Source: an uncultured virus (IMG/VR IMGVR_UViG_2061766007_000468)
Taxonomy: Duplodnaviria > Heunggongvirae > Uroviricota > Caudoviricetes
Reading direction: 5' to 3' (one strand)
Length of the DNA stretch: 64,000 nt
IMG/VR virus record: IMGVR_UViG_2061766007_000468
In this document: one piece after another, positions 1 to 64,000 of the stretch
Layout of the letters: each line of letters starts with the position of its first letter
How positions within the stretch are numbered: the first letter of the stretch is position 1
The notes under the pieces: generated by a model
Databases searched by the model: none
The model's input: only the letters and a program-made list of their open reading frames with translations
What the model was told of the DNA's origin: nothing
Program-made: the position numbers and the translations under genes

Positions 1-115
1 GGTACCAAGAAGACCTGGACTGGGCTATACATCATGTACAGAGCTTAAAGGACATGCTGAAACGTCTGGACACCGAAATGGAAGAACAGAAGAAACAGCT
101 GATCGAGGAGAACAA

Positions 116-523
116 GTGACCCAGTTCCTCGTATCAATTTACCGCAAGGCTTTTATAGACACGTTGCCGATGGTCAAGTTCCCGTTGACACATGCGATGT
201 GCGACAAGAACGACTACGAGAACCTTGAAGGCGAGGACGTACTCGTCATGCTGCAAGTGCGATACGGAAAGCTCATGTCAGTGGCCATTTACCAAGAAAC
301 TGCAGAAGGCGAGATCCATGTGTTCTCTTTCGAGGTGACATCGGACTGCCACCTTCTCGACTACGGCACCAACGCCATGAACGAGCTCAAGAAGGGTTAT
401 AAGTTCATAACATTGAACAGCTTGCCAGAAAGCAAGATATTCTACGAGAAGCAAGGGTTCGAGCCTAACGGAGAGAACTCCTACATCTGGAGACGCAATG
501 ATACGAGACCTTACTTTCTTTAA
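116..523 (+). CDS. GNAT-family acetyltransferase-like protein
   Basis: C-terminal YGTNAMNELK...LNSLPESKIFYEKQGF resembles GNAT motifs A/B. Confidence 0.6.
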   Translation: MTQFLVSIYRKAFIDTLPMVKFPLTHAMCDKNDYENLEGEDVLVMLQVRYGKLMSVAIYQETAEGEIHVFSFEVTSDCHLLDYGTNAMNELKKGYKFITLNSLPESKIFYEKQGFEPNGENSYIWRRNDTRPYFL

Positions 524-1086
524 CACTGTCGAGGACCTGGAACAGCTCACCGGGCTGTCCAGAAACGAGCTGTGGGAACACGGCGCTAACCTCGACGACT
601 GGGATTACGGCTTCTGTTGTGCGCAGCAGCTCCACAAGGANNNNNNNNNNGATGGAACCACTTCACCGTAGACGGAAAACACTACTACACGGTACACCAC
701 TCATGACCTCTCACGATCTTGCACACAAACGCGAGGCTGACTATATGCTCACCAAACACCTTGTAACGAAAGATCTTGTCGATAAGGCGCACGAAATGTT
801 CGCAGTCATCTTCCCCGNNNNNNNNNNGACTACGACGACCCCACATACCAGCTGATGCAGAGCGCCGAGAACTACTGCGTCGGATGGAACCACTTCATCG
901 TAGACGGAAAACACTACTACACGGTACACCACTCATGACCGCACACGAACTAGCAAATATACTGTTGGATCAGCCGAACATAGAAGTCCGTTGTCTAGGA
1001 AACACCGAGGAATTCGGCGTAGAGGAAGTAGGCAACTGGAACGGAGAGTTCGTCTACATGGCAATCCACCATTGCGAGGTCGACTG

Positions 1087-1654
1087 ATGTTTACTAAGCA
1101 TTTAGTTACTAAAGAACTTGTCGATAAGGCGCACGAAATGTTCGCCGTCATCTTCCCTGACGAACACTTGTATGACGAGGACAGCGGCGTATTGAAAAGC
1201 TGCTTCAGCGAGTCTTGCTCCGACGACCACGACCCCAATGACCTATGGCATTACTATCTGTGGAGCTACAGCACTCCAGAGAATCCCATGGGTTCCTTTA
1301 TCGGCATGTCCGGCATTTATTCGGAAGCCATTGACCCAGAAAGCGCTTGGCTGGGNNNNNNNNNNCTGGCTTGGCGTATTGTCTGAATACCGTAGGGCAA
1401 GGTTCGCCACACGCATGCTCAACGCATTTGCCGAGGAATGTAGGCAGCGTGGGTTCAAGTACGCTCGTATCTATACAAACGAAGGGAACATACCGGCACG
1501 TGAGTGCTACAAGTTCAACGGATTCATGGAAGAGAAGTACAACGGCCAGACTCCAGACTATGTTCTGACCGGAGGCCCGATCTACATCTATTCGAGGTCT
1601 CTTTACCCACAGTATGAATGTCCTCCGTGGAACGACCGAAAACTAGATTTTTAG
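1087..1654 (+). CDS. GNAT-family acetyltransferase (interrupted by 10-N gap)
   Basis: WLGVLSEYRRARFATRML...YTNEGNIPARECYKFNGF; ATG at 1087 overlaps the upstream TGA. Confidence 0.75.
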
Positions 1655-1666
1655 TTTTTTAGTTAC

Positions 1667-1702
1667 ATGCCAGTTGACAAGACTGGCATTGTTTGCTATA
1701 TT
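1667..1702 (+). promoter_or_regulatory. sigma70-type promoter TTGACA-N17-TATATT inside an ATGCCAGT/ACTGGCAT inverted repeat (copies at ~1839 and ~3307)
   Basis: atgccagTTGACAagactggcattgtttgcTATATT; the hairpin plus T-tract could also act as a terminator. Confidence 0.65.
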
Positions 1703-2163
1703 TGGNNNNNNNNNNAGTACAACGGCCCTACTCCAGACTGTGTTCTGACCGGAGGCCCGATCTACATCTATTCGCGGTCGCTGTATCCGCAGTATGAATG
1801 TCCACCGTGGAACGACAGAAAATTAGATTTTTAGTTACATGCCAGTTGACAAGACTGGCATTGTTTGCTATATTTGGNNNNNNNNNNGGAAGACACCGAC
1901 TACGTGTCCAAGGCAGTCCTCGACATTTCCAACGCGGTAAACGGCGGTGCAATAGAGCTCTCCGTTGACAAGTACAGCATAGCCGAGTTCGAATCCAACT
2001 CGGAGAACTTGGGCATGTTCGCCCAAGACGGTCACGGTACAGTCGTGAAANNNNNNNNNNATATGGACGGAACAGTCCAGGCAAGATTTCGGTATGGATT
2101 ATACCAGTATGCACGACATATCGAAATCGATAACAGCTTCACGTGCGCTGGTAAAGAACAAAT

Positions 2164-3071
2164 ATGTCTACGAACACGATTACTGTTCGCGATTCATTCA
2201 TCGTGAACGCCCTACGCCATTGCGGCTACAACAACTACGCAGCCATCGCCGACATCATCGACAACTCCGTCGAACCAGATGTTGATGCAACCACAGTACA
2301 CATTCAGCTCGATACCGACGTCCCAAACAAGGGAGGCGTTATCCGAGAAATTACCATCCGCGACAACGGTTGCGGCATGGACTTCGATACCATGCAAGAG
2401 GCCATGTGCCTCGGATCCATGACCGGAAAGACTGGCGAGAACAACCTCGGCATGTACGGCACTGGCATGAAGACAGCCGCGCTCAGCATCGGCATGGTGC
2501 TCACGGTCATCTCAAAGGCTGAAGACACAGACTACGTGTCAAAGGCAGTCCTCGACATTTCCAACGCGGTCAACGGCGGTGCCATCGAACTCTCCGTTGA
2601 CAAGTACAGCATAGCCGAATTCGAATCCAAGACGGAGAACTTGGGCATGTTCGCCCAAGACGGTCACGGTACAGTCGTGAAAATCGGCAAGATCGACCGT
2701 CTAACCAATACAGACCGCAAGAATTTCGGCGGACACTTNNNNNNNNNNNNNNNNNNNNNNNNNNNNNNNNNNNNNNNNNNCTTCGTTGACGGAACCCGTG
2801 TACATTCCGTTGACCTCATGGTCAATGCCATCGGACAGAACGAGGTACTTGGCGACGGCGAGTTCACCGTCGACGGCAAGAAGTTCTCCTTCAAGGCGTA
2901 TTTCCTTCCGAAGGACGACTCTGCAGACGCTGTAGGCGAGGGCGCAGTCCGCAACATTCGCAACCAGGGTCTCTACATCTACCGCCAGAACCGTCTTATC
3001 GGACGTGGTCTAACGTTGGGTATGTGGACGCGCCATCCGGCGTTAAACGGTCTCCGCGTGGAACTCTTCAC
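2164..3071 (+). CDS. GHKL (MORC/HATPase_c-like) ATPase, 3' end lost in gap
   Basis: AIADIIDNS, IRDNGCGM and LGMYGTGMKTAALS Bergerat-fold motifs; YIYRQNRLI S5-like motif. Confidence 0.85.
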
Positions 3072-3348
3072 NNNNNNNNNNTAAGGCGCGTCTTGCCGTT
3101 GGTATCGTCGTGTTCGTGCTGGGCATCCTCTACTGCGTGTGGATGTCCAAGCGCGTTCCGTTCGGCGGTGAGGTAGTGCTGTTTTTGTCGGTCATTATGT
3201 GCATTCCGCTTGGCATATTCATTCACGACTTGTACTCGCTGTACGACATGGATGTCGCGGCGAAATACGTCATGGAACACAAGNNNNNNNNNNATGATAG
3301 AGAGAAATGCCAGTTGACAAGACTGGCATTTTTGCTATATTTAGGTAC

Positions 3349-3702
3349 ATGAATAAGTTATACATCCTCATGCATCGCGAAATGCAGTTCTCTGGAAAGG
3401 GCGACCCAGACCACTGGAGCGAAGCCGTCATCGCCCAGTCCACCGACAAGTCCTTCATCGACAAGATCGTCAAGGACAACAACCTCGCACTCGGCGACAT
3501 CAATGACATCTGGGACTTCAACCACAAGTACTTCGTCAANNNNNNNNNNTTCATCGATAAGATCGTCAAGGACAACAACCTTGCACTCGGCGACATCAAC
3601 GACATCTGGGATTTCAACCACAAGTACTTCGTCAAGGAAATGGACATTCCGTTCGTCAACGAGTACGCCTTCAACCTTTATCACCTCAAGAAGCCGCAAT
3701 AA
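3349..3702 (+). CDS. hypothetical protein (internal duplication at gap)
   Basis: ORF directly after the promoter at 3307-3342. Confidence 0.55.
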   Translation: MNKLYILMHREMQFSGKGDPDHWSEAVIAQSTDKSFIDKIVKDNNLALGDINDIWDFNHKYFVXXXXFIDKIVKDNNLALGDINDIWDFNHKYFVKEMDIPFVNEYAFNLYHLKKPQ

Positions 3703-4076
3703 TGGACATTGTATTTGCTTTCAAGGTACGCCTTATTTTTGGCATCATCGTATTCGTGCTGGGCATAATCTACTGCGTGTGGATGTCCAGGCGAGTTCCG
3801 TTTGGCGGTGAGGTAGTGCTGTTTTTGGCGCTTATTATGTGCATTCCTCTTGGCTTGTGCATTCACGAATTGTACTCTCTGTATAACATGGATGTCGCAG
3901 CTGAATACGTAAGGGAACACAAGCCAGACTGCTACGACTCGTCCGACAAGTGCATGAGCAAGCGTCTCGACTGGTATAGGGATTCCGTCCGGTACATCGT
4001 ACCGAGCGACGCTTACAAGAAGTTCCATACGGATTCACTCAAGCAAGAATTACTCAAATATGAAGGACACAAATGA
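3702..4076 (+). CDS. hypothetical membrane protein (variant copy at ~3083-3283)
   Basis: two hydrophobic N-terminal helices. Confidence 0.6.
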   Translation: MDIVFAFKVRLIFGIIVFVLGIIYCVWMSRRVPFGGEVVLFLALIMCIPLGLCIHELYSLYNMDVAAEYVREHKPDCYDSSDKCMSKRLDWYRDSVRYIVPSDAYKKFHTDSLKQELLKYEGHK

Positions 4077-4666
4077 ACTACCTCAAGCAGCAGACCATCG
4101 ACGAGTTCAAGATGCTCCAGGAATGGCACAAAGAGGACAAGCCAAATGCCCCTAGCCGTTACAAGCAGCTTGCTGACGCCGCATACAATGCGAAACTCAG
4201 CAAGACACACGTGTTGCTCAATACGATGTATTCAACGGAAGAAGACCGCTTGCTGGACGTCTTCTATCAAGGCATCCTTTGCCAGAAGTCGTTCGGTACT
4301 GAGAAAGTTCCCAAATGCGGATATTTACCATTCTCGTCACCGTATGCCATACCGGCGTTTTACTACGAAGGTTACTTGCTGTTCACTCTGCATATCGGCT
4401 GCGGTTCCAGCATGAGTTGCGAGTACACGAAGCATGTGCCCACGGATGTCACCATCTACACTTATGACAAGCTGGTAACGCTCATTGACCATAAGTACAA
4501 GGTGTACAAGAAGCGAACCAACAAAATCTATAAGGAAGTCNNNNNNNNNNTATAAGTACAAGGTGTACAAGAAGCGAACCAACAAAATTTATAAGGAAGT
4601 CGTGGAAGCCGAAAAGACAAAGGAAGAGCTGACAAAGACCTTGTCCGCAGTCGATACTGCGAACAC
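4073..4666 (+). CDS. hypothetical protein (gapped)
   Basis: ORF with overlapping start/stop and phage-like codon usage. Confidence 0.55.
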
Positions 4667-5791
4667 NNNNNNNNNNCATCATCAAAGAGGATGAATTGGC
4701 AACGTGCCGAAAGCGGTCAACGCAAGATGCCGACTTGTATGCCGAAAGATGTGGTACTAAAATCCGCAATCTCAGATATGTACAGTATTTTGCTGGGTGT
4801 GTCAAGACTGCATGGAGAAAATACCTTGTTAGCCTTCTTGCTAGTCCGGACTGGTATACAAAAGTAACGCTTCAGTTAACCGAGGACAACCGTCTGACAC
4901 TCATCGACTTGCCAACCGAAGAACTGCAGAACATTTACCATACATGCGACAAACGAATCAACAAGCTGTTGAACCTAACTGATATGATGGAAGANNNNNN
5001 NNNNTCTGATGTCCATTTTTGGTTTGAAGCTGGACGAAGCTTCCGAACAGAAGGTTGCCGAATGGCGACGTGAACTTGAATTAGCTAATAAGACACTAAG
5101 ATGATGTATCAGCTGCACCATACTTGCGACAAACGAATCAACAAGCTGTTGAACCTAACTGATATGATGGAAGANNNNNNNNNNGCTGATGTCCATTTTT
5201 GGCTTGAAGCTGGACGAAGCTTCCGAACAGAAGGTTGCCGAATGGCGACATGAACTTGAATTAGCTAAGAAGGTACTAAGATGAGCATTGTATTTGTACT
5301 TATCATGGTAGTATACCAGGGCGGAATCAACGCCGACTTGACATTCCCCACGCTTCAGCAGTGTGAGACGGTTGCGGCTACAGCAAAGCAGAACGGAGTC
5401 TTGCANNNNNNNNNNAAAAAGCTGAACTGCAAGATCGAGAACAGCACGGACTACAAAAATCCATTTCACTCGTCCAGTAAGTCGCACAACATGGACGGCT
5501 ATCCGTATCCGGTTGGCTTCAGCTGCGTAGAGGAATAGTATGCCAGTAGGATTTTCCATCATTGACGACATATATGGCCATGTTGACAAGATGACCATCA
5601 ACAACATGAGCGAGAAGGAACTTCTCGACCGTGCAGAATGGATTGCCCAAGACATGGAACACCGTAAAATCATTAACGCGGATGAATTGGCAACGTGTCG
5701 AAAGCGGTCAACGCAAGATGCCGACTTGTATGCCGAAAGATGGGGTACAAAAATCCACAATCTCAGATATGTACAGTATNNNNNNNNNNCC

Positions 5792-6620
5792 ATGAAGAAG
5801 ACTCCGACCAGTAAGCACCACAAGAGACGCCGTAACAAGCGCATATTCATTACACTCGAAACAATCATCCTTGTCGCCCTAGTGTGCCTCGTATGTTTCT
5901 TCGCAGGAGAGGCGTCTACGAAGTTCGACGCAATCGAGAGCCACTTGGCCGACAGNNNNNNNNNNCGGAGAGGCGTCTACGAAGTTCGACGCAATCGAGA
6001 GCCACTTGGCCGACAGCAAGACGTACACCGACTCGATGGTGGCACGTCTTGACAGTCTGGACAGCCATGTGTCGGCTCTCCACGAGATCACCGAGACGAA
6101 CCGTTCTCGTTCCAAGCAGATCGCCATCGGTGCCAACATCATCCGTCATTCTAGGAAGGATATCGACCTCAAGTACGCCGCACGACTTGCCAGCATACTT
6201 TACGAGGAATCAGAGTTCAACTCGTCGGTAGAGTACGCCTTCTTGCTGGCGATGGTAGAATCCGAATCCAAGTTCAACAAGGACATCGTCTCCCCGGCTG
6301 GTGCGGTCGGTTTAGGACAGCTCATGCCAAAGACAGCCGAAGCCATGGCAAGGCATGCCGGTATGAAGTACGACGTCAAGCTGCTGACCGAGCCACGCTA
6401 CAACATCAAGCTTTCCGTACAGTATCTATCGAAGCTGTACAAGCAGTTCCAGAACAACGTGCTGGTCGCTGCCGCATACAACGGCGGCCCCGGCGGTGCC
6501 CTCAAGTACCAGCAGTGGATCGAGGGCGAGCTGGAGAAGGAAGCCGTACACCCAGAGACTGTAGCCTACGTGGAGAACGTCATGCAACGCTATTATACTT
6601 ATCGAGGAATGCTTCAATGA
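5792..6620 (+). CDS. membrane-anchored lytic transglycosylase (SLT domain)
   Basis: AMVESESKFN, GAVGLGQLMPKTA, AAAYNGGPG and ETVAYVENV SLT motifs; N-terminal TM helix and coiled coil; gap at ~5956. Confidence 0.9.
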
Positions 6621-6921
6621 AAGTCTGGAGAATCAAGAAAGTCAAGCAGCCTAACGGCGATATCTGGTTCATTCCGCAGTACAGAAAGTGGTTGTTCTTC
6701 TGGCACAGCATAACGGCCATAGAACACATGCAGCACGTGTACCTTCCGTTCAGCGCAGAAGCATGCGAGTGCGAGTACCACTATGCTCTCACGGAAGCCT
6801 TCCATGGCTACACCTACTTCCTTACCGAGGCAGATGCCATGAGGACTGCGCAAATCTATGACAGAGGCAAGGTTGGTGTTGTCGAGTTACACGATAACGN
6901 NNNNNNNNNAAGGAACAAAAA

Positions 6922-7380
6922 ATGAGCAAGACACTTGAAGAACTGGAAGCTGACTACGACAAGGCGCGAGAAGCCTACTTCAATGCCAAGGAAGAAGCCG
7001 CCATGCAGAAGTATAGCGGCCTTGTCGGCAAATGGGTAGAAGTCAGCAACATTCCGTGGGATCTGGACGAAGAGAAGGACGAGCGAATGTATCAGAACTA
7101 CAAAAACGATGACAACCCGTCCTACATGCTTATCGAGAAGGTTGTACATGTGACGCCGATGTCGTCTGATGTGGACTGCGTACACATCACGCCGTCTCGC
7201 TGCGCCGAGGTTCTTAGTACGGATTCAAGCGGATTCTTGTGGAAGACATACAAGTGCCAAGAAAACTTCTACACCAACCGCTACAAGGTTGTCGACGCGA
7301 ATTACGTGGCCGAAGCGCTCAAGAAGGTCACGCTCAGGCAAATCGAAGCTACGAACAAGATCATCAAGGAAATCTTATAA
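6922..7380 (+). CDS. hypothetical protein
   Basis: AAGGA RBS, 152 aa ORF. Confidence 0.6.
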   Translation: MSKTLEELEADYDKAREAYFNAKEEAAMQKYSGLVGKWVEVSNIPWDLDEEKDERMYQNYKNDDNPSYMLIEKVVHVTPMSSDVDCVHITPSRCAEVLSTDSSGFLWKTYKCQENFYTNRYKVVDANYVAEALKKVTLRQIEATNKIIKEIL

Positions 7381-7491
7381 ACTTATGCTAAACCATAATG
7401 ATTAGTCGTGTTCTCATTAGGTTAAAGGAACCATTCTATAATGGCTCTTTTAGGGTTGAACACGACAATAAACCTTAATTGAGCCATTTCT

Positions 7492-8616
7492 ATGAATTTA
7501 ACTTATATATGTAAAGACTGCGGCGCAGATTTTCAAAGTACAAAAGGTCTGAGCTTTCATATTGCGACGAAACACAATCCTAAAGAATATTATGATAAAT
7601 TCTTAAAGAAGCCAACCGAAGGTATTTGCCGGGTATGCGGCAAGCCTACTCGATTTCGTAAGTTGTCCGCTGGATATGATAAATGTTGTTCAAAAGATTG
7701 CTTCCATAAATTAGATAGGAACTCATATAAGCATGCGGAGGATCCAATTCTAGTACAGTGGCAACGTGATATTGAAACTGTACAGCACGACTATCATCGT
7801 GCGCAGCTAGTACAATATCACTGTAAATTGTGTAATGCGGTAGTGATATCACAGATTCGTTATATTACTGGATTGGTGTGCATTAAGTGTAAGCGAAGAT
7901 GGGGCAACCTAAGAGCATTTGGTGACGAAAATCCTTTTCAGAATGTTGCAATTAAAGAACAAATATGCCGAACTAACGCGCGAAAATATGGTCATAAATA
8001 TTATTCGCAGACGGCTGCATTTGCTGAACAGTATGCGGCAACATGCTTGTCAAAATTTGGCGCATCACATTGGCTGTCGACATCGGCTCATCGCGAAAAG
8101 GTTCAAAAGACAAATTTACTACGTTATGGTGCTGCGTTTCAGACCCAGCGAGTGGACTTCCAACGAATATATACCGAAGCTTGCTTGGATAAATATGGGG
8201 TGCGTCACGCTTCACAAGTGCCGGATATTCGGCGCAAACAAGCTCATTGTAAATTCCATGCGCCGAATGGCAGAATCTATGACTCGTCGTGGGAGTACTT
8301 ATATGAACAATATCTCATTAGTTCTGGTGTACCATATATTTATCAATCTGACATAACATTCACATGGCTTGACGTCGACGGCGTTGAACATACGTATATT
8401 CCAGACTTCCACTTACTAGACGGCACTAACCGCCTCATAGAAATTAAAGGTGACCATTTCTTTAACGATCGCGGAGAATATTTTAATCCATACGATTTGA
8501 CGCCAAATGGATATAAAAATGCTAAATTAAAATATGACTGCATGATAAACGCTGGCGTACAAATATACACCTCTACAAACTTGATTCATCTTGGTATTCA
8601 CATAACGGGAGTATAA
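7492..8616 (+). CDS. Zn-finger plus PD-(D/E)XK endonuclease, probable free-standing homing endonuclease
   Basis: C2H2 finger (CKDC...HIATKH), CxxC pairs, KYG/RYG repeats, C-terminal YDSSWE...YIPDF...IEIKG; AT-richer than flanks. Confidence 0.75.
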   Translation: MNLTYICKDCGADFQSTKGLSFHIATKHNPKEYYDKFLKKPTEGICRVCGKPTRFRKLSAGYDKCCSKDCFHKLDRNSYKHAEDPILVQWQRDIETVQHDYHRAQLVQYHCKLCNAVVISQIRYITGLVCIKCKRRWGNLRAFGDENPFQNVAIKEQICRTNARKYGHKYYSQTAAFAEQYAATCLSKFGASHWLSTSAHREKVQKTNLLRYGAAFQTQRVDFQRIYTEACLDKYGVRHASQVPDIRRKQAHCKFHAPNGRIYDSSWEYLYEQYLISSGVPYIYQSDITFTWLDVDGVEHTYIPDFHLLDGTNRLIEIKGDHFFNDRGEYFNPYDLTPNGYKNAKLKYDCMINAGVQIYTSTNLIHLGIHITGV

Positions 8617-8617
8617 A

Positions 8618-9535
8618 ATGAAAGCATTACTTTTAAGTGACATTCATGTAGATTTACACGAAGAATACGCGAATAACCGTAAGCGATATTCTGACCCAAC
8701 CGCCGATATTGTAGAGAACACGATGTCATATCTATGGAATTTTTACAAAATTCCGGACACCGAAGCGATCATATTAGCTGGTGATTTTTCTAATGATTTT
8801 GGCCGTTTCACTCATATAATTCCGTGGCTCAGTCGAAAGTATGAAAAGGTGTACTTGGTTCTTGGTAATCATGATTTGACTTGCCGAGGCGCTACAGATT
8901 CTAAATCTAACTTGCAATTCACTTGCACCGAAAATAAAATAGCTCACATGAAAGAATGCTGCCGACAGTTTGACAACATTTATTTTATGGATGAAGAAAA
9001 TGTACGAGTTATTTTAAAAGATCGAATCGGCGGATGCACTGGGTTTTGCGATTTTAAGTGTGAACCACCTACTTATGGACTAGACCCCTATACCAAGTGG
9101 CGTCGTCAATGGTATGATGGCAAGTACATGCGGTATTTCAACCAAGAGCCGCAGCGCATCTGGAATCACTATGATGAAGCATTATCCAAAATTATTGCTC
9201 TAAATCCTAGAATTGTGGTAACTCATTTCGTACCGTACCAGCTTGGCGTGTCATTCGACTTCCGCAACGATCCGTGGAACTACGTCTTCTACTTCGACGC
9301 TGAAAAGTATCTCGAAGAGATGCCGGACGATTCCTACTGGTTCTGCGGTCACGTACATGGCCGTAGGAAGGCCGAATACGTCAACTCCAAGGGAAACCGC
9401 ATCCACATCTGGTGCAATCCCCTTGGCTATCCCGGCGAACGCTCTAGGTACATCGAACTGCTTGACTACACTGGAGAAAAGCTGGAACGCGGATCCGTTG
9501 ACGGCAGCGACAACGACTTCATCATCGATCTTTAA
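8618..9535 (+). CDS. calcineurin-like metallophosphoesterase
   Basis: SDIH, AGD, GNHD, THFVP and GHVH motifs. Confidence 0.9.
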   Translation: MKALLLSDIHVDLHEEYANNRKRYSDPTADIVENTMSYLWNFYKIPDTEAIILAGDFSNDFGRFTHIIPWLSRKYEKVYLVLGNHDLTCRGATDSKSNLQFTCTENKIAHMKECCRQFDNIYFMDEENVRVILKDRIGGCTGFCDFKCEPPTYGLDPYTKWRRQWYDGKYMRYFNQEPQRIWNHYDEALSKIIALNPRIVVTHFVPYQLGVSFDFRNDPWNYVFYFDAEKYLEEMPDDSYWFCGHVHGRRKAEYVNSKGNRIHIWCNPLGYPGERSRYIELLDYTGEKLERGSVDGSDNDFIIDL

Positions 9536-9543
9536 GAGGTTGT

Positions 9544-9765
9544 ATGGCATCCAATAACTATATCGACGATCAGCTGCGTCGAGCGAAGATCGCTTATCTG
9601 GCGGCAAACCCAGGCGTATCCGATGTCGATGTCGTTCTCGACCATTTCGAGTTCGACCGAGGCAGCATACACATATATGCACGGATCGTGCCGAAGGTGA
9701 AATCTTCTAACTTTAGCTTGAAGGTGACTATCGACAATGATAAGGTGGATTCGGAAATTGGCTAG
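9544..9765 (+). CDS. hypothetical protein
   Basis: GAGG RBS, 73 aa ORF. Confidence 0.5.
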   Translation: MASNNYIDDQLRRAKIAYLAANPGVSDVDVVLDHFEFDRGSIHIYARIVPKVKSSNFSLKVTIDNDKVDSEIG

Positions 9766-9909
9766 GCGCATGAAGCGAAGCTGGCTATGCTTCAACGAGC
9801 GAGAAGACCGAAAAGAACGGTCTGGGCAACATTTCTACGGCCCCGGCGGAACTGTCATTTGACACATACACCTATTTTTGCTATATTGCAAATAACACAA
9901 GGAGGACGT

Positions 9910-10146
9910 ATGAAAAAACTGACGATTGAACGACCGATGACATACAATGAATTGCAGACGGCGCTTGCCAAGGCGGAAAGCACGATTTCCAGCTTGCGTG
10001 GTGAACTGAAGAAGTATAAGGACAAGTTCCATGACGCCAACAAGAAGCTTGTCAAGATGCGCAGCGAAGCGAACAAAAACTATACGAAAGTTTCCACGTT
10101 GGAATACGAGCTGTCCAAGTACAAAACCAATGCTAAGCAAGTCTAG
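9910..10146 (+). CDS. small coiled-coil protein behind a TTGACA...TATATT promoter (~9859-9888)
   Basis: AGGAGG RBS; heptad-like sequence. Confidence 0.6.
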   Translation: MKKLTIERPMTYNELQTALAKAESTISSLRGELKKYKDKFHDANKKLVKMRSEANKNYTKVSTLEYELSKYKTNAKQV

Positions 10147-10153
10147 GGATCCC

Positions 10154-10648
10154 ATGAGAAAGTTCTATCTTATTTCGCTTAACAAGCCGGAAGACAACCG
10201 ACTGGAAAGGTTCATCAAGGATACCTTCGAGGATTGGATGCACTACATGGAGTGCAACTGGGTCGTCGTGTCCGACAAGAGCGTAAAGGAAATAACAGAC
10301 AGTCTGGTGCCATGGGTACGCAATTCCGACGAGTCGCACCAGCTCATGCTCGTTACCGAACTCGACCCAGCCAATGTCAACGGTTGGCTTCCTCAAGGCG
10401 CTTGGGACTGGATCATAAAGACCCAGCGTGAGATTACGTACAAGTCGATGGAGAATCCGTCGCTCATCGACATGTTCAACTGCGGCATCTTCTCGCCAGA
10501 ACTTGACCGCGCTCGGTGCATAAAGGACATCGACGGAATTCTTGCTCCGTACGAGACCAGCGCATCTAGGTTCGCTCTGGAGAACGTGAGAAACCGCATG
10601 ATCGACGTGCTGACACAAAGGATAAAGGCGTCCAATGAAGCTCGATGA
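10154..10648 (+). CDS. hypothetical protein; N-terminus resembles small ferredoxin-fold (VapD/Cas2-like) proteins
   Basis: FYLISL...WMHYMECNWVV...GWLPQGAWDWI pattern; catalytic Asp not evident. Confidence 0.35.
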   Translation: MRKFYLISLNKPEDNRLERFIKDTFEDWMHYMECNWVVVSDKSVKEITDSLVPWVRNSDESHQLMLVTELDPANVNGWLPQGAWDWIIKTQREITYKSMENPSLIDMFNCGIFSPELDRARCIKDIDGILAPYETSASRFALENVRNRMIDVLTQRIKASNEAR

Positions 10649-10780
10649 TTACACTGATGTTGCCATAGTGGCCAGCATTATCGCCCTCGTGGTATTGCTG
10701 GTCAAGTTTGTGTAGGAGATAGCACAAACGAAGAAAGCCACCTAGTTCTTCTAGGTGGCTATTCTTATTGATGGATTGAA

Positions 10781-11518
10781 TTACTTCTCGGCACCGACCC
10801 AGTCGAGATACTTGTCGTCGTGCAGAACGTAGCCAGCGGGGCCGCAATCCTTGTCTGGGCCATACTTACCAGCCATGGAGAGTGAGCACTTCTCGATATC
10901 GTCGTCGGTCACGTCGCCAGTCATGAGGACGCCTGGGCCTACGCGGTTGCCTGGGTTCTCGGCGGTTGCGTTATCGAATGTCTGGCCGTCCGGCATCTTG
11001 TACACGTCGCCAGTGATGGTGGAGTAATACTTCGTGCCGTCTGGGGAGACGTACCATCCGGCTTGCACGTACGGCTGCTTGTCGAGGTCGCTCACGGCGA
11101 TTCCGTTGAACGACGGTACGCCGCTGTCGGTCTTCTTGAAGAGTTCCGGCTTCTGATCGGCGCTTACGAACTTGTAGCCCTTGTTCTTGAGCGCCAGACC
11201 GTCATAGGAACGGTTCTTTACGGTCGCCACGGTGTTCTCGTCCTTGACGTACTGATTGGCGTCGTCCTTCATCTGCTGCACCGTCTGCTTGCCAGCGTCG
11301 ATCGCGCCGTTGATCCTGTCGGCATTGGCTACGCCAGTTCCAAGGCCAGTCAAGTACGATCCGGCGGCAATTCCGCCGATGGCGGCTGCCTTGCCGAACT
11401 TGCTTTCCATCTGGGCCTTCTGTTCGCAAGTGCGGTAGAGTAGTTCAACTGCTTCCAAGAGGTTCTTGTTCTTGTCGTTCATGCTCTCGTGCAGCTTGTC
11501 GATGAATAGTTGATTCAT
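10781..11518 (-). CDS. hypothetical, possibly late/virion protein
   Basis: preceded by TATAAACT; LHES/MES motifs and a Gly/Ala-rich hydrophobic segment. Confidence 0.5.
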   Translation of the reverse strand: MNQLFIDKLHESMNDKNKNLLEAVELLYRTCEQKAQMESKFGKAAAIGGIAAGSYLTGLGTGVANADRINGAIDAGKQTVQQMKDDANQYVKDENTVATVKNRSYDGLALKNKGYKFVSADQKPELFKKTDSGVPSFNGIAVSDLDKQPYVQAGWYVSPDGTKYYSTITGDVYKMPDGQTFDNATAENPGNRVGPGVLMTGDVTDDDIEKCSLSMAGKYGPDKDCGPAGYVLHDDKYLDWVGAEK

Positions 11519-11586
11519 GGTCAAATCCCTTATACGATATACGCAGTTTATAACTTCGCTAAACTGGTATTCAAAATGGGTGTCTG

Positions 11587-13162
11587 CTGTTAAATGAATT
11601 TTACACACTTTTTAACGATTTGCCACACTTTTGCACAAAACTTTTGTGTTTGTAATCGTATGAAAATAATGTATATTATAAACTGAAAGTAGCAAGCAAG
11701 TTCTTGGCCNNNNNNNNNNTAGTGGATTTTGAATGTCCGATGGATGCTGACGGCCAAAATAAGCGTTCATCGGGCATTTTCTTTTATTATGATACAGCAG
11801 TGTGGCAGAAAGATAGAGCTTCGGCTCAACCAAGAACAAGAACGGATATGCTTTTGTTCTTGTGCTGCCGCACGTCGAGCCTACAACTGGAAACTTGCTG
11901 CACAGAACGCCGCCTACGAACTAGCCAAGCAGAATACTCCCGAAGGACAGAAGGTCAAGTGCAAGCTCGGTTCCCCTATTGACTGGCATCGTGAATGGGT
12001 AGAATACAAACACCTCGAAGGCAACGAGTGGCTGATGGAACTGTCCAAGTGCTGCGGGCAAGAAGCATTAAGAGACCTCGGAACTGCGTGGCAAAAGTTC
12101 TTCAATGGAACTGGTAATCATCCGCAGTTCCACAAGTTCGGTGAACTGGATTCCTTCCGGCTTACTGGGTCGGTTTACATCGGTCGAGACTTCGTACAGC
12201 TTCCGTCACTTGGTAGAGTGAAGCTCAAGGAGAAAAACTACATAGTCATACCCGATGGAGTAGACAAGGTGCCTATCTCGATGGCTACCGTATCCAGACA
12301 AGGCTCACATTGGTATGTCTCGTTCGCCTACAAGACCGACATCATCCCGCTATACGAGAATGTCGATATTACCGATGACGAATACGATGTAGTAGGTGTT
12401 GACCTTGGAATAAAGGACTTGGCTATCACTTCTTATGGCGAGATCATCGCCAACCCGAAATCCTACCAGAAGCACTTGCAGCGTCTCAAACGATGGCAAC
12501 GAAAGCTTTCTCGTAGAAAGAAAGGTTCTAAAAACCGCAAGACGGCCATACGCAAAGTAGCCGACTTGTACAGAAAAATCACCAACATCCGTATCAACTC
12601 GGCTCACCAGTGTACCACTTCTTTAACGAGGAAGCTGGCTCCGAAGATGCTCGTAATCGAGTCCTTGAAACCGAAGAACATGAGCCGTAATCGCAAGTTA
12701 GCGTCCTCCGTTCTCGATGCCAACTTCAATCGTATTGCTACTCAGTTAGAATACAAGTGCAAGTGGCTCGGAATTAAGCTGGTTAAGGCTCCGCAGTTCT
12801 ATGCGTCGAGTCAATACTGCTCCGAGTGCGGATGTTATCAAAAGAAAGATTTAAAACTCACTGACCGTGAGTGGACTTGTCCCCAATGTGGTTGCCACCA
12901 TGATAGGGATGTGAATGCAGCCAGGAACTTGCGTTTCTATGGCTTGTGGTTGCTTGGCTATGCCAATCAGCAAACTGCGGCGAGTTACGCCGTGGCAGCT
13001 TGCCCTGTAGGTGAACGCCCACGGGAAGGTAGTGGTTCCGAACCACGCCCGAAAGACTTGAGGTTACAGTTCTTTGAAACACAAGAACAGTGCAAGTCGT
13101 TGAAGCAAGAAATCACTAGCTCAATTCAGCATTGTGCATAATTGTGCAAAATGATTTAACGG
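11587..13162 (+). mobile_element. non-autonomous TnpB-only IS (IS607-like ends)
   Basis: left CTGTTAAATGAATTTTACAC and right (rc) CCGTTAAATCATTTTGCAC are imperfect inverted ends; ends in ...AACGG; no transposase inside. Confidence 0.55.
11789..13141 (+). CDS. tnpB: RNA-guided endonuclease TnpB
   Basis: HTH_OrfB N-terminus, RuvC GVDLG / VIESL / DRDVNAARN, CSECG...CPQCG Zn ribbon. Confidence 0.93.
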   Translation: MIQQCGRKIELRLNQEQERICFCSCAAARRAYNWKLAAQNAAYELAKQNTPEGQKVKCKLGSPIDWHREWVEYKHLEGNEWLMELSKCCGQEALRDLGTAWQKFFNGTGNHPQFHKFGELDSFRLTGSVYIGRDFVQLPSLGRVKLKEKNYIVIPDGVDKVPISMATVSRQGSHWYVSFAYKTDIIPLYENVDITDDEYDVVGVDLGIKDLAITSYGEIIANPKSYQKHLQRLKRWQRKLSRRKKGSKNRKTAIRKVADLYRKITNIRINSAHQCTTSLTRKLAPKMLVIESLKPKNMSRNRKLASSVLDANFNRIATQLEYKCKWLGIKLVKAPQFYASSQYCSECGCYQKKDLKLTDREWTCPQCGCHHDRDVNAARNLRFYGLWLLGYANQQTAASYAVAACPVGERPREGSGSEPRPKDLRLQFFETQEQCKSLKQEITSSIQHCA

Positions 13163-13183
13163 AATTAACCTAATTTATACAGC

Positions 13184-13867
13184 ATGAGTATTTACGTTGT
13201 CGGTTCCTCGAAGAACCTCTTTCTTGAATGCGACGATATCCGCGAGAAATTCATCGTCGACGCACCGCACGAAGGCGCGAACATTGACCTATTGAACCCT
13301 TGGTACTGCGAGCTAACTGGCTTGTACTACCTCTGGAAGAACGCTACGTCCAAGTATGTCGGTCTGGAACACTACAGACGATTCTTCGCCTCGCCGAAGA
13401 AGAACAAGCAGCGAATGAGCAAGGAGGAAGTCGAGACTATCCTCAAGGATAACGACATCATCACTTGCCGATTCCGACATCATCCCAAGGTCACCGGGTT
13501 CAGCTCCGGTTACGACTGGTTCCATAAGGCTGGCCCAGCCGACGAGTTCGATGCGTTCATTGAAATAATGAACAGCAAGTTCAACGGACTCGGCGACAAG
13601 TTCGCCGACTATACGAAAGAAAGGGAACTAGTCCAGTGCAACATGTTCGTCTCCACGAAGGCCGTGGTGGACGAATATTGCGAATGGCTGTTCCCTAAGT
13701 TGGCTGCTTTCGACAAATACCGTGGTCTGAGCGATTCTAACCGCCGCATCGACGGATACCTTGCCGAGCATATTTTCGGCTACTGGATACGCTCTAGGGG
13801 CCTTAGAAACTACGTCGCGACGAAGGTCGAGATGCACTTCATGGCCAGAGCCGGATCCAAGATTTAG
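13184..13867 (+). CDS. DUF4422-family glycosyltransferase-like protein
   Basis: NPWYCELTGLYYLWKN...VGLEHYRRFF, CNMFV and RIDGYLAE signatures. Confidence 0.85.
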   Translation: MSIYVVGSSKNLFLECDDIREKFIVDAPHEGANIDLLNPWYCELTGLYYLWKNATSKYVGLEHYRRFFASPKKNKQRMSKEEVETILKDNDIITCRFRHHPKVTGFSSGYDWFHKAGPADEFDAFIEIMNSKFNGLGDKFADYTKERELVQCNMFVSTKAVVDEYCEWLFPKLAAFDKYRGLSDSNRRIDGYLAEHIFGYWIRSRGLRNYVATKVEMHFMARAGSKI

Positions 13868-13872
13868 TTGTG

Positions 13873-14631
13873 CTAGACCCAACCCACGGCGGCAAGGACT
13901 TTCTTGTAGCCAGTAGGTTCGAGCGAGCTGCCCCACTCGGTCATGTTGCCCTTCAGTCCGTTGTTGAAGGGATACACTTCCTTGTATACGAGCACATGGT
14001 TGTCCTTGTATCCACTGAGTTCGTAGAACACAAGTCCTTCATATACCGCAAGCAAGTCGTGCAGTTTCTTTCCCGGTCTGACCGGAAGTCCTTCGGTGAG
14101 GTACTTCTCGTCCTTCCAGATGACCTCGAAGGTGTTTCTGTCGTCGTGACAGACGTTCTTTCCTACGAGGATGATCTGTTCGATGTTGTCTGACTTCAGA
14201 ACGGCGTCTGCAGCCGCGACATCGCAGTTGAAGTTGAAAGTACGGACGGCGGACTTCCCACGGAATTTCGGAAGCGCCTTGTTCGAGGGCACGATCGGTT
14301 CGCCGACGAATCCGCCGTTCATCACGAGCTGCGTGAGCTTGTGATCCTTGACGTATTCGGCGACCTTGGTGAGCGCACCGCCGCAATAGACGATTTCCGT
14401 CGGTTCGGCGACGCCCATCGGATTTTTCGGTTCGGCATCTTCCGGGATGCTGTCGAACACCTTTACTCCCCAAGACTCGATCAGTTTCACACGAGCCTTG
14501 CCGACGTCGCTGGTCGGCATCGGGTCGAGAACGACTCCCTTGAGGAACACGCTTCTCTGTGCCATGTACTTGATTGTGATGAGGTCGTCGATATCTTGGT
14601 CGATATCGGCTATGTAGATAACGTTTTTCAT
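13873..14631 (-). CDS. inosine/uridine-preferring nucleoside hydrolase-like protein
   Basis: N-terminal DIDQDIDD Asp cluster, VMNGG, FNFNCD..AA, LHDLLA. Confidence 0.7.
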   Translation of the reverse strand: MKNVIYIADIDQDIDDLITIKYMAQRSVFLKGVVLDPMPTSDVGKARVKLIESWGVKVFDSIPEDAEPKNPMGVAEPTEIVYCGGALTKVAEYVKDHKLTQLVMNGGFVGEPIVPSNKALPKFRGKSAVRTFNFNCDVAAADAVLKSDNIEQIILVGKNVCHDDRNTFEVIWKDEKYLTEGLPVRPGKKLHDLLAVYEGLVFYELSGYKDNHVLVYKEVYPFNNGLKGNMTEWGSSLEPTGYKKVLAAVGWV

Positions 14632-15263
14632 TACAAATAAAATTCCTTCGACTAAAAGACTTTTAGCCAGTTACCCCACACGGGCGTATTGACGGAACTG
14701 CGGTGGATCTGCAAGTACGCACGGTCTTTTCCGGCGTCGTCGACCACCTTCGCTTCCGCCAAGTATCCGAACTTGGATTTGCCTATGCGGTTCTTCAAAT
14801 TTATTTCCATCGTCTTGCCAGCAGCCACCGGGCTGTCGGCAAGGCATTCTCCGGCGACCATTTCCATGGTGCCGACACCAGGCAAGTTCTCCAAACGGAA
14901 CTTGAGCTGGTATTTTTCCTTGGGCGTCTTGTTCACTGTCCAGTCCAAGATGGACGTCTTATTCCTTGCCATGTTAAACCTCACTTATTTGTTTCCGCGT
15001 ACTTGATATAAATATATCCACGAGGCAACTTAGGTCGGCCAGTGATCTTACGCCAGATAGCGGATCCGACCACATCAACTATGCTCCAGTAGACAATCAT
15101 GAACGTTAAGCCAAGAAGCAGCGTATACCACTCCTTGCCCCAGTGTTCAAGCATCAATCCCGGTACGATAAAGCACGGAGCCACCATCACGACAAAAAGG
15201 GCTAGACCTACGACGAGCAACGCGAACGCGCCAGTTATGCACAATGCGTTCCAGCCTACATCC

Positions 15264-15857
15264 TTAAAGAATTCCTTCATCTTCGGCCTCCTTGACAGCT
15301 TGGTCGAAACAGTGCTCGTTGAAATACTGTATCTTGAACGCATCGATCAGACGATGGACGTTCTGCCGAGAGCAGTGCTCCTTGTTGGCGATGTCCTGTA
15401 TAGACTGCAATGACTTAGCGTGCATCAAGAAGAATTTCTTGCCTCGCTGCGCCGCACGATGCGAAGACACGCTGTTCTTGACCTTGAACTCCTTCAATGA
15501 TGTGTCGTTAGCCGCCATGACAAGCATCCGGTCTTCCTTGGTCATTCCCTTCAGACCGTTCGTATCCATCTTCTCGTAGAAAAGCTGCATGAAGTCGACG
15601 CCCAGTTCCTTTCCGCGATTTATTGCGCGTTCCAGACCCTTGTCCGGCGGAACGACCCCGTTGCGTATCATGTTGTCCTGAAGTTCGCTCCAGCGCCCTT
15701 CCTGGCGCTTCTTCACGAACTTGAAACCAAGCTTTCGTGCGCGTTGCAGACAGTTCGCGTAACTCGCATGATTAGGCGGTATTTCTCCGTTCCGGATCAT
15801 TTCGTCCTCTTCTGGAGTCCACTTTTTGTAAACACGCTTTGTAAATATTTTTTCCAT
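15264..15857 (-). CDS. Myb-like repeat / HTH DNA-binding protein
   Basis: WTPEEDEMI and WSELQDNMI repeats; C-terminal sigma-r4-like HTH (SIQDIANKEHCSRQNVHRLI). Confidence 0.6.
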   Translation of the reverse strand: MEKIFTKRVYKKWTPEEDEMIRNGEIPPNHASYANCLQRARKLGFKFVKKRQEGRWSELQDNMIRNGVVPPDKGLERAINRGKELGVDFMQLFYEKMDTNGLKGMTKEDRMLVMAANDTSLKEFKVKNSVSSHRAAQRGKKFFLMHAKSLQSIQDIANKEHCSRQNVHRLIDAFKIQYFNEHCFDQAVKEAEDEGIL

Positions 15858-15928
15858 ACAAACACCTCATTGTAATATGAAAAAGGGGGATCCGTCCATA
15901 ACCGGATCCCCGTCACGACATTGAAATA

Positions 15929-16402
15929 TTATTTGGTTCGGAGAGATGCCGACAAATCGAGTGCGTTCTGCACCTGTTCCTTGGTCTTGCCAGTCTGGTC
16001 GGCGATGTCGGCGACGGACATTCCACTCTTGCGGAGAATGTTCACGGTCTTCACGAACTTGCCGACGATATCGGAAATGTGCTGGTTGGTGTGTGCGGAC
16101 ATCGGAACGAGCGTCAGTTCCATCTGGCCGTTAGCGGTCATGGTGGTCTTCTTGTTGAGGCCGAGCTTGTTGCGGACACAGCGGAGAGCCGCTTTCGTAC
16201 GGCCAGTCGGAACGATGTTCTGCTTGGCGAGTTCGATTTCATCCGGATTCCATGCGGCCGGCTTGACCAGTCCCAGTTCGCGACGACGCTGGTATACCGC
16301 CTTCTGCGTACGACCCGGAAGCATGGTGGCACCGTCTCGCAGCATCTTGTCTTCTTTGGCGGTGTAACGGCTGTACTTGCGTGATTGGATTTCGTTAGTC
16401 AT
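15929..16402 (-). CDS. Myb-like repeat / HTH protein, paralog of 15264-15857
   Basis: YTAKEDKML and WNPDEIEL repeats; GMSVADIADQTGKTKEQV HTH. Confidence 0.6.
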   Translation of the reverse strand: MTNEIQSRKYSRYTAKEDKMLRDGATMLPGRTQKAVYQRRRELGLVKPAAWNPDEIELAKQNIVPTGRTKAALRCVRNKLGLNKKTTMTANGQMELTLVPMSAHTNQHISDIVGKFVKTVNILRKSGMSVADIADQTGKTKEQVQNALDLSASLRTK

Positions 16403-16519
16403 TGGTTGTTTCCTTTGTTAGGGTTGTTGATGTTTAGAAATATAGTAAAGACCTTGACAGTCCAGTTAATTCTTTTTGTAAAAATTCATAAACACTATAC
16501 TCGTATTGACAAATAGGCG

Positions 16520-16709
16520 GTCGCAGTTTCAAGATTTCCAAGTGGGAACCTACGACCAAGCTGTGCCCAGTCTGTGGTACTATCAACCATTTTACCCTCG
16601 CAGACCGCATATACAAATGCGACTGCGGATATACCATGGATAGGGATACCCATTCTGCCCGTGTAGTATTGATGATTGGCTCGTCTAAAAGAGCTGAGTG
16701 CTTGGAACA
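16520..16709 (+). pseudogene. tnpB: C-terminal TnpB fragment (Zn ribbon plus RuvC-III)
   Basis: reads ISKWEPTTKLCPVCG...YKCDCGYTMDRDTHSAR with no N-terminal part; runs into gap. Confidence 0.75.
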
Positions 16710-17172
16710 NNNNNNNNNNNNNNNNNNNNNNNNNNNNNNNNNNNNNNNNNNNNNNNNNNNNNNNNNNNNNNNNNNNNNNNNNNNNNNNNNNNNNNNNNNN
16801 NNNNNNNNNNNNNNNNNNNNNNNNNNNNNNNNNNNNNNNNNNNNNNNNNNNNNNNNNNNNNNNNNNNNNNNNNNNNNNNNNNNNNNNNNNNNNNNNNNNN
16901 NNNNNNNNNNNNNNNNNNNNNNNNNNNNNNNNNNNNNNNNNNNNNNNNNNNNNNNNNNNNNNNNNNNNNNNNNNNNNNNNNNNNNNNNNNNNNNNNNNNN
17001 NNNNNNNNNNNNNNNNNNNNNNNNNNNNNNNNNNNNNNNNNNNNNNNNNNNNNNNNNNNNNNNNNNNNNNNNNNNNNNNNNNNNNNNNNNNNNNNNNNNN
17101 NNNNNNNNNNNNNNNNNNNNNNNNNNNNNNNNNNNNNNNNNNNNNNNNNNNNNNNNNNNNNNNNNNNNNNNN

Positions 17173-18322
17173 CGGTTGACTTGCACCCTGCCTTCCAAGT
17201 TCTCAATGCACCATCAAGGGGTATCTTGAACGAGGAAGGATGTTTGCTCTTTTGAGCGATATTGACTGCACCATTCCAGTCGGCATCAAGGACGGTTCCG
17301 TTCTTGCAATAGAATCTTCGGTTCTTGCGTGTTCCGTCTTTCTTGCCAGTTGTGCAGTCGGTCTGACTTGTCATAAACGGAGAAACTGTTTCTACTCGTT
17401 TTCCATTGAGTAGTGCCTTGTATGACAAGATTTGCTTGAACTTATAGAAAGGAACTTGTCCGAGTCTACGGTTATGATTTTTCTTATTGAACCCTTCCTT
17501 GGACTTGGAAGTATTCTTCTTGATATTGCTTAAATCTTCAAGAATAATGAAACTATCATTAGTGCTGTCAATGATTGCATTGGCAACCTTGTAGCACATA
17601 TCCGTGGACTGGTTCATTTCCTTAACTGATAGCTTGCTCTTATGTCGTCTAGCAGACTTGGTTCCCTTCTTCTGCAAGCAACGCTTCAAGTAGCGGAGTT
17701 TGCGCCTACGAGCATTATATTCCTTGTCGTTGAACATGATACCATCCGAGGTAATCGCAAACCTACGCTCACCCAAGTCTACACCGATGCAAGTGTCGTT
17801 CTGTACTGGAATTTCTGGTGCATCAAACGGAATAGACAGGAAAAACTTGCCTTCTCGCTTAAAGATGAGTGGGTCTTGGGTCGGATATTTCTTGAACAAC
17901 TCAATTAGACGGGGAAACTTAACTATTTCAGTAACAGCCCGCCGATTAGATTTCTCCGAGCAAAGCGATATTCCATCAATGGTCATCTTGGAGTACAGAC
18001 GTTTGTCCAACCGCATAGACAAGTTCTTCTTGGTTGGAATCTTGTGCTCTATATGCCCATTGGAGTTGATTGAACGGAATGCCGATATGCACTCCTTATA
18101 TATCTTGATGACACCTTGGGACGGTATTGTCGGAAAGTCTTCCCTCAAGATATAGTATACTGCGTTGTGTACGGACTTCAAGTCCAAGTGTATCTTATTG
18201 GAATCAAGTATGTTGGCACACTCGTTATATGCAAGTCTGGCTACTTCAAGAAGACTAGACCAGTATTCTTGGTCTGCTTTGTCCTTGAAGCGGAGTTCTG
18301 CATTATAAGTTATCGTGCACAT
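17173..18322 (-). CDS. tnpB: TnpB (IS200/IS605 type), 3' end in gap
   Basis: RuvC GVDLG / ILEDL / DADWNGAVNI; degenerate Zn ribbon. Confidence 0.9.
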
Positions 18323-18430
18323 ACTTTCACCCGTGTTCAACTTAAAGTTTATAAAATTCTTGCGACAGATGCAACCGTTTTGTACTCATTTCTCTACAAG
18401 AAACCAAGAAAGTGTTCCCAAAGTGTTCTC

Positions 18431-18476
18431 GTGGGCATTCCTAAGCCACCCTAAAGGGTGGCATCTTCCTGCCCAC
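18431..18476 (-). mobile_element. IS200/IS605-type subterminal hairpin (left end of the TnpB element)
   Basis: GTGGGCA...GCCACCCTAAAGGGTGGC...TGCCCAC nested palindrome upstream of tnpB. Confidence 0.65.
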
Positions 18477-18545
18477 TCTTTTTGTGAATTAGTTTCGGTG
18501 GACGCCTCTTTCATTTCGGCGCGAGGCAGTCCCGCGAGGTTCGTG

Positions 18546-19241
18546 TCATTCTATCGACGGAGTCTGCTTCACGTTCTGGAATGCGTGGAACAGTCCGAGA
18601 ACCGTACTGGCGTCGTCTCCGAACAGGCCGAGGTCGATCGCGTCGAGCTGATCCTTGAAGTCTTCGTAGTCCTCGATGCCACGGTTGAGGATGTCGGTCA
18701 AGATGCGGATGACATCCCTGATATACGACTTTCCGATGTAGTTTCCGCGCTTGATGTACTTGTTGATACGAATGAGCGAGGAAATCGGATATTCGGAATG
18801 GGTATAGAATGTCTGCCCGGTGGACTTGGCGACGAGCCAGTTAGGCGTGAAGTCTACGTTGCTTATCGGAGAACTGTCGAGCGCCTTGGTGAACCTAGCA
18901 CCAACTTGGACATGGGCGAAGTCGAATGACTCCAGAAGTTCATCGAGCGAATTCTTGAAGTAGTTGCAGAACTGGACGGTGTGCCCATCGATCTTCGCCG
19001 TAACGGCGTTCTTCGTCACGCACACTACGTTGTCTTCGCCGATCTTGCTGCGGACATCGTCGAACTGATTCTTCCATACGGGGTACAAGTCGAAATCGTT
19101 CGGGACTTCCTCGTTAAGGCTGTTGCCAGCCACATAGAAGCTGCCTACTTTGTCATAGATTTTATAGGCGAACGGCATGCGAGCTTCGATGCGCTGAGCA
19201 AGCTTGATACAGATTTGTTCTTCGAACTTCGTGTCAATCAT
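18546..19241 (-). CDS. nucleotidyltransferase (poly(A) polymerase/CCA head-like) protein
   Basis: YVAGNS...NDFDLY and SFDFAHVQ resemble class II NTase motifs. Confidence 0.5.
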   Translation of the reverse strand: MIDTKFEEQICIKLAQRIEARMPFAYKIYDKVGSFYVAGNSLNEEVPNDFDLYPVWKNQFDDVRSKIGEDNVVCVTKNAVTAKIDGHTVQFCNYFKNSLDELLESFDFAHVQVGARFTKALDSSPISNVDFTPNWLVAKSTGQTFYTHSEYPISSLIRINKYIKRGNYIGKSYIRDVIRILTDILNRGIEDYEDFKDQLDAIDLGLFGDDASTVLGLFHAFQNVKQTPSIE

Positions 19242-19242
19242 A

Positions 19243-19770
19243 TCACTTGTCCGTGCTTATGGTTTCCTTGATGGTTTCCTTCACAACAGAAGATGCTGTG
19301 TCCTTCACGGCTTCGACTACCTTGCTGGTAGTTTTAGCCGCCTTCTTAGCGCCGTCAGTGACCGTTTCCTTCACTGTACCAACCGCTTCAACCGCATAGC
19401 TGTGGATGATGGTTCCCACGTCCTTGAAAATCTTGACGCCTTCGTTGCCGATGTCCTTTGCCGTGTCGGTGTTGACCAGGTATTCGGCGGCTTGTATGCC
19501 AGCGATCATGTACACGGCCTTCTTGGTCGGAACGAAAGCGGACATGGCGATGAACACGATGGCGAGGATCATGCTGATGAATGTATACTTGCACCACTTC
19601 TTGGTGCCAGCCTTCGACGTGTCGAACTCGTTTTCAGCCGCGCAACAGCCCATTATTATGAGCGAGATACAAGCGGATATGCCAAAGAACAAGCCGAGTC
19701 CGAAGGTGACGTCTTCGACACGTTCGATGACTTCTGCGAGGTAGACGAGGATACTGAGGGTTGTGAACAT
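19243..19770 (-). CDS. hypothetical membrane protein
   Basis: hydrophobic helices, GGAG RBS. Confidence 0.6.
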   Translation of the reverse strand: MFTTLSILVYLAEVIERVEDVTFGLGLFFGISACISLIIMGCCAAENEFDTSKAGTKKWCKYTFISMILAIVFIAMSAFVPTKKAVYMIAGIQAAEYLVNTDTAKDIGNEGVKIFKDVGTIIHSYAVEAVGTVKETVTDGAKKAAKTTSKVVEAVKDTASSVVKETIKETISTDK

Positions 19771-19776
19771 GGTTGA

Positions 19777-20262
19777 TTACTCCTTGTTGTGTTTGTTGTG
19801 GTTCTTGGTGCGCTTATTCAATGGTTTCTTGTGGAAGTCCCGCCGATCTTTATTCAGTCTGTCGGTCGGCTTGCGGTCGTTCGGCACAGCCAGAATGTAG
19901 AACGGAGAGTCGTTCTCGTATCCAGTCACCGCGTAATCGACATGGAGAGGATTGGCGTACTCCTTGATCTTGTCGAAGAGCTTGTCCGGATTGAAGGTGA
20001 ACGGCTCCCAGAAGAACACCGTATTGGTATCGCCCAGAGTCTTCAAGATGTAGTTGTAGATCCGCTTGTTGTTTGACAACAGGATGATTCCAGAATACTC
20101 GCGAGTCTGGAGCGAACGGAGAATGAGCCGCATGTAGCTCGGAACTTCGTTCGGCTGCAATACCTTCCTTACCTTGACAAATGGGCGCAGTTTCTTCTTG
20201 ATGCTTCTCCATAAGAACCATTCGGAAATGCGTTCAATGAAGTTGCTGATTTTCGAAAACAT
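19777..20262 (-). CDS. hypothetical protein
   Basis: AAGGA RBS, 161 aa. Confidence 0.55.
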   Translation of the reverse strand: MFSKISNFIERISEWFLWRSIKKKLRPFVKVRKVLQPNEVPSYMRLILRSLQTREYSGIILLSNNKRIYNYILKTLGDTNTVFFWEPFTFNPDKLFDKIKEYANPLHVDYAVTGYENDSPFYILAVPNDRKPTDRLNKDRRDFHKKPLNKRTKNHNKHNKE

Positions 20263-20515
20263 GGTTGTAATTCCTTTTGTGGTTATCTTGTGAGTAATTC
20301 GCTAGCAGACGGAACCAGGCCCATAGCGCACATGCGCATGAATCTGTCGTCGTTAGGCTGTGTGATAGGGGCGGTCGTCATCTTGATGCGCTGCCTCGGA
20401 ATGATGTCTTCGATGTCGGTGCCTCGGCAGTCGACTTCGATCACCCATTCTTGTCTACGGAGTCCGAAGTTCGGTTCTCCGCGCCAATAGTCTTCAATGT
20501 TCTCAATTGCCATAC

Positions 20516-21093
20516 TTACCTCGCTCGGCAATAAAGTTCAAGGTACTGGTCACGCGCCAAGGCCACGTTGCCTTCCATCGCAAGCTCTATGAGCTTGATG
20601 TCCAGCTTGCGGTCGATGGACTTGCGACGACCATCCACGTATTCGATATGGTATTCGATATCGGTATCGCTTACACGGCGGAAGTGGAATGTGGATCCGT
20701 CTGTGTCGCCAGCGTTGATGCCAAGCACTCCGCAGATTGCGCACTGGACTTGCATCTTGAACATGTCGACTTCGTGCTGTTTTTGTTCGTATTCGTCAAA
20801 AGTCATCATATTTCTTACCCACAAATATGTTCGTAGTACATCTTCACGGCGGTTTCGACGCACCCTTCCATAGCCAAGTCCACCATAATAGTAAATATCG
20901 TGCTATCGAGAGTTCTGCCGTCGGTAAATGCGATGTGATATTCGATTCGATCGTCGTCTATCTTTTTGAACGTAAACTTAGATTCATCAGCCTCGTTTGG
21001 CTTGATGTCGTGAATGTCACAGATGGCCTTAAAAACTGATTTTTTAAATTCAATTCCTTCAGCGGTATCTGGCGTGTAATCGTCAAAATCCAT
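20516..21093 (-). CDS. two tandem paralogous small proteins (20516-~20809 and 20815-21093)
   Basis: shared M.FD.Y...AIC...F.F.....D.IEYHI...DGR...LAMEG pattern. Confidence 0.65.
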
Positions 21094-21105
21094 AATTCAT
21101 TTCCT

Positions 21106-21348
21106 TTATACAGAATAATCGGCAAACCCGGCGGCACGTTCCAGTCGGCGCAGTTCAGTAGTCAAGTTCTTTGAAGCATGTACCGGATCTCTCGATGATC
21201 CAGCGACCGGACACCACTTGTCCGGACTGCCTACCATGACAAGCTTCATGTGCTTTCGCCCCCATTTAGCTTCCCATCTACCACTCTTCAGTGCTTTGTT
21301 GACAAGGTCTTGCATCGTCTTGTCTATCTTTCGTAATCCACAACGCAT
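21106..21348 (-). CDS. HicA-like small protein
   Basis: ~80 aa with W....GRKHMKL...P.AGS..D pattern of HicA-type folds. Confidence 0.5.
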   Translation of the reverse strand: MRCGLRKIDKTMQDLVNKALKSGRWEAKWGRKHMKLVMVGSPDKWCPVAGSSRDPVHASKNLTTELRRLERAAGFADYSV

Positions 21349-21790
21349 AAAAATTCCTTTTTTGTTAAATTGTTTACAAATAGCCACGCCACTCGACCTG
21401 GCTACGAATGTGTTGATTATACTCCTAGTAGGCGTAGCGAGAATCGTAGAAATCGTCGATGGCGCAGAGCATCCGACGATAGCACATATAGATGTCGTCG
21501 AACTTGTCGTATTCGTCCAGCTTGCGGAACTGTTCGCTTTCGGAGAGACGAGCCTTGATCTTTTCGTACATGACATCGGGAACTTCACATTCTTGAATGT
21601 CGCTGACGGCAATCGGAGATTCGTGGGCCTTGACGGCTTCGGCTTCTTCCTTGGTGTTCGTCCAAGTTATTTTCGGTCTGTAGGCCGGGTTTACGTGGGT
21701 CGATGTGACCTTGAATCTAATCATGTTTCTACCTCTGGTTAAAATATAACTTCTACCTACTGGTTTGTCAATAGGTAGTAGCTAAAAAAG

Positions 21791-22252
21791 TTAATCTTTG
21801 TTGTGCTTGCGGATCTGGTCGCGGATGTACTGCACATTTCCGGCGATGTTCGGATGCAAGTTTCCGTACGTGCCGTCGGTCTTTGCGTATACATAGTCGA
21901 TGTTGTCGATGAGAGTCATGAGAAGCTTCTCGACATCGAGTTCGACAGGCCCCTTTTCGACGACTTCGCCAAGCACGACATCGTTCTTGTATACTGTAAG
22001 AGGGCCATAGTTGCTGATGTAGCGGCCTTCCTCGGTCTCTATATAGTTGCGGAGAAGGCGAGGGTTCTCGTCCTCTACGCCGTGGCCTTCGATGTACTTG
22101 GCTACGACCGCGCCGTGTTCATAGGCGATTTCGTACAAGCCGTCATCGAGCGTGGATGGATTCGACCTGCCCATAGGACCCGTATAAATGAAGCGAAACT
22201 TGTCACCAATATTGATGTCATTGCCCTTGAGGTCTTTCAATCCAGTTTTCAT
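21791..22252 (-). CDS. YopX-like phage protein
   Basis: TGLKDLKGNDINIGD signature. Confidence 0.6.
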   Translation of the reverse strand: MKTGLKDLKGNDINIGDKFRFIYTGPMGRSNPSTLDDGLYEIAYEHGAVVAKYIEGHGVEDENPRLLRNYIETEEGRYISNYGPLTVYKNDVVLGEVVEKGPVELDVEKLLMTLIDNIDYVYAKTDGTYGNLHPNIAGNVQYIRDQIRKHNKD

Positions 22253-22321
22253 CTTAATTCCTTTGGTTAGTTTGTGGAAAATGAATACGGGACCAAGGCA
22301 GTCCCGTATTCATTTGGTCAG

Positions 22322-23995
22322 TTACACGGCCTTCAAGTAGTCTAGCGACGGATTAACTTCCGCAATGCCGTTACGAGCCTTATCGGCGATGGTCTTCCTG
22401 TAGCCGATGCCGTATGCGCTCCAGATGTCCAAACGAGTCATCGTATCGACAATCTTTTCGTACACGCCCACGGATACACGAGCAGACACATCCTTTCCGA
22501 ACAAGGTCTTCTCCACGATCGGACGGAGAGCTTCGACTTCGCCAAAGAACTTAGCCATGCGGCACATGGCTACTGCCATATGGACACCCGTATTGGTCTG
22601 AGTGACGTCGGCCCACACCTTGCGGTTGATGTCTACCATCTTGACGAGCCAGGAAGGAGAACCGCTAGCGAGAGCACGATGTCCGCATTCGCTCATGGTT
22701 TCGAGTAACCAAGACGGAATACCCAATGAATTAGTGACTTTGCCGTTGACATAGTCGACTGAACGGTTAACCGTGTTTACCGGAGCAATGGAAAGCAACG
22801 CAGTCATTTCGTAGATCTCATTGTCCGTCAAGTACACACCATGCAAGCGCTCGTCGGCATCGTTGTTGCTGAGGATCATGTCGCCCATGCCGAGCAATCG
22901 TTCTGCGCCGCCATGTCCAAGAATGGTCACGGAGTCGGTAGCGGAACTTACCTTGAACGCGATGCGGCACGGCAAGTTTGCCTTGAGGTCGCCAGTGACC
23001 ACCTTGACGGACGGTCTCTGCGTGGCGAGAACCAGGTGAATTCCGACCGCACGGCTCTTCTGCGCAAGTCTCTGCACGATTTCGGTCAGCTCGTTTCCGG
23101 CTGTCATCATCAAGTCGGCAAACTCGTCGACTACACAGACAACGTAGCGCATCTTTTCCGCGCAATCCTTACCTACCGGCTGCGTGTTCACCCATTCGTT
23201 GTATGCGGTGATGTTGCGCTTGCCGTACTTGGTAAGAATAGCGTAGCGGCGATCCATTTCCTTGCAGAGCCAACGGAGACCATCAAGGGACTCGTTCGGC
23301 TCCACAAGAATTTTTCTGTTGATGCAGTTCGGAAGAGTGTGGTACTCGTTAAGTTCCACGCCCTTCGGATCCACGAGCATCAAGTCGAAGTCGTTCAAGG
23401 ACACGTTGCGGAGCAACGAACAGATGAGCGAGTTGATGCATACGGACTTTCCGGAACCCGTCTGTCCAGCAATCAAAAGATGCGGAGCCTTCGCCAAGTC
23501 GATTACACGAGCTTCGCCAGTGACCGTCACGCCAAGTTCGATAGGCAGAGCCATCTTGGAAGACTCGTCGGAATGGACGTTGCCGAGACGGACAACTTTG
23601 CGATCCTTGGCCGGAAGGTCAAGCGCAAGTACGCCCTTTTCGGGAACGGAAGTCACGGACACGCTCTTGGCGGTGAGCTGCATGGCGAGATCGTTGGACA
23701 AGTCGGAGACCGTCTTGATACGTACGCCACGCGGGAGCTTCAAGTTCACGCGGGTCACAACGGGGCCGCACTCGATGCTGTCCACCTGAACGCCGTTGAT
23801 ACCGAAGCTATTGAGCGCTTCGACGACACGTTCGGACAAGTCCTTGTCAGCGCTGCCTTCAAGATTGGTAGCGACATTGAAAAGGGAGCAGTTCTTTAGT
23901 AAGCTGAAGCCCTTGGTGTCGATGCCGTAGTAGGCGATAGCGTGGGTATCGGTCAAGTCCAATCCGTAGCAAACTTTGTAGCAACCTTTCTGCAT
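22322..23995 (-). CDS. ftsK: FtsK/SpoIIIE-family DNA translocase motor (no N-terminal TM region, no obvious gamma domain)
   Basis: GPVVTR, PHLLIAGQTGSGKS, VDPK.VEL, VVDEFADLM, GIHLVLATQRPS and GAERLLGMGDM motifs. Confidence 0.92.
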   Translation of the reverse strand: MQKGCYKVCYGLDLTDTHAIAYYGIDTKGFSLLKNCSLFNVATNLEGSADKDLSERVVEALNSFGINGVQVDSIECGPVVTRVNLKLPRGVRIKTVSDLSNDLAMQLTAKSVSVTSVPEKGVLALDLPAKDRKVVRLGNVHSDESSKMALPIELGVTVTGEARVIDLAKAPHLLIAGQTGSGKSVCINSLICSLLRNVSLNDFDLMLVDPKGVELNEYHTLPNCINRKILVEPNESLDGLRWLCKEMDRRYAILTKYGKRNITAYNEWVNTQPVGKDCAEKMRYVVCVVDEFADLMMTAGNELTEIVQRLAQKSRAVGIHLVLATQRPSVKVVTGDLKANLPCRIAFKVSSATDSVTILGHGGAERLLGMGDMILSNNDADERLHGVYLTDNEIYEMTALLSIAPVNTVNRSVDYVNGKVTNSLGIPSWLLETMSECGHRALASGSPSWLVKMVDINRKVWADVTQTNTGVHMAVAMCRMAKFFGEVEALRPIVEKTLFGKDVSARVSVGVYEKIVDTMTRLDIWSAYGIGYRKTIADKARNGIAEVNPSLDYLKAV

Positions 23996-24095
23996 GTTGA
24001 AACCTCCGCGTAATAATATAACTCTTAAAATGACTTCTGTCAAGTCCTCGCGTGTATTTTTGATACAACAACGAGGCAGTCCCGCCGTCGCGGGA

Positions 24096-24650
24096 TCAGT
24101 CTCCGAACGTAATTACCTGGTTCTTCTTGTCCTTTCGCATGTTGATTCGCCTGTACCGGATCTGTTCCTTCACACGAGGATACTTGTCGAAGTCGCCCTC
24201 GAATGTCTGGACTAGCAACGAGTCCGGATAGTACAGCTTGAAATTGTCGACAGAATCAAAATAGACTCCACGGAAGAAGTTGAGTCCGTCGTATGCGGCT
24301 AGTATGTCAGCACAGCTCTGCTGCCCGTATAGAGCGAACATGAAGTCGTTCCCTACCGTATAGTCGTAATAGCAGTCGAGACCCTTCTTGGATACGGCGA
24401 TGCGTACCAGATGGTACACCGTGACAGCCGGACACTTGCCGTCCTTATCGGGTTCGGCGAAGATACTCCCCACGTAGGGGCACGTCACCTTTCCGTTGAC
24501 TATGACTGGCATCGTGCTGTAGCGGTCTCCGGTATTCCAGTTACCGGAGCGAAGGTAGATGCGCATGTCCTTTCGGTCGACGGTGTTATCGAACACGACC
24601 GCCACTGTGGACATGGCAAATGCTAGAATGATTAGTAAAAGCTTCTTCAT
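24096..24650 (-). CDS. hypothetical secreted protein
   Basis: MKKLLLIILAFAMSTVA signal peptide. Confidence 0.6.
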   Translation of the reverse strand: MKKLLLIILAFAMSTVAVVFDNTVDRKDMRIYLRSGNWNTGDRYSTMPVIVNGKVTCPYVGSIFAEPDKDGKCPAVTVYHLVRIAVSKKGLDCYYDYTVGNDFMFALYGQQSCADILAAYDGLNFFRGVYFDSVDNFKLYYPDSLLVQTFEGDFDKYPRVKEQIRYRRINMRKDKKNQVITFGD

Positions 24651-24954
24651 GGAAAGCCTCCTTGCGTGTGCGTTAAAATGGTCTGCGGAGGCAGTCCCGC
24701 AGACCTTGAATCAGTCTGACAGCGATAGCACGATCGGAATTGATATGGCTGACACTATCACGAACAAGGTCAAGTAGATCGCCAGTTCCCTTCCTGGGTG
24801 CTGTCTCCTAAATTCTTCCCTTACGTATTCCTCTTCGGTCAGACCACCGAAGTCGCCAGGGTTCCTCAAGCCCCACAGCATTCCGGCAATCAGCGCGGAA
24901 ACAAGTAGGTCAATCATAACGATAACGGGCGTACAATGGATCATTTGGATCTCC

Positions 24955-25797
24955 TTACGATAGTGGGCCGATTGGTTTGGAGCCGCAAGCGGTCTGTTGT
25001 ATTTGCTTGCAGTCGTTTAGACACCATGACGAATGCTCCGAGCTACCGAATGCATACAGAGACAATGCTGACTTGTCTTCCATGCACTTCGTTACACACG
25101 CGCCCACTGAATGCGTCTGGATGCATTTCCGCCACTTGTTGATGGCTAGTTCCACCGTGGGCTGGACTGGTCTCCGTGATGTAGGCTGCATGTTGTACGA
25201 TTCGATTTCGATAGGCTGACCGTGCTTGTCGTACTTGTAGATCCATACGGCCCCGTCGTGCCACTTGATTGAATGGGTCTTTCCGTTGGGCAAGTAGGTG
25301 TAGGTGTCGTGCTCTAGGTTCGTGTGCATATACACGCGCCCTTGGTCATCATATACCTTTATCTCGCCATTTGGGAACTTCTCATAGACAAGGTAATCTT
25401 CGGCGTACAGCTTCTCCGTATCGTCGTTGAAGTTCTTGAACAAGGTAAAGCTCCCGTTGACTTCCTTGACTTCCTTCGTCGCGAGGTTAGCAATCGTAGT
25501 GGTGCGCTTCTCCTTGAACACGTACAAGTTGTCTCCCTTGTACTTCGCACCCTTGACATGCAGAGTCTGGATGTAGTCGTGCCAAGTCAGCGCCCTCATA
25601 AGACGGACTTGGCTGGTGTCTATCTTGAGGTGGAGCTGGTCTACCTTCAGCTCGACTACGGACAAATGGCGCTCTAGCTTGTCTGTAGACCTTTCGACTG
25701 CGCCGATTACAGATACAGCGGCGCTATTGGCGGCATTGTAGGCCGAGTTGTGGGCGCTGTATGCGACCAACCCAGCCAAGATTATTTCGAGGAACAT
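24955..25797 (-). CDS. hypothetical exported/membrane-anchored protein with YD-like repeats
   Basis: hydrophobic N-terminus; YDDQGR, YLPNGK and YDKHGQ repeats; Cys-rich tail. Confidence 0.55.
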   Translation of the reverse strand: MFLEIILAGLVAYSAHNSAYNAANSAAVSVIGAVERSTDKLERHLSVVELKVDQLHLKIDTSQVRLMRALTWHDYIQTLHVKGAKYKGDNLYVFKEKRTTTIANLATKEVKEVNGSFTLFKNFNDDTEKLYAEDYLVYEKFPNGEIKVYDDQGRVYMHTNLEHDTYTYLPNGKTHSIKWHDGAVWIYKYDKHGQPIEIESYNMQPTSRRPVQPTVELAINKWRKCIQTHSVGACVTKCMEDKSALSLYAFGSSEHSSWCLNDCKQIQQTACGSKPIGPLS

Positions 25798-25933
25798 TCG
25801 GATTCTCCTTTGGTTGTGCGTTCGGATTCAAGGGCACGTTCAGTGACCTTTTAATAGAGAAGGATGGCATGCTCCTGGACGGTCATGCCAGTCCAACCAA
25901 CAGCCAGCCCTTTCTTGTAGACTTCTTCGTAGC

Positions 25934-26831
25934 TCATTTGCGCTTCGGAAATTCGCTGTCAAGGCCGTGTGCCCAAGATCCGTCGATGACGGAAAGCCCG
26001 GTCTTGACGCCGAGGTGAATCTCGTTGATTTTCTTCATGTCCGCCGGACGGCCTTGTACGTAATCGTCGGCCAGTTCCCTTATCTGGTCGGCGGCCTTGT
26101 AAAGCATCTGACGTACTGAGTGTTTAGTATATATCGCCATAGGATCTCCTTAGTTGATGACTTGCTTTCTCGATTGCCATTTCTCGTGGGCGGCAAGAAG
26201 CATGTCAACCTTGAACGCAAGCGGATAATACGCCTGTTCCTTCTTGAACTCCTCGCCGAGCTTCTTGAGCCGTGCCCATGCTTGAACTGAAAGGCAATAT
26301 AGGACTTGGTTCTCCGGAGTGAGTGAGGCCAGTATCTCACCAAACTCGTCGCTTTCATGGAAGCGTTCGATCTGTTCCTTTGTCAGTACTTCAGTGTCGC
26401 CGAGTCCGTTCTTTTCGCACCACTCGTACCACTTCTGGTCTGCGAGGTTCTGATATTCTCTAGCCATTTGTTCTCCTTGGTATAGTAATATAACTCTTTA
26501 TTGTATATTTGTCAAGAGGTTGCTATATTTTCTTTGCCGACAAGTTCTTGTCCGCCTTGACGGTCGCCATGATGACGTCGTACATTTCCTTGGTCAAGTA
26601 AAGGTCGTCCCGGTCGTCCACAATGACGGCGTAATGCCATGTCAAGTCAAAGTTCAGCTTGGGTACTTCCAGTACGGTGAACTTCTCACACTTGCGGAGA
26701 CGGTTCGTGACAAAGAGGCACGCGGCACCGATCTTCTTGGTATCCATGAAGTAGTTCACGTGGCCGTCACGAGCCAGCGATACCGACTTGATGTAGGGCA
26801 TGCCAGCGATGTTTGGTAATTTCTGATCCAT
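25934..26831 (-). CDS. three small hypothetical genes (25934-26140, 26150-26467, 26523-26831)
   Basis: each preceded by AAGGAG. Confidence 0.55.
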
Positions 26832-27006
26832 GAGGAATCTCCTTGATCGGGTTGGCCGTTGTATATGATGTCGAGGCAGTCCCGCCGTCGGCGGAACAGT
26901 CGGTTCGTCATGAACTACACATGACAATACCACTAGACTGAACTGTAGTTGGTATTTGTCATACGTAGGTCGGCAAGGCACATTTATTGTTCTCTACACA
27001 AGATAC

Positions 27007-28125
27007 TTGTCAATACACGTACCCAATAAGGGTACGACTTCTTGGGTAAGTGTTGTTCTGACGTCAATACACGCACCATTAAGGTGCGGACGCATTACAA
27101 TTCGGCACAGCGCAATAATCCTTCGTTCAAGAAACACCCTATAAGGGCCACTATCGAAGTTTTTGCCACAAGCCTGGTCGCAATTTCAATACACGTATCC
27201 ATAACGGATACGATATGTACCAACTAGCATGTGATATCCTTTGCGGTCATTTCAATACACGCACCATTTGGTGCGATGAGTCAACTGGGGCTCAAACGAA
27301 CAACGTTCTAATCTCAATACACGCACCCATAGGTGCGCCATCTGGAAATAATTTGACAGAGCGAAAGGTCTGATTTCAATACACGTATCCATTAAGGATA
27401 CGGAATGTTCCGACTAGCATCAGATAGGCTTTTCGGTTATTTCAATACACGGATCTTATATAGATCCGAAAAAACGATGCGACCGGTAATCGGCACCTTG
27501 TTTTCAATACACGCACCTATACAAGGTGCGACGACCTTCCCAACGAGGACTTGAAGTGTGTTGCGTTTCAATACACGCACCTATATAAGGTGCGACCCAT
27601 TCAGCATGTGCAATTGGTGCCAAGTAATGTTTCAATACACGCACCTATACAAGGTGCGACATTCTTCGCACGAGCTAACGTATCGGCGTCGCCGTGTCAA
27701 TACACGCACCTATACAAGGTGCGACCCGGTCTCCCAGATAAGCCTTGGAGCCGACTGTGTTTCAATACACGCACCTATACAAGGTGCGATACACGGCGGT
27801 CGAAAATNNNNNNNNNNTGCACCATCATCGTTTCAATACACGCACCTATACAAGGTGCGATAACAAGCTTGCATTGCGTTATTTACAAGTTCTTGTTTTC
27901 AATACACGCACCTATACAAGGTGCGATGAGGATGTAGAGGGCGGCGAGGGCGTTCATTCTAGTTTCAATACACGCACCTATACAAGGTGCGATAACAAGC
28001 TTGCATTGCGTTATTTACAAGTTCTTGTTTTCAATACACGCACCTATACAAGGTGCGATGGTCTTCTCCCAGTACCTCGTCGGCAGCCTGCTTGTTTCAA
28101 TACACGCACCTATACAAGGTGCGAT
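27007..28125 (-). CRISPR. type I-C-like CRISPR array, 18 repeats (10 canonical at 27501-28125, 8 variant at 27007-27470)
   Basis: 32-nt repeat RTCGCACCTTGTATAGGTGCGTGTATTGAAAC (- strand) with ~30-34 nt spacers; ATTGAAAC 3' handle; next to cas3; one gap inside. Confidence 0.97.
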
Positions 28126-28290
28126 AGGGGCTTCTGGAACCCCTATAATTACTGGGCTGCAGAGGACTATATCGCTAACCCAGTACCAACAAATACATTG
28201 TTGTTGAATAAATGCCTAAATATCAATCTACATGCCGTGTCTCGCACGACATAGGCTATCGCTAACCTACCACAATTTCTGGTGGAGCGA
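28126..28290 (-). promoter_or_regulatory. CRISPR leader
   Basis: non-coding segment between the cas3 stop and the best-conserved end of the array. Confidence 0.6.
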
Positions 28291-28294
28291 TAGG

Positions 28295-30748
28295 TTAGCG
28301 ATGACCTCTCGTTCGCTTCTTACTAGCCTTGAATTCTTCATGCAATCTAGCAATTCCGTATACAAGATCGTAACCACTATTCAAAATATAGGTATTTCTT
28401 CGGCCATCGACCTTGACTGCCAGCTTGGACTGCACCAGCCAGTCAAAAAACGTAGTCTTTTTACTTTCCTTATCAGCTGTTTGATCGGTATCATTACCAT
28501 AGTCACGAACGGCAAACCGTTGCATCTTACGGGTGTCTGATTTAGTGACCAACAGCTTGGCTCGTTCCGACACATCCATACGTTCAAAGTCAAGGTCAGT
28601 CAACTTGGACGCTGCCATGATTTTGTCAGCAATAGCCTTACTTTCATCATCAAGCGGTACTAGCAATTCTTGCTGGACGTCGTCAATGAGCTTGGCTCGG
28701 CATGCGATCGTTTCAAAGTTGATGTTCATATTGTTAATGATAATCTTGTCACCAACTTGTTTACCGAATTCTTCACGTTGAACATTATTACGGTCAAACG
28801 CAACAGTCTCGCCGCAATCTTTCAAGTATAGCTCGACGTAGCAACTCCAGTATTCCGTGCGCCATTTTTCGTCTTTTGCCACTTGTGATAAGTCATAGTG
28901 AAACCGCTTCAATACCGTCTTCATCGCATCCATCTGTTTGATCGGAAGTCCAGGAACAACTTCACCACATTGTGGAAACAATATACAATCACCGACGCCA
29001 TACTCTCCGCTACGATTGCAACGACCAGCAACTTGAATAAGACTCGTCCAACCACACATTTCACGCATGACCACGGGAAAACTGATATCAACGCCAGTCT
29101 GTACGATTGACGTACAGATAAGACGCACGTCCTTACCATCGTTCAGTCGCTGTTTGACCTCGGCAAGAACCTTCTCTCTATGAGAAGGAATCATGGACGC
29201 ACTTAAGTGATATACGTTCTGTATGCCGTTACTTTTCATAGTTTCAGCGAGTTCAAACGCACTACCACGTGTATTCACTACGACCATACATTGCTTATAC
29301 GTAGCCGCTTTTTTGGATACGGATTGCCATCCATTCAAGTTATGATTATAGGAATAGCGGACACGCTCAACCGGAGAACTGACCAGACCCTTTGGTACGA
29401 TAGCCTTGGGAATACGAGAAAGTATCTTCTTGGTTTCACCAGTAGATAATGTTGTACGCAATAGATCCATCACAGGCAACGTAGCAGACGCCAATACCAC
29501 GGAAGAGTTGTAAACACGTGAATGGGTCAATGCCTCTACGGCATGGCACGTATGCCACATTTTGTCCATTGGAATCTCGTGGAACTCGTCAAATAGAATG
29601 ACCGAATTCGTTAAGTTGTGTAGCTTACGACAACGGCTGTTACGATTGGAATACATTGAGTCCATGATTTGTTCAGAACTACTTACGACAATGGGTGCGT
29701 CCCAGTTATCGCAAGCCATCAAATCAGCCATTGACATCGCATCCGTATCCATATTGATATGGTGGACACATACGTTGTTCGAACCAAAGATCATCTTAAA
29801 GATGATTGCGGTCTGTTCAATCACGGCACCAAACGGTGCAACGTAAACTACACGATTCATCTTGTTGTTAATAGCATGCATCAATGCGAACATGAGCATG
29901 GCAAGTGTCTTGCCGCCACCCACATCTGCTTCTAGCATGAACACGCCCTTGTTGCTAGGAGCCATGCGTTTTGCACAAGTCATGATTTCTGTACGCCATT
30001 GGTTAATGACCGTATCGTTACGGCATACCTTGTTGCAGAAATTGACCAAGCGAGTGCGCAATTCCTTCAGCGAAGAATGCTGATTCTCTCGATCCGTTGT
30101 TGCAGACGGCCTATAGTAGGCTTCGGTACACAGACAGTCTGCATCAATCAGGCACGAAAAAAACAGCCTAGTCATCATCGGCCACCATCCGGTATAATAG
30201 CTATCTCCGTTAGCTTTCAGGCCGAAATGGTCTGCGTCTATCTCATTGCAGAACTCGGATAGATTATTGGTCATCTGGTAGACTTCTGGATAGATAGCGT
30301 AGTCCGGGTTTGTCTTACAGTTGTTATGGTATGTGTCGTCACGTTTCATGAACGTCTCGTCGCGACTCAACCCATCCTTCTCGGTAAGTTCACTAGGTTT
30401 CTTAGAATAGTTGATCAAGCCGCCATGGTGACATGCGATTGCCATGGCCATAGCTTGACCAAACGGAGTATTTCCGAATCTCTTGAGCATAGCGAGAGCA
30501 CCAGCCATCATGTGGTCATACTTGATAGGCTTGCCGTCACTAAGAATGACGCCGACGCGCTTACCGAAGATGTCACTAGCCTTGCCAATGTCGTGGTAGT
30601 TGCCAAGCACCTTGCATGGTTGTGCACAACCGAATTCGGCACCGAAATCTTCGCACAAATCACCGACCTTATCGGAGTGTTCGCTCAGGCTTTCGATGTC
30701 AATCAGCTTGTCACCTTCGTACAAAGTATGTCCAATCATCTGTTTCAT
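28295..30748 (-). CDS. cas3: Cas3 HD nuclease-helicase
   Basis: LSEH, HDIGK, CHHGGL and LIDAD HD motifs; GGGKT, FDEFH, SAT, GVDISF and QVAGRCNR SF2 motifs. Confidence 0.95.
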   Translation of the reverse strand: MKQMIGHTLYEGDKLIDIESLSEHSDKVGDLCEDFGAEFGCAQPCKVLGNYHDIGKASDIFGKRVGVILSDGKPIKYDHMMAGALAMLKRFGNTPFGQAMAMAIACHHGGLINYSKKPSELTEKDGLSRDETFMKRDDTYHNNCKTNPDYAIYPEVYQMTNNLSEFCNEIDADHFGLKANGDSYYTGWWPMMTRLFFSCLIDADCLCTEAYYRPSATTDRENQHSSLKELRTRLVNFCNKVCRNDTVINQWRTEIMTCAKRMAPSNKGVFMLEADVGGGKTLAMLMFALMHAINNKMNRVVYVAPFGAVIEQTAIIFKMIFGSNNVCVHHINMDTDAMSMADLMACDNWDAPIVVSSSEQIMDSMYSNRNSRCRKLHNLTNSVILFDEFHEIPMDKMWHTCHAVEALTHSRVYNSSVVLASATLPVMDLLRTTLSTGETKKILSRIPKAIVPKGLVSSPVERVRYSYNHNLNGWQSVSKKAATYKQCMVVVNTRGSAFELAETMKSNGIQNVYHLSASMIPSHREKVLAEVKQRLNDGKDVRLICTSIVQTGVDISFPVVMREMCGWTSLIQVAGRCNRSGEYGVGDCILFPQCGEVVPGLPIKQMDAMKTVLKRFHYDLSQVAKDEKWRTEYWSCYVELYLKDCGETVAFDRNNVQREEFGKQVGDKIIINNMNINFETIACRAKLIDDVQQELLVPLDDESKAIADKIMAASKLTDLDFERMDVSERAKLLVTKSDTRKMQRFAVRDYGNDTDQTADKESKKTTFFDWLVQSKLAVKVDGRRNTYILNSGYDLVYGIARLHEEFKASKKRTRGHR

Positions 30749-30813
30749 AGTGTACCCAATTGATAAGGAAAATGCCCACTTGTTACCAAGTGGGCAAGTT
30801 CGTGTAATTATGA

Positions 30814-31782
30814 CTAGTATTCGATTACTTTCACGCCCGTGAACTTGGATACGAGCTTCTGGTCAACAGACACGTCGAAGTCGGCAAAGGACTTAGGACG
30901 GTCAACCTTCTGCTTGATCTTAATAGCTTCACGGATATCCTTCATCGGCATGTTGCCACGCATGTTTTCGTGTTCAAAGATGAACATCTTTTCATACTGC
31001 AAGTTGCGGACGCTGGAGTTGGTGACATCCCAGATTTCCTTGAGAAGCGTGATGAGATTGTCGTAGTCTTTACGAGTGAATCCGTTCTGTGCGGCCACGA
31101 TGGAATTTACGTGAATCACGATGGGGAACAGTGCATATTCCACACCAGACTGGCGACCCATGGAACGATCCTTAGATTCCGCTTCGGACTTGTTTGCGAC
31201 TTGGCACGTCGTTATGGTGCGGTCATTGATGTAGAGTTCGTTGACAGAGATAGCGTGTTCAATCTGAACAGCTCCAGTCAATCCGCCAACCGTACCAAGT
31301 ACTTGTCCGAACGCACGGACATCGAAGAACTTGTCGCAGAGCTTGTTAGCAACGTAGGCACGGTCTTCACGAGTGACCGGAGTAGCCTTCTTCTTGTCTT
31401 CGGAAGAATCCTTTGCGCTGAGAGCTTTGTCAACGGACGGACAACACTTGAGATCAATGGATTCCTTGATCTGTTCAGTACGAACCGTACCAGGTCGAAC
31501 GAAGATCAAATTGCTGTCCTTGTTGTCAGCGAACATGTCCACACCTTCGGTCGTGCGGTAGAATTCGATCGTGTTACGGATCTTGCGCTTGATGGAATTG
31601 GAAGTCATGAGCGCATGGGAATCGTCGGTAAGACGAGGACGACCTTCGTCATCGGGGTCACCGTTCGGGTTCGATCCGATCGCCGATACGAAAAGCACGA
31701 TATCGGCTTTTTTAGCGGGTTCCTTAGCAGAAGATGCCGTCGGAATGATGGGGGAAGTAACGTTCTTAGTAGGTTTTGACAT
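30814..31782 (-). CDS. cas7: Cas7 (Csd2, type I-C backbone)
   Basis: NPNGDPDDEGRPR, IKRKIRN, FFDVRAFG and MGR signatures. Confidence 0.93.
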   Translation of the reverse strand: MSKPTKNVTSPIIPTASSAKEPAKKADIVLFVSAIGSNPNGDPDDEGRPRLTDDSHALMTSNSIKRKIRNTIEFYRTTEGVDMFADNKDSNLIFVRPGTVRTEQIKESIDLKCCPSVDKALSAKDSSEDKKKATPVTREDRAYVANKLCDKFFDVRAFGQVLGTVGGLTGAVQIEHAISVNELYINDRTITTCQVANKSEAESKDRSMGRQSGVEYALFPIVIHVNSIVAAQNGFTRKDYDNLITLLKEIWDVTNSSVRNLQYEKMFIFEHENMRGNMPMKDIREAIKIKQKVDRPKSFADFDVSVDQKLVSKFTGVKVIEY

Positions 31783-31784
31783 AA

Positions 31785-32174
31785 TTAGTCCTCATTGTTT
31801 TGATTGTTGGTTTTGTTGGATTTATAAAAATCGCCGTTTTGTTGGATACAGCCTACGCTAAGTTCAGCTTGCTCATCCGTAGACATACGTTCGTTATTAT
31901 GCGGCTGCATCACCGATAATATTTCGTCCATCAACTGGAGGCCAAAAATAGCGGTGCCACGAGTATTATTGTTCTTGATTAACTGGTTGCAATACATGCG
32001 AAGACGACCCAGTAATTCTTGTCGACAGTCATTCGGACGATTCCGAGCACGAGCGTCCAGTCGGCCAGAAATAGGTGACGAAATGTTAGAATTGCACTTT
32101 CTCTGTAAGTAGTCTCCTAATGCAAGAAGACGACCCATATTGTATGCAAAATCCGTTCGTGTTTTGTCAAGCAT
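31785..32174 (-). CDS. cas11: Cas11 small subunit from an internal in-frame start in cas8c (129 aa)
   Basis: AAGGAG RBS 10 nt before in-frame ATG (MLDKTRTDFAYNMGRL), matching the known I-C internal Cas11 start position. Confidence 0.7.
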   Translation of the reverse strand: MLDKTRTDFAYNMGRLLALGDYLQRKCNSNISSPISGRLDARARNRPNDCRQELLGRLRMYCNQLIKNNNTRGTAIFGLQLMDEILSVMQPHNNERMSTDEQAELSVGCIQQNGDFYKSNKTNNQNNED

Positions 32175-33569
32175 ATCGGAAAACTCCTTTTTGTTGTTGC
32201 GCCTTGCGCTGTTGTTGTAGCATGCCTTGACCAAGGCGTACTGGTTATATGTCATCTGCTTTCCAGAGAACGAAATACGGTTGATAACCCTATCGAGCAG
32301 ACCGTTCTTGATATCCTTACCGAAAAGGATTGTGTGCATTACAGACTCATAGTCACGCGCATTCACCTTTCCGTCTTTCGGCAGCGCCGAGCGCAACATG
32401 CTCATAATGCTGTGAGGCAGTCCCGCCGTAATCGTATCATTATACCAAGTGTCGATGTTCTTGCACATATCCGCCACATTGATAGTGAACTCTCCAGTAC
32501 ATGACCATCTTGCTTTGACACAATGGATCCTATAACACGTAACCGTTCCCTTTGCACTAGCGGTGTAGTACTTACCCTTACGGACAGCCTGGTACTTCTT
32601 GTAGATGATATCAGCTGGGTTCACCTTGGGAAGTTCTACCTTACCGCCCTCGGTACATTCGTCGGCGGGGTCTTCATCCATCACACCCAGTTCCACCAAA
32701 TCTTCCGGCTTGTAGATATCCATGAGCATTCCGCTGACTGGAGACTGTAACTCCTCGGACACATTGTCATATACGATGATATACGAGTCGTTGGGAGAAT
32801 TGGGGATACGGATATAGTTTTTCTTGTTGTTGATAAGCGACTGCAAGTTGCGAAGAATCGTGGAATATGTCTGCGCGGACATCGGAGATCCATCAAGATT
32901 CTCAAAATTGTAGTTACGGATCGACGGAATGGCGCTCGTATTAGCCGACGCCATCACCATGCCAGTAGGCGATGAGCCTACTATACGGCTGAGCTTTTCA
33001 TACTTAAGGTTGATAGCCTTTCCGACTTCACCAGTAACGGAACACACGACATCTTCGGTTTCGACTCCGCTGAATTGATCTGCATACTTCTCAGCAAGAA
33101 CGGTGTACCCTTCGAACGTAGACACTATACGAATTGCACCCATCCCTTCGTACAAAATCTTGTTGAGATCCACCGTGTCCATGGTCTTTAACAACATATC
33201 ATATGGATTGTCAGACAAGAACTCAATCAGCTTTTTGACAGCTGGATCGGATGCACAGTCACTTTCGGACAGAAACGTTACATAGCTGTCATGCTTAACT
33301 TTAGACTTCGGTGTTTTCGTGACAACGATTTCCTTCTTGACTTCGCTCACGTTAATGCCAAACGTAGCTTCCACATCGTCAATGAACGGTCGAGGTTCAT
33401 AGCCAGCTGTACGAGCAGCACCCATCAAGCTAACTTCGCTAGTTTCTTGACTACGTTCAAGCCATATGCCATCTGGGGAAACTACCAGGTCTACCTTGGA
33501 AGGCCAGCTGACTCGGTCATAGCGGATCTTAGGCGCTCCCATATTGAGAAGATTGTTGAATAACGGCAT
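31785..33569 (-). CDS. cas8c: Cas8c (Csd1) large subunit, divergent
   Basis: between cas5 and cas7; RTAG..PRPFID, VCSVTGE and C-terminal AYNMGRLLA. Confidence 0.85.
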   Translation of the reverse strand: MPLFNNLLNMGAPKIRYDRVSWPSKVDLVVSPDGIWLERSQETSEVSLMGAARTAGYEPRPFIDDVEATFGINVSEVKKEIVVTKTPKSKVKHDSYVTFLSESDCASDPAVKKLIEFLSDNPYDMLLKTMDTVDLNKILYEGMGAIRIVSTFEGYTVLAEKYADQFSGVETEDVVCSVTGEVGKAINLKYEKLSRIVGSSPTGMVMASANTSAIPSIRNYNFENLDGSPMSAQTYSTILRNLQSLINNKKNYIRIPNSPNDSYIIVYDNVSEELQSPVSGMLMDIYKPEDLVELGVMDEDPADECTEGGKVELPKVNPADIIYKKYQAVRKGKYYTASAKGTVTCYRIHCVKARWSCTGEFTINVADMCKNIDTWYNDTITAGLPHSIMSMLRSALPKDGKVNARDYESVMHTILFGKDIKNGLLDRVINRISFSGKQMTYNQYALVKACYNNSARRNNKKEFSDMLDKTRTDFAYNMGRLLALGDYLQRKCNSNISSPISGRLDARARNRPNDCRQELLGRLRMYCNQLIKNNNTRGTAIFGLQLMDEILSVMQPHNNERMSTDEQAELSVGCIQQNGDFYKSNKTNNQNNED

Positions 33570-34285
33570 TACTTACCCCACTCGATGTTGATAAATTCGT
33601 CTTGTGTGTACACCTTGTTTCCGACAACGATGCGGCATTTCGAAAAATCGATCGTACCATTCTTGATTTCCACCTTGGTGAACGCAGTCGTGCTGGTGAA
33701 ATCGTCGATGTGCGGAATCTTGTACAGAGAGTTGTACACCATGTTGATGGATTCGCAAGGTTGGAACTCTGAAGGAGCTGGGCCGAAATCGGCCACGCAT
33801 TCGCCCATACCGAAACACGGAAGATATTCGGACTGTCCATTCTTTATACGTCGAGTAAGAATGTCGATATGCTTCGTAGCATTCTCCCCAGACTTTAAAG
33901 TACGGCCTTCTCGGCGATAGAAATCCTTGTCATAAAACATAGTAAACTCGATAACGTACTTGACATCCTTCAAGAACGTAATCATGCGCTGCAAGGCATC
34001 CTCACATTCAATACAAGCGACCTCACCAGTAGTCATACTGACATTGCCCAAGTCGTTACGTTCGTTCACGTACATAGGGCAATACTTCAATGGATTTAAG
34101 ATGTGGATCTTGTCAATGCGATACCTGATGCAAGGATGTCCGTAAATACGGCTGATCATGTATTCGGTGGCGCCAGCGGTAGGAGCCGGGTAGGAGGTTC
34201 GTTCCACTTTGGATATCGGATCCGTGAAGCAAGCGAACGAGCCGCTTACCATCAAGGAAAATTTTTTTATTGGTTTGAAATTCAT
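33569..34285 (-). CDS. cas5: Cas5 (Cas5c/Cas5d, crRNA processing)
   Basis: VSGSFACFTDPISKVERTSYPAPT, LKDVKYVI and PCFGMGEC motifs. Confidence 0.93.
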   Translation of the reverse strand: MNFKPIKKFSLMVSGSFACFTDPISKVERTSYPAPTAGATEYMISRIYGHPCIRYRIDKIHILNPLKYCPMYVNERNDLGNVSMTTGEVACIECEDALQRMITFLKDVKYVIEFTMFYDKDFYRREGRTLKSGENATKHIDILTRRIKNGQSEYLPCFGMGECVADFGPAPSEFQPCESINMVYNSLYKIPHIDDFTSTTAFTKVEIKNGTIDFSKCRIVVGNKVYTQDEFINIEWGK

Positions 34286-34310
34286 TGGCAGTACCTCATC
34301 GGTTTGTTTC

Positions 34311-34339
34311 TAATATAGCATTAATTTTTCGGTGGTCAA
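34311..34339 (-). promoter_or_regulatory. sigma70-like promoter of the cas operon
   Basis: TTGACC...TGcTATATT just upstream of the cas5 RBS; similar TTGACA-N17/18-TATATT sites at ~21745, ~24015, ~26487, ~38897, ~49975. Confidence 0.6.
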
Positions 34340-34404
34340 GTGTTTTTCTGGAAGTTTTATCCTTTGTAAGCAAAAAATAATAAATTTACCTATTCGACAT
34401 GTAT

Positions 34405-35730
34405 CTAGGCGTATTTCTTCCTATCGAAAATACGGTTTCCTAGTTCCACTACCTTCCGGCACCATGCGGCCTGTGGGTCATATGAGTTACCTTGGGCGTC
34501 CTTGGCCAGTTCTCCGGTCAGCAGACACGTCCTCACCTTGTTGTAGTCGCTATGTCCGTACGACGGAGAACAGAAGTAAAGATGGGTCATTCCGAACATA
34601 GGAACCTTCGTGTAGTTGGTGACCGGTTCCTCGTACAGTCTGCGGAGCAAACTCAACGCCGTCGCACGTTCCCTTCTGGTCAGTTCCGCGATACCCGGTC
34701 TAGGACGTTCGCCGTAGAACTCAAGGTGAACTCGGTCGAACTGGTAATTGCGCATGTAGGAAAGATACTTCGTGTCGCACATGGCGCCCACAGAACGGGC
34801 CATGCGAACAGACGTGCAGAACGGCTCAAAATACTTGCGCATCTCGGTGTTCCAGTCGTTCGATTTTCCGTGAACGCCAGTCAACGTGTAATATAGCTTG
34901 AACAGCGCGGTACGGTCTTTCGCCTTGTATGCGTCCCTCAATGCTGCGTAAATTGCTTTCTTGGTCATCTTCATAGTCGGTAGTCTCCTTATCAAGTATG
35001 CCATTGTCATGACGGAACGGAGCAGTCCCGCCGTCGGCGGAACAGTCTCTTTACACAGTGTGGATCTCCTTGGCGGTTGGCGGTACGCACACGACATTGC
35101 AAAATTTCTTGTGTACGAGCATAATCTTTCGGTGCATCGGATCCGGTTTCTTGCCATCGAACTTGGCAAGAGTGTTCTTGAGTACGAGCGCGGCGGCGAA
35201 CACGGGTTCGCGGTGGCTTACCGCATAGTGCAAGTACTGTCCGCAATACTTGATGGTGAGTACGCCGACAAAGCGGTGAGTCTTCTTGACATCGTGCCAT
35301 CCGCCCACGCATCCAGACGAGTGCGTCTTTCCCCATCCTTCGTCAAATTCTTTTTTTGTCATGACCCGGAAATCGAACACCACTCGGCTGTGCTTGACTG
35401 CGACGTGGCAAGCGTACTTGGTATGTTCGAACATATCGGAAATTTTTTTCTGGGCTTCGGTCATAATGGCTCCTTTTAGTATTCTCGTGACTCGTTCAGG
35501 TAGAGGTGTACATCGTCAACGGTGAGTCCGTTTGTCTCAAGGATGTTGAGCAACTGGATTATACCGCCGAACGACAGCTTTCCTTCACCTTTGATGCATA
35601 CCATGTCGCAGCAAGTCTTTACCGACAAACTTCCAGTAAACGCTTGTTTGCAATCATCCAGTACTTTGTCTTCGGTAGACTTGAGTATCGTGGACTTCAC
35701 AAAAGATATTGTTGTCTGGTAATACGACAT
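34405..35730 (-). CDS. three hypothetical genes (34405-34974, 35051-35464, 35476-35730)
   Basis: RBS-led ORFs, consistent strand and codon usage. Confidence 0.55.
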
Positions 35731-35745
35731 GAGGTCTCCACGGAA

Positions 35746-37201
35746 TTAAAGGTTGAACTGGTAGATGTCCTTCGTGTCTTCACAGAGGATGTTGACGAAG
35801 TTCGGTTCGAAGTATTCGTATTCCTTGGCATCCTCGCAAGCGCGGAGAAGCCTAGAGGCTTCGGCTAATACGGTTGCGCCGTAGTTTTGTTGGTAGGTCG
35901 TGTCGACCTTGTGGATCTGAAGCGGATATGCGGCCTTCTCAGCTACGCCATTTTCGATCTTGAAGAAGTGGACGAAGAACGGAAATTCGCAAGTGTTCAT
36001 GTGGTAGAACTCGTTGAGGACTTCTGCCAAGCGAACCACCTTTCCAGTCCAGCTACCCAGGCCACCCTTGCCGAAAGAAGCGGGGACGGTCTGCTTGACG
36101 GCCTTGTGATAAGCAGTGAACTTGTACTTGACGTTGTTGTAGCGGTCGTACGAGATCTCGACCGAAGTATTCTCCTTGGCGAACACTTTGTTCATGGTGT
36201 CAAGCAGCTCGTTGGCTTGCTTCTTTGCAACGACCTTCAGCTTGTCATCGACCTTGGTGAAGGAAGTGTCCGCGATGTGGAAAGACACGGAGCCAGCACG
36301 GCGGTCTACCTTGATGGTGGAGTCATTCTGCTGGTGTTCCTTGTAGAACTTGGACTGGGACACCATGATTTTCATCGTGTCTATTAAGGTGTCTTCGTGA
36401 GAGGTGATTGTGTCGATGTTAAAACGTGCCATGATGGTTCTCCTTGTTGAGTTGCTTACGTAATAAAGGCCGACGGCAGTCCCGCCGTCGGCGAATCAGT
36501 TAGAGAGTGATGTTGTACTGGTCTTTAGTGAATTTGTCTACGATGGTCAACGAATCCGGGATAAAGACGTTGAATTTCTGGTCATCGATAACTAGCATCA
36601 TCGTACGAGCCGCTTCAGCGAACGATGCGAGTTCGGAGTTTTCGTACAAATATTGCCACTTTCCTCCGATGAACAGTCGGGTGCTGGTCTTGATGACTTT
36701 GTCGCCTTCGTGCAAGTAGAACACTACGGAAAAGGAGCCTTTCGACGGATCTTTCTCCCAGAGTTCCTTGATGATGGCGGCAAACTTGGCGACCTTCTTT
36801 TCGTAGCCGTTCAGTGCGCCGTTGCCATAGGTCTTGGGAAGGTTGACTGTCTTGGGCGTATGATAGTTTTCGATGCGGAAGTCAACGCTGTCGCACAGCT
36901 TGTCGCTGCGAATCCACTTCACATCGAGCTTCTGCCCTTCGCGCATGGCCTTCACCAAGTTGTTCACTCGCTTCACGGCGAACTGCTTCATATTTGCGTA
37001 GCCGCCAGTGCAGAAACATTTGTCTACCAAGGGAATCGTCACGATGCCTTTTCGGTAGTCGAGCCACGTGGGTTCCGGGATCTGTGCGAGGCGATCTTTG
37101 TCGCCGTAGTCCTTGTACAAAGGGCTTTCGAACAAGATGTCGCGAACGCGGTCTAGTAATGCGCTTTCTTTGTCAGTGATGGTGTTGAGCAAGTTCTTCA
37201 T
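35746..37201 (-). CDS. two tandem paralogous ~230 aa proteins (35746-36432 and 36500-37201)
   Basis: shared TIT..E..L, P...G.G.L.....KV, AEA.R and TKD.Y...L segments. Confidence 0.7.
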
Positions 37202-37593
37202 ATAGGGTCTCCTTGTTTTGGTTGTACAAATTATAAAAAACGGTGGCAGTCCCGCAAGACTGCCGCCAATTTACGGTTCCTTGAAATCCCTCAACTCAGC
37301 AGCTAACCGTTCTAACTCAGCAGCTAACTCATCCAGTACGCTGGTCTCAAAGATCAAGGACTTGAACCATCCGAAACTGGTATATTCCCGTTTCCATATG
37401 GTGTAGCGCACATGGCCGTATTGCTTGCTGACATTGGCCTCGTACTGCACGTCTTTGCGGTCAACAAATCGGCATGAGCCGACAGTATTGTCCAACGGAA
37501 TCACAGTCGCTTCCGGGAAGTAAGCGCGTACAGTGACATAGAACTGTTCAAGTTCATGTTGCTTAAAATGACCAATTCCAAACATAGTTCCTC

Positions 37594-37938
37594 CTAGTCA
37601 GTGATTTCCAAGAAATAAGCCAGTTCGTCGCCCTTGAGGTTATCAAGCGCGTAGGCGTCAGCGGCCTTCCAGAGTTCGTCGTAAACCTGAGAAAGCGCCT
37701 TGTTGCCCTTCGAGTCGTGTTCCCAGATCTTGTGGTTCAGCGTAATCACGAGGTCGGTGAGGTAGCGGTACTGGCCCTTCCATTCGTTGAAGGCTCGTTT
37801 GTAGGTGTCCCTCACGGCGTCTTCGCCGAAAGCGTCGGCGATGGTGAAATCGCTATTGAAGGTGGTGGAGAAGCCGTCATCGTACTTGATGGGCGACTCG
37901 GTAGGCGGAACCTTGATTATAAACGGTGCTTCTGACAT
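37594..37938 (-). CDS. conserved phage hypothetical protein
   Basis: TTF.SDFTIADAFG..AVRDTY.RAF.EWK...LNHKIW pattern that I recall from gut phages. Confidence 0.6.
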   Translation of the reverse strand: MSEAPFIIKVPPTESPIKYDDGFSTTFNSDFTIADAFGEDAVRDTYKRAFNEWKGQYRYLTDLVITLNHKIWEHDSKGNKALSQVYDELWKAADAYALDNLKGDELAYFLEITD

Positions 37939-37999
37939 AGATTTGCTCCTTTGTTGCTCTATATGAATAGTAAGAAGTGGCAGTCCCGCAGTCGGCTGA

Positions 38000-40900
38000 T
38001 CATTCTTCCATGCACGCCGGATATTGTTCGTTCAACTGCATGATTGCCTTGCTGTGGTCGAGGCACGTACGGAACACGGAGAAAGTCCTACGGAGCAGCG
38101 TTCGGATCTTCGTCTTGCTGTCGGTGTCGTGGAAGTAGATGTTGCACTGGTCAATGCCCACGCGGAAGTGGACGGAACACATCCCAAGGTGTTCGTGCCA
38201 AGTGACAAGATACTTGTTAGCGTCAAATTCGTAGTCCGCCACGTCGATACGGATAACGTTCTCGTTGACGAGCAAGGACTTGGTGATGTGGCAGTCGGCA
38301 CGAAAGTTGGACAGAATCTTCTTCATTTCCGTGTCCACGATTTCGTTACGGAACCCTTGCTTGCCAGAGTTCACGTATTCGTGTATTAACTGGTTGCCCT
38401 TAATCAGGGCGTCTGTCGCGATTGTCATGACTACTCCTTATCGAAAAGAATGCACGGACTGACCAACGGACGATACTTAAAGGAACTTCCAAGGTACTTC
38501 ATCAGCGCGACATGTTCCTTGAACCATTCGTTCTCGAACAGCTTGTCAACGGCATCCATTCCATTCGCGTTGATGGACTTCAGATAAGTGTTATCGCCAC
38601 TCTCGATTTCCAAAGTTGGGATGAGCCAGTACCTCGTCTTGGCATCCACGAAGCCGATCCGCTGACGGCGACCAGTCAAGTCTCTCCCAGCAAACGGTCT
38701 GTTGGTGTACTCCAGGATCGTGCCGTAGTCTTGTACGCACACGCCAGCGGCTTCCAATTCGGCCTTGTGCTCTTCGATGATTTCCTTCATCTTCGTGTTG
38801 AACGGCCTTCCAAGCTCGCCCTTGATGGACGTGCCGCGTTCCAGATATCCGTCGGCTTGTACAAAAATAGTGGTCATTTTAGGTCTCCTTGGCTAAAATA
38901 TAACTCTTGAAAAGTATTTTGTCAATACTTTCAAGAGAAATAAAAATTATTTTTTATCTAATTACGTCTTGCAAGGTGGCGTCGTACTTGTCCTTGAGTT
39001 CTCTCTGGATGGCCTTGGTGTTGAGGTACATCACGAACAAGTCGTATACCTTGCTGATTCTTTCCTTGACGGCCTTCAGCGGTTCGCCGTCATTCCAGTA
39101 GAGGTAGCACTGGTCGCCTTCGACCGTACACCCGCATCCGGACATGCACTTGTCATCGAACCAAGTGAGCCAGAAATCACCGCGACCGTCGGTAAGCGTA
39201 ATGCGGACGGATCGTTCGGTCAAGTGCAATTCGTTAATATCGTCGAGGTGGCCAGCGGCGAAGTCGAACAGACTGTGTCCCAAGACTGTCTGGATCCTCT
39301 TGTCATGGAACTTGAAGTCGCTGAGCTGGTTGAGTATCTTGGTCATGTTTGCCATGGGTGCCTCCTAGTACGACTTGATGTCGTATCCGCTTAAAGTGTT
39401 GAATGCATTTTCAAGCCCTTGGTCGATCTCGCCGCATGCCTTGGCGATGTCCCTCAGGACATCCTCGGCGCTCGGTACGCGACCGTCAAACTGGTTGGCG
39501 AACGTACGTTCGCAGATTACGCCGGACTCGTTCCCTTCGCAGCATTCGTTCACGACCTTGAAGCTCTCGGCGGCAGGGTCAATTTCCGCGCTTGCGTGTT
39601 CGTAGTTGGACATGTAGCAGAGGTGTCCGTTGTCTTCTCGGCTGAAGGAGATCCCTTCGGACTCCAGCTTCTTTAGTAATTCGTCTGTAAATTCCATGTT
39701 GTACCTCGTTCGGTTGTGCAAAATGAATAAAGGGTCGTGGCAGTCCCGCCACGGCCCTATCAGTTCCAGTGTCCGTTCACGAAACTCAGGATCTCCCTTC
39801 GAGAGTCGCCGTCGATCACGTACAAGGTGGCAATCCACTTCTTTTCGTCCGTGATGTCGATTCCCAGGCCATTCAGCTTCTTCACAAGCAAGCTTACCCT
39901 CTTGCCAGAGACTTCTACGCTGAACGGGTGTCGCTCCTTGCCGCCCAGCTTGACTTGCTTGTTCTGAAGGACGGATATTTCAGCCCATTGCCCCTTCTTC
40001 AAGGGATATGCGGTTCCTTTCTTTTCAGCCATTCTAAACCTCCTTGTCGGTGATTCTCGGTTTGGTGAGAAAATCCTTGATAAGCATTATCTCGTGCCTT
40101 ACATTGTCGCAGTCACGGTCTGGGTGATTCTCGGCATCCTTGACCCTTACCACGGCGTAATTGTCGAGTACGGTCACTTCAACGTGTTCGCACGGCTTGA
40201 AGAACTCTTCGACTTCCTCTGGTGTCCTTCCGGCCTTTCGGTTCACCCATACGAGGAACGTCCCACGGCGACCGTTGACATCCTCGATACTCATTTTCGG
40301 ATAGTACATCCTTCGGCGTTCAAGTTCAGCTTGTGCCGCCGCCTTCGCCTTGTCGTAGTACTTTATGCTAAGACAAGTCAATCCGACCAGCATTCCGCCA
40401 AGCCAAGTTTCCAGAGTCACTTCTCGGACGGTCACGACCTCGCTGAACTCGTTGCTTGCCATGCCACAAATGTCCACCGTGAGGACAAAGAACGATGTGA
40501 GAGACGCCCACGCATAGAAAGCCAGCGCACCGCCATACCGCTTCAAGATGAATGCGCTCAAGGTTCCAAGAACCGTACAGACAACCATCGCCCAGGTCAC
40601 ATAAATTATGATGTCGTAATTCATCTTTATTCCTCGTCAAATGAAATTGGGTCGATGTCGTTTTCGGTGGCATCGTCCTCGCTTGATACGACAATCACGA
40701 AGCAGTAGCAAGCAAGCAAAAGGTCTCCAGCCAAGAACCACGGCTCGTTGACGTCCAGCACCATCTGCGGGAGCCAGAGGAACAGCGCGACGATGTTGCA
40801 GACGAACGCGACCTCGTAGCGTTCAGCCATGAAGAAGGCCACCGCGCCTACCGCAGTCAACCCTACGGCGAACGCTACCACAAGTGCTGTAAGAGTTCCA

Positions 40901-43492
40901 ATAAACATTTTCAATCTCCTTTGGTGTGCATTACCAATACCTAGCCGTGGCAGCCCCGCGACTACGCAGACAGTCCGGCTACCCACTTGTTCGTCTCGGC
41001 GCATATCCAGTCGATCTCCGACAGCTTCTTCAGGGCCGTGAGGAAGCGCTTCGCGCTGTGGCTCTTGCAGAGTCTGCGCCAGTGAGACTTCCGTCCGTGC
41101 CTTACCGCCACATAGTACATAGGCCCGTCAACAGAGCCTTGAACCATCACGCAAGCGGAATGCATGGCGAACTCGTGCTTCGTTGTGTCGTAGCCGAAGA
41201 GCCATCCGAATCCGTCGCGTTCGGTCTCTGCCGTGAACTCCGCGCCAGGGTAGTAGGCGCGTGTCATCAAATAAAAATTTTCAAATTCAGCCCTTTCGAG
41301 AGGTCTGCGAATCAGTCCTTTTCCCATCCGAATACCGCCTTGTAAGTTGTAAATCCCCATTTCTTTGTGTCTTCTACCAGACCCACGCCGCCTACCTTGG
41401 AGATACGGAGCCTTTCTGCGGCATCTTCCATGCCGTTGCAGAACATGAAGATGCCCCTGATTTCCGGACGTAGCGCGTACAGATCCATGGCCTTAATGTC
41501 CTTCTTCAGCACGACGTACCCAGCAAGCGCAAGGCCGTCCATGACTCCGCGCATCCTTTCGAGGAACGAGGCGGCATCTTCCCTGGCGTGGTCGATCTCG
41601 CAGCAGATTTCGGTCAAGTAGCAGCCGGGACGTCCCCACTTGTCGCACAGCGCGGCGTGGTATTCCACAAGCGCGTTGTAGTGCTTGACCATCTTGCCCA
41701 TGTAGGCGTTCACTCGGCTGTAGAGGTTCCTCCACCTCATGTTGAGGCTTGCGGTGAACGGCTTCGGCTTTGTCTTCAAGATTGCCTTAAATTCGGTTGC
41801 TTCGTCACTCATGGTGATTCTCCTTGGTTGAATGGTTGTCGGTCGCCCCTTATCCATACTGGAAAGGGGCAGTCCCGCCACCTATTTGGCAGTCTAGCCG
41901 AACACGACGAAGTCGCGCATGTTGTGGAGCATGGAGTCCCACGTGGCGTTCTCGTCGCCAGTACGGAACGGATGGTCTGTGTGGAGGAATCGTGTCAGCG
42001 CGTCCTTCCTCGTCTCGTAGCCGTCCGTGACAACCTTGCTCCATACGAGCTGCTCCGGATAGAGTTCGCCACGCTCGAACGCGATGTCCTTGATCTTTCC
42101 GCCGACGATGCTCACGGTACACTTCACCGTCGGCTTCTTGTACTTCACACTGCGGAAATAGCCACGTTCCTCGCTGAACGCAGTCACCTTGTACGAATAC
42201 TTCTTGACGACGTAGCCCTTGTCGAAGGCTCGGTCGTACGCCGTCAAAATCTGTTCGAGCGCGGATTCCACGGAAGTAAATCCGTTCTTCATCTTGCCTT
42301 GGGTGGCTTCGAGGTCTGCCTTGGCGTTCTTGAGGATTGTCTTTGTAGCCATCTTGGCGATTCTTTCGGTTATTAACATTTTTCTGTCTCCTTGATAAGG
42401 TTGTGCGCTATGGCGTATTTCGTAGGATTGCCGTTCTCGTCCGTGATGAAAACGGCGTCGCAGTTCTTCGGACGGTAGGATATGCGGTCATACACCTTGC
42501 CGCACTTCTTGCAGACGCATGTGCGCCTGAGGTCATATCCCCACTCGCAAGGGGAATCCCACTCGTTGACCGCATACTCCTTCATCGGCCCCCATTCGTG
42601 ATGGCAGAACAGCGTGGGGAACTTGCTCTTTAGAAATCTTTTTATGAAGCCTATCATGTAGTCTCCTTGAGGTTGGTTATTTCTTTGCGCTAAGCTTAAC
42701 TTTCACGATTGAAAGTTTTTTCTTGCCAGTGGTGTACACGCGAATGTAGCAGAACGGACTCCCGTCGCCCACTACGAAAAAATATCCCTTGCCAGCGTCG
42801 CTGACGGAAGCGAAACGAGCTATGCATCCCTCGGACACATTCTGCTTGGCCTCGGCCTCTATTCCGCCAAGAATCTGCTCGACGCTACCGAAGGTGCGTC
42901 CCTTGCCCCACTCGGCTATGTGCTCTGCGAACTGCTTTGCGTTCATGTTTCATTCTCCTTTCGGCTGTGCATAGCCCATATGATGGCGAGGCAGTCCCGC
43001 CACGCCCTAGTCATTCACTTGGCTATTCGAGAGAGCGTTGACAAGGCCCCCTTGGATCTTCAGCAGAGCGTCAACAAGGCGCAAGTTGTCCTCGGCGGCT
43101 CCCAAGCTGTCGAAGTCGTGGGGCAAGGCGTACAGAATCTGCCCGTCCTCGGCCTTGCACTCCGCTTGGCTGGAATCGCACCGAAGCCCGCTCACCACCT
43201 GGTCTTCGCCGCCTTCGGCAATAGCCCTCAACGAACCGCCAGACGGACTCCAGCCATTCGGAACCCATGAGAGGTTCAAGTACTCGCGGCCCTCGGCGTT
43301 CCAACGTGAAAGAACCGCCCTGTCCACGTCCGTCTTCACCTTCTTGAATATGCGGTAGGTGAAGTTACGTAGACGGACGATGTAGTAGTCCTTCAAGTCC
43401 AAATCCTTCGGCAAGGGCGCACCGTCCACCAAGAAGGTGTACTCGACGCCGCCAATATCCTTGTTGCTAAAGTGTATGCCATCTTCCTTCAT
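38000..43492 (-). CDS. run of ~13 small hypothetical genes; 38000-38428 and 38954-39355 are paralogs
   Basis: contiguous RBS-led - strand ORFs; shared TW......C.....V..DQC..Y..D in the paralog pair. Confidence 0.55.
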
Positions 43493-43516
43493 AAAGCTCT
43501 CCGTGTTTAAAATTTT

Positions 43517-44038
43517 TTACTTGCAGTCCTTCACCAGACGGACGCAGTGACCCACGCGACCGTCCACCGATCCCTCGCCGAAACCGTAGTGGTGGGCCTC
43601 AAGCGCCCAGTAGATGGGTTCGTGTACCTTCTCTCCGTACTCGTTCACGTAGTCGTCGAAGTCCGTGCTCCAGTAGCCCACCGAAATCCCTTGATATATG
43701 ACCCTACCACAACCAGGCGAATAGTAGCCAAGCGGCCTTCCGCAGAAGCCAACCTCGTCGGCTCCGTTCTTGCCCTCGTATGCCTTCTCCCATCCGGAAA
43801 CGGACTTGACCTTCCTACCAGCCACGGACTTTCCTCCGCAGAAGTCAGTCAGCTTCTTCCAGTCGGCTACCGTGGGGAGCCTCCAGCCGTCGCCAACCGA
43901 TTCGGCANNNNNNNNNNNNNNNNNNNNNNNGCCGTTGTCCTCGTATATGCCCTTCGACGGATCGGCGGTCATGGACAGCTCGTGGTTCATCCATAGCTGG
44001 TCGCCTATCCGTACGACATCCTTCTCCTCAATTCCCAT
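43517..44038 (-). CDS. FISUMP (Fibrobacter succinogenes major paralogous domain) protein
   Basis: VRIGDQLWM, GWRLPT..DW..L, KS.SGW, NG.D..GF, GYWST and VRLVKD signature. Confidence 0.85.
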   Translation of the reverse strand: MGIEEKDVVRIGDQLWMNHELSMTADPSKGIYEDNGXXXXXXXXAESVGDGWRLPTVADWKKLTDFCGGKSVAGRKVKSVSGWEKAYEGKNGADEVGFCGRPLGYYSPGCGRVIYQGISVGYWSTDFDDYVNEYGEKVHEPIYWALEAHHYGFGEGSVDGRVGHCVRLVKDCK

Positions 44039-45209
44039 ATAAATCTCCTTGGTTCGTACACACCCAATGAACCAGCGAGGCAGTCCCGCCACGCCGTCAC
44101 CATTCTAGCAGAGAGTGTCGAAGTCGAAACCCAGCTTTCCGCAAAAGTATTCCTTCCAGTTCTCCTCGCTTGCACCGCCCTCAGGCAACTGCTCTATGTA
44201 CCCTACCATTATCTCCTTCACCTTGGAATCTTCCAGCTTCTCCTTGGTTCTCGAACACCAGAAGTAGTCGTCCACGGAGTCCATGAAGAAGCTGGTGCCG
44301 CCGTGGGTAGGCTCCGTCCATACGTTAGCGCCGAACTTCGCCGTCGGACGGTCGTAGAAGTAGCCCTGCGCCTCCTCGCAAAGGGGAACCTCGACCTCGC
44401 TGAACTTGATCTGCGTACTGGCAATTCCGTCCGGAAGCTTGCCCTCGACCACCTTGTCCACCGTGACCACCGTGCCGATGTACCTCTTGCATGCGATGTC
44501 AACGAGTCCAAGTAGCTCCTCGTACTTCCTCAAGCCCTCGCAGCACACAACCATAAGGTACTGTCCGCAAGAGTATTCAGTGTGTGTGACTCCGTTGAGG
44601 ATACGGCTTAGGCCGATCCTCTCGTCGTTCGTGAGGTTCTTCACTTCCAAGAGGACGCTCATGTTCCCCTTGTCTTGCTTAATCTTCTTTATCATGTAAA
44701 TCTCCTTGGTTCGTACATGACCTATAACACAGAGAGGCAGTCCCGCAGTCCCACGGACAGTCCCTCGGTTCCCACAGTGCGCCCTATGGGNNNNNNNNNN
44801 GGGTATCAACCAGTTCACGAGTTCGTCGGTGGTAGCCAAAGGAACACCTACTTGAAAGTTTTCTTATCGAGGTGCGGTTTTCCGTCTTGGCCGATGACGG
44901 GCCAGATGACTTGTTTNNNNNNNNNNGTGGATAGATTGTTGATAAGTTGTTTTCAAGATCATGGGTTCACATCATGCCCATCTGTGCATTCTGTTGGGAC
45001 GCCGTTCGTTGGGTCGGGAACTGGTACACGGAGTTGTGGAGTCCCCGTCCGTCACTTAAACTCAAAGTCACTTTTTGTAGCGAAATGTTTACAATTAAGT
45101 AGGGAAACATCGGTCGGCTTGGGGGTCTCGCGTGTGGGCCTCGTTTCGCCCTTCGGCGGCTGTGTGCGGACTGCGCGGACGGGTTCGGATAAGGTAATAA
45201 GTAAGGCGC

Positions 45210-45520
45210 GACTAAGTTAGCCCAGGTTAATAAAGTTAGCTTCCTCCTTGTGGAGATTTTAAATGGAGACAACGCTTCGCGTACGAACCGACATAGCGGA
45301 AGTGTGCGAAACCAGAGTGACTAAGTTGTTGACAAGTGTTAATAGTTGGTGACTGTCTCCTATTGCTCAACTGTGCCCCACGGTTCCATCCGTGCGCACG
45401 TAATAAAAAAATATTTTTAAGGGTTCGCGACGGTCTGGACATGTTGGGACATGTCAGCCCCGTGCTGTCGGTGCCAGTCTGTCCGATCCGACGGCGAAAA
45501 AAGAAGCCGTGAAGCAAAGT
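45210..45520. repeat. long non-coding element, diverged second copy at ~53720-54040
   Basis: shared AAAGTTAGC, GGAGACAA, GTTGACAAGTG, TGTGCCCCACG, CGTGCGCACGTAA, CGACGGTCTGG and ATGTTGGGACA blocks in the same order. Confidence 0.75.
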
Positions 45521-45552
45521 TCACAGCTTGTTGATAGATTGTTGATAGATTG

Positions 45553-48500
45553 TTAAAATAATCTATTGAGCTTGAGTTCGTTTTCGGCGAGCTGAGCCTT
45601 GATCTTGTCCAGTTTTTCCTGGTACTGCTGATCCTTGTATGCGGCGATCGTCTGGTGGATGAAACCTCTGGGGTTATCGAGGGCTGGTTCTCTGTCGGTG
45701 AGTTCGAACAGAGTCGTGTCTTCGTCGGTGAGGAGTCTGCACGTCAGGGTAGGGTTAGGGTTGTTGGGATCGAGGTCTACACGGAGTCTGAGGTTGATGA
45801 TGATATCCGGATCCGGAGCGATGGCTCCCTTGATGTCGGACTCGAACGTGACCGTGAGGAGATCGGTGTCGGCATGGGGATTGGTAGGTACTGCGCCGTC
45901 GCCGAGGGCAAGGTTCAGCTCCGTTCCAAACTGTTCCCCATAGGGGCACTGGTGGTCATTGGTGAACTGAGCCTGGGTTTCGGACAGCGGATCTTCGGCT
46001 GGTCTTTCTTGTTGGGATTCCTTGATCCAGGGGCAGACGAGCTTGTCGATAAATTCGGTAAGTCTTGACATAAAAAATTATACTCCATAATGTCTTGTGT
46101 AATATTTGTGTTCCATTTCAGTAAGGGTCAGGAACTTGTCCTTGATGGCCTTGCTGGAGATATTGTATTCGTTGATCTTCCAGAAGTCGGTATCGGCGAT
46201 GCGGCAGAGGTTCCCTTGGTGGAACTTGGTGATGCTGACACGGACTTTGTCACGGTCTGTATCGAGGATGATAGTATAGTGGAACGTGTTATCGACGGCG
46301 ACGTCTGTGATGACACCGTTGATGGACGCGGTTCCTTCGCCGTCGATATCGTAGTCGCACTTAGGGGAGCTGAACTTCATGCCCTTGAAGGCCGGAAGCA
46401 TATAGGACTGGACGTACTTGAGGAGCTTCTGGTCGAAGTCTCTGATGTCTTCCAGGAATTGAGAATCTTTTTTGGACATATTGGCCTCCTTAGATTTCTT
46501 GAGCCTTTTTGATCTTGTCGATGAAGGGCTTTGCTTGCTGTTCCTTGGCTTCGCGTTCGGCAGCTTCGCGAAGGATGTCGTTGCAGACATTTTCGAGATA
46601 GTTCTTGACGGTGTTGATGGCGGAGATCGGGGAGAAGAAGATCTCTGTCTTGTCGTTGTTGAATACGTCGCCGTCTTCCATGTCGGTGATGTCGATGGGG
46701 TCTGCGTTGGCGAATAGCTTGAGCATGCCCTTGTTGGAGACACGATACCAGTGGATGCAGGTCATGTCCTCGTCTCGGAGCATGACGGCTGCCACGTCGT
46801 CGCCGACGGGTTCGGGACGATACTTCAGGAGTTCCTTGGCGGCTTGACGGACGGTATTGTCGTCGGTAAGTAAGAGTGGCACTTGGGTAGGAGCTGCGTT
46901 GTCTTCGATGAATTCTCCCTTCTTGTAGTGCTTGTCGCCGTTGAATTCGACGAACTTGTTGTCGGTGGTGGAGAATACGTGGAACCGGATATTTCCTAGG
47001 TTATTGAAGGTGACGCACGGGGCGAGCATGGAATTGGAACTTACGAACATAGTTAATCTCCTTTGGTTGAGTTGTGCATAAAGCATAGGCGAATGAGGCC
47101 GTCTCGCCGAGTGGCTGCCAGTTTTTAGAACTTCGTGATCATTTCCTTTGGATGACGGAGATCCGGAACGGACTGGGTGTCGCCACGTCCAGTGGCAGCC
47201 TTGACGGCGGCCTTGATTGCCTTGTCGCGTTCGTTGGCATGCCAGTAGATCTTTTTGTCGGCGTGGCAGCGCATACCGTACTCGACGAAGAATCCGGTTC
47301 CGCCGTGGTTGTTTCCGCAGCCGAAGGTGGTATAGGTGTAGAGAGGTTCCTCGACTGGTTCCCAGAGTACGCCCTTGAAGACGACGTACTTGTTGGCTTC
47401 CTTGCGGACTTCGTCGCGGTTGCTCGGAAGGTTCGACTTGGTGATGATGGACTTGTCTGGGTCGAACGTGATATCCGGCTTGTTCCAGTCGTCGAAGCGA
47501 CGGCAGAAGTTCTGGTACTGTTCGAGTCGCTGGGCGAGTTCTTCTTCCGGCTTGGGGAAGGATCTGGCGATGGCGGAGCCGTAGGAATGGCGGATCGGTC
47601 TGTAGAGCTGCTTCTTGTACCGACGGATCGTTTCGGTGAAGTAGATGGAATTTCTCTGGTCACCGTGATGGACAAGCTCCCATAGTTGTTCGTTGTCGCG
47701 AACCTTCGGGTACACGGTCGTATAGCGTTTGACCTTGTAGGCGATCGGAAAGAAAGATTCCTGGGTGATCGTCGCGATTCTGATGTGGGTGTTGTCGGTC
47801 TTGAGCTGACGGCGTGTCTTGGTATGTTTCGCCGTCGGAAGGTATTCGACTGTATAGGTAAGAGGGAAGATGATCTCCATGATGGTCTCCTTGGTTGTTT
47901 GTTATATTTGAGGTGTTGCTCGACCTAATTGTTTCCCGATTCGCGACAGCAGCAGGTTTCCTCGTTGCCGTAACGGAGCAGATAAATCGGGTCGCCGCTG
48001 ACCAAGTCGGGAAGCGTTTCGACAAACTCGGCCATGTTCATTGTGTCGGTCTTGGGTTTCCCGATTTCGAGCGCCCAAGCGTCGCCGTAGTCGAACCCTA
48101 CCGGGAGGAGGACCATTCGATAGTCACCGTTGATATCGAGACCTAGCTGATAACCTTTCTTGAAAATTTTTTCCTGTATGGCCTTGACGTCGGCGAGAAT
48201 TTCGGCAAAATCCTGGTCATAGTTGGGACCCTTGATTGCGCGTGCAATGCTAGACTGTTCCATGTTGTTATTTCCTTGGTTGTTGGTAGTTTGTTCCATG
48301 TTGTTGTTTCCTTGGTTGTTGGTAGTTGGTTGATCGACGTACCCATCAATATGGCCTAGAGGCAGTCCCGCCAGGTATTAACCAGTTCACGAGTTCGTCG
48401 GTGGTAGCCAAAGGAACACTTACTTGAAAGTTTTCTTTTCGAGGTGCGGTTTTCCGTCTTGGCCGATGACGGGCCAGATGACTTGTTTACCCTTGGTTAT

Positions 48501-49941
48501 GAAATGTGTGAAGATGTCGTTCTTGCCGATCCCCTGCTTGACGAGGGAATCGATGAACTGGTTAGCCAGTTCAGTGTATTCAGTCATATTTTGTTCCTTT
48601 TGATAGGTATAGGATCAATCGCCGATTCGGGACAAATCCGGTTGCTTGAGGTTCAGTACCTTCGCCACACGTTCACCTTGATTGATGAGCTTTGCGATGG
48701 TCTTGGCGATGTCGGCTTNNNNNNNNNNCCTTGAGGGGTAACCTTGAAATGGGCGAACGTCTTAGTATTGATACAGTGTTCGAGAACGGCGTGGTCGAAC
48801 TTTCCAATAGTCAGACTGTAGCCACGTTCCTTCTTGTATTCACGCTTCATAGAGCGGATGGCCGGTTTCAGTTCGTCAAACTTTCTGATCATGCTGGTCT
48901 CCTTGGTTGTTGGTTGTAGGTTGATCGACGTACCCTTCAATCTGGTCGAGAGGCAGNNNNNNNNNNCCATATTTTGCTCCTTTTGATAGGTATAGAGAGA
49001 ACGGGCGTCGTGGGGCTCCCGGTTGGCCATCAGCATCATGTAGGTGGTGAGCTTGATGTCCACCACAACGTTCAATTAATACCCACACGGCCAGTTAAAG
49101 AGATAGTACAGTTGGCCAGAGGACGTGTCGGTGAAATACATAAACAATGTATATTTAAGATAGCTAGCTATGGTATCTTTCATATCTTCATTGATGGCAC
49201 CATGTAATTTATCGAGTTGATTGTCCACGCTGTTACATTTCAATGTATCATGGTGTACTCCGCAAATATCCTCCATTATCGATAGCGCCATCGTTGGCAC
49301 ATAATCATGAAGGAAATCTTCCTTGGTTATCAAGGAATCGCACACCTTCCCCACAAGTACCATGGAACCTGGTCTTGATACACGTTGCGAAGACATTCCA
49401 AAATATAATGACATAGAGGACGATGACATCGTGAGAAAGCGTCCATGTTCTGGTACACTACTCGAACTATAGGTCGAATCCACTGATGGGTCATAACTGC
49501 TGGCCACACTGTCATCACACGCGGTTAACCACATAGTTATAAACGATATGATAAGCATAATGGCTTTCATGAGTTTTCTCCTTGTTTGTTTGTTGTAGGT
49601 TGATCGACGTATCCTTCAATCTGGTCGAGAGGCAGTCCCGCCGGATGGTCGCCAGTCGGGTAGAGCTTGTCCCTGTGTTCAGAGAGCCAGCAGTTGAAGG
49701 CGTGGATAGTGCAGACTTCGGCGGCAGTGTACGCCATCAGTCGTTCGCCGAGCCTACTGGTGATGTATCGGAAGAGACGGTTTCCGTCCGGCAAGAAGAT
49801 TACCATGGCGGTTATTTCGGTGTTGGCCTCTTCGTTACGGATAAAGAATGTACGGGTCTTGGTTCCTTCTGGGTAGTCGTCGAAGACTCCACGGTCTGGT
49901 TCGCACAGGGTAGACTTGATTTTGATGTGGATGTCGGCCAT
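45553..49941 (-). CDS. run of hypothetical genes, including an AT-rich predicted lipoprotein (49076-49570)
   Basis: RBS-led ORFs; LTAC lipobox in 49076-49570. Confidence 0.55.
48261..48332 (-). repeat. 36-bp tandem duplication of RBS plus start codon
   Basis: CATGTTGTT(A/G)TTTCCTTGGTTGTTGGTAGTT occurs twice with no gap between. Confidence 0.8.
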
Positions 49942-50118
49942 TGGTCTCCTTGGTTGTGTGGGTGTGTGGTATAAATATAATATACCGCGTGTGGCGTGTC
50001 AATAGAAATTTTTGGAAGTCCCGTTGGAACCGTGCCAGTCAGTTGGGGACGTCGGCACAAAAAAGGCCCCAGATCCCGGAGGATCTGGAGCTTTCCAACC
50101 ACGGAGCATTAAAAAATC

Positions 50119-50448
50119 TTAGAAGTGGGGAATGTCGGTAATGCGAGTAGGGCTGTTGACGTACTGCCAAGCTTGTGTCAGGGTACGTTCGAGAGCCTTC
50201 TTGTTACTGGTGAGATAAGCAGCATTGAACGGAATAGTCTGGAACAGATCCGGATGATGGTTGAAGTGTGCTACCACTCGGCCAGGTTCGGCCTTGACTA
50301 CCACTGAGCCATGGTCGAACTCGATCATGTCTTCAGCGACTGCGTTATCGAACAGTCGACGGAAGAGGATCTTCTGATTATCGATACGGTTTTGTTGTCT
50401 ACGGGCTTGGTCATGTGCGTACCAAGCGATGGGGTCGGCGAAGTTCAT
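50119..50448 (-). CDS. hypothetical protein MNFADP family (copies at 54470-54798 and 54929-55273)
   Basis: three closely related ORFs. Confidence 0.7.
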   Translation of the reverse strand: MNFADPIAWYAHDQARRQQNRIDNQKILFRRLFDNAVAEDMIEFDHGSVVVKAEPGRVVAHFNHHPDLFQTIPFNAAYLTSNKKALERTLTQAWQYVNSPTRITDIPHF

Positions 50449-50780
50449 ATAAAGCTCCTTGTTGTTAGCAGTTTATTGGACGGAGACGACCCTGGAATCA
50501 ACCGAGTAGGCCGCGTCTGTCAGATCGGCATGTTCTGCGCGGAGTCGCGCAATCGCCGCCGCCTGTGCAATTTCTTTTGCGGACTCAGCGTCCTTGGCGT
50601 TGACTTCGTAGGACGTGTTGACCTTGATGGTTACGTCGAGGAATACATTGAATTTCTTAGCCATATTAGATCTCCTTGGTGGTGTATATAGAATCGATCA
50701 GAGAGGCAGCCCCGTGAGAGAAGCGCCAGTCAGCACGTCGGCCAACTGGCGCTGTTAACCAGGGAGCATTAAAAAATTGT

Positions 50781-50882
50781 AAGATCTGCTGTGACTGACT
50801 CGTCTGGGCGATCCGTCTCCCAGTCACTTGCTACACGGTGTTGGAGATCTATCGCCACTTCGCTTCCGTGTATGCAGATCTT
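50781..50882 (-). ncRNA. candidate three-way-junction RNA with loop-loop pairing
   Basis: stems AAGATCTGC/GCAGATCTT, TACACGG/CCGTGTA and GTGACTG/CAGTCAC; loops complementary at 11 of 14 nt. Confidence 0.55.
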
Positions 50883-50885
50883 TTT

Positions 50886-51009
50886 TAGTGGGCCGAGCTG
50901 GATTCGAACCAACATCTCCGGAAAGCCAGGTTCCCAGACAGCCGTTCCTCGCGAGCCGTAGCTGTCTGATTTGCCCGTCCGGTGTGAATCTCCGTTATAC
51001 TATCAACCC
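50886..51009 (-). ncRNA. tRNA-like RNA with a 55-nt structured insert replacing the anticodon loop (copy 1)
   Basis: acceptor GGGTTGA/TCGGCCC, D arm, anticodon stem CCGGA/TCCGG, T arm GTTGG-TTCGAAT-CCAGC, 3' ACTA. Confidence 0.75.
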
Positions 51010-51015
51010 AGAGGT

Positions 51016-51077
51016 GGCCTCGACGGTAAGGAGGACACGCAGCACCCGTCGAGGCCGATACACAACCCGCTGCGTGT
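51016..51077 (-). ncRNA. candidate H-type pseudoknot
   Basis: interleaved perfect stems ACACGCAGC/GCTGCGTGT and GGCCTCGACGG/CCGTCGAGGCC. Confidence 0.5.
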
Positions 51078-51090
51078 AAAAAAATAATTT

Positions 51091-51166
51091 GCCGACGGCG
51101 GCGGTGTGTGTTGTGGCTGGGTGTGTTAGTCCCAGGCCACCGTCGGCTGCCCCAGGGAACGGGGCA
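51091..51166 (-). ncRNA. conserved structured 3' element with CA-rich loops (second copy 56381-56456)
   Basis: hairpin plus long stem CCGACGGTGGC/GCCGCCGTCGG enclosing CTGGG/CCCAG; nearly identical at both loci. Confidence 0.6.
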
Positions 51167-51169
51167 AAC

Positions 51170-51631
51170 TTATTCCGCTACGTCACGAGCTGGATAGTAG
51201 TGGTGTACGACCGGAATGTTGCATTTCTTGGCCAAGGCCACAGCCTTGCGATGTTCCGTACAGTTACCGTTGTCGTCATGATCCCAGCTCATGAGCAGCC
51301 CATGTGCCGTGAGTACCATGAGGACGCACTTGATGACGGCATCGTATGGTTCTCTGGCTGTCTTGCAGAACGTCCAAGAGTCGACGCCGACACGTTCCTT
51401 GGTACTAGGATCCGGTGTCAGGGCGAACACAAAGCCTTCGCACGGGCCGCTGATACAAATGCTATCCGTTTCGATCTGGCCTTCGACGAAGTCGGTGTTG
51501 CGCTTCTTGGTCAAAACTTCTTCGTTGAACTTTTCCTTGACCACCTTGATCTGGTCGAGGACTTCCTTGGGGAAGGTCTTGATGGTGTTGATCTTTGCCT
51601 TGTTCGGTGTCCAATAATTGGTGTAACCCAT
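51170..51631 (-). CDS. conserved phage hypothetical protein (MGYTxYW...FCKTxRxPYD family); diverged homolog at ~56469-56792
   Basis: MGYTNYW, CEGF.F and GVDSW.FCKT.R.PYD shared by both copies. Confidence 0.75.
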   Translation of the reverse strand: MGYTNYWTPNKAKINTIKTFPKEVLDQIKVVKEKFNEEVLTKKRNTDFVEGQIETDSICISGPCEGFVFALTPDPSTKERVGVDSWTFCKTAREPYDAVIKCVLMVLTAHGLLMSWDHDDNGNCTEHRKAVALAKKCNIPVVHHYYPARDVAE

Positions 51632-52855
51632 GATTAAATCTCCTTGATTGGTTTGCTTGGTTGTGTAGAATGAATAAGCTGGCGAGGCAGTCCCGCCAGC
51701 TGGCGGCCAGTCTTACAGTTCCGTCTCGACCGTCCACTTCGTCCAGACGGGCCAGGTGTTCGGCGACTCCGCGCACTTGGTCTGGCGCAGCGTCTTCATC
51801 GTGGGGAACGTGATACCGTCGGACTGTTCCTTGTATGCTTCGGCGAGCTTTTTGAAGTCGTCGATGACGAACTGGTACGCCTCGCTGACGGTTGCGCAGA
51901 TCTTGACAAAGGAACGGAGATCGCCGCTCTGGTTGTCATACTGTGCGCCGTGGACAGCAACGACATTGCATTCGTGTTCCCAGATGGTTCCGTCGATGAA
52001 GTTTCCGTCGGTCGTCTCGAAGGCCACGCTTTCGGTAGCGTTCTTGACGGCTTCGAGCAGCTGTTCCTTGTCATCGACGTCGGCTTCGTACGGCTTACCG
52101 TCGATATAGACGTTATCCAGTCGTCCACCGATGAACGAATCTTTGACTTGTTCAGTGGCCCAGTCGTGCAGATTGATCTGGGCCGAGCGTTCGGTCGGAT
52201 AAAGATCCGTCGTAGAGGAATGGTCGTCGGCGTTGAACGTGACAAAATCGAATTGTTTCATTGTAAGTCTCCTTGGTTGTGTATAAGGAATAAGACGGCG
52301 GAGCAGTCCCGCCGTCCGGCGGCCAGTCTTACAGTGCCTTGACCTTGTCGACGACCTTCAGGAAGTCGCCGTAGTCTTCCTCACCGTAGCTGCGAGTAGC
52401 CATCTCGTGGGAATGCTTCTTGAAATATTCCTTGAGCCACTTGGCCTCGCCGTTGGTGAGGGTCAATGTTTTTTCTTTCTGTGTAGCCATTATGCGCACT
52501 CCTTTACAAGTTCTTTGAGTTTCTTGCCAGCGGCGTCCATGCCGTCTTGGTCGTCTTCGGCGACGGCGTCGTCGTATTCGTCGAGGGCAGTCCTCACCTT
52601 CTCGCGGAAGTCCTTGTCTTCAGAAGCCTTCTGGTCAAGCGCCCAAGCGTCGTTGTAATCAATTTCATTCGTGAGCTGAGCCACGTCTTCGAGTCTTTCT
52701 TCAAACATTTTTAATCTCCTTGGTTGTTTGGTTGTATCAAATAAATATTTATTTGGAGCAGCCCCGCTGGTGTTTTGCCAGTCACCCTATGGGGTAGGCG
52801 ATAAAAAACTGGGCGGAAGCGATTCCGCCCAGAACCAGGGAGTCGAAATTTTATT

Positions 52856-53487
52856 TTAGTGATCGTGACAAGCGATCACCTTGACCTTGCTGTCGATACA
52901 AAGTCGGCAGTTTTCACAGTGCGACTTCGGGTCGGGGTTGAGCTTGGCCTTGCCGCTTTTGTCGAGGATCAAGTACGCGGGGCAGTAGCACTTGGTCGGC
53001 AAGTGCATATTCACGCCGTCGTCGAACACGAACGCCTTGACGTTGGGCAAGTGAGAATATTTTTTGTATTCTTCAGCGCCGAACTCGTGCCAGACGGAGA
53101 AAAGCACGGTGAAGTTGGGCGGCACGTCGCCATTGTCCAAGAATTTTCCGACGATATCGTACATCTTGGTATAGATGTAGAACTTGGTATCGGGGAAGCG
53201 GATAGCGAGGCGGCACCACATGGCCATCTGGCGTTCGTTTTCAAGCTCGCCGCTCTGGTTGATACGGGCGATCTTGATGTGGTGCTTCTCGATCTGGGCG
53301 GCGAGGTCGGCTTCTACCTTCTTGAGTTCGTGGCGGAGGCCCCAAGTGTTGATCGCTTGGGACTGGACTACGCCAGGGAAGCGGTAGGAGGCGCGGACGT
53401 AGCAGCTCTTCTTGCACGCGGCGCAGTTCTTGCACGAGCCCTTGATGTCTTCCAGGAGTCCGCTGAGACCCTTGTAGGTGTAGTCGC
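52856..53487 (-). CDS. Gp88-like (radical-SAM-like, Cys-cluster) phage protein, 5' end in gap
   Basis: CKNCAACKKSCY, RINQSGE, FYIYTK and CENCRLC motifs. Confidence 0.7.
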
Positions 53488-56200
53488 NNNNNNNNNNCTT
53501 TCCCCTAGCGGAAGCCCTGTGGCGAGTGTGCGAGGAAGTTAGCCCAGAGTAAGAAAGTTAGCGCATTTTGTAACCTAGAATAGAGATTGTTTGAAGTGGA
53601 GACAAATACCCAACATAGTGGAAATGTGTCGAGAATGTTGATAAGGTGTTGACAAGTGAAAAAATTAGTTTACATAATGTATGTAATCGGCAATGCTTTT
53701 ATACTGCTCNNNNNNNNNNAGGAAGTTAGTCCAGAGTAAGAAAGTTAGCGCATTTGGCAACCTAGAATAGAGATTGTTTGAAGTGGAGACAAAATACCAA
53801 CATAGTGGAAATGTGTCGAGGATGTTGATAAGTTGTTGACAAGTGCAAAAATTAGTTTACATAATGTATGTAATCGGCAATGCTTTTATACTGCTCAAGT
53901 GTGCCCCACGATCCCAGACGTGCGCACGTAAGTAAAAAATATTTTTTATGGTCTGCGACGGTCTGGCCATGTTGGGACACTTCAGTCCCGTCGGAACCGT
54001 GCCAGTCAGTCGGCGCTGGCGGCACAAAAAAAGCCCCAGGTCNNNNNNNNNNNNNNNNNNNNNNNNNNNNNNNNNNNNNNNNNNNNNNNNNNNNNNNNNN
54101 NNNNNNNNNNNNNNNNNNNNNNNNNNNNNNNNNNNNNNNNNNNNNNNNNNNNNNNNNNNNNNNNNNNNNNNNNNNNNNNNNNNNNNNNNNNNNNNNNNNN
54201 NNNNNNNNNNNNNNNNNNNNNNNNNNNNNNNNNNNNNNNNNNNNNNNNNNNNNNNNNNNNNNNNNNNNNNNNNNNNNNNNNNNNNNNNNNNNNNNNNNNN
54301 NNNNNNNNNNNNNNNNNNNNNNNNNNNNNNNNNNNNNNNNNNNNNNNNNNNNNNNNNNNNNNNNNNNNNNNNNNNNNNNNNNNNNNNNNNNNNNNNNNNN
54401 NNNNNNNNNNNNNNNNNNNNNNNNNNNNNNNNNNNNNNNNNNNNNNNNNNNNNNNNNNNNNNNAAAATATTAGAAGTGGGGAAGGTCGGTAATGCGAGTA
54501 GGGCTGTTGACGTACTGCCAAGCTTGTGTCAAGGTACGTTCGAGAGCTTCCTTGTTGGAAGACAAGTATGCGGCATTGAATGGGATAGTCCGGAACAGAT
54601 CCGGATGATGGTTGAAGTGAGCGACCACACGGCCATTTTCGGCCTTGACGACCACGGAACCACTGGATACATCGATCAGTCCCATCTGGACAGCACGGTC
54701 GAACAGTTGGCGGAAGAGGATCTTCTGGTTATCGATACGGTTTTTTTGTCTACGGGCTTGGTCCTGGACGTACCAGGCGAGAGGGTCAGCGAAGTTCATA
54801 TACAGCTCCTTATATGTATGGTGTTTATCAAAATTCCCCCAAAGAAGCACCAGTCTACCTATGGGTAAACTGGTGCTATAACCAGGGAGCNNNNNNNNNN
54901 GGCTTTCCAACCACGGAGAATAAAAATTTTATAAGTGAGGGATGTCGGTAATGTGAGTAGGGCTGTTGACGTACTGCAAAGCTTGGGTCAAAGTATTTTC
55001 GAGAGCGTCCTTGTGACTGGAGAGATAATACGCATTGAACGGAATAGTCTGGAACAGATCCGGATGATGGTTGAAGTGTGCGACCACACGGCCAGGTTCG
55101 GCCTTGACGATTACGGTTTTTCGGCGACTCGGCAGAGTGGCGATTTCGATCAGACCGTCGTGGACTGCGTCATCGAACAGTCGACGGAAGAGGATCTTCT
55201 GATTATCGATACGGTTTTGTTGTCTACGGGCCTGGTCATGGACGTACCAAGCGATAGGGTCAGCGAAATTCATATACAAGCTCCTTATATGTATGGTGTT
55301 TATCAGAATTCCCCAAAAGAAGCACCAGTCTACCTATGGGTAAACTGGTGCTGTAACCANNNNNNNNNNNNNNNNNNNNNNNNNNNNNNNNNNNNNNNNN
55401 NNNNNNNNNNNNNNNNNNNNNNNNNNNNNNNNNNNNNNNNNNNNNNNNNNNNNNNNGCATCGAACTGGCCGGACTTGATGTACTGGATCGCATCGACGAG
55501 TTTCGTTCTGGCCAACTCAGTGGATTCATGCCTAATACGTACATCATTACCAGATTCGGCAACGGTGAGGCAGTTTACCATCTCGTCAGCGTCTTCGTCA
55601 TATGCATTGACATAGACATAGATTTCGTCTTGTCTATTGAGATATGACACAATAACTTTGAAGTTGGTATAATCGTTATACCTCTTGTCCTTTACAGTGA
55701 CCGTCAGCTCGGTTCTGTCTTCCTTGCGCATATTATTGTAATGGATGAGGATATCACGATAGTTTGCGTTAATATGGTGCCAGAATTCTTCGAAGAAGGC
55801 TTTCTGCTTCTTCTCGGTATTTTCGAGTTTTTTGGTGGTTTTTTCGGTATCGGCTTCTACTGCGTTGAGCAGATCGCTGAGGTTCTGTACGATTTTGGTG
55901 ACATTCTTGTTAGCCATGATATGATCTCCTTTGGTTGTGGGTGCCCTTAGTATAATTATGTAGCGCAGTCCCGTCTGGGCTGTGCCAGTCNNNNNNNNNN
56001 GACGATTTTGGTAATATTCTTGTTAGCCATGATATGATCTCCTTGGTTGTGTGTGCCCTTAGTATAATTGTGTAGCGCAGTCCCGTCTGGGCTGTGCCAG
56101 TCCCTGGTTTTGCTGGGCGANNNNNNNNNNAGTTTCCGGAGGCCAGAAAAAAGCCGAGACGGAGATCATCCGTCCCGGCCAACCAGGGAGCTATAGAATT

Positions 56201-56320
56201 TAGTAGTCTGAACCGGAGTCGAACCAGTAACTACGGATCGGGTTCCCAGACAGATGTTGCTAGCTAGTCTATCTGGCTGATTTTTCCGTCCGTCGCATTT
56301 ACCAATTAAGCTATCAGACC
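56201..56320 (-). ncRNA. tRNA-like RNA with a 51-nt structured insert replacing the anticodon loop (copy 2)
   Basis: acceptor GGTCTGA/TCAGACT, D loop AATTGGTAA, anticodon stem ACGGA/TCCGT, T arm ACTGG-TTCGACT-CCGGT, 3' ACTA. Confidence 0.75.
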
Positions 56321-56867
56321 GGGTAAAATATAATAAAGGGAAGCCGGTGAACGAACCTCCTGCATGGTTAAAAAATATTTACCGACGGTGGCGGTGTGTT
56401 GTGGCTGGGTGTGTTAGTCCCAGGCCACCGTCGGCTGCCCTCAGGGAGTAGGGCAAATNNNNNNNNNNCTGGAGGAGCATGAGGAAGCACTTGACCGCCA
56501 TGTCGTAGGGGTCACGGCACGTCTTGCAGAACTTCCAAGAGTCGACGCCTATACGGTCGCCCATTCTGGAGTCCTTGCACAGATCGAACTCGAATCCTTC
56601 GCACGTGCCATTGAGGCAGATGGTATCGCCGAGCGTGACGGACGAGATCAGTCCGGCCTTGATTTCCCCAGACATGACAGCGGAATTGAAGGTAGCTCTG
56701 ACCTTTTCCATCTGGTCGAGCATTTCCTTGGGGAATTCGACGGTTTCGTTTATTTTCTTGAGGTTCGGTTTCCAGTAGTTAGTGTAACCCATGATTAAAT
56801 CTCCTTTTGGTTGTGTGTGTGGAAAGAATAACCCGGCAGGGCAGTCCCGCCGGGCGGCGGCCAGTTC

Positions 56868-59374
56868 CTAGAACTCTTGGATCTTGTCGTCGACCGTCAT
56901 CAGAGCTTCGAAGTCGGTACCACCGTCCAGATCGGCGATGTCGTCGATATGGTTCTGGAAGAATTTTTTAAGCCAGCTGGCTTCACGTGCCGTGAGAACC
57001 AGGGTGCTCTTCGGAACATCGTGCTCGACGATACTCAGGCAGAAGTCGCCGAACTGGTAGCCGTTGAGCTTGACGCAGTCGGCAGCATTGATATGCTCGG
57101 TATGGGCATGGTTAGGCCATTTGTTGAATTCGTCGATCTCTTCGTTCATACGATCGGCGACGAACTTGGCCGCTGCCTTCTTGGACGTGAACAAAGGCGG
57201 ATAGGACAATGTGTCCGTGCCCATGCAGACACGCTTCATTCCGGACACTGTGTAAAATTTTCTTTTCTTAGCCATAATGAATCTCCTTGGTTTGTGCGGA
57301 AAAAATAACCCGGCAGGGCAGTCCCGCCGGGTGGCTGCCAGTTCCTAGAACTTGACGACTTCCTTGTCATCCGACAGACGAGCAGCGTCATCTGCATAGC
57401 CGGGGCCAACAGGGATCGCTCCCTTTACCGGGTTCTTGGATCCGTTCGGCAGCTTTTTAGCTGAAGCTAGATAATTTGCCATATGTTCCTCGATCGTTTC
57501 GAACGGGACCTTTGGGTTGTCCACCCGGCTGCGGATGACAGCCGACCAGAGGTGTCCTACACGTACGAGGGTGACGTCATAGCCATCCAGCTCGAACGAC
57601 GGCTGTTTGGCCAGCCAGAAGCACAGCGTTTCGCCGTAGCCAGCGTGAGACGGGATCTTGAAGAACCCGGAGTCCTCGAAGTACTCGGCGACGGACATGA
57701 NNNNNNNNNNGCGGCTGCGGATGACAGCCGACCAGAGGTGTCCTACACGGACGAGGGTGACGTCATAGCCATCCAGCTCGAACGACGGCTGCTTGGCCAG
57801 CCAGAAGCACAGCGTTTCGCCGTAGCCAGCGTGAGCCGGGATCTTGAAGAACCCGGAGTCCTCGAAGTACTCGGCGACGGACATGATATCCGGGTGGTCG
57901 TCGATGAGGATCGACTCGACATAAAATTTCTTTTTGTCGACCTTGATGCCGTAGCAGCTGGAGTAAATCTTGAATTCGAGCTTACCCTGCTTGATCTCTT
58001 CCTTGAGGGCCGCGACCGCCTTGTCGGTAGCCTGTTTGGCAGAATCTGCCTGGACGTGGATCTTGATATCCTTGGTGAGGTTGACGTTTACGATGTAAGT
58101 GGGTTTAGCCATGATGAATCTCCTTGGTTGAGGGTTGTATAAAGCAAATAATTATTCGGAGCAGTCCCGCCCGGTCTTTGCCAGTCGCCGGAAGCGGCTG
58201 GATATAAAAACTGGGTCGGAACGTGTCCGACCCAGTTGAACCAGGGAGTCAAAAATTATTTTTAGTGGTCATGGCAAGCGATAACCTTGACCTTGCTGTC
58301 GATACAGAGGCGGCAGTTCTCNNNNNNNNNNAATTCGTTTACACGGTCACAGAATCGATCCGCTTCATTGAGGCACGAATTTAATTTGTCAACGATTTCT
58401 TTTCCAGTGAGTTGGTAACCACGTCCCATGGTAGGTTGGCTTGTGCTGAAATAGCCACCTTTTTTGCACATCGTCTTGACATCTTTGTCATTGAGCGCGG
58501 TGGACGGAGTACCGAATTCGTCCATAGTGACTAGTACTCGGCCAGTGGTCAAGCTGATTCCGCACGAGAATCTGCATGCGCCGCCGCCACGAGTGAAGTA
58601 CACATCAGTAATGCGACGGTCAAAACCCGGCCAGTGGTACCAGCCGTCACTCAGAAAATATCCTTTCTGGTAATGGTCTTCACGGTTCAGGTACATGTTC
58701 TCTTCAAGCATGATGAAATTGTTCGCCTGTAGGGTACGGAAAATTCTTTCAGCTTCCCTGAGTTTCGGAAGTTTTTTCTTGAACTCTCGCATGATGACGG
58801 TAAAGTTCTTTGCCAAAGCGTCGCGCTTTGCCTGTTCCGCGTCAAGTTGCTGCTGGCGCTTTTTCGCAATCTGTTCGCAAATATCCATGATAGTCTCCTT
58901 GGTTGGTTTGGTTGTGTGTGGAAAGAATAACCCGGCAGGGCAGTCCCGCCGGGTGTCGGCCAGAATTTACTGGGCTGCAGCGACGGTCGCCTTGATCAGT
59001 CCAAGCACGTCGTACAGGACCGACTTGGCGTGCATGCCGCTGAGCTTGGTGAACGCCTTGGCGTATTCGCACGATTCATGGTCAGCCGGGGACACGTAGA
59101 CCGTGACTTCCCATATGGTAGTGACGAGTTCAGAGTGGTAGTTAAGATGGACAAAGAGGCGGTCATCGTCGGCCAGCCCGTCGAACTGATCAAACTCGAC
59201 GATCGCCAAGATGCCATCCTGTTCATTGACCCAGACGCTGCTGGGCACGGCATCCAGTTCATTGTCGACGAGGTCGGCGATGATGGAGCCTTCGATCTTG
59301 CACTTTTTCTGTTCGCGTGTATACTGGTTGGAGCCAGCGAGTTCTTCCATAGTGGACATTAGATAATTTTTCAT
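56868..59374 (-). CDS. hypothetical genes (56868-57275, 57345-58112, ~58332-58888, 58967-59374), each with its own upstream motif
   Basis: CAAGGA-led ORFs separated by the bipartite motif. Confidence 0.55.
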
Positions 59375-59465
59375 GGTACGTCCTTGGTTGAGGTTTCTAT
59401 CAAACAAATAATTATTCGGAGCAGTCCCGCCCGGTCTTTGCCAGTCACCCGATGGGGTAGGCAAT

Positions 59466-59496
59466 AAAAAAACTGGGCCGGAACATGTCCGACCCA
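59466..59496 (-). terminator. intrinsic terminator (similar ones at ~50059-50094, ~52803-52832, ~56146-56180, ~58206-58236)
   Basis: CTGGGTCGG-loop-CCGGCCCAG followed by T-tract on the - strand. Confidence 0.75.
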
Positions 59497-59521
59497 GTAA
59501 CCAGGGAGTCAAAAATTATTT

Positions 59522-60429
59522 TTAGTGATCGTGGCAAGCGATAACCTTGACCTTGCTGTCGATACAGAGGCGGCAGTTCTCGCAGTGCGCCTTGGGATCT
59601 GGGTTGAGCTTTGCTTTGCCAGTCTTACCGACTACCAGGTAGGCAGGGCAGTAGCACTTGGTAGGCAAGCACATATCCACGCCGTCATCGAAGACGAACG
59701 CCTTGACGTTCGGCAGCGAAGAATATTTTTTGTAAGCTTCGACGCCTACGTCGTGCCAGACGGAGAACAGGATCGTGAAGTTGGGCGGCACGTCGCCGTT
59801 TTCGAGGAATTTTCCCACGATATCGTACATTTTCGTGTACAGGTAGAACTTGGTATCGGGGAACTGGATAGCGAGGCGGCACCACATAGCCATCTGGCGT
59901 TCGTTTTCGAGTTCGCCAGACTGGTTGATACGAGCGATCTTGATGTGGCGACGTTCGATCTGCTTCGCAAGGTCGGCCTCGACCTTCTTGAGTTCGTGAC
60001 GGAGNNNNNNNNNNCTTCTTGAGTTCGTGGCGGAGACCCCACGTGTTGATCGCCTGGGACTGGACGACGCCAGGGAAGCGGTAGGAAGCTCTGACGTAGC
60101 AGCTCTTCTTGCACGCCGAGCAGTTCTTGCACGTACCCTTGATGTCTTCGAGGAGTCCGCTGAGACCCTTGTAGGTGTAGTCGCCGAGCAGCGTCGACCA
60201 NNNNNNNNNNAGCTGCACAGTTCTTGCACGTGCCCTTGATATCGGCGAGCAGTCCGTTGAGACCCTTGTAGGTGTAGTCGCCGAGCAGCGTAGACCACGT
60301 GGCGATCTTGCCCACCTTGATGTTGCCAGCGAGGCTGAAGCCGTAGGTGTGCTTCTCGCGGTCGAACGGCTGCACGGTATCGAGGCCGCTAGGTGTGACG
60401 GTTTTGGTGTCTTCATGAAACAGTGCCAT
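59522..60429 (-). CDS. Gp88-like protein, second copy (fragmented by gaps)
   Basis: GNIKVG, CKNCSACKKSCY, RINQSGE and YTK motifs. Confidence 0.7.
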
Positions 60430-60894
60430 AGTAAACTCCTTTTGGTTGGCTTGTGTAGAAATTATATCAGAAAGGGGCAGTCCCGNNNNNNNNNNAGCGC
60501 AGTTCTTGCACGTGCCCTTGATGTCTTCCAGGAGTCCGCTGAGACCCTTGTAGGTGTAGTCGCCGAGCAGCGTCGACCAGGTGGCGATACGGCCTACCTT
60601 GATGTTGCCAGCGAGGCTGAAGCCGTAGGTGTGCTTCTCGCGGTCNNNNNNNNNNCCAGATTTCTGTCAGTCGCCTCGTAGGGACGCCAGCAGAAAGACG
60701 GCGAAACCGCCGTCTGTCGTTATTCTGGAATGATTTTACTCCTAGAGTGTGAACGAGTTGATGTAGAATACGTCGGCACGTTCGTCGATCTGAACCATNN
60801 NNNNNNNNTGAGATTTCTGTCAGTCGCCTCGTAGGGCCGCCATCAGAAAGACGGCGAAACCGCCGTCTGTCGTTATTCTGGGATGATTTTACTC

Positions 60895-61943
60895 CTAGAG
60901 AGTGAACGAGTTGATGTAGAATACGTCGGCACGTTCGTCGATCTGAACCATGGCATAGTTCACGTATGCCGGTACAGTGACCATGATTGTGTCGATTTCG
61001 CCAGCAGCCAGCCAGTTCTGGAGCTGCTGGATGTACTTCTTGTTGCGTTTCCAGTTCTTGATGGTCTTGTAGTCCCATTCGCAGCTGTTGACGGAGTTGT
61101 GCTTGCATTCGATCACGAGATAGTCCGGACCCGGCTGCTTTGCGGTACGGATCTTGTCAGCAAATGATTCCTCGATCTCTTGCATGATCTGGATGGCCGC
61201 CTCGTTGAGCGATACGGTAGGTTCCCAGCACGCCGGAGCGATCAGATCGCCGTCACAGTGATCGGTAGTGTAGCAGATTGCCTGGAAATAAGTTTTCTTT
61301 TTAGCCATGATTGATTCTCCTTGGTTTGTGTGATAAAAATAAAAGAAGGCAGCAGCCCCGTGAGGCTGCCGCCAGTCCTTACGTCTTACAGACTGTCCAC
61401 CAGGGCATACAGTTGCTTTTCCCATTCCAGGGCGGCCAGCATGAAGTCCTTGGCGTTCGGGCGCATCCGGTTCTCGGAGATATTGTTTTCAGGGATCTCG
61501 AAATAGGTACCGTGTTCATCAGTTTCCCTGTTGATGACCCACAGTCCATCCGGCCCGATTACAATGCAGTTGGCACTGCCGAACCCTTCACGCGGACGGA
61601 TCGCGCCGATGCACGTTAGTTGCGTGTGGTTCTTGGTACGGTAAGTGGATGCACCGAAGGTGTACTCTTCTTTACCCAGCCAGAACTTGCCCATCTTGAC
61701 AGTCGGAAGAGTCGTAAGCTTGGACACCTGGGCGGCCATCTGTACCAGATCCGGGGCACGTTTCATGAACTCGTCAAGCTGTTTGCGGTAATCGCGCAGT
61801 TCGTCCTCCTGGGCTTTCTTAACGGCCTTGTCGTGTGTTTCCTTGGCCGCTGCCAGCTTGTTCACCTTTTCGAGGCGCACGGCCATGATGTCCTGTTCGG
61901 CTTTCTTGCTGGCGGTACGAGGATCAATTTTCTTTTTAGTCAT
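60895..61943 (-). CDS. two hypothetical genes (60895-61308 and 61386-61943)
   Basis: CAAGGAGA RBS-led ORFs. Confidence 0.55.
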
Positions 61944-62222
61944 GATAGAATCTCCTTGGTTTGTGTGATGAAAATAAAAGACCGGAGCAGTCCCGGAGGA
62001 CTGCCGCCAGTCTACTGGATGTTGTGCTGGGTTCTGAACTGTTCTTGCATTTTGCGGACTTCGTCCCAGGGGACGACACGCAGCGGAGTCAAGTACTCGA
62101 CCAGAATCCAGTCGCCGCCCTGGAGCAGCGATCGCTTGTAGGTCTTGGTCATACCTTCTGCCTCGCACTCGATCCAGACGCGCTGCTCTCCGTTAGCGAG
62201 CTTTTCGGACAGNNNNNNNNNN

Positions 62223-62441
62223 ATCGATACACCAGCGATACCAGTTAAACACGGTTTCACAGTTATTTTCTCTGCCGTCCTGATAGTCCGGGTCTTTTTC
62301 GTTAATAGGAACGAACGAGTTGAACGACAGAGGAGCCTGGTTGCCCTTTTCGTCAGCAGGGCCACGAGCCTTCTGCATAAAGAGTTCGACATCGGCCTTC
62401 GAGCCAGTCACGGTCAACGTATTAGAACACCAGTTTGGCAT
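62223..62441 (-). CDS. DUF1281/YubB-like protein, N-terminal part (rest in gap)
   Basis: MPNWCSNTLTVTG...LSFNSFVP...NWYRWC signature. Confidence 0.7.
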
Positions 62442-62511
62442 ATTAACTCCTTGGTTTGGGTGTATAGGGAAAATGACCCGGCGAGGCAGTCCCGCCGGGT
62501 AATCGTCAGTC

Positions 62512-63878
62512 TTACAGTGACTTGACCTTGTCGACGACCTTCAAGAAGTCGTCGTAGCCTTCCTCACCGTAGCTCTGAGTAGCCATTTCGTGGGTGTGGC
62601 TCTTGAAATAGTCCTTGAGCCACTTGGCCTCGCCGTCGGTGAGGGTCAATGTTTTTTCGTTCTGTGTAGCCATAGTTAAATCTCCTTCAGATGGATAGAG
62701 CGTTCCTTGCCAGACCACCACGTCAGTCCAGCGACGTAGATGTAGCCGCCGTAAGAAAACTTGTTTCTGACGACTTCGACGATGGATTCCTTGGCGGCCT
62801 CGACTTCCTCTTGGGTCATCTTGTTCCAGCCAGCCTTGGTTTCCGGCAGCTTGACCTTCTGCCTGGTTTCATCAGACACGTTGAATGCGCTGACACGGTC
62901 GGTATGACCGTTAAATTCTCCGTTGACTTGTACTCTGTAGGGCATCGTTAATCTCCTTGGTTTGTGTAGAAGAAATGACCCGGCAGGGCAGCCCCGCCGG
63001 GTGTTGGTCAGTTTAGGCAAGTGTATCTAGCGTGTCTTTCCACTCATTCCACACGCGGTTAGCTTGCTGATTAAGATAATCAACCTCGGACTGAACTCCG
63101 CTAAGCTCAATGTCGGTAGCATCAGCCTCTCCGTCCTCATAGTAGGGGAATAGCCAGTCAATGTCAAAGTCGCACTGCATGGCGGAGTTGGCTGGCTGGT
63201 AGGCTATCTTACCACAGATACGCCACGACTTGTCAGCGTTGGGAGTTCCCTCTGGTGCTTCGTCAAAGCCGTCAAGCCAGCCTACAACGATACACAGTTT
63301 GCGACCGCCTTCCGTTGTATTGATAAGGTGATGACAGCAACCGCACTTGTTCCGATTGAGAAAATCGATGTCATCTTTAAGGTCTGCAAGGGTAATAATT
63401 TCTTTTGCCATACGGGCTCCTTGGTTGATTGGTTTGTGTAGAAGAAATGACCCGGCAGGGCAGTCCCGCCGGGAATGAATCAGTTTTCCGCCGCTTAATC
63501 GTTCAAGAAACCTCCGTCATTGTAGAACTCGACTTCGACCTCTGGATCCGGCTTGATACGGAACCCGTTTGCCTCCATGATCGAAGTAGGGATATGTGCG
63601 ACAGACCTGGCTGGGAAACGTCCAATGGCATATTCCAGTTCGTCTCCGTCGCTTTCATCGTACTCATATCCATAGCCGTACATGTTGATTTCATCGGCAA
63701 GATCGTCCTTGTCCTCGTGGAACCAATCGGACACGGCCTTACGGATTCGCTTGTAAAATTCTTGCTCGATGTCATCCGAGCTGCTTTCTTCCATGTCGAT
63801 TATGAAATCGTTGGAATAGTCGTATGAGTGATCGCCATCAGAGTCCTTGATTGCAAATCTTACTGTGTACTGTGCCAT
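62512..63878 (-). CDS. four small hypothetical genes; 62512-62673 is a near-copy of the small gene ending at 52328
   Basis: RBS-led ORFs separated by the motif. Confidence 0.55.
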
Positions 63879-64000
63879 GATTGTCTCCTTGGTTGAATGG
63901 TTGTATAANNNNNNNNNNGGAACTCGCACTTCATTTTCTGGCCGAACACGAACGGCTGCTTCTTACCGATGAACAGCGGATAGCACTGGCCGTCGGTGCC

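Follow-up and report, generated by a model that had tools for sequence, protein, structure and literature searches.

A phage-borne type I-C CRISPR array carries two look-alike spacers that match one resolvase site of Fibrobacter chromosomal islands

The cas genes, the array and their carrier

The window, by which we mean the whole stretch of 64,000 nucleotides that was analysed, contains a CRISPR array located downstream of cas5c, cas8c, cas7 and cas3, all on the minus strand (Table 1). All four Cas proteins score above the Pfam cut-off, and Cas5c, Cas3' and Cas3'' also above those of NCBIfam, whereas the NCBIfam scores of Cas7 (150.7 for a cut-off of 182.25) and Cas8c (100.9 for 218.65) fall below and mark these two proteins as divergent. 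Cas3 retains the HD, Walker A, DExH and motif VI residues. No cas1, cas2, cas4 or cas6 gene was found among the 39 and 61 window ORFs scanned, so that no adaptation module was recognised among them. By its gene content, with cas5c, cas8c, cas7 and cas3 together and no cas6, the system is assigned to type I-C, and crRNA processing as well as Cas3 cleavage are predicted from the motifs. The repeat is 32 nt long, forms a 5' hairpin of 7 bp and keeps a conserved 3' handle, likewise as in a type I-C system.

Table 1. Features of the CRISPR-Cas locus, with the basis of each assignment (spacer matches are given as identical positions over spacer length)
Feature	Position	Strand	Basis or best match
Type I-C CRISPR array	27007..28125	-	17 repeats, and a degenerate one near 27125-48; the repeats of the trailer end (27007-27470) are diverged
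Spacer to the resolvase of A and B, 9 codons upstream, again after a Phe codon	27149..27182	-	25/34 to L120, PAM TTT; the X3 allele has a natural Arg codon
Variant repeat, 3' hairpin of crRNA A (derived stem)	27183..27214	-	Repeat and stem comparison
Spacer A, directed to the resolvase site that follows the invariant Phe; GY.ML subfamily	27215..27248	-	27/34 to L121, PAM TTT, positions 1-11 perfectly matched
Spacer to the C-terminal helix-turn-helix of the resolvase, opposite strand	27278..27310	-	27/33 to L132, PAM TTG; 24/33 in two more orthologs
Variant repeat, 3' hairpin of crRNA B (derived stem as in crRNA A)	27373..27404	-	Repeat and stem comparison
Spacer B, paralogous to A; matching the AYLS subfamily in its 5' half, A-like in its 3' half	27405..27438	-	26/34 to L122 (PAM TTT); 25/34 to L120 (PAM TTC)
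Spacer to an activator of the Mor family, next to a phage tail-completion gene (Mu-like prophage)	27533..27564	-	26/32 in 5 genomes; PAM TTT in 4, CTT in 1
Spacer to an ArdC-like gene adjoining the resolvase, weak alone	27597..27628	-	24/32 with PAM TTT in two genomes, 23/32 with PAM TTC in another; controls 21-22
Spacer with a target contig in run X1, codon phase kept	27661..27693	-	TTC PAM; loose ends and depth in X1
Spacer to a gene in a type I R-M/defence island, seed mismatches, no PAM	27928..27961	-	31/34 in 7 genomes, PAM AAA
Short leader between cas3 and the first repeat	28126..28294	-	Inferred from orientation (repeat orientation by comparison with the host repeat)
cas3, HD and helicase motifs present	28295..30748	-	Profile matches, motif check
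cas7 (Csd2)	30814..31782	-	Profile matches
cas8c (Csd1)	31785..33569	-	Profile matches
cas5c (Cas5d, pre-crRNA processing)	33569..34285	-	Profile match; aligns with solved Cas5d proteins

The array is transcribed from the minus strand, and spacers A and B lie at its old (trailer) end. As stated in an earlier note on this DNA, both are 34 nt long, which is a common spacer length in the array, agree at 26 of 34 positions and read in frame 0 of the minus strand as DRKGYHMLVGT and NRKAYLMLVGT, respectively. They differ at guide positions 1, 6, 11, 12, 17, 18, 27 and 30; their likeness is not due to chance, since the runner-up among the non-identical spacer pairs of the array reaches only 17/30. 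Nor is the pair a scaffolding artefact, since a single contig of metagenome run X1, a possible source run, covers 26700-27526 with zero differences. In run X3, from a different study and 13 years later by its record, one contig carries A unchanged and another, the only one of its kind and of depth 2, a third allele in which, in the guide frame, Lys is replaced by Arg (positions 7-8), a Leu codon is swapped for another Leu codon (position 22) and position 34 is changed. On the latter contig (window 27171-27277), the variant of A has a variant of spacer 27340 as its next neighbour and spacer 27278 is skipped; at this depth of 2, the order of the trailer units thus varies between phage populations. 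Of two other runs compared, X9 gave no contig at this place and X7 covered only the flank. Elsewhere in the array, spacers 27862-27895 and 27994-28027 are identical and near a scaffold gap (27808-17), and X1 contigs depart from the window around 27815-29, so that this part of the array may be mis-assembled.

The IMG/VR record G001 (348 kb) is 82-93% identical to the window in the main flanking blocks and is devoid of the whole cas-plus-array cassette. In place of the cassette (window 26468-35060), G001 has about 1.6 kb of small ORFs (L109, about 6390-7990). Members of related Cas7 clusters are found on contigs of up to 486 kb, and on sequence grounds the carrier is a huge rumen phage. The sequencing runs that contain the stretch are gut metagenomes, several of them bovine, and the host is most likely Fibrobacter, as indicated by four lines: the phage encodes a FISUMP protein, one cluster member bears the name Fibrobacter sp., one spacer matches a Fibrobacter genome at 30/30, and the host has an I-C repeat that is similar. 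Cas7 proteins of these hosts, present in 9 of 151 genomes, share no more than 37% identity with phage Cas7, whereas 12 close Cas7 clusters are 43-93% identical to it, so that the system was not captured recently from the hosts compared. Within IMG/VR no related array was found, the nearest Cas7 being 32% identical and the 46 matches to the repeat pattern all being single.

Several other features of the phage were observed. The 10-nt motif GCAGTCCCGC (plus strand) occurs in 25 copies between 18526 and 63460 of the window, on one strand only and mostly in intergenic regions (e.g. 24076, 26876 and 35022), with copies near both ends of the accessory CRISPR cassette, and is probably a phage promoter or regulatory site. 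Two ORFs belong to the TnpB family (11729-13141 and 16685-18340, the second spanning an N-run), and a 117-nt tRNA-like Rfam match at 56204-56320 receives no call from ARAGORN. Other ORFs encode the FISUMP (Fib_succ_major) protein (43517-44092), an FtsK-like translocase (22322-24043) and an MzaB-like ATPase (2164-3084).

A serine resolvase site in Fibrobacteraceae islands

A search with the codon pattern, two mismatches being allowed, retrieved 3 of 151 Fibrobacteraceae genomes (control 1), all at one and the same site of a serine resolvase, directly after a Phe codon that constitutes a TTT or TTC PAM. The proposal that A and B are codon-level homologs of one protein site, preceded by a TTC-like I-C PAM and fitting different orthologs, was thereby borne out, with A falling to the GY.ML and B to the AYLS subfamily. 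The resolvase family is present in 11 of the 151 genomes, and the comparisons below concern 10 orthologs, one member without the site being left out; 3 of the 10 were first found with the pattern made from the spacers.

The PAMs of the array as a whole are of the 5' TTC type, with TTC at the X1 target of spacer 27661, TTT or TTC at the matches of A, B, 27149 and 27597, TTG or TTA at those of 27278 and AAA at that of 27928; in another I-C system, TTT is described as a working alternative PAM (PMC5602111, as far as its accessible text goes). Six of the seven assigned guides place third codon positions on guide positions 6, 12, 18, 24 and 30 (prior 0.35, P 0.0095), a count in which A and B are taken as one and 27661 was read by hand. 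According to the available part of a study on I-F3 transposons (bioRxiv 10.1101/2020.07.02.184150), every sixth guide position is flipped out and unpaired, and the guides of these elements use such a wobble-aligned register; we infer that unpaired sixth positions may hold for the phage I-C complex too. With this numbering, the first 14 positions of B differ from L122 only at the unpaired position 6, and the best natural matches of A and B leave 5 mismatches at paired positions. Matches of equal quality with a TTY PAM are expected by chance 0.001 times for A and 0.013 times for B. No perfect target was found for either spacer, and 30 loci of other resolvases gave no match above the control.

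Further searches brought no closer target. The exact codon patterns had no match in viral contigs or in GTDB contigs (for GTDB, with the strict Lys version), a single-protein scan detected no close relative of the resolvase in viral contigs, and the phylum-wide pattern yielded no closer allele in 296 genomes. INPHARED and PLSDB contained no target, the plasmid resolvases among the best matches listed being less than 50% identical. A metagenome match (L050, 24/34) was rejected as unrelated GC-rich DNA with no PAM, about one chance match being expected, and two long repeat-rich proteins that also came up were discarded as unrelated artefacts. In run X1 there is no target contig for A or B among the matches listed and depth is flat, an absence that fits exclusion, old targets or incomplete display alike.

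Examination of selected ORFs in the flanks of the ten resolvase genes revealed an adjoining ArdC in 8/10, SpoVG in 5/10, TnsB/TnsC/TniQ in 2/10 and tyrosine integrases in 2/10. Type I, III or ISP restriction-modification lies near the resolvase in 5/10 islands and a lone methylase in 1, within the flanks scanned. Since several of these resolvase modules sit amid housekeeping genes, they represent integrated chromosomal islands. The type I R-M loci of two islands (L134, 13526-19876; L136, 93-5839) contain two hsdM genes and several hsdS pieces around a tyrosine recombinase, likely a specificity-switching cassette.

The resolvase-ArdC module is matched by further guides, so that four spacers in all are directed to the resolvase and one to ardC; matches of 24-25 nt are weak alone and were counted only through place, PAM and peptide. 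Spacer 27928 departs from the phase and PAM rule: its positions 2-4 are mismatched and its PAM is AAA, although a matching contig occurs in X1 too. For spacer 27340 no target was found, and for 27091, 27471, 27726, 27862 and 28060 no convincing one, which together makes six spacers of at least 30 nt. The first 20 bases of spacer 28060-28093 match a sigma-54 gene of one Fibrobacter genome (L152, 27/34 overall, PAM GTC), possibly by chance. Autoregulatory guides of the CreA/crlRNA type partially match the promoter of their own cas locus; in the window the best self-matches (21/34 and 20/34) are at background level, and the array thus shows no guide of this type.

Descent of spacers A and B

The explanations to be weighed answer two separate questions, origin and function. 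As to origin, we favour, from the comparison of repeats and alleles, a common descent of A and B by duplication of a repeat-spacer unit followed by retuning. The trailer repeats diverge yet keep their hairpin, with 74 of 74 stem cells paired and 10 of them compensatory; none of 500 shuffles reaches this level, in a control that is inflated by the relatedness of the repeats. The repeats following A and B are the only trailer-repeat pair with an identical derived stem (roughly 1 in 21 pairs), although they are not the same variant repeat, as had been claimed, in the strict sense: the 7-bp derived stem is common to both, but they differ at 4 of 32 positions. Together with this stem, the mosaic make-up of B favours the duplicated unit proposed earlier. 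The 5' half of B is AYL-type (15/18 to L131) and its 3' half A-type (14/16 to A versus 11-12/16 to B's own subfamily), and AYL followed by Met occurs in 0 of the proteins examined, AYL alone occurring in 30. Furthermore, A and B are closer to one another (26/34) than natural cross-subfamily pairs (21/34), and 5 of 45 natural pairs reach at least 25.

A rather unlikely alternative is that a host Cas1-2-4 machinery acquired A and B independently from two unsampled island alleles, both being kept by selection as guides to the best broad-range site. TTC or TTT PAMs are available at 214 positions in any of the ten orthologs (34-63 per gene), and only 3 of them have the PAM in all ten, the A/B site being the most conserved of the three and ranking 1 of 214. 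The Phe residue itself is kept in 186 of 186 motif-bearing homologs among the 191 read, in a search that allowed F or Y. As the 5' end is set by the PAM and the 3' end by the customary spacer length, the argument that identical boundaries would be unlikely from independent acquisition is a weak one and finds no support; with a PAM in 10/10 orthologs and the highest conservation, selection for breadth would pick this site repeatedly. The availability of host I-C systems with a similar repeat and the undersampling of islands by one genome per species also speak for separate acquisition. The common derived stem behind A and B speaks against it, as do their closeness compared with natural pairs, the T common to both at position 34, which is G in 9 of 10 orthologs, and the absence of both peptides from the proteins read.

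The retuning of the copies is best seen at the paired positions. Among A, B and the X3 allele, all 8 paired-position differences between alleles are natural in the ten orthologs (P 2.6e-4 under random change), or 7 of 8 when the three pattern-found orthologs are omitted. Nevertheless, the peptides of the three spacers are absent from all 191 close homologs and 150 further matches (341 proteins); the His codon of A differs from the natural Gln codon only at the unpaired position 18. This absence leaves the earlier suggestion of spacer updating by recombination of a duplicated spacer with target DNA without support, and we consider it quite unlikely. Changes do fall in adjacent pairs (positions 7-8, 11-12 and 17-18) that match natural alleles, and B resembles an AYLS-type 5' tract set on an A-type 3' half, as recombination would produce; in two of these pairs, however, one base is an unpaired position, free to drift, some residues are foreign to the natural family (His in A, Gln and Cys in spacer 27149) and suggest point mutation, and no donor allele was found. 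The other half of that suggestion, strong selection, fares better in the form of point mutation plus selection, which fits the absence of the peptides at least as well as recombination.

The synonymous third-position differences noticed earlier are real but prove little alone, since 4 of the 8 differences between A and B (6, 12, 18 and 30) fall on Cascade's unpaired positions. These four, along with the trailer position and the lack of a perfect target, could also be expected of old spacers for one target that are decaying, drift at unpaired positions mimicking synonymous change. A similar reading, in which the unpaired positions drift over a single target, was rejected in view of the X3 allele and the paired-position comparison. 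Decay is very improbable and already largely refuted: the paired-position changes track natural alleles, the stems are fully compensated and A is unchanged in a second study.

Taken further, duplication and retuning could describe a guide repertoire that evolves without acquisition, an idea we hold only tentatively. Units would be duplicated and locked by compensatory divergence of the repeats; one base at a time, or through conversion by target DNA, they would then be tuned to broad guides intermediate between natural alleles, aimed at an unescapable Phe-codon PAM in the backbone of mobile defence islands. Such an affinity maturation of guides might disable varied defence cargo via one shared gene.

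Putative function and comparison with known systems

We regard it as fairly probable that a huge phage of Fibrobacter maintains its type I-C guides over the long term to act against a family of mobile chromosomal islands, in a broad counter-island interference. From the observed sequence relations, PAMs, register and gene context, the proposed course leads to a presumed production of crRNAs, binding, Cas3 action and benefit to the phage. One repeat-spacer unit would have been duplicated, and mutation and selection would have retuned its copies, chiefly in the PAM-proximal half, so as to cover different island subfamilies; the in-frame register would set wobble bases on the unpaired sixth positions of Cascade and widen the range of each guide, and the diverged repeats would guard the guides against recombinational loss. 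At infection, Cas5c would process the crRNAs, Cascade would bind the resolvase gene and Cas3 would degrade or disable the island, thus removing an antagonist, be it defence cargo or a hitch-hiking element. Against this course, 5 paired mismatches in the best matches are perhaps too many for cleavage, the third allele comes from one depth-2 contig, R-M is found in the flanks of only half of the islands scanned, destruction of a gene leaves the enzyme already made, and guide 27928 breaks the phase and PAM rule.

The guides could instead protect the phage from a transposon or a satellite-like hitch-hiker rather than from restriction enzymes, the resolvase module being needed for spread of the element at infection; this is a serious possibility, though we give it less than an even chance. 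The Tns and TniQ proteins and the tyrosine integrases beside some modules agree with it, as do ArdC and SpoVG, which are mobile-element genes, the half of the islands with no R-M nearby and the precedent of the phage ICP1 and its PLE islands, so far as the accessible sources describe it. The scan of viral contigs, with its lack of a close resolvase relative, argues against it. It is unlikely, in our opinion, that the mismatched guides do no more than bind the resolvase gene and repress it, or prime the uptake of new spacers, with no cleavage. Perfect seeds followed by 5 distal paired mismatches are compatible with such a role, which is supported by the priming by mismatched and TTT-PAM targets reported for another I-C system in the accessible text of PMC5602111; on the other hand, the Cas3 motifs are present, the sites are within the coding sequence rather than at a promoter, and the mismatches may reflect undersampling. 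Counter-island interference would point to an uncharacterised island family (resolvase-ArdC-SpoVG) that the phage finds worth attacking. The three natural alleles of one guide make two ideas testable, namely duplication and refinement of spacers after their acquisition and the setting of guide breadth by the codon register.

The atypical repeat-spacer units of I-F3 Tn7-CRISPR transposons have been proposed as a long-term memory and a protection against spacer loss (bioRxiv 10.1101/2020.07.02.184150). As far as the available part of that study describes them, the guides examined here share with these units a location at the trailer end, diverged but functional repeats (a function that is predicted in our case), mismatches to conserved genes and wobble on every sixth position. 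They differ in that the I-F3 guides direct transposition, without Cas3, into core genes, whereas the locus described here has cas3, is carried by a phage and is directed at accessory islands, of which some are Tn7-like. The phage locus is not a CRISPR-associated transposon (CAST), since no tns gene lies beside the cas genes and no Tns match was obtained among the window ORFs scanned, so that linked tnsABC/tniQ are missing. CRISPR loci of huge phages, which usually lack the adaptation module (Cas1, Cas2 and Cas4), resemble this one by a compact array, a host-like repeat and some spacers directed at the chromosome of the host or at other phages (PMC7162821), but the I-C variant presented in the accessible text of that work has another helicase in place of Cas3, which is present here. 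The same text makes no mention of paralogous guides or of a focus on one island gene, and neither a CRISPR system in a Fibrobacter phage nor a set of paralogous guides adjusted to island-gene subfamilies is described in the literature searched (few subscription journals, no supplements).

The nearest functional parallel, within what the accessible parts of PMC9040626 and PMC11656645 describe, is Vibrio phage ICP1's CRISPR-Cas, of type I-F, directed against PLE islands. Both are phage-borne class 1 systems with a nuclease, both have spacers that concentrate on an accessory host island (here a module present in 10 of 151 genomes) and both loci are found in only some relatives, G001 being here the one without the cassette. 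Unlike ICP1, whose type I-F system has its own Cas1, the Fibrobacter phage has a type I-C system with no cas1, cas2 or cas4 among the ORFs scanned, and its guides, known from sequence alone, are imperfect, paralogous and set in diverged repeats. Unlike PLE, a satellite that is induced by the phage and blocks it, the island attacked here has a resolvase-ArdC module and varied cargo and is, by its gene content, at most a candidate satellite. A 2024 review names ICP1, in the text available, as the only CRISPR-bearing phage with tested counter-defence (PMC11656645); the present locus would be the second such case, on prediction, and its named targets belong to a rumen bacterium of key importance for fibre degradation.
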